Source of the DNA: Schizochytrium sp. TIO01
Lineage: Eukaryota > Protista > Bigyra: Labyrinthulomycetes
DNA: 31,090 nt
Direction of reading: 5' to 3'
Assembly: GCA_004764695.1 (NCBI GenBank)
Contig: SMSO01000023.1
Location: 1-31,090, forward strand
Both the position numbers and the translations under genes were made by a program. Within the stretch, counting starts at the first letter, position 1. Each line of letters begins with the position of its first letter. Positions 1 through 31,090 of the stretch are shown piece after piece. The notes beneath the pieces were generated by a model. The model ran no database searches, had not been told where the DNA came from, and saw only the letters and a list, made by a program, of their open reading frames with translations.

Positions 1-1
1 G

Positions 2-781
2 CAGTTGAACAAGAAGATTTTTGAAACAATTTATAGAGCCGCTGTTATTGAATCCATTGAACTTGCAAAGGTTGATGGACCATACAGCTCTTTTATCGGC
101 TCTCCTGCCTCGAAAGGTCTCTTTCAATTCGACATGTGGGACAATGTTCACCTTCATTATGATGATTGGGAAGACATTAGAAAAGACATGATGATGTACG
201 GCCTAAGAAATTCTCTCTTAACGGCGCTCATGCCGACAGCATCATCCTCTAATATTGCTGGAGTATCAGAATCTTTTGAGCCGCGAACTTCTAACATTTA
301 TACTCGGAAAGTTATTGCAGGAGAATACATTCAAACAAATAAGTACATGATACGAGATTTAATTAAATGCGGTGTTTGGAACGAAGCGTTGGCTAATTTT
401 ATCTCTTCTCAGAATGGCTCGATTCAGAATATAGAAAGTATCCCTGAGGACATTCGGAGAAGATATCGAACCGTCTGGGAGTATAAAATGAGAGACTACA
501 TCAACATGAGCGCTGATAGAGCTCCCTTTATTTGCCAGACACAAAGTTTGAACTTGTACATGCAGGATGTAACAATTCCAAAACTTACAAGTATGTTTTT
601 CTATGCTCATGGAAAAGGACTCAAAACTATGCTGTATTACTTGCGAACAAAGGCACAATCTGAGGCTGTCAAGTTCACTGCTGTTCCAAAACTGCAATTT
701 GCTATGCAAAGTGTTAATGTAGAGTCCGTGTCAGATTCAGATTCAGAATCGGAAGGCGAGTGTCTGAGTTGTAGTGCATGA
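2..781 (+). CDS. nrdA: Ribonucleoside-diphosphate reductase large subunit (class Ia R1), 3' part, 5'-truncated by the window
   Basis: Motifs IFETIY, GLRNSLLTALMPTASSSNI, SESFEP, QTQSLNL, GLKTMLYYLRT (tandem Tyr of the radical pathway) and C-terminal ECLSCSA (CxxC). Eukaryote/virus-type sequence with an uninterrupted frame. Confidence 0.97.
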   Translation, partial: QLNKKIFETIYRAAVIESIELAKVDGPYSSFIGSPASKGLFQFDMWDNVHLHYDDWEDIRKDMMMYGLRNSLLTALMPTASSSNIAGVSESFEPRTSNIYTRKVIAGEYIQTNKYMIRDLIKCGVWNEALANFISSQNGSIQNIESIPEDIRRRYRTVWEYKMRDYINMSADRAPFICQTQSLNLYMQDVTIPKLTSMFFYAHGKGLKTMLYYLRTKAQSEAVKFTAVPKLQFAMQSVNVESVSDSDSESEGECLSCSA

Positions 782-947
782 AGTCTGGATTTCTTTGCTT
801 TAAGTAGAGTTGGATAGTCCAGGTCTTTGCAAACAGGTTACAGAACATAAAAACATATATGTACCTGAAAAGTGGACAATCTCTAGGTTCTAAGTAATAG
901 AATTTTCAAATTTGGTATTATTTTTTTTGTTTCCGGTAACCTAAATC

Positions 948-1307
948 ATGGATGGATATTATGACAATTCTCCAATAATCGCGAATCTATTCCGGGCACG
1001 AGATTTGATTGAACTTGGCGAGGACCTCGTTAATCGTCTCGATCCAAACAAGAGTAAAAAAAAATTTGAAGAAACGGAACCATCAAGAGTTAGAACAAGA
1101 AACATTCGATTCAGCGTTTTTTGGAAATTGCCAATTGTACTCATCAAACAAGACACCTTTTCAACTCTAAGAACCCTTTGTGTTTCACAGTTTTATACGC
1201 TTGTCGCAATCAACACATCCTATAAATTTATTGATAAGATTGAATCAGCTATTATTGAATTCCGTTCGATAATTAAACAGGCAGAGACCTTCTTCAAATT
1301 CGGGTAA
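948..1307 (+). CDS. Hypothetical protein (119 aa), possibly degraded
   Basis: ATG-initiated ORF in an AT-rich context; no recognisable motif. Confidence 0.35.
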   Translation: MDGYYDNSPIIANLFRARDLIELGEDLVNRLDPNKSKKKFEETEPSRVRTRNIRFSVFWKLPIVLIKQDTFSTLRTLCVSQFYTLVAINTSYKFIDKIESAIIEFRSIIKQAETFFKFG

Positions 1308-1929
1308 ATTTACGCGACACTTTCTTATTTCTCTACACTAACCTCCCAGTTTCCTAATGAAAATATCAGGCACAATACGTATTTTACTTGGAATTGTACT
1401 ACCAAACCCAAATCAAAAGTAAATTGATCTCATGTCCACAATTCTCCAAGTTTATATTACGAAAAGAAAAGCTATTCTTCACCTTTAATTGTTTATAATT
1501 TATTAAAAGAAAAAATAAATTAAAATCTCGGTTTAATATTGACAAGGAATAAAATGAACCAGCTCACTTTAATAAAATTTATATTAATTACCTTTTGTTT
1601 TCATAATTAAATTAAAATACTATAATTTGTTTACAAGTACAGTTTCTCTTTAAAGACGAAAATATTCAGTGTGGCGTAAATACTATCTTCTTGTAATGCG
1701 AAGTTATTTCTTTTTAAACGCGACTTAACAAATAAAATAACAATCGCTGTTTTTGTATAGGTATTTTCCTATTACTACACTTCATGTCTATGGATTTATT
1801 ACCTGTTAACATCCGAACAACATGTTCCATATGCCCTTTTTAAATATTTTATACTTGTGAAGTCTAGGTTTGATATTAATTTAGTTTTAAACCCGTAGTT
1901 AAATTCATTTAAAGTGCTCTCTTTAATAT

Positions 1930-2447
1930 ATGGCAACTGTAGAGGGAAAGAATGGTGCTCAGCAGTTGGACAGTTGCACAATGCAAAATTATATGTCCAT
2001 GCACCATTTTTGGCCCACGATGATCGTACTTGAACCTCCCAAGCATACCTATATATATTTTCCCATTTCAAAGAGAATGATTTCAAAAATAGTGTTTTTC
2101 CTTGATGGTCGCCAGGAAGAAGAAGTTGACATGGATCATCCAATAAGTAGTAATCAACACTTGCAATATATGAAAATATTGATGGAGTGGATAGGTTATC
2201 ACTTAATATGGTTTGAGGACAAGAAGAGTTCCATAATACATTCGACAAACATCATATTTGTCTTTCGGATAATGGAATGAACATTATTTGTGACTTCAGC
2301 TCACTTTCTGAATTAGAACTGTTCCGGTATCCATTGGAATAAAATAATGGACACTCAGCGCTTCCATTATGGAATAAGATAAATTACCGATCATCAATTA
2401 TTTTTGTTTCCTCTTGGATACTTAAGAAGAACGCAAATATCATTTAA
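1930..2447 (+). pseudogene. Probable degraded ORFan
   Basis: ATG ORF 1930-2280 is followed by coding-like sequence in a shifted frame (GQEEFHNTFDKHHICLSDNGMNIICDFSSLSELELFRYPLE*), bounded by very AT-rich spacers. Confidence 0.35.
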
Positions 2448-2536
2448 GGATGTTATTATTATTTTATTTATTTTAAAATAAATCTCTTTATTTAAAATGA
2501 TAGTAAGGGGGGAAAGATAGAGAGGGAGCGACACTA

Positions 2537-3391
2537 TTACACTTGTTTAATATCTATATATTTTTCCGTTGCTTTTTTCATTAAAAAGTTAAAAAACTCC
2601 CCAGACTGTCGATGATTATAAAGTCTTACAAGAGACAGATAACACCCGTGTCGATAACAGTCAAGTAAGTCGTTTCCGCTAGCAACATACGGGAGAAGTT
2701 CGCCTTTACTGTCAATGAAGGGAAGAAGGTTATACCACTCAGCCCATACAGTAATGAGGTCAGGATTGCTATTTCTAAGAGTCCCCATCGAGTGAATAAG
2801 TTCGGTCGAATTGTTGAAGTATTTTATTTCTCTTAAAATATCATAAAGAAATTCTCGGATGGCGTTTTTTATAAAGAACTTGCATCCCTTTATAACATGA
2901 ATATTTGTAGGATCATCTTTTGAGATTGGGCAACAAACTCCCAATGTCGGTACTTCATTCTTTAAAGGCGTGGCGACGATAACCCCAACAAGAAGCGGAG
3001 CGCCGTTGATAATTTCCATGTACTGATAACTTGTAAGGTGCGATTCGACCCATTTAAAATCGAGATCAGTTCCCTTTGAATCTATGTAGGCTAAGTATAT
3101 GTTCTCTGGATTGGGCAAACATTCTTCAGCAAATGTGATATCTTCTAGAATTTTCTGTGTAGCTATACTACGAAGCTCTTTTATTTTATCTACTTCTAGA
3201 TCAGCCATATCATCGCGGTCAGTAAAAGGGACCAGAAAGATATTAGGTCGAAACATAACTTTCGTTTCTGTTGATTTGGTTCTGCCCTTGACAGGTGGAA
3301 CATTCAAAGAATGAATTTGTTCCTCATCTTTTATAGGACAAATACTACAGAAAAATGAAAGAAGTGTTGATGCCCAACACATTGATAGCAT
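2537..3391 (-). CDS. Hypothetical protein (284 aa)
   Basis: Intact ATG ORF with globular composition, divergent from the R2 gene across an ~80 bp spacer containing TTTTATAA. Confidence 0.8.
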   Translation of the reverse strand: MLSMCWASTLLSFFCSICPIKDEEQIHSLNVPPVKGRTKSTETKVMFRPNIFLVPFTDRDDMADLEVDKIKELRSIATQKILEDITFAEECLPNPENIYLAYIDSKGTDLDFKWVESHLTSYQYMEIINGAPLLVGVIVATPLKNEVPTLGVCCPISKDDPTNIHVIKGCKFFIKNAIREFLYDILREIKYFNNSTELIHSMGTLRNSNPDLITVWAEWYNLLPFIDSKGELLPYVASGNDLLDCYRHGCYLSLVRLYNHRQSGEFFNFLMKKATEKYIDIKQV

Positions 3392-3473
3392 AAAAAGACA
3401 AAGGCCTTGTTAATACTTTTCCTGCAAATCGTTTTTATAAGATAGAGTATTTGTTTTTGGAAGAACCAGAGTG

Positions 3474-4455
3474 ATGACACCAATTCTTGATAATGAAGAT
3501 TCCGCAGATCGTTTCACGATCCTCCCAATTCTTAACCCTGATATTTGGGATCTCTACAAAAAGGCAGTCGCGGCAACTTGGTTTGTCAATGAGATCACCC
3601 TACAGGATGACGTCATTGTGTGGAACGACGATTCGAAACTTAGTGATGCAGACCGTCACTTTATAACTACTGTACTCTCTTTTTTTGCTGGAGCTGATAA
3701 GTTAGTTGCTGATAATATTAATACTTCTTTTATTCATGAAGTTAAATGATGGGAAGCTGAATTCTTTTATGATCACCAATGTTTGATCGAGCGCTTTCAT
3801 GCAGAGGGTCTATGCTAACCTCATCGCAACATATATTCAGGATGCTGATGAGCGAACTCGGGCTCTTCCAATCGCTAAAAACCATTCCAGTTGTGAAGCG
3901 CAAGGGAGAATACGCTGCTAAGTATGCAAACGCAGAGACATCTTCTTTTCCTGAAAGGCTAATTGCTTTCGCTATTTTTGAAGGTGTTTATTTTTCTGCT
4001 TCTTTTGCAAGCATTTTTTATTAACAAAAAGAAAGGGCTTCTAGATGGAATGTGTACTTCGAACGACTTTATTTCGAGGGACGAGGCTCTACACTGCATG
4101 TTCGCTTGTGCACTTTATAAACACGTGATCGACAAGCTACCTGTAGAGCGAGTTCACGAGATGTATAGGGAAGCAGTAGAAATTGAATCTGAGTTCGTCA
4201 GAGAAGCTCTGAAGACAGACCTGGTCGGGATGAGTGCAGACCAAATGTGTCAATATGTTCAATTCACCGCTGACTTTTGGCTCAATGAGTTAGGCTATCC
4301 TTCAATTTATAATGTTAAGAACCCTTTTAACTGGATGCATCTCATTTCAATGGAGAGCAAAATTAATTTCTTTGAGAAGCGTGTCACTTGATTATGCAAT
4401 GGGTGGGTCACAGAGAACCGAGGATAATTGCTATGGAGAGGATCAAGACTTCTAA
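3474..4455 (+). pseudogene. nrdB: Ribonucleotide reductase small subunit (R2), disrupted by one in-frame TGA and four +1 frameshifts
   Basis: Motifs across frames: RFTILPI..PDIWDLYKKA, LSFFAGAD, EAEFFY..Q..IERFHAE, ERLIAFAIFEGVYFSASFASIF, FISRDEALH, NPFNWM, KINFFEKRV, and C-terminal DYAMGG...EDQDF* (TAA 4453-4455). Lesions: TGA 3747-3749 and extra bases near 3807, 3862, 4023 and 4389. Confidence 0.93.
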
Positions 4456-4512
4456 TATATAATTGATATTCATAAGTGTGGAAAATAGTTTAGACTTTGA
4501 AAAGATAAGACA

Positions 4513-6178
4513 ATGTACATTTCCTTGACTCTTTCTGATGTAATTGAGCGGGAGAAGGGGCTTGAGCTTAGACATCGGGGCGATGCTAGTTACTTGACAA
4601 ACTGAAAGACCCCGAGTTTTTATCGGTTTACACGCCATTCTTTTCATCGTGTTGGGAAGAATGGAAGAGATCGGGAAGCACTCGGACTTGCGAAGCACGA
4701 AGATGGCTTTTACTTTATTATTCAAGGAACCTCTTGAACATGATGACAGTTCTCTCATGTCTGCCTATTTTCTAAAACACGTCCTGGTGACCTCTATAAC
4801 TTTGTCATTACAGTCTGGGGCGATGATGCACAAAACGCTGACTCGGTCAGGCTACATCTTGTGAAAGTCAATGAGTTTTCTGAACTGGCATCACAACATC
4901 TTATTCTGTTGGGCAGGGCACTAAAGAGCTTTGAAGGTATTGATGCTCGAAATCACTACTTCATGAGCGCTGGAGAGCTTCTCTGTTTAGATAACGGAGT
5001 TTTGGCAATTTAATCAACATTCAGAAAGTTTTATGACCCCTAGGGAAAAGCTCCATTTTGGTACAGACCCTCGACTTACAGAGCGAGTACTCTGTGCCAA
5101 AAATCCACTTCACACCTTCTCTTATACCTCAATGTCACTGTCGAAAAGTCACGAGCCAGAGTTTCAATTTGTCGACGTTCTTGCTAAAATCCCAATGAGG
5201 AATCCAGTCTTATTATCGCAAAGACTTCACGGCAGCGAACATATTCTTACCAGCAAGCACTGTTAATTATTCGATCTTTCAAGCTTCGGAAACGTCATCA
5301 GACTGTTTCAGTTCTAGAAACAGAGTCAGGGAAACTTTCCGAAGTAGGACTCATCACAAATGACTTGAAAGTAGCAACTGCATGTCTCCAGTCACCGATG
5401 CTGGAACGGTTCACGCAAAATCGTAAGATGAATTATGACAACACTCATTTAGAAATGTATGACTATTTTCATCTCACTGGTTCAACGCTAAATGGCCACT
5501 ACCTTGTAAAGAAGCACTTTGATGTTCCATTTTTTCGGATGTTACGATTACGAAGTCACTGACGAGGTAGATCGGGTGTGTTTCATGAGAGTTCGGAGTA
5601 TCGCAACGATGGACATGATCCCAACTCCTTTGCCTTGCAACTTTCTACTACCAGGTCACTTTGCCTGTGTAGATATAGAACAACGAGTTGCACCTTTGCT
5701 TCCTAATATTAATCTAGGAATCCGTCGTAAGCACTTTTCAGAGTTCAAAGATGAATACTTTGCATTATTTGCTCACCAACATCAATGGGGAAGATCCATG
5801 AATCTTCACAACCCATATGCTTACCAATACAATCACACCTCAAATACAATCACCATTAGAGAAGTCGAGGATATACAACGCACTGATGAACGCTGGTACG
5901 GGTTAAGCGACTCATTTTCTATTGAACAGCAACTTTTAGGACTTTGGTCTTTACTTTACTGGTTTATTTCAGATGACTCACCTTTTGAAATTTTATCTGA
6001 AAATACTTATAAAATTGAATGGTTTCACAACCAATTCAACAAAGACATAGATGCACAAAGTAACCCTGAACAGTACTTCTTACATTGCTTACTAGGCGAC
6101 ATTTTGACTCCATGTACTAAAACAGTACAAGAAAAAATAGATAGCATTCAGGACAAATACTTCCAAACAAAAATATGA
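4513..6178 (+). pseudogene. Fragmented ~550-codon gene of unknown function
   Basis: ATG 4513 lies shortly after the R2 stop. Consecutive overlapping open segments (including ORF-track pieces at 5033, 5365 and 5519) join by single-base shifts and end at the stop at 6178. Confidence 0.6.
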
Positions 6179-6182
6179 TAAA

Positions 6183-6749
6183 TTACTTTTTTGAGTTAAT
6201 TCTGTGTATTTTTCTCTCATCAAACATAACTTTTGTGTGGTCATAAGAGGGTATATTTTCTAGAAGTAGAGGTGATGGACGTTTATCACGGAAGGTCTGT
6301 TTCGTTACTTTCCTGGGCCGTTTATGTTCACTTACATGACTTGATTGAGGTATTAAAGGTGGTAGCTGCATTTCTTTTGTGTAAATAAAGCTACCTATCA
6401 TCGCTCGCACAAGATGTCTCTCAAAGCACTTCAAAAAGTTATGCAATAAACCAATATCAAGACTAATTCTATCAACTTCATCCGATGGTAATATATCGCG
6501 GTTAGCTGTCAGAAGTTTTAAAAGATTAATTGGAGAAGAATACAACCCGAAGATAGCATTTTCAAGAATTATATTTTGTACAATTGAATTTGGATTTTTT
6601 AATCGTTTAATTAAGTTGTCGAGGATCGGTTTTATTATCCGTCTCGCTCTTCTTATAACTATCCTTTCTTCAAGAGAATTTTTAGGAATCCAAATTTCAT
6701 TAGTTTTAAACTGTTGGAGGCGTTGTCTCGCTTGCAGAATGTCAAACAT
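6183..6749 (-). CDS. Hypothetical protein (188 aa, basic)
   Basis: ATG preceded by an A-run on the coding strand; the stop converges within 5 bp of the previous gene's stop (tight viral-style packing). Confidence 0.7.
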   Translation of the reverse strand: MFDILQARQRLQQFKTNEIWIPKNSLEERIVIRRARRIIKPILDNLIKRLKNPNSIVQNIILENAIFGLYSSPINLLKLLTANRDILPSDEVDRISLDIGLLHNFLKCFERHLVRAMIGSFIYTKEMQLPPLIPQSSHVSEHKRPRKVTKQTFRDKRPSPLLLENIPSYDHTKVMFDERKIHRINSKK

Positions 6750-6809
6750 TTTTTTTTCGGATTTAGAGAAGACTTCTACTATTGCAACGATTGGTTTTCT
6801 ATGATGTCA

Positions 6810-7239
6810 TCAAGCTAGTTTTTTTTTTTCAAAAACCGGTAGGGATTCATTTAGACAGCTTCCTGCGTTATAAATCCCCTTACCATATTTAGAATATAAT
6901 GCACCTAAAAGAATCACTGAAGCAAAAATGCCTGAAGTTTTTGCTATAGTGTTAAAGTGTAACTCTTTGTAAAGAGTGTCATTTACAACCTCAAACTGCA
7001 GTGTGTAATACAACTGACAATTTTAACCGACGACCTGCTTCAATACAAATAGAAGTGTGTCTACCGATTTCTCTATGATCTACTTGATTACAGAAGGAAT
7101 TTTGCAAATAAAGATCTTCTATTCTCTCCATTTGCAATCTCTTATATGTGGCAATTGTAAACAGGATTCTATTTAGGAAGAGAACGAATAGGACAAATTT
7201 AAAAAACAAAATGACTGGTTGAGAGGCTGTAGTCTGCAT
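6810..7239 (-). pseudogene. Probable frameshifted small membrane protein
   Basis: Two overlapping minus-strand ORFs (7239-6991 and 7013-6810), each with a hydrophobic segment; ATG 7239 is preceded by an A-run. Confidence 0.45.
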
Positions 7240-7403
7240 TTTTTTTGTGCTTATAATTATCTACTCTTATTTAATTCTCTTATGTTTAAAATATCTGGAT
7301 AAATATTTTTTTATTATTAATGTGTAATTATATCCTAGTCTTATTTTCTTTATTTAAAAATTATATATTTGTTTTTTCAGAAAAGAGAAATACCAATTAA
7401 ATG

Positions 7404-7772
7404 TTACTTGGTATGCATTGCATGAGCAAAACTTAAAAAGCCTGACTTTGTGTTCATAATGGAAGGACTATTAGTTCCTGTTATAAGCTCATATGATGAA
7501 ATGAACTTATCTTTCAAAACACTTATTAAAATTGAAAGTATAACAAACAATAAAACGACAAGTAACTGAACGAACTGGAATACACCATCGTCAATAAGTT
7601 TTAGAATCATATTGTTTGCCTGAAGCGCGAGGATGAACATAATTGCTCCTTGAAAAGTCTCTAACACCCGAAATGTGAAACGATATGAGAAAAGCCCACA
7701 CCAAGTCATACAGTTTGCACAAAAACGATCACAAATCTGCATATCAGCTTCGACATCTTCAAAACTTTGCAT
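7404..7772 (-). CDS. Hypothetical membrane protein (122 aa) with an N-terminal Cys cluster
   Basis: ATG ORF; hydrophobic stretches FQGAIMFILAL and VFQFVQLLVVLLFVILSILISVL; C-DRF-C-AN-C-MTW-C. Confidence 0.6.
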   Translation of the reverse strand: MQSFEDVEADMQICDRFCANCMTWCGLFSYRFTFRVLETFQGAIMFILALQANNMILKLIDDGVFQFVQLLVVLLFVILSILISVLKDKFISSYELITGTNSPSIMNTKSGFLSFAHAMHTK

Positions 7773-7858
7773 TGTTTTCTTTTGTTGATACCTATTTTTT
7801 TTCCTTCACTCATATATAATTTTGATTAGTCCTCAAAATATAATTATTGTAGGAGACT

Positions 7859-8089
7859 ATGACCAGGAGAGCTCCCCCTCGAGGTTTAAATACAGGTAAA
7901 CAAAGAACAAAGAATAGAAAAGAAAAGAAAAGAAAAGAAAAACAATATGACACGAAACAAGTTCCTACAATTTTAGAAGAGATCACTGTTGGCGGGGAAC
8001 AAAGGTTTGTTGAAATCACTGTCGCTGCAAACGATCACAATCTCGAAAAGGCGGCATTGCAAAAGACTCTAAAATGCTGCATCCAATAA
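7859..8089 (+). CDS. Small basic protein ending in a CaaX-like motif (KCCIQ*)
   Basis: 76-aa ATG ORF divergent from the 7772 gene; Lys/Arg-rich N-half partly encoded by (GAAAA)5 at 7917-7941; C-terminal CCIQ. Confidence 0.5.
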   Translation: MTRRAPPRGLNTGKQRTKNRKEKKRKEKQYDTKQVPTILEEITVGGEQRFVEITVAANDHNLEKAALQKTLKCCIQ

Positions 8090-8250
8090 AGTTTTCTTTT
8101 CATTTTAAACCATTTTATACGATCTGTTATTAATACCAGAAATGAATAAACTTTTCTCCATTACAATAAATAAATATTTTATTTTACTTTTCTATTTTAT
8201 TTTATTTATTTTTTTAATTAAAAAAAATATATAAAAATATAAAGGTTTAA

Positions 8251-10974
8251 TTACACTGGACAAACACATTCTTTCTCTATTTGACATCTCTTACCGTAAT
8301 AAGGAAATAAGCAATTACAATAAGCAGCGTCTGATTCTTTAGTTCCACCATTCAAACACGTCACTAAGGTCTCACACCGGACTCCCCAGTAATCTGTACT
8401 AGTACATGCGCAAATCCCTGATTCTGGATTACAAGTTCCGCGGCCATTGCAATCTGTGTTTGCACAGAGATCGATGTCTGAAGTTTCAATGTCATCATCA
8501 TCTAAACCTGTATTATTATAGACAATCTCTGTTACATTTTTCAATTTTTCAGCGATTGTAAGAATCTCGTCCGCAGTAGAATCTTCAATTGGGTTTCCAT
8601 TCTCATCAGTTTCCTCCTTCACAAAAACTTCAATTGCAATGGAGGAATCGCCAGGAATGATTGTGACTTCAGATGTATCAATTCCTAGCATATTTGATAA
8701 GGCGAGTTCAAAAGCCGAACCATCTGAAAAGTCAAGATTTTGATCACCATCTAAAAGTAATTTATAGGCTTCAGCGTTAATCTCATACATAAATTTGACA
8801 GAGATTGAACTAGAAGACTGCAATGCACGTCTGGTGTTTCTTTCATAAGAAATTGTAGTATTACACAATGAACCATAGTCCCAGGGACATAGTAGACTAT
8901 TAATATATTCTTGAAGAAGAAGTGTGGCTCTTTCAGCGTCTATATCACGGTCTAGCATGATAGCGTCTAAGAGGCTACTCGTTAAACTCGCACTTTCAGA
9001 TCCATAAAGTAAGACTTCAACGTCAGAACTATTTGATTTGATCATCGCGGACAGCATTTCGGAGGCGTGCCGGATCAGTTCAACGTTAGGATTTGAGACA
9101 GTTGTTTGAAACGTTCCTATTTTTGACGCTCTTAATCTTGCCTTTTTGATTCGAAATTCACATTCAGTTTCCGTTTCACAAGTACCTCCTTCATAACGAT
9201 CTTCACATAGTCCAGTGGCATTGTTACAAAAGGCTAATCTACCCGCAAACATGTATGGTACGCAGTCTAAGTGTTTTGAGCACGTCGGAGCTTCAACACA
9301 TATACCAGAGTCTAATGCGGAACAAATCTCACCGTTGTTACAGTTAGTTGATTTCCCATAACAGTAGTGGGGTGGTTTGACAGGTACTTTTAAAATAGCT
9401 CCAGACTTAGTATAGGTATCAATTGACAAAAGTGGTTGACCAAAGATTATGTTATGTTCATCGATGAGGATAGGATTTTTCTGAAGATTTACTTGTAAAG
9501 ATTGACCTGCAATTTCCTTAACAGAATTGAACCATGAGTTATTTTGGAAGTTCCAAGTGTTATTGGAAGGATCGTAGGTGAAAAGTGTTAGACGAGCTTC
9601 AGGTAGATATTCTCCTGCAAGGAGATAGTCTGATGATGCCGCGGCCACTTTTCCGAAGAATTTATTAGTTGCTATTGGTTCTAAAACACTGCGAATGGTC
9701 TGAATATATTGAAACCCAGCTTCAGTCCTTTCTAAATAAAAGATAGCCCCAGTGTTGGAATAAGTATCTGTAGAGGACTTGAATGAGTCCGAAACAATAA
9801 AGACACGACGACCTCCAGGTACAAATACAACGTCACTAATAATCATAAAATCATTGTAGTTAAGCATTTCTGGTGTATAGTCAAACTCATGAACAGTATC
9901 AAAGTCCCATAGTTCTGTCATCTCGTCACGTAGTATGTACTGAAATTTCGTTCGAACATATTGAGATGAGAAAATAACTTCATTATCCCCTGCATTAAGA
10001 AAATATATTTTATTAGGACTTTCAAAGACAATTCGATTGAAGACAAAGTCTTTCGTAGGATCCTCTCTTGTATATAGATAAATTGGGTATGTGTATGTTC
10101 CATGCTCTGAAGTCCAAATGTTTTCTCCATCAGTTGGCATATTTAAACGGTTACTATAAACTAGAAGATGTTTCTCGTCTATCAGTGAAAACAATTGTCC
10201 AAAGTATGCAAACGGCCGTGGACTTTCTTCTATGATACGTTGCTTTTGCTCAAATAGACCTGTAGTATAGTTCAAATGATAAATATCAACAGCACCAGCT
10301 TGACTGTTTCCGTTGTACAAATAAGAATGTACTGTATCCAAGTATATCAAATTAGTACCAAATTTATATGTTTCTGAGAAGCCACATTTATAGTCACCTC
10401 TTTGTGACCAGAACGAAAGGAACGATAAGTCCTTATTTGGATAGTAAGTATTTTGTAAAGTATCACATGTGATTTTGACAGTTTGATAATTTGTTCCCCC
10501 AGTGTTGCTAAGAACTCGACTTCCTCCAACTGTACCACAATTTTTGCAACTATACCATCCATTTTCATCAGATCCTTCAATTGTACCAGCATTATAACCT
10601 TCATAAGAAACAATAAGTGTCCCATTGATAAATTGAGATAGTCGGCCATATCCTGAGCTACTAAAGTGGTTATCGGGGATTAGACTTTGTGTGAAGGTAT
10701 AGTTATTTGAGTCTGTGTTCCTACGGAAAACTAATAAACTACCTATAACTGCGTTAGTGATTTGCTTGTTTTTGTAACCAGGACCATTACTGTCAAATGC
10801 ATGGACGAAGAGCCATTCATCTCTGTCGGAAGAGACAGAAAATCCCATTTGAAATGAAGTTTCTGATAGTTCTTCTGGGACTCCAAGGAGTGTCGCGTTA
10901 TCAAGTTCATAGATTAATGTCGCATGAGTCAAATGTGTTAACAAGAGTGCAGCTAAACAAAAAAGAACCTTCAT
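8251..10974 (-). CDS. Secreted protein (907 aa): signal peptide, FG-GAP-like beta-propeller, Cys-rich module, C-terminal EGF-like repeats
   Basis: Signal peptide MKVLFCLAALLLTHLTHA; FG-GAP-like blades (FQMGFSVS, QAGAVDIY, FAYFGQ, NTGAIFY, KFFGKVAA, IFGQP...SGAI); EGF-like CNGRGTC..GICAC..YWGVRC and CLNGG..CNC..PYYGKRC; many NxS/T sequons; no C-terminal TM segment. Confidence 0.88.
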   Translation of the reverse strand: MKVLFCLAALLLTHLTHATLIYELDNATLLGVPEELSETSFQMGFSVSSDRDEWLFVHAFDSNGPGYKNKQITNAVIGSLLVFRRNTDSNNYTFTQSLIPDNHFSSSGYGRLSQFINGTLIVSYEGYNAGTIEGSDENGWYSCKNCGTVGGSRVLSNTGGTNYQTVKITCDTLQNTYYPNKDLSFLSFWSQRGDYKCGFSETYKFGTNLIYLDTVHSYLYNGNSQAGAVDIYHLNYTTGLFEQKQRIIEESPRPFAYFGQLFSLIDEKHLLVYSNRLNMPTDGENIWTSEHGTYTYPIYLYTREDPTKDFVFNRIVFESPNKIYFLNAGDNEVIFSSQYVRTKFQYILRDEMTELWDFDTVHEFDYTPEMLNYNDFMIISDVVFVPGGRRVFIVSDSFKSSTDTYSNTGAIFYLERTEAGFQYIQTIRSVLEPIATNKFFGKVAAASSDYLLAGEYLPEARLTLFTYDPSNNTWNFQNNSWFNSVKEIAGQSLQVNLQKNPILIDEHNIIFGQPLLSIDTYTKSGAILKVPVKPPHYCYGKSTNCNNGEICSALDSGICVEAPTCSKHLDCVPYMFAGRLAFCNNATGLCEDRYEGGTCETETECEFRIKKARLRASKIGTFQTTVSNPNVELIRHASEMLSAMIKSNSSDVEVLLYGSESASLTSSLLDAIMLDRDIDAERATLLLQEYINSLLCPWDYGSLCNTTISYERNTRRALQSSSSISVKFMYEINAEAYKLLLDGDQNLDFSDGSAFELALSNMLGIDTSEVTIIPGDSSIAIEVFVKEETDENGNPIEDSTADEILTIAEKLKNVTEIVYNNTGLDDDDIETSDIDLCANTDCNGRGTCNPESGICACTSTDYWGVRCETLVTCLNGGTKESDAAYCNCLFPYYGKRCQIEKECVCPV

Positions 10975-11193
10975 GTGAGAAAGGGATAATACTCTAGTAC
11001 TAGAATTGAGATGCCTTTTTTATTTATGTATTTCATAAAGCCATGTTGCTGATTTTTGAAGTTGAAGGGAACGAAGACCCCTTTTATAATATAGAAAAAG
11101 GATGGAACAAAAAGGAATCTTTGGTAAAATCTTTTTTTCTTCTTCTGTGATATCTTATTAATATTGATTACTATGATTACTTAGTCATGATGG

Positions 11194-14100
11194 TTAGCAA
11201 GAACAGTCAAGAGTCTTACCGCATTGCGTTCCATAATATGGGTACTCGCAAATACAATAAGCTGTCGAATTTGATTTAACTCCACCATTAAGACATGTGA
11301 CAGTACTTTCACAATTGACACCCCAATACTCTGAACTATCACAAGTACACTTCCCAGTGGTTTGATCACAAGTTCCTCTATTGTTACAGTCTCTGTTTTC
11401 ACAGTAGTCTACTGTCCCTGTTCCAAGTTCATCGTCATCGACACCTAATTCAGTCGCCACAAGTGTGGTAATTGACGTTAGCTTGGAACCAATCGATTGA
11501 ATCGCAGACAACTTCTCGTCAATTTTTGGATCATCTTCCGTGTTAGACTCTGATGAAACAACATAGACGATCTCGATATTTCCGTTGGTAGCATAAATAG
11601 TGATATCATCAGTAGTAAGGTTCAATTGTGCCGCGAGAGCCTCTTCGAATTCTGAGCCGTCAGAGAAAGAAAACCCCGAGTTAACAAGCTCAGAAAATGT
11701 ACTGGCATCAAGTGAATATGTTACTGAAACTTCAATTGAACCGGAGCTTTGGAGGTCGCGGTGACCATCAGGTGACTCCCTAATAGTCTGCAAGATTCTA
11801 CGCGTTTCATCATCAAATTGAAACTCGCACATATCACTATAAATGTTACAAACGAGCTCCTTTAATGCAGCACCGAGAAGCTCTTCGTCTCCACCAAGAC
11901 TATAAATTAAATCTGCGTCAAGAGTGACTGATTCTGAACCATCAATAAAGACTGTCAAATTAGCCCCTGTTTTTAGAGTCTCATTCGTTTGACTTTTAAC
12001 AAGCTCGTTTACGATCGTTTGTGTTGCCGTTTTAATTTTCGTTGCATTACTACTCTTCAATGACTGGGAGACCTGTCCAAGAGACTTTGCAAATGTTTGT
12101 TGACGCTCTATCTTAGTTTCACATTCTGACTCCTTTGAACATGTTCCCTCATATTTATCTTCACATAGCATAGTATTGAAATTGCAGTATGGAAGACGGC
12201 CGGATTGGATCTTGGCCTTACAGTCCAAATGTTTGCTGCACTCTGGAACATTTGTACACATAAGGTATTCTTCGTTGCAAAAGACCTTGGACGTAAAGTA
12301 GGTTGCTGCGGCTTCTTTGCAGGTGGCGTGATCACCACTGGTACAATATACATCTGGACCCTCTAGAGGACATAAGTAGTCATGAAAGACATCAATTGTC
12401 TTCGGAGGATCAAACATTGATGCATAAACACCTGTCAAACTCTTAAAGTAATTACCATTATGTTCACCGAAAGTTTTCAGGTCACCATTCTTCGTTCTAG
12501 CAAACAGTGCCTTTCTTCCCCAAATGGCAGTAACTCCTGTAATATTTTGGATCTTAATCGGGGTTGTATAAGTTGCATCTGAGTTCGTGCTATTTCCATC
12601 TAAGACACCATAATTGTTTCTGCCCCAGCAATAAACGTCTCCTGAATTTTGTTTAACTCCGCAGGCGAAGTCATTTGAAAACACGGCGAATTTATTATCA
12701 TTTCCCATACCTTCAATAACCTTTCCAGTGTAATCTGCTGTTCCAACAGCGGATGGGTCAATTTGTCCGTAAGTGTTCGTGTTACCAGCACAAACGATCT
12801 GCCCTTCCATATTGACTACACAGCTGTTAAAGTTTGAGGGGCTGCTAAAGTCACTAATTTTTGCAAATTTACCTGTACAATTTGTGACTACAGATTTTGA
12901 TACTTGTACTTCATGGCAGAATCCGTAAGTTCTTCCAGCACATGCAACTTGATTGTCTTCGTACATATAGCAAACGGCATTTGGTCCAGCAGGGAATATC
13001 CGTTTAATTACTCGGTCACCTAGATCTTGAACAGTAAACATACTTTGTATAGCATCACTTCCTCCGGTTCCAAAGATATTGTCGTTGTTTTTACCCATGA
13101 CTTTCACGGTTCGGTTGTCATTGCTCAAGAAGAAGGTAGCTGAGTCTGTAACAACGACATCTTTATAGCCTTGTCCGGGACTTTCAATGTTAACTTTCGT
13201 TGGGTAAGCAAGTATCGATGAAGATCCACTGTTCTTGTTACCCAAACTGCCGTAAGTACCAGTTCCCCAACACCAAACAGAGTCATCTGTTGGATCAATT
13301 AAACATGCGTGGTTATTTCCCAGGGATAACTTGCTTACTGCACGTGGACCGTAGTCCAGGCTTGAGATCAAATCATACAATTCAATAGTACCACTCTTTT
13401 GACCATTTCCCGTTAGATACTTGCCATAGTAATCCGTTCCGAACATCCAGACCTGGTTGAGATCCGTGTTGACAATAGCACCCATGAAGTAATTGAACTG
13501 TCCTTCTGTTGAACAAGAATGACCTGGGGTAGGTGCTTCTGTTGGAATTTGAGTCGGTGCCATTGACGGAGCAAACTTTGGTGAGCAATAGGCTTCTTCA
13601 ATTACTTGCTGAGTCTTCACAGTCGTTCCCATAGATGAACTTCCAATCCGCAAAGGATTATTAAATCCCCAGGTCTTAACAGTTCCGTCTTCGAAAAGCG
13701 CGACATATAGATTATTAGAGCTCCGGAACTCTCTCAGATTTGGCATCCTCGTATTTTCGATCAAATCTGTGAAGTGATGTGTGGAGTCCGATTCCGAAAA
13801 AAAACCATAAGCACCATTGCCCTTACAGTATGTCTTTCTGTCCCGTTTCTTAACACAAAAACCTTGTTCAAATGCCCAAAGGTCAATATTGTAATTATCT
13901 GTCCCTTCAACGACAAGCCATTCAGAAGTGAAAACATTCGTCGCTAGCTCACTCGTAATTACCTGGAAGGTGTTCTTTCCTGAAGCATAAATTCTCCCAT
14001 CAGTTCCAAGTCCCCAAATGTTGTGCTGTCCGAAAGTGACTTTAGTGAAGCTCATGTCAGGAATCAAAATGGGAGAAAGCTGACTATTTCCACTTACATA

Positions 14101-16079
14101 ATCAGGAAGCCCCATACGATTGTTATCATTGTATCCCCAACAAGAAAGTGTGTTGTTATCGAAAAGTGCACAATATGTGTAATAATTGTTTTCAAGCTGA
14201 ATGATTTTTGCACCGGCGCTAGAATCACGGTTGATAGCATATTTTGGAGAATAACTGGCTCCAGTAGTACCTGCGCCATTCATACCATAGGAACCATATC
14301 CAAGACACTTTACTTCAGTCCTGTTATTAATAACCAGACACATATTTGAAATTCCTACTGAAATTTCATTAATGTTTTCTATCGTTTCATCATTATCAAG
14401 CACAGTAAAACGAAACATCTCATACAAGTAAGTATTCGATGTTCCTGTAATAACCCCAGAGGCGTCACTTCCGATGCAATGAACTGAATCGTCATATCCA
14501 TCAAGGACGCAGGCTAAAGCACCGCTGGTCCGTTCAACAGAAAGTTGGACTGGGTTAACATAAGAGCCAGGTATCTTCGTCGGGGGGTGATAGTCAATGT
14601 CTCCAACATCTCTTCCCAAACCCAGTACTCCAACTTCATAACGGTCAATGCCCCAGGCAAATACGGCGTTGCGTTCTTCACTAATATAGTAGGAAGCACC
14701 TGCGGTAGTAGTTGCAATGTTCGCTCCGCAATTCATCTCTGAAGTTGTTGGGAAAGGTGTAGTAGGTTCTCTCGTTGGATAGACAGTTGGAGACATCGTT
14801 GGATAAAGTGTCGGTGCCATAGTTGGTGGTAGAGGTGCACATGAAACACCTTCCATAAGAACTGGTGTCGACGGGACAGTTCCACTTGCGTCAAATTTGG
14901 GGTAGTTGTTTGCTCCCCAGCAACTAACGGTATCATCAGTCAGATTATGACCACAAATAACTTGAGAATTTACTGATACAATAGTCTCGGCAGTGATTCT
15001 GTCTGATTCAATGAAGTTGGAGAATGAGTTCACTTTGGAACTATGAAATTGTCCATTGGCATTCAAACCCTTGCAAAAAACGGTTCCATTTGTCTTTCGA
15101 AGACAGAAGTTCCTACACATGAAGATACAAGCAATGTTGTCGTTACCTGAATCAAAGACTTCAACAGGTCCAGATTGGATGTAGCTACCTGAATCAACAT
15201 CGTTTGAGTACATTCCATCTTTATTTTGCCCTGCAAATAAGAAACGACCATCCAAAGTGATGAGTCCGATATTTTGTTCATCCAAGGTGATGTCTTTAAT
15301 GTTACCCTGTTCTTCTGTGTCGACCCACGTTGGACTTGGAAGGCTCGTCGACCCGGTGATTCCAAGTGCATAATTTGCGTTCCTACCCCAGCACGTGACA
15401 GTGTTGTTACTAAGAAGTGCACAGAAGTGATTATCAATCTTATCAGAAACTAACTTCTTAATTGTGACCCCTTCTTCGAGGTTCGTTTCATAACTTAGGG
15501 TGTCGAAAGGTGGAACGTCGCGACCGTTTGAGGTTGTACCTCTTCCGTTTTGGTAATAAGTATTGGTACCCGAACATGTTACGACAGTTTGATTAATTGT
15601 AACTGCACACAAGGAGTCCTTGATACTGCAAAGGAACTGTACTCATTTGTAAAATCCGGCAGCTCAGTGAACTCGGTGAACACCGTATACGTATTGCTAG
15701 TTATTTCTTTTGAGATCAGGTATCCTGAATTTGATCCGACGCAGTGAATTTTATGGGTTAGTCCATCGAGGACGCACGCGAACGAAAGTGCCTCTCTAGG
15801 ATGCATCGGCGAACTAATAGTCGAGTGATTGATCTTGAAAGGTTCGATGAAAGATGCCGAGGGGTCACTAGCGCTACTGAGTTCCTTAAGGGTATTAGTT
15901 CCCCATCCATACATCACATTCCGGTCGGGACTAGCCCAAATAGTCGCATAGTTACCAACACTTAAGGAACTTTCACAAATACTTAGGTCATATTCGGCAG
16001 TTGGCGCAGGGGTCTCTTCCTGCGCGTTGGCCTTGCATAGGAACAAGACAACGAACAAGACTATAGTCTGTAAAACCAT
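11194..16079 (-). CDS. Secreted protein (~1,628 aa when repaired): signal peptide, three RCC1/BLIP-II-like propeller blocks with PT-rich linkers, the same Cys-rich/EGF C-terminal module; one frameshift near 15613
   Basis: ORF 16079-15579 supplies the signal peptide (MVLQTIVLFVVLFLCKANA) and first RCC1-like repeats and joins ORF 15612-11194 on adding one base. Repeated C..L...V.CWG.N..G.LG motifs; linkers PTMAPTLYPTMSPT and PSMAPTQIPTEAPT; C-terminal ~350 aa homologous to the 907-aa neighbour. Confidence 0.88.
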
Positions 16080-16170
16080 TAGTCTAACTCTTTTGTGCTC
16101 TTACTGGACATTCCCCTCACATTTGTACTTATATATTGAATTCAAGATGAACAAGTTCTGATTGAAAATT

Positions 16171-16772
16171 ATGGGAGACAGAAGAAGTAGCTTAATCTTC
16201 AGCACTGACATCGGAATCATAAACATTGGCGTAGCTCTTTATGATAGCTCAACCAAAAAGATGGTCTATTGTGATCGAATCGCCTTCGCACCATCCCTCA
16301 AGGCGCTGAAGTCGCAAAGAAATATTCCAATGGGGATCTACAACCTTATGTTTAACAAGGAAACCTCAAAGATTTACCCTATGCTCAAAGAAGCGAGTAT
16401 TATCCTCATTGAGGATCAGATGAGACTGAAAATGTACATTGCGCAGTACTCAATCGTTTCTATGTGCATCTGTGAAGGTTTTGAATACAAAATCGTTCAC
16501 TCAAAGTCAGTCAAGACATTTTTTAAAACAGGTGCTGCTTCACGGAAGGTCGCAGGGAAGGTCGTTCGTGGTGCAGAAAACAATCGAAGGGCAAATAAAG
16601 CTGCTGCGATTGTTAAAGCCCATGAATTTTCCCAAAAGATATGGCTAAAGTACCAAAAGCAAAACAGGATGATGTCGCAGATGCAATACTTCAGGCGTGT
16701 TGGTATGATAGAGCTTGCTTATCCAAAAAGCAAATCCCACCGATGTTCTTCCTTACTTTCTCTTTCGTTTAA
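16171..16772 (+). pseudogene. Poxvirus A22/RuvC-like Holliday junction resolvase with one frameshift near 16630
   Basis: RNase H-fold motifs STDIGIINIGVA and IILIEDQ in the first frame. The diagnostic KQDDVADAILQA lies in the alternative frame (16662-16697), which ends at TAA 16770-16772. Confidence 0.85.
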
Positions 16773-17531
16773 CTCGTTACTCTTTAAAGTGTGTTGCTCC
16801 ATCAAAGGACTAAGCTTCGTATTTACATAATGTGTTAAGTGTTCAAAGATTTCATCTGTAGGGATCCCTGCTACATTGAGAACACCGCTCGAAAAGACCT
16901 CGATTGCAAGATGTGTCGCTTCTGGAAATGGATGTACTACGAGTGCACAGAATGATTGCTGGTCCATTGAGAGGGCTGGACTAGAGCCGTCATCCTCTTT
17001 GGTAGAAAGAGTTAGTGACTTTGCAAATTGATTTGCCCTCCTGTTGTTATAATCACCGTCATACCCTTCAAGCTCTTCACTTTTATGAACATCATATGAG
17101 GGCAGTACCCATGGTTTTTGTTTTCGACCTTTTACTTTTAGTGAAACTGAAGCCAAGGAGTTCAAGCTAAGAAACAAACCCTCGAGATCAAGGGGCTTGT
17201 GAGGTGTATAGTACTTCTCTACCCAATTTACCAAGGTCGATTTATCAATATCTTCTTTTGTAACTCCAAACAACGATTCAAAAACTGGAATGAATGCGTC
17301 GGATTCCATTGTCATTGTAAAAACCATGCAAACGAGCGCAGGGTAGGGTAACTTTTTGGCATCGAAGATGTTCATCGTGAAGGCCTTTTCGTAATACGTA
17401 CATCGCCAGTCACTGGAGACTGAAAGGACACAGTTCCGGTGAGTATGAGCAAACTCATCCAAAGTTATGTTTACTCGAATAATAAACCTGTAAAGCTTCA
17501 AGCTTGTTTCTGTTCGAATAATATGTCCCAT
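16719..17531 (-). CDS. TBP: Divergent TATA-binding-protein-like protein (270 aa)
   Basis: C-terminal SFCALVVHPFPEATHLAIEVFSSGVLNVAGIPTDEIFE matches the TBP repeat pattern (F.gl..r...p.....iF.SG.....G). A weaker first repeat lies at YYEKAFTMNIF...PALVCMVF. Confidence 0.65.
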   Translation of the reverse strand: MGHIIRTETSLKLYRFIIRVNITLDEFAHTHRNCVLSVSSDWRCTYYEKAFTMNIFDAKKLPYPALVCMVFTMTMESDAFIPVFESLFGVTKEDIDKSTLVNWVEKYYTPHKPLDLEGLFLSLNSLASVSLKVKGRKQKPWVLPSYDVHKSEELEGYDGDYNNRRANQFAKSLTLSTKEDDGSSPALSMDQQSFCALVVHPFPEATHLAIEVFSSGVLNVAGIPTDEIFEHLTHYVNTKLSPLMEQHTLKSNELNERESKEEHRWDLLFG

Positions 17532-17561
17532 GGTCTTACTTGTTATAATTAAGATAATTAA

Positions 17562-17626
<65 letters not shown>
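17562..17626. repeat. (ATT)n microsatellite, ~21 units
   Basis: Perfect trinucleotide run directly visible, ~30 bp upstream of the TBP-like start codon. Confidence 0.97.
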
Positions 17627-17627
<1 letters not shown>

Positions 17628-17713
17628 TAATGGTTTAAAGCTTCAAGGAGAAAAAAAGTAATTAAAAGCTTATGCTTCACTGTAAGACCATCTGTTCTGT
17701 TGACCATTCTTAG

Positions 17714-18251
17714 TTACACCATGGGCGAACAAACACTGATGGACATATATCCAGACTCAAGATCATCACCAGCACCACTTTTAAAAGTTACTGATACTGC
17801 ATGCCAGGGAAGAAAAGGAACATAGATGATCTCACCATGATCTATAGAATAAGTAAAAGTAAAATTACTCAATGAAAATTTGCCTATCCGCTCCAGGTTC
17901 ATTGTTTCGTTGAAGAGATAAAACGAGTGTATCGCATGGGCGAGATAGTGTGATAAAAGTGCGTCTTCTCCCGGACAGGGAACTGTCAATATTCTTGATT
18001 GACTCGCAGCACGGATTTCTGGAGCAGATTTGTGTACCTCCACCACAAATTATAATCCGAGGATGAACGGAATAATTGAACTTTGATAGGACACAAAAGC
18101 TTGGAGACTATCATTCCTGCATGCAAGGTCTCTACTACAGGTACGTAGTAAACATCATTCATTCGTTAAAGAAGGAATGCAAATAATTGAGGAAAAATGC
18201 TACTGTGTTCTTACAAGTCTCCCACACTGAACTTAGTGAAAAGCTTTCCAT
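17714..18251 (-). pseudogene. Frameshifted ORFan (~180 codons)
   Basis: ATG 18251 (MESFSLSSVWETCKN...) continues by frame changes through MNDVYYVPVVETLHAG...LWWRYTNLLQ into ORF 18046-17714. Confidence 0.5.
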
Positions 18252-18378
18252 TACATATATGAATTAAGAAGATTTCTATTTTTCCTATCTTGTACTTGAA
18301 AGTAATTTATCATCTTTATATAATGAGAGAACTATTCCTTTATATAGCAAGTGTGCTAATGGTTATTATCGGGAGATC

Positions 18379-19454
18379 ATGCAAAAGGTTTTATTAATTG
18401 CAAATATTGGCGAAAGCAGTCAAAGTCGAATCATGATTAAAAACAATCTTGATCATTTTAGTAACCACGATGACATAGCTGCTACAATTTATGACATAAA
18501 GCTGGGAAATGCAAGTGCAAAGTTGGAAAATATCGATATATGTCTAGTATGTATTGGACAAGATTTTGAGCCATCAGTTAGCATTCAAACATTGCTCTGT
18601 GCCATCCCAATTATAAGCCCCGGATGGTCATTATAGAAACTGTAATCCCGGTTGGTACAGTTGGGAAGTTTGTTAAGGCAACTGCAGGTGAAATTCCCAT
18701 CGCATACCCCCTAAACATTATTCATCGGTGTCCCTCGCTTCCATTTGAAGCACCGCGTGACTCACCGAGACTGTTAGGAGCAAACTCAAGAGAAGCTGCA
18801 CAAGTGATTTTGCCATTTTTATCATTGTTTTATACTCACATCTACATTACAGAAACTGCAGAAGCTGCTGAGTGCGCAACTCTTCTGGACTTGGCAAAAA
18901 GAGCTGCTATTCAAGCTGCTATCGATGAGTTTTCTGCCAATTTTAGCAAAGAGATATCGATGCGCGATGCAATTGAAGGCTCGAACTTTATCTGGACCAA
19001 TTATCAAAATGACCACCCATCTTTAGGAATCAAGTATAACTTTGCTTCGCTGATCGGTAGTGAAGAGAAGTTTCCCTTATTAACTACAGCTATTGAACAG
19101 CTCTGTCTACGCCCGCGCTTCATCTTCCAAGATATCGTAAATAGATACTGCTCAGGCGACCTTGATAAGGTACACCAAAAGGCTTTCCTGATAGTAGGAT
19201 TCGGAAATCAACCAGGGGCTTCAGAGCACGATGAATCTCCAATTTCCGAAATTGCACAAATGCTTACTATGGAAGGTGCAAAAGTCACTATTTATGACAT
19301 GTTTATCAACAGGTTCTCTACAATAAACCCACCAAGTATAGTCTATAACTCAGGACGACACATCTATGATGGGATCCTTGTTATGCACCCCTACCTTATT
19401 TCATTATGGAAAGACTACCCTCACGCTACTTTTTATTGTAAAGTAGCAAGTTAA
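18379..19454 (+). pseudogene. Degenerate UDP-glucose/GDP-mannose dehydrogenase family homolog (~358 aa) with one frameshift near 18623
   Basis: Family-like motifs DICLVCIG, VIIETVIPVGT, PRLLG, AEAAECATLLD..RA...A.IDE and LIVGFGNQPGASEHDESP....Q.L..EGAKVTIYD; catalytic motifs are altered. Confidence 0.75.
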
Positions 19455-20068
19455 CAAGATTGAAAACACGAAAGAGAAAAAAAAAAGGTAACCAACCTTA
19501 TATCTGGGAGTCGACTATTTAGTTTAATAAGAAAAGAAAAGAAATGAATAGTTTAGTTTAGTTTACTGGTCAATTAGGAGTTTCCACTCCCTTCATTAAT
19601 TCTTGATTTATTGGAACCGCATTCTCGGAGTTCAGAATGACCCAAATATCCTACGAGCTATCCTTTTATGAAACAGGGGTGCGCTTTTCTCAAGTCGAGC
19701 GGGGGAAGAATACACAAACTACACACCTGTCCTTTTTTGTGTTTTCCATCTCTCTGGTAGAAAAAAAAGACGACTTTTTTTTTTTAACAGTCCAAATACT
19801 TAATCAATTAGGCAAACTATCTTTTATTTTATTTTTTAATTGAAAAAAAAGAAAAGAAAGGAGTCAAGTAGATACTAGGAAGGTACTATCTAGTGTCATT
19901 AGAGGACTTTGAGTAGAGTAGATTTAATTCTATCGACAGTGATAGACGAAAGTAAAGTTTTCCTTCTTTTCCCCCTCACATCACACTACCTCTGTTTCCA
20001 CTGCTGCACGCGCCTTCACTCCAGCAAAAGAAAAAGCAAATAGCCCTGCAAAACCGAAACAAGGAAAA

Positions 20069-22735
20069 ATGGCTGACAACGATGACCAAAGACGTGGCGG
20101 TGATGCTGGAAGGGGCAAGCGATCGGTACTTAGACGCGGTATCTCTGCCGTCGCATCAGCAGGGAGAGCCATGCTACCCTCTTCTTCGTCCAGCCGTCCT
20201 CCTCCACTGACTCAGGAAGATATTGGTCAAATGTCTGTGGAGGAGCTCATCGCTCTCGTTGACGACGACGAACGTATGCTAGAGCTTATTCAACATAAAG
20301 GCTTGATTCGAAAGTTAACCTCTCAAATTTTCGCTTTTACCAACGAAGGAAGCCTCCTCCCAAATAAGGATCAAGCTGCAAACGACGACTTTTCAGAAGA
20401 GTTAACCCAGAGAATCGCGGATTTGCAAAGGTCTACAACCATCTGGGAACCCTCTTCTTCGTCCAGCCGTCCTACTTCACTGACTCCGGAAGTTATCAGC
20501 CAAATGTCTGCGGAGGAGGTCATCGCTCTCGTTAATGACGACGAACAGATGCTAGAGCTTATTCAAGATGACGAGCTTCTAGAAGTGCTTCAAGACCGCA
20601 TTACTTCGTTATCGAAAGACAATCGTCTTCTTCCGGGGAAAAGCAAAAAGGAAAACCGAAAGCGTAAACAAGAATTAATCAAGAAAATTTCAACTTTCGA
20701 AGACACTGCAACCATCTGGGATCACTTCGCTCAAGATCCAGCAACGATCGAAACCAAGCGAATCTTTTCAACAACGTCGAAAAGGAACCGTCAAGACGTA
20801 GAGAATGAAGACGAAGAGGACCGCGAAGACGAAGAGGACCGCGAAGACGAAGAGGACCGCGAAGACTCATTCGATGATAGAGCAAAGCGAGTTGCTGTGA
20901 GCCAGTCCGCTGCCGAAAGTTCCGCACAACGCGAGAAGCCGAAGGGTCGAAAAGCCCAGACATCACAGATGTCGAAAGCTACGACAGAGGTCCCTGAATA
21001 CTTCATGCCACTCTACGCTGAAGGTTGGGAAATTGAGAAGGATCCCGAGTCTGATGCTGCAATTGAACTGTTCTCCAGAAAGAGGAAAATGTTCATTGAG
21101 GAATGTTATGCTCTGGAGTCTGATTCGTATGATTGTTTCCCAGAATCTGAAGTTCATGGATACATGATGAAGATATTAGGGTACATTTTAAAGGCTGGAA
21201 TGAAGAATGTTCTAAAGGATGTAATTACATACACGAACGACGGAAACTTTGCGATCGACACAAAAATGGAAGCAGCAATACAAGTTGCAGCGTCTATTTA
21301 TCATCGAAGGGTTGATATGCAAATATCTGTCAAGGATAAGACGAAGGAGGAGAAGATTCGTAAGCAACTGAGGGATGAGGATAAAACGAGAGGAAAAGTG
21401 CGCGAAAATCTATCTGCTGAGCTTAATACTCTGCTGACCAAGGCAATATTGACTATGCTCGAGTGCAAGACACCTGAAACCTTGAAGGAACGTCCTATTG
21501 ATCTGATTGATAAGTACTACGTCGAGGACTGGGCACCTAGAAACAAAGAGGTTGCAAAAAAGGAAAATCCTGATAAATACAAGGCTTTTCAACAGGCCAT
21601 CGAAACAACTAAAGTGAAAAAACTTCCTTCTCGCGCCGCGAAGAGGAGAAGTCTGGTTATTCGTACTATAAAAAGTGCCGTTGCCCAACTTTGTCTTTAC
21701 ATGGTGTCTACAGCCGTTAATTTTGGTGCATTGACGAATGGACCGCAGACGTACTTTTTCCATCGCGATTCCAAAAATCGGACTGTTAAGGTGAGCGAAG
21801 CTTTCTACTCAAATAGAAACGATAACGAAGGTCGTTCCAATCCAGGGAACTGGTCACTTGGTCAAGCGTGGCTCGTTTTTCTCTATCGTGCACTTAAAGA
21901 TCACAACCCTACCCGTGGTAATATGAACTTAGAATGGCTAAAGGACGGAAGTGAAGACACAAAAGAAATTGTGGATACTATTATAAAAGGCGATGTCAAT
22001 GTTTCAGTACAAGAACGTTCTTCGGAAGGCAGTTCTAGCGCCAGTACTAACAATAGTACAAGTCGGAATGGCAACTCCACAAGGGCACGCAGATCTAGAA
22101 ATCGTGGACCACAAAGAAATGCTGCCGTCTTTGCTGCGTTTCGACTGGGCCCTAACTTGGAGACCCCCAATATGCGAACTGTTCTGGGCGGTAAAGCTGT
22201 AGGATATCCGGACATCATGATCAACGGCGTCTCTAGCTTCGTCAAGACGACTTACGCACTGCATGATTCTGCGTATGCACTTGGACATGAGGGTCAAGTA
22301 TACGCAGCTCTGCACGCGCTGCAGGGTGATGTAGTACCACGGGTAACAGCTTGCGGTCTCGACGAGACTCTGAACCTGGTAGTTTTTGCGACGGAGCAGT
22401 GTGGTAAATCACTGTGCGATCTACATACGCAGGAATTAGAAGAGTACGGTGGACTTGAGGAACTGTACTGGAAGGCTGCTTTAGCTCTCGACAAGATCCA
22501 TAAGGCTGGTTTTATCCATGGAGATGTGGCATTGCGGAATATTGTTGTCGATGATGCTAGCAATGTGAAGTTTATCGACCTGGAGCGCAGCAAGAAGTCT
22601 CGCAGCGAAGCCCTCCGCGAAGAAGATTTTAACCTGCTCGCGGAGGCATTTGGCATTGACTCGGCAAAGGATTTCCGGACTTTGTCAAGGACCAACAATA
22701 CAGAGGCGCATCTAGAGAACAACGAGATTGTCTAA
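20069..22735 (+). CDS. 888-aa protein: duplicated N-terminal helical domain, acidic linker, PD-(D/E)xK-like nuclease and atypical protein kinase (Crinkler/CR-effector-like architecture)
   Basis: Kinase: FVK, HEGQVY..L..LQGDVVPR, IHKAGFIHGDVALRN, VKFIDLE. Nuclease-like: SEV helix, RVD, MLECKTP, AVAQLCLYM...FGALTNG..TYFFHR. Intact frame. Confidence 0.8.
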   Translation: MADNDDQRRGGDAGRGKRSVLRRGISAVASAGRAMLPSSSSSRPPPLTQEDIGQMSVEELIALVDDDERMLELIQHKGLIRKLTSQIFAFTNEGSLLPNKDQAANDDFSEELTQRIADLQRSTTIWEPSSSSSRPTSLTPEVISQMSAEEVIALVNDDEQMLELIQDDELLEVLQDRITSLSKDNRLLPGKSKKENRKRKQELIKKISTFEDTATIWDHFAQDPATIETKRIFSTTSKRNRQDVENEDEEDREDEEDREDEEDREDSFDDRAKRVAVSQSAAESSAQREKPKGRKAQTSQMSKATTEVPEYFMPLYAEGWEIEKDPESDAAIELFSRKRKMFIEECYALESDSYDCFPESEVHGYMMKILGYILKAGMKNVLKDVITYTNDGNFAIDTKMEAAIQVAASIYHRRVDMQISVKDKTKEEKIRKQLRDEDKTRGKVRENLSAELNTLLTKAILTMLECKTPETLKERPIDLIDKYYVEDWAPRNKEVAKKENPDKYKAFQQAIETTKVKKLPSRAAKRRSLVIRTIKSAVAQLCLYMVSTAVNFGALTNGPQTYFFHRDSKNRTVKVSEAFYSNRNDNEGRSNPGNWSLGQAWLVFLYRALKDHNPTRGNMNLEWLKDGSEDTKEIVDTIIKGDVNVSVQERSSEGSSSASTNNSTSRNGNSTRARRSRNRGPQRNAAVFAAFRLGPNLETPNMRTVLGGKAVGYPDIMINGVSSFVKTTYALHDSAYALGHEGQVYAALHALQGDVVPRVTACGLDETLNLVVFATEQCGKSLCDLHTQELEEYGGLEELYWKAALALDKIHKAGFIHGDVALRNIVVDDASNVKFIDLERSKKSRSEALREEDFNLLAEAFGIDSAKDFRTLSRTNNTEAHLENNEIV
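20177..20722 (+). repeat. Tandem 273-bp (91-aa) intragenic duplication
   Basis: ccctcttcttcgtccagccgtcct...atgctagagcttattcaa begins at both 20177 and 20450; both units end in TIW(E/D). Confidence 0.92.
20807..20866 (+). repeat. 18-bp perfect tandem repeat x3.3 (gaagacgaagaggaccgc; EDEEDR)
   Basis: Directly visible. Confidence 0.96.
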
Positions 22736-22776
22736 TAAAGCCAAGCCATTTCAAGGTCATGGTTCGCTTAGTTTTA

Positions 22777-22797
22777 AATAATAATAATAATAATAAT
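22777..22797. repeat. (AAT)7 microsatellite
   Basis: Directly visible, ~40 bp downstream of the nuclease-kinase stop. Confidence 0.9.
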
Positions 22798-22903
22798 ATT
22801 GTTCATACAGAATAGAAGAAGATATGATACTTCATTAATTTAAATCCTAATTTGAAAGTTCCCTGTAATCTGTCTTTCAAGATATTTTAACAAAGGGAGG
22901 TAA

Positions 22904-25900
22904 TTAAGTTTCCTCCCTCATTATGCCCAATACTAAAGATACAATTTCCTCATCATCTTCATCAAAGATTTTTCCTGCAAACTGAAGTTCAGATTGAAAT
23001 TCGTGTTTTGGAAGTAAGTTATACGAATCTTGGTGTAAGCAAATCTTGATGTAATCATTCAGAAATACCGTTAGAATACAAGACTGTTGTGACGCACTCG
23101 GGTTGACCCTGGGTAAATTTTTAGTGGGATTGTCTAATTTGAAGTATTCATTCTCAACTAATAAATTCTTGACAATGAACTTCAGAGCAAACTTTTTCTC
23201 TTCACTAGTTGTGTAGATGTCACCGACAAGTTCCACTGATTGAGCTTCCTCTTGCTTTGTGTCATAAATTTGAAGAGTCTTAAGTTCTGAAATAGATGAT
23301 ATTTGCGGTCCAATGTCAGGGAAAATTGGTTTTAGATCGCCGAGTCTTTGTTGAATTAACTGAAAGATTTTCAAAGACTCCATTCTTGAAACATATGGAT
23401 CACCAATTTTCACAAATGAGTTTTTTTCAGTTTTTTTCCAGGTCATTTTTAGTTCTGCATCAAAAGGCGTGACGTTTTGGCTATCCTTATTAAAGAGTGC
23501 TGGTACTACGTCATGACAGACAAGCGGGGTCACCTTTGCCGTCATTTCCTCTTGCGGTGAGACAATAGTACGGAAATTCTTAACATCTGACTTGCTAAAG
23601 ATTTCTTCTAGATCACCTCGATTATGTCCTTCAAAGTGCCCTGTGAAGAAATTCATCAGTGTCAATACTTCCACTGCGAGGTATTGTTTCACTTCGTCAT
23701 CTGTGAACACCTTTTTCCCACAAAGTGTATTAATTGTTTTCAAAAGCATTAATGGCGCCAAATCCAAGGCACCAACCATTGAAAATCCATTGGGGATCAT
23801 ATCCTCCTCCACGATTACTCGGTGCTCTTTCTTATCGGCAATCAGGAAGAGGCGACGATACAGGACATTTCTAAAGGTTGCCTCAATTCCAACTACTCTG
23901 AAGAGAATATGCAAATATTCTACTTCTTTCTTCGCTGCACCTGTAAAGTTCGCTTCCTTCAAAGAGACCAGATTCAACAACAGAAATCTAATCTCATCAA
24001 TAAAATCGTTGATACTTTTGTTAGTGAACTGTAGTGAGTCAATTTCTTCAAATTGTATCTTCTTCTGATTCATAATTTGCTCACTATGCTTAAGAAGAGT
24101 CAAGATTTTTCGGAGGCGTCCCGTTACTAACGAGACCAGCTTTTCCATTTCTGTCCCATTGATAATTGTGTCCTTATACTGTGCAAAAGGTCCGATCATT
24201 GACCGGTAAAAGTAAGCAAATGTCTGATTATCGATATCGTCATCTGTAAGATCCGAACTATCTGTTTTCTTGAATACCAAATCCAAGATACGTAACAGTT
24301 CGTCATCAGCTTCAACAACAATTGGGTTTTTAAATTTGTTATTCTCGATGTAGTTCATGTCGAATGAAGTCTTCGATTTTGTCTTTTGAGATTCGAAGAC
24401 GTTTGATTGTCTAATCATTGGTTCTAAGCGATCATTACTGATGTCCGACTCATCAGGAGCAATGATGACATTGTTATCATCATACTCAGTAAACATCTCA
24501 TAGAAGAGGAATCGAAGGGCACCAATAGAAGCTCCATCATCCTGGAAAAGCTTTGTAATTTCCAAAGGGGTCATTGCAGACGTCATGACATTATTCGATC
24601 CTAATTCCTGAACTGCAAGTTCTTGAATATTCTCATTGCTCAATGAAGAAAGATCTACTAATTCCGTAGATTGAAGGATCAATTCTTTTTCCTTTGCAAG
24701 CCTCTCCTCTTCTTGAGCACCTTTGAGTTCTATTTCTTGCTCAGATGAGATAGTGTCTGACTCAATAATTCTTGAGATGATTGCTTCTGCGAGACGACCG
24801 ATGGTTGCATCTTCTGTTCTTAATCCCAAAGCAATTACCAAGCTAGTCAGAGTGGTCTTCTTATTCTTATCTTGGAGAAGAATAAACTTATAGATAATGT
24901 ATCTCGCATAGACTGTGTAGTTCGACCAACGCCCGAACGTTGTCACATTCTTCGCAATTTCCAAGGCCTCCTTTGCTTCTTCGGTTCCCTTTTTCAAGAG
25001 GGCCTTCGTATTCTCATACAAAGTGTTGAGATGGTAGTATCCTGTTGTCAACTCATGTAGGTTCGGAATCATTAAAGAAGACTCATCAAGGGACTTGTTC
25101 ACGTGAGGAATATCTCCACTTCCTTCTTCCTTTGGTAGACCCGCAATCTTCAGCAGAAAATCGTACAATTCTGGTGCGATCAATTTCATTTCACCGTTTG
25201 GTGCCTTCAAAGTAGAGACTCGCGACGAAAGCAGATTTCTCTGCAGGGCGGGAAGATTTGGAATAGCTCTCGAAGGTGGAGGAGGTGGTATTTCAGGAGT
25301 TACTTCAGTAACTTCGTTTTCCTCCGGTAATTCTTGAACTGGCGTTTGAGCACTTTCTAAATTTGTTTTAAACTCAGACAGTCTGGTTTCAATAGTTTTG
25401 ACTTGTTCAAATAATTCTAAGCTTTCCACAGACTTTAGGTTGCTCGCAATAGTAGCCATGTTCTTCTTGTAACCTGCGGTCGTTTTGATTTCCTCGATGA
25501 AGTCTGTCTTTAGGTTGTCAAGTTGACTCTTCAGCTGAGCAACGTTTTCGGTAGTCACCGGGCGTTTAAGAATCTCATTGAGCGTGTTTACTAATGATTC
25601 GTAGGTCGTTAGCTTCTCATTAAGTAATTCGTCCCCTGAGGTTAAAAGTCGCAACCACACAGGATCTTTATTTTCAGAGTCAAACCGAAACTCTTTCACA
25701 CCATCTACTAATTCAACCATTTCAGTGAAAGTGCTCGTTAAATCCTTCGTATCACATTTGTCTTGAAGATCTTTAATTTCTTCTAATTTCTTTGTAACTA
25801 AATCAATTAGATTGGACGTTTGTAAGTTTTCTACACTGATCTCCGTTAAAAGTGTCTTCATTTGTTCGACACCAGACACTATTTGATCCGAACTGAAAGC

Positions 25901-27322
25901 TGAACCGAAAATTTCCTTGAGACTTTTCACTATTAGTTCTATGATATCCTTTCTCTTAGGTCTGGTAGTGTCTCCGCTGATTTCTGGATAGCATATACTA
26001 ACATTATCTGAGAATTGGATCGTTTCGTCATAGTGCTTAATCACTGAGTTCAGAATAGACAGCATCGCGTCTCTCTGTTCACCATATGTACATTCATCTA
26101 TCACTTCCATCAGGGCATCCATTTCATCCTCTTCAAGGTTTCCTGAATTGAATAGCTCTTGTAATTTACGCTGGAAATCTGCTTCTTTTATTTTACTTCT
26201 TTCTAAGGGATCAATGGAGCTCAGAAAATCATGCTTACCCTCGTCGCTACCCTGACCTTTCAAAAGTTTCCAAATGAGACGTCTTACTATGTTTTCCTCA
26301 TCTTCTGTATCGGCACGTAAAAGAATGTTTGTAATGTTTGTAGCATCTGTCTCTGAAATAAAATTTCCTTCCTTTAGAGCCTCGAGACCATTCCTAAACG
26401 ATTCTGGGTCGATCGAACCATCGGAGTCATCACCACCCTCACTCTCGTCAAAAGAATATCTTTCCATGTTATCTAGAATCTGGGATTTTAATTTCGAATT
26501 TTCTGTAGATAGGTCTTTCTTTTGCTGTGAGACCTGAACAAGTTTACGGTTCAGCTTGTCCAGCATTTCAGTCTGATTGTTTTTGGTTGCTTGGATATAT
26601 TTTAAGGAATGTTTCAGTATTCTTATGTCGTTTTCTAGACCCTTACGAACCATCTCGTCTGCTTCAATCTTTTTACCAAGCTCGAGAACTTTCTCTTCAA
26701 GACCAACTTTCTCCTCTCTTGCCTTTGTCTTCACTTCGTCCAGCATCGATGAGAAAACTTCTTTCTGTCTCTGCGTCACGGAATCAACAAAGGGTATACT
26801 GACTGCTATATTCGACTGATTCTTTTTCAACTCAGCCTCCTTCCGGTGCAATAACTCGTCATTTTCTCTTCGGTTAAGCGTTAGAAGAATATTTTTCCCA
26901 GTTCGCTTGGAGTCACCAAGTGCCGAAAGGTATGTACTATCTCCTAAATTTCTGCCGTCATCCTCTTTGTAAGGAATATCAGACGGGATAATGGCTCGTT
27001 GGTCACTAGAACCAAACAATGCACTAGTTTTATCAACTCGAGATCGCCCAAAAAGCTCAAGAATGGAAGGACCAGTTAAAGAGATATTTTTTAAAGGAAT
27101 ATCTTCTCCATCGCGAGTTTTGAAATGCGGCGCTGATGCTGAGCTTCTTGCATGGGAAGCATCACACTTACAAAAGAAAGATGCATTCGTTGGGCACATA
27201 CACGGTTCATAAATGTTTCGCGATGCATCGTTCAACATCCCGCAGTCATCACACTCGAACAGATACGCACCACATGAATTACAGGCATGTATTCCTTCGA
27301 TATATTTCCCACTAGTTCCCAT
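22904..27322 (-). CDS. Large hypothetical protein (1,472 aa): N-terminal Cys cluster, coiled coils, central polyproline
   Basis: Intact ATG ORF; CNSC..CDDC..CMC..CKC at the N-terminus; E/K/L-rich heptad segments; PPPPP near the middle. Confidence 0.85.
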   Translation of the reverse strand: MGTSGKYIEGIHACNSCGAYLFECDDCGMLNDASRNIYEPCMCPTNASFFCKCDASHARSSASAPHFKTRDGEDIPLKNISLTGPSILELFGRSRVDKTSALFGSSDQRAIIPSDIPYKEDDGRNLGDSTYLSALGDSKRTGKNILLTLNRRENDELLHRKEAELKKNQSNIAVSIPFVDSVTQRQKEVFSSMLDEVKTKAREEKVGLEEKVLELGKKIEADEMVRKGLENDIRILKHSLKYIQATKNNQTEMLDKLNRKLVQVSQQKKDLSTENSKLKSQILDNMERYSFDESEGGDDSDGSIDPESFRNGLEALKEGNFISETDATNITNILLRADTEDEENIVRRLIWKLLKGQGSDEGKHDFLSSIDPLERSKIKEADFQRKLQELFNSGNLEEDEMDALMEVIDECTYGEQRDAMLSILNSVIKHYDETIQFSDNVSICYPEISGDTTRPKRKDIIELIVKSLKEIFGSAFSSDQIVSGVEQMKTLLTEISVENLQTSNLIDLVTKKLEEIKDLQDKCDTKDLTSTFTEMVELVDGVKEFRFDSENKDPVWLRLLTSGDELLNEKLTTYESLVNTLNEILKRPVTTENVAQLKSQLDNLKTDFIEEIKTTAGYKKNMATIASNLKSVESLELFEQVKTIETRLSEFKTNLESAQTPVQELPEENEVTEVTPEIPPPPPSRAIPNLPALQRNLLSSRVSTLKAPNGEMKLIAPELYDFLLKIAGLPKEEGSGDIPHVNKSLDESSLMIPNLHELTTGYYHLNTLYENTKALLKKGTEEAKEALEIAKNVTTFGRWSNYTVYARYIIYKFILLQDKNKKTTLTSLVIALGLRTEDATIGRLAEAIISRIIESDTISSEQEIELKGAQEEERLAKEKELILQSTELVDLSSLSNENIQELAVQELGSNNVMTSAMTPLEITKLFQDDGASIGALRFLFYEMFTEYDDNNVIIAPDESDISNDRLEPMIRQSNVFESQKTKSKTSFDMNYIENNKFKNPIVVEADDELLRILDLVFKKTDSSDLTDDDIDNQTFAYFYRSMIGPFAQYKDTIINGTEMEKLVSLVTGRLRKILTLLKHSEQIMNQKKIQFEEIDSLQFTNKSINDFIDEIRFLLLNLVSLKEANFTGAAKKEVEYLHILFRVVGIEATFRNVLYRRLFLIADKKEHRVIVEEDMIPNGFSMVGALDLAPLMLLKTINTLCGKKVFTDDEVKQYLAVEVLTLMNFFTGHFEGHNRGDLEEIFSKSDVKNFRTIVSPQEEMTAKVTPLVCHDVVPALFNKDSQNVTPFDAELKMTWKKTEKNSFVKIGDPYVSRMESLKIFQLIQQRLGDLKPIFPDIGPQISSISELKTLQIYDTKQEEAQSVELVGDIYTTSEEKKFALKFIVKNLLVENEYFKLDNPTKNLPRVNPSASQQSCILTVFLNDYIKICLHQDSYNLLPKHEFQSELQFAGKIFDEDDEEIVSLVLGIMREET

Positions 27323-28016
27323 TCAGATTGACAGTTCCTTGCTCCATTTTATTTTTTTAAAATACTTATAACATGGCTTACTACTATAAATTTAACCTTT
27401 TGATGGTCAAATGAATTTACAAATTGTAGGGCACTGGTCTGATCTGCGCCTTGAGTTAAGAATCAAGATAAAGTTAAGTAATGCGTATGGAAGCCTAATA
27501 ACTAAAGAAAAGAAAAATTTATGATTAGCGAGATACTGGTTCAGTAGAGATAGGAATTAAGAGAGAAGTACCTAGGTAGTATATAGAGTATTATTGAGAC
27601 TCGGTACTTAGAACCCGCGATCACCTGGAGATAAATTCCTCGGAATACTTATTTCCCAGGTGTATTATGTCAATCTGCAGTCTCACATACCTAACTTCCG
27701 GAGCCGCCGCCCGCTTACCTTCACTCAGCTATCTATAGTGACTGATATGAGTTTGGATTGAATTTTTTTGGTCCACCATCGAACAATTATAGAAGAATCG
27801 ATTGAAAGAATCAGTATGTTTGATCGTGTACGAAACCCATTCATTATCTTTTGATTTTTTCAGCCTCGTTAATTTCTTAGTAGTCAATACATGTGGTCCC
27901 ATAATACCGCACCGCAATTTTTTTGAAGGCATACAGTAAACATTGATACAACGGGGACCCCTTACTTGAAGATTGAGGTAGATACGAATTGTCAGATAAT
28001 GTAGTCGGGAATGCAA

Positions 28017-28059
28017 TGCATTTGTTGCATTAAAGCATTTATTGCGTTAAAGCATTTGT
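28017..28059. repeat. Imperfect 17-bp tandem repeat (gcattt.ttgc.ttaaa, ~2.5 copies)
   Basis: gcatttgttgcattaaa / gcatttattgcgttaaa / gcatttgta, just 3' of the SHIPPO gene. Confidence 0.6.
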
Positions 28060-28087
28060 AAGCTATAAATAGCTAATGCATGCAGTC

Positions 28088-29698
28088 TCAAGGGCGTGGA
28101 GGTGGTCGGCGGCGCAGTCCTCGAAGTAAGCTGTCCATGTCATTGTCCATTTCTAGGAGCTGATGATGAGGATCGAGCTCATCAAAATCAGCAGCGGTGA
28201 GGCTATCAAGATAACCGGGATGATGATCATGTGAAAATTGCTTAGAGTCATCTTGATCACGTTGCTCACTTGACGAATCTGTTCGTTGGCTACTTTCTGA
28301 AAGAAGTGCATCCGCTTGAGGCATGGATGAAGGATTCAAGAGGCTTGATTTTGATGCTGGACATACTGAATCAATTGTTGTAGAAACGGGCTCTACTTTC
28401 CGTTCATCACATGAAGAACCTGTGACAAAGCGCTTGGCTTTAGAAAAGCTTACTGCGCCGCGCACACCGTGGCCAAAAAGCTCGGGAACTTGGTATATTG
28501 GCCCTGGCGTTGTTGATGAAGTAAGTGGCTCTGGATGGGCACTTTCCTTTGCAAATGTGCATAATTTGGGTGACGGCCCTACATTCTTACCAAGATTGTG
28601 CGGAAGTTGCATATAAAGATATTCCTTTCTTTCCTTTCTTGCCTTCACGGCTCGCTCAGGGTCCAGCCAGGCATACGGGTCCAGCTTTGGAACTGGTTCT
28701 CGTAATTTATGAGGTGCTGTCTTTGGTCGGTCGCGAGTGCTTGTGTCAACTAAGCCACGGTCTGGCCCTTTTCCAATAGAAAACGAGGGACCTTGGGTCA
28801 ATGAATCGAGCATGGTGCTTCCCGAGGGTGAGTACTTGAATCCTGGCTCTGGGCTTTGCCGATATCCATTTTTTGCAGACCAATTTCCAGTATATAACTT
28901 ATCGTAATCATCAGCAGTAGTTGTACTTATGCTAAACGTTGTGGAAGAGGGTGCAATTACAGCCTCCCCACGAAGAGCACCCTCGTATTCACCAGGTCCA
29001 AGGGAGCCGGTACTACCTGCATAGCCGGCTCGAATATCCGATCGATGCCCTGAAAATGCAGAGGACCGGTTTTCCTGACTGAAATCAATTTTTGAAGGAA
29101 TACTCTGGGGAGTATAGCGTGCAGGCCCTGGAGTATCAAGTGGTAACGAATCCGGTGCGGGTTTTCCCATGTACATTTTCAATACATCATCTCGCCCTGC
29201 TTGACCAAAAACTGTTTTGGGAGACATTGGCGAGATATTCTCATAAGCTCGCTGTACTTCATCTCGGCCAAAGCAATCTTGTCCCTGCAAATCTTGGAAT
29301 CGTTTCAAGCCTGGCCTCTCGCGGCGGGGGGTTACTGCATCAGAAGATCGCATTGATACTGGTGAGCTCCCAATTTTTGTCTGTGCCCTGGCTTGGTTTC
29401 CGGTAATCTCTGTGCCTTTGTCTGCATCATCGCCTTTTTTTAAGCCGCTCCGTCTCTTCGAGGAGGGCGATTTCTTTAGCGTTGATTGTGATAATAGCGA
29501 CGAAGAAGGTGCCGACTTCAAATTGCGTCTTGCGGCATCCAATTCAGCCTGATTTCTCTCCGCACGGCCTGATCTGCTTCGCAAAGAAGATGGTGAGTTC
29601 ATCATCGAACTTGGAACTGTACTGGCTTTGACAGGCCGAGGACGAATTTTTGATGCAGAGCTTTTCGTCAGCCCTGCGGGCCTCGCCTCCGCGCCCAT
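28088..29698 (-). CDS. SHIPPO-repeat (sperm-tail PG-rich, ODF3-like) protein, probable host axonemal gene (~536 aa)
   Basis: Repeats TPGPARY, LGPGEY, SPEPGFKY..GPSFSIG and TPGPIY..AVSFSKAKRF; disordered S/R/P-rich N-terminus; visibly more GC-rich than the left block; first in-frame ATG at 29698. Confidence 0.8.
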   Translation of the reverse strand: MGAEARPAGLTKSSASKIRPRPVKASTVPSSMMNSPSSLRSRSGRAERNQAELDAARRNLKSAPSSSLLSQSTLKKSPSSKRRSGLKKGDDADKGTEITGNQARAQTKIGSSPVSMRSSDAVTPRRERPGLKRFQDLQGQDCFGRDEVQRAYENISPMSPKTVFGQAGRDDVLKMYMGKPAPDSLPLDTPGPARYTPQSIPSKIDFSQENRSSAFSGHRSDIRAGYAGSTGSLGPGEYEGALRGEAVIAPSSTTFSISTTTADDYDKLYTGNWSAKNGYRQSPEPGFKYSPSGSTMLDSLTQGPSFSIGKGPDRGLVDTSTRDRPKTAPHKLREPVPKLDPYAWLDPERAVKARKERKEYLYMQLPHNLGKNVGPSPKLCTFAKESAHPEPLTSSTTPGPIYQVPELFGHGVRGAVSFSKAKRFVTGSSCDERKVEPVSTTIDSVCPASKSSLLNPSSMPQADALLSESSQRTDSSSEQRDQDDSKQFSHDHHPGYLDSLTAADFDELDPHHQLLEMDNDMDSLLRGLRRRPPPRP

Positions 29699-31090
29699 CG
29701 TACTGACTTGTATGCCCCGTGCCCTCGCGCACGGTGCTTTTTGCAAGTACCGAAGCCAAACAAAGGAAGTAAATTTTTTAAGTTTTTTTGTTTTTTTCGC
29801 ACAGCCAATCAGCACTCAGGCACAGCGCACACCAGCTGAGTGAGAGAGTCTCCGCGGCAGTGCCTATAGCAACGTTCTTTGAGAACCCCTCTGCACCCTC
29901 CACGAGGAACCTTGGGTCAGAAGATATAGCGCTGTGGGATGACTATCAAACCCGAAGCAGGTGTATCACTGATTATGTATGATCCACGCCGCTCTATGTT
30001 CTAGCAATCGTGAGAACTCTATCTTCGTTTTAGTCACTTCTAAGTCAGAGATAACCACATAGGTCTACTAGCACATGGTTATAATATTGTCTAGTTGCAA
30101 ACACCTAGTGAGGGCCATCAAAAAGCCCCCAACCAAAGACTGAATCAAATGTCCTTCTTTTATTTCACTCCTTTCCTTAATCGTTCTTAAGATAACATCC
30201 GTAAACTTGCGAGGGGGCGAGCTTCGTGCTCGGATAGAAGTAGAGGTTCTTGTAGAGTAAGCTTAGACAGTACTAATACACGTAAAGTTGTATTCTTGAA
30301 AAAGAAATCAGTTACAAGCGAGGTTTTCTGTATCCTGGAGCCCATCAAAATTAAGCTAAGCATAGTTTAATCGGCAGTTTATGACCTAGATTAAGAAGGT
30401 GCAACCCATTCTACATCAATTAATACTTCTTCCTTTCACGAAGTTGATAGAATGGAGAATATGACTTTGACCTGATTGGTAGGCAGCATTGAATATCCAT
30501 TTCGAGATATGCAGGTGGCTATGTCGACTGCCTGCATTAATATGAGCACAAGGCTAAGCACTTGCTACGGTATCTTCACTAAATAGCAAATCAAACCCAG
30601 CAAGATCTTGACAGGAAGTTAACGCTGGGTTCAAAGTTCACATTGCGATTACCACTTCTTTCATTCTACAATCACTGATGTTTTTGCCTTCTATTTTAAC
30701 AGGCTCTTAGTGTTGCCCACGTTAACTCCAGCTGCAATATTTAACAAGTAACCACTCTATTGATATGAGCCAAATAAAATCATACTGTATTATGTCGATT
30801 CATAACTATAATCTCAGTAGTACTTGGTAAGGGAGCTAGCTCTCTCCTTGATCCGACAAAAGCTCACATAAAGAGATTCTCAAAGATATGTTTTCAGAGT
30901 AGATCTCTTTGAAGTTTCACCAACCATCACTATATAATAGGAATGCAAAAGTCACATACTTACGCACTAAAGCTTATCGACCTATGTCATACCGCGACTT
31001 GCTCTAGAAGCGTTGACGAGTAAAATATCGACCCTTTCATGTATTTGCGAAGAATAATCAAGATAGATAGTTCTCGAGACTTTTAAATTT

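What the first reader, a model, noticed from the sequence alone, without database searches (positions are those of the whole stretch)
20069..22735. Intact Crinkler-like nuclease-kinase fusion embedded among giant-virus genes
Seen: a PD-(D/E)xK-like core (RVD...ECK...Q...YM...FG.LTN..TYF) interrupted by charged helical inserts, an S/N/R linker, then a compact kinase (HGDVALRN, FIDLE). Known: restriction-endonuclease-fold plus kinase fusions with variable N-terminal header domains define CR (Crinkler/RHS) eukaryotic effectors, proposed to derive from transposons and act as toxins. Inference: a host selfish/defence effector that landed in the provirus, or a virus-carried toxin/addiction or superinfection-exclusion module in which the kinase controls the nuclease.
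Basis: partly seen in the sequence, partly recalled or inferred. Interest (0 to 1): 0.7.

Follow-up and report, generated by a model that had tools for sequence, protein, structure and literature searches.

The report
Spok-like nuclease-kinase at a provirus edge
This is an unbroken gene joining a predicted DNA-cutting domain to a kinase, one of many copies in its organism, lying at the likely edge of an integrated large DNA virus; it likely works as a one-gene poison-and-antidote, and published viruses of related marine protists appear to carry the same overlooked kind of gene, which might help them persist in their hosts.

Summary
The 888-aa ORF has an intact PD-(D/E)xK set (E359, D416, E465-x-K467, Q540-x3-Y544), two helical inserts, a linker and a compact kinase with all catalytic residues. 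It is not a single-copy kinase: 65 of 78 long homologues carry both domains, one has a true Crinkler header, and a Spok-type fungal protein is a more distant relative. Single sequencing runs hold several diverged, partly frameshifted copies. 'Embedded' is only half shown. Genes on the left look mirusvirus-like and partly decayed; on the right are an unplaced 1472-aa ORF and then a host-type gene. The gene's codon use is alien to the viral block, and being intact is not significant. Best reading: a recent copy of a dispersed CR/Spok-type family that likely acts as nuclease toxin plus kinase antidote. New lead: the published mirusviruses AurliV-1 and AurliV-2 carry three and two genes annotated only as kinases, two of them highly expressed, whose printed translations show the same nuclease motifs by eye. 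Spok genes stabilise dispensable fungal chromosomes, so such genes could stabilise persistent viral genomes. Function is untested and the nuclease fold search was inconclusive.

The parts
20069..22735 (+). Intact 888-aa ORF: repeated header, acidic linker, PD-(D/E)xK nuclease-type domain, linker, compact kinase
20177..20722 (+). Header: two tandem 91-aa (273-nt) units; first 121 nt 88% identical; no Pfam match; unit number differs among copies
   Evidence: P0001 has one unit; joints that skip 273 or go back 548 nt in contigs
20807..20866 (+). 18-nt tandem repeat encoding the acidic linker
20954..21907 (+). Predicted restriction-endonuclease-fold domain, aa 296-613: E359, D416, E465-x-K467, Q540-x3-Y544
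   Evidence: (HSDR_N_2 E 1.5e-4, below Pfam cut-off)
21335..21673 (+). Two helical inserts (aa 423-458 and 471-535) flanking the E-x-K strand; the most variable part of the nuclease domain
22016..22138 (+). S/N/R-rich low-confidence linker; no Spok cysteine cluster
22139..22678 (+). Compact kinase of RIO1/Bud32/CurKC-like fold: K726, E741, D819, N824, D837
2..19454 (.). Context: likely mirusvirus-type, partly decayed gene block (ribonucleotide reductase large and broken small subunit, EGF/propeller and RCC1 surface proteins, Holliday junction resolvase, TBP-like gene, split nucleotide-sugar dehydrogenase)
22904..27322 (-). Context: 1472-aa ORF, Cys-rich start; viral or host origin unresolved
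28088..29698 (-). Context: host-type PG-repeat (SHIPPO-like) gene, likely outside the viral element

Best explanation
The gene is one intact copy of a multi-copy nuclease-kinase family of the CR/Spok type, which likely arrived recently from the host genome at the edge of an integrated, likely mirusvirus-type element and likely works as a single-gene toxin-antidote. Shown: architecture, intact catalytic residues, many diverged copies, kinship to a Crinkler-headed and a Spok-type protein. Inferred from Spok: the PD-(D/E)xK domain damages DNA, and the kinase protects the cell or nucleus that still expresses the gene, so that descendants or fusion partners lacking it are harmed and the DNA carrying it is kept. 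Inferred: the variable helical inserts set specificity, the repeated header sets localisation, and copies spread passively by recombination, since no transposase or terminal repeat was found.
For: Architecture is a family trait: 65 of 78 hits of 380 aa or more also carry the upstream domain. In 40 aligned homologues D416 is D in 35, E465 is E in 37, K467 is K in 36, Q540 is Q in 38, Y544 is Y in 35 and E359 is E in 29. The model (pLDDT 77.8, pTM 0.66) gives the helix-strand order expected of the PD-(D/E)xK core (fold definition from my own knowledge); 13 of 78 members match the type I HsdR N-terminal family weakly, at E up to 1. Spok has an HsdR-like PD-(D/E)xK domain with QxxxY needed for killing and an ELK-like kinase needed for resistance (PMC6660238, passages) and kills through DNA (PMC9972908, abstract). 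P0167, which has the Spok cysteine cluster, is hit by the family profile at E 6.6e-30 and in the nuclease part alone at 38.9 bits and hhalign probability 85.7. Multi-copy: run X1 has 92 contigs on the gene (40/16/19/17 at 99+/95-99/90-95/under 90% identity), four different versions over the same kinase stretch, and contigs with 1-20-nt indels; X8, X15 and X20 also show several versions. Alien to the viral block: GC 0.465 against 0.34-0.42; codon fit z -8.0 against -2.7 to +1.9 for ten left-side genes. Relatives sit singly, intact or broken, among ordinary eukaryotic genes: no viral hallmark among 42 ORFs from 9 of 28 metagenome loci. Of 26 hits looked up, 5 are Hondaea fermentalgiana proteins, 2 are from Mortierellaceae fungi, and none is named viral.
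Against: No activity was tested. The Spok cysteine cluster, which Spok3 needs for resistance, is absent here and in all 78 aligned members, so the antidote step may differ. For CRN8 the review says killing depends on the REase domain and describes the kinase as a regulator, not an antidote (PMC5289972, section 11). Fold searches returned only kinases and the nuclease region found no solved structure by sequence or profile, so the fold rests on motifs, topology and weak Pfam hits. Where the near-identical copies lie is not shown; they could be in other viral elements. Published mirusviruses carry genes of this kind, so a viral home is not unusual. The codon test has one host gene for comparison and the z value grows with length. 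The host genome is not held. The tree does not place the protein with support beyond P0001.
Confidence: 0.5

Rival explanations
1. The gene belongs to the virus: an addiction module that keeps a persistent viral genome in dividing host cells, with host copies left by repeated exchange.
For: AurliV-1 has three tandem genes (ORF729, 460, 459) and AurliV-2 two (ORF95, 915) labelled PANTHER PTHR37171 / 'Meiotic Drive Suppressor Kinase'; their printed translations show D, E-x-K and Q motifs like the window's, by eye. The paper lists two of them among the ten most expressed genes of their viruses, and three appear in its proteomics table. Spok limits loss of dispensable chromosomes in Fusarium (10.64898/2026.10.04.756499 and PMC12693581, abstracts). 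Kinase exchange among host, mirusvirus and skiavirus is reported (10.64898/2026.07.28.741200).
Against: Codon use and GC are unlike the viral block; close paralogues are many and partly broken; no relative in IMG/VR by three pattern scans (low sensitivity); the AurliV genes are distant relatives, and four short motifs of this protein are absent from the first 400 or so characters held for each AurliV translation; the element looks partly decayed.
Confidence: 0.22
2. A host defence effector: the nuclease attacks invading or viral DNA or triggers cell suicide, with the kinase as sensor or switch; its place beside viral genes is incidental or marks a break that it made.
For: The CR review proposes that some non-secreted CR proteins target intracellular invasive DNA and that the kinase regulates the REase. 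Variation concentrates in the inserts: 20 non-synonymous and 4 synonymous among listed sites, against 1 and 3 in the kinase (39 coding sites of the 40 shown, 470 not shown).
Against: PADLOC matches cover only the kinase part of this protein; no sensor domain was found; viruses carrying and expressing such genes fit a selfish or viral role better.
Confidence: 0.13
3. A passenger with no present function: a neutral recent duplicate not yet hit by mutation.
For: Intactness is expected with probability 0.21-0.31; 30 of 39 listed coding variants are non-synonymous; broken copies are common.
Against: Against P0001 the kinase and the nuclease core are 71% identical but the inserts only 19% and 40%, so the family has been under constraint; this does not prove that this copy is used.
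Confidence: 0.1
4. A secreted Crinkler effector used against other organisms, or an ordinary signalling kinase.
For: One homologue has a Crinkler header; databases name relatives as ordinary kinases.
Against: No Crinkler header, and the N-terminus is charged with no hydrophobic leader; nuclease residues are conserved across the family; it is not single-copy.
Confidence: 0.05

Closest known systems
CR (Crinkler-RHS-type) proteins with REase + kinase C-termini (Zhang et al. 2016, seen only through the review PMC5289972; e.g. CRN8)
   Same: Variable header, then REase, then kinase; direct similarity to Crinkler-headed P0028 (BLASTP E 3e-18, 26% over 333 columns); expanded family with broken copies.
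   Different: No ubiquitin-like Crinkler header but a tandem 91-aa header with no Pfam match; two long helical inserts; lies beside viral genes; numbered CR-REase clade not determined.
Spok toxin-antidote / meiotic drive proteins of Podospora and Fusarium
   Same: HsdR-like PD-(D/E)xK domain with QxxxY, then a linker and an ELK-like kinase in one protein; profile link to Spok-type P0167.
   Different: No C-x3-C-x13-C-x5-H cluster (0 of 78); different header; not fungal; killing and resistance untested.
PTHR37171-labelled 'protein kinases' of mirusviruses AurliV-1 (ORF729, 460, 459) and AurliV-2 (ORF95, 915), supplement of PMC12606086
   Same: By eye the same nuclease motifs upstream of a kinase, in thraustochytrid mirusviruses.
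   Different: Distant in sequence, 610-715 aa, other headers; published as kinases only; no score was computed.
Dispersed nuclease-kinase genes of Hondaea fermentalgiana and unnamed protists
   Same: Same module; several paralogues per genome; single genes among housekeeping genes.
   Different: About 20-25% identical to the window protein; no viral neighbours seen.

Membership tests
CR proteins (REase + kinase class) | REase-superfamily domain coupled to a protein-kinase domain | tested here: met
   Motifs, leave-out profile (75.5 bits), conservation and model topology
CR proteins (REase + kinase class) | Structural match of the middle domain to a solved REase fold | tested here: inconclusive
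   Fold searches were filled by the kinase; no PDB match by sequence or profile; domain not folded alone
CR proteins (REase + kinase class) | Variable N-terminal header in front of the toxin module | tested here: met
   Tandem header shared only with P0001; P0028 has a Crinkler header on the same module
CR proteins (REase + kinase class) | Lineage expansion with broken copies | tested here: met
   for relatives
CR proteins (REase + kinase class) | Assignment to one of the numbered CR-REase clades | not testable with these tools
   Zhang et al. 2016 not held
CR proteins (REase + kinase class) | Nuclear localisation and REase-dependent toxicity | not testable with these tools
   Basic clusters at aa 197, 337, 525, 674 are only suggestive
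Crinkler (CRN) in the strict sense | Ubiquitin-like LxLFLAK header (Pfam PF20147) | tested here: not met
   No Pfam family at E up to 0.001 in aa 1-294
Spok family | HsdR-like PD-(D/E)xK domain with QxxxY | tested here: met
   D416, E465-x-K467, Q540-x3-Y544; HSDR_N_2 E 1.5e-4, below cut-off
Spok family | ELK-like kinase with catalytic aspartate | tested here: met
Spok family | Cysteine cluster C-x3-C-x13-C-x5-H before the kinase | tested here: not met
   Absent in the window protein and in 78 of 78 aligned rows; present in P0167
Spok family | N-terminal coiled coil | not tested
   Header was not folded
Spok family | Killing by the nuclease, resistance by the kinase | not testable with these tools
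   Needs expression tests
Mirusvirus (for the neighbouring element) | Virion module genes (HK97-type capsid, portal, terminase, triplex) | tested here: inconclusive
   None recognised in the window; libraries may lack these profiles
Mirusvirus (for the neighbouring element) | Informational genes of AurliV type (resolvase, TBP-like, ribonucleotide reductase) | tested here: inconclusive
   Resolvase and TBP-like genes resemble AurliV-1 ORF181 and ORF762 by eye, in the same relative orientation; no score computed
Autonomous transposon | Terminal repeats or a transposase | tested here: not met
   Only simple-sequence inverted repeats near the gene; no transposase family

The most novel reading that the evidence does not exclude
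Thraustochytrid mirusviruses repeatedly capture Spok-like nuclease-kinase genes from a selfish host family and use them as single-gene addiction modules that keep persistent viral genomes in their hosts; the highly expressed AurliV 'kinases' are such modules, and this window catches a capture in progress at a provirus edge.
Probability: 0.2. Interest if true: 0.82.

Novelty: new member of a known kind. Interest (0 to 1): 0.5.

Why it matters
The protein type is known. What is not in the papers I could search is its link to mirusviruses. How episomal mirusviruses stay in thraustochytrid cultures for decades is stated as unclear (10.64898/2026.07.28.741200, section 7). If the viral 'kinases' are nuclease-kinase toxin-antidotes, that gives a concrete mechanism with a ready yeast assay borrowed from Spok work, and it would extend plasmid-style addiction to large DNA viruses of eukaryotes. 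For this one copy the more likely story is modest: a selfish host gene that reached the edge of a decaying provirus.

Tried and rejected
No whole genome is held, so copy number and flanks could not be mapped. Word search of 5.8 billion proteins found only P0001. The ESM Atlas gave no answer for three sequences. Single-sequence fold was useless (pLDDT 35). Fold searches did not test the nuclease domain; a Pandoravirus DUF5898 row (rank 5, rmsd 21.7, 10% identity) is only a lead, and DUF5898 is listed as a kinase-clan family (PMC9758233, one passage). No relative of the gene in IMG/VR, of the TBP-like gene or of the 1472-aa ORF; only kinase-part matches in prokaryotic genomes (5 loci); nothing in plasmids. 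Expression: no RNA holder listed; X15 and X20 are guessed RNA, X20 has a 49-kb contig and may be DNA, so their contigs show nothing about transcription. The first 97-base bin laid upstream of the gene had no cover in X8, X15 and X20; a hole proves nothing and I did not count it. Contig depth was not used as copy number. The motif search of the AurliV tables is void for C-terminal motifs because held cells are cut at about 400 characters; it was redone with N-terminal motifs. One alignment put the conserved Asp at D436; I rejected it because P0001 keeps D416 but not D436 and the model starts a strand after D416. The maximum-likelihood tree did not finish; the FastTree tree (75 of 78 rows, 3 short rows dropped) has long branches and no supported neighbour beyond P0001. 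The scan's own notes held nothing.

Full report
1. The observation. The window holds one uninterrupted ORF at 20069-22735 (+), 888 aa. Its parts: a charged N-terminus; two tandem 91-aa header units (273 nt apart, first 121 nt 88% identical); an acidic linker from an 18-nt repeat; a middle domain, aa 296-613; an S/N/R linker; and a kinase, aa 691-870. Pfam sees the kinase (Kdo E 5e-5, Pkinase E 1e-4) and, weakly, the type I restriction HsdR N-terminal family (E 1.5e-3 on the whole protein, 1.5e-4 on the domain, both below cut-off).

3. Known kin. P0028 from the fungus Linnemannia zychae has a Pfam Crinkler header (40.5 bits, cut-off 24.6) on the same module and aligns to the window protein at E 3e-18; it is 1 of 78 rows with that header. 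The review PMC5289972 (passages and section 11 read) says REase plus kinase makes up about one sixth of CR C-termini and that alpha-helical headers occur. The original paper, Zhang et al. 2016, was not held. The family profile also found P0167, a fungal protein with the Spok cysteine cluster (E 6.6e-30; nuclease part 38.9 bits; hhalign 85.7). Spok3 has an HsdR-like PD-(D/E)xK domain with QxxxY needed for killing, and an ELK-like kinase plus cysteine cluster needed for resistance (PMC6660238, passages). Spok1 kills through DNA (PMC9972908, abstract). The window protein lacks the cysteine cluster, as do all 78 rows. It works like a Spok by anatomy but is not a Spok member.

4. Copies. Twenty of 24 listed runs, from 13 studies, hold the region or part of it. 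On 19870-22770, run X1 has 92 contigs in four identity classes (40/16/19/17), four different versions over one kinase stretch (59, 27, 2 and 29 differences), and contigs with 1-20-nt indels; X8, X15 and X20 have 49, 28 and 44 contigs with several versions; header-unit number varies. This is more than two alleles of one locus. Where those copies lie is not shown. Of the 40 differences listed (470 more hidden), 39 are coding: 20 non-synonymous and 4 synonymous in the two inserts, 1 and 3 in the kinase. Against P0001 the kinase and the nuclease core are 71% identical, the inserts 19% and 40%. Of 26 family hits looked up, five are Hondaea fermentalgiana proteins, on contigs up to 498 kb, two are Mortierellaceae proteins, and the rest name no organism. 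A metagenome scan gave 28 loci, some duplicates and some kinase-only; in 9 of them 42 ORFs showed ribosomal protein S8e, glutaminase, kinesin, sulfate permease and the like, no viral hallmark, with family copies both intact and broken.

5. Context. Left of the gene: ribonucleotide reductase large subunit, a small subunit broken by one stop and three frame changes, EGF/propeller and RCC1 surface proteins, a resolvase, a TBP-like gene and a split nucleotide-sugar dehydrogenase. The resolvase and TBP-like genes resemble AurliV-1 ORF181 and ORF762 by eye, and AurliV-1 also lists RCC1-like and propeller proteins; mirusvirus gene content was read in passages of 10.1101/2023.06.15.545109, PMC12606086 and PMC10827195. 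I infer a mirusvirus-type element, distinct from AurliV-1 and -2, in a likely thraustochytrid host; no virion gene was recognised in the window. Right of the gene: a 1472-aa ORF that nothing places, then a PG-repeat gene of host type. The finding's gene fits the viral codon model worst (z -8.0; ten left-side genes -2.7 to +1.9; 1472-aa ORF -4.6; PG-repeat gene -4.5). So it lies at or near the border. Some neighbour breaks could be assembly errors; the long intact ORFs beside them argue against a uniform error rate. Intactness of this gene is expected with probability 0.21-0.31. No terminal repeat or transposase was found.

6. The outside precedent. In the supplement of PMC12606086 (rows seen, cells cut at about 400 characters) three tandem AurliV-1 genes (ORF729, 460, 459) and two AurliV-2 genes (ORF95, 915) carry the label PTHR37171 / Meiotic Drive Suppressor Kinase. 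Their printed translations show, by eye, a D, an E-x-K and a Q motif in the same order as here; for ORF95 the cut falls just after the Q. The text names the kinases behind ORF459 and ORF915 among the ten most expressed genes of each virus, and ORF459, 729 and 915 are in the proteomics table. The main text has no occurrence of meiotic, Spok or toxin and the supplements none of restriction endonuclease. The preprint 10.64898/2026.07.28.741200 (abstract, part of Results, section 7, passages) reports exchange of a multi-copy 'SPS1' kinase among host, mirusviruses and skiavirus and calls the maintenance mechanism unclear; its supplements are closed, so I cannot tell whether SPS1 is this family. Spok genes limit loss of dispensable chromosomes (abstracts of 10.64898/2026.10.04.756499 and PMC12693581).

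7. Mechanism and odds. Shown: anatomy, intact catalytic residues, multi-copy state, kinship. Inferred: nuclease as toxin, kinase as antidote, inserts as specificity, recent arrival from the host family (0.5 together). Rivals: a virus-owned addiction module (0.22), antiviral defence (0.13), a functionless young duplicate (0.10), a secreted effector or ordinary kinase (0.05).

8. Novelty. The architecture is known from CR proteins and Spok. I found no paper linking it to mirusviruses or giant viruses in these searches: crinkler with thraustochytrid, labyrinthul, giant virus or mirusvir (20 of 355 listed, crinkler present in one general review), restriction endonuclease + kinase + crinkler + NCLDV (none), mirusvir with Spok, toxin-antidote or addiction (one listed, none with mirusvir). 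Zhang et al. 2016 may mention viral members; I could not read it. A selfish Crinkler-like gene in free-living eukaryotes is already described (PMC12957317, abstract), and host elements invading endogenous giant viruses are known (PMC12455990, search listing). Verdict: new member of a known kind, interest 0.5, carried mainly by the testable mirusvirus lead.

Noticed in passing
supplement of PMC12606086, AurliV-1 rows 162-164 and AurliV-2 rows 147, 202: Five genes published as protein kinases show PD-(D/E)xK-type motifs upstream of the kinase by eye; three are in tandem on the AurliV-1 episome.
   Followed up: partly
window 3474-4391: Ribonucleotide reductase small subunit is broken by one in-frame stop and three frame changes, while 2.7-4.4 kb ORFs nearby are intact.
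   Followed up: partly
window 8251-16079: Two large surface-type proteins (907-aa propeller-like and a split RCC1-repeat protein) share a Cys-rich segment and C-terminal EGF-like repeats.
   Followed up: no
window 16719-17531: Divergent TBP-like gene with no Pfam hit; 8 homologues, one 97% identical on a Logan contig, so a close relative of the element exists elsewhere.
   Followed up: partly
window 18379-19454: Nucleotide-sugar dehydrogenase-like gene (TIGR03026 E 3e-7) split over two frames; no such annotation was found in the AurliV tables.
   Followed up: partly
window 22904-27322: 1472-aa orphan ORF with a Cys-rich start, a charged helical stretch and a poly-proline motif; origin decides where the viral element ends.
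   Followed up: partly
window 17560-17626 and 22777-22800: TAT/AAT microsatellites in intergenic spacers on both sides of the dehydrogenase and nuclease-kinase genes, in opposite orientation.
   Followed up: no
L020:1-4612: The whole contig is one long inverted repeat (94% self-match) holding two broken family copies; possibly a foldback element or an assembly artefact.
   Followed up: no
L008, L015, L017-L019: A 110-215-nt dispersed repeat, partly palindromic, recurs near several family loci.
   Followed up: no
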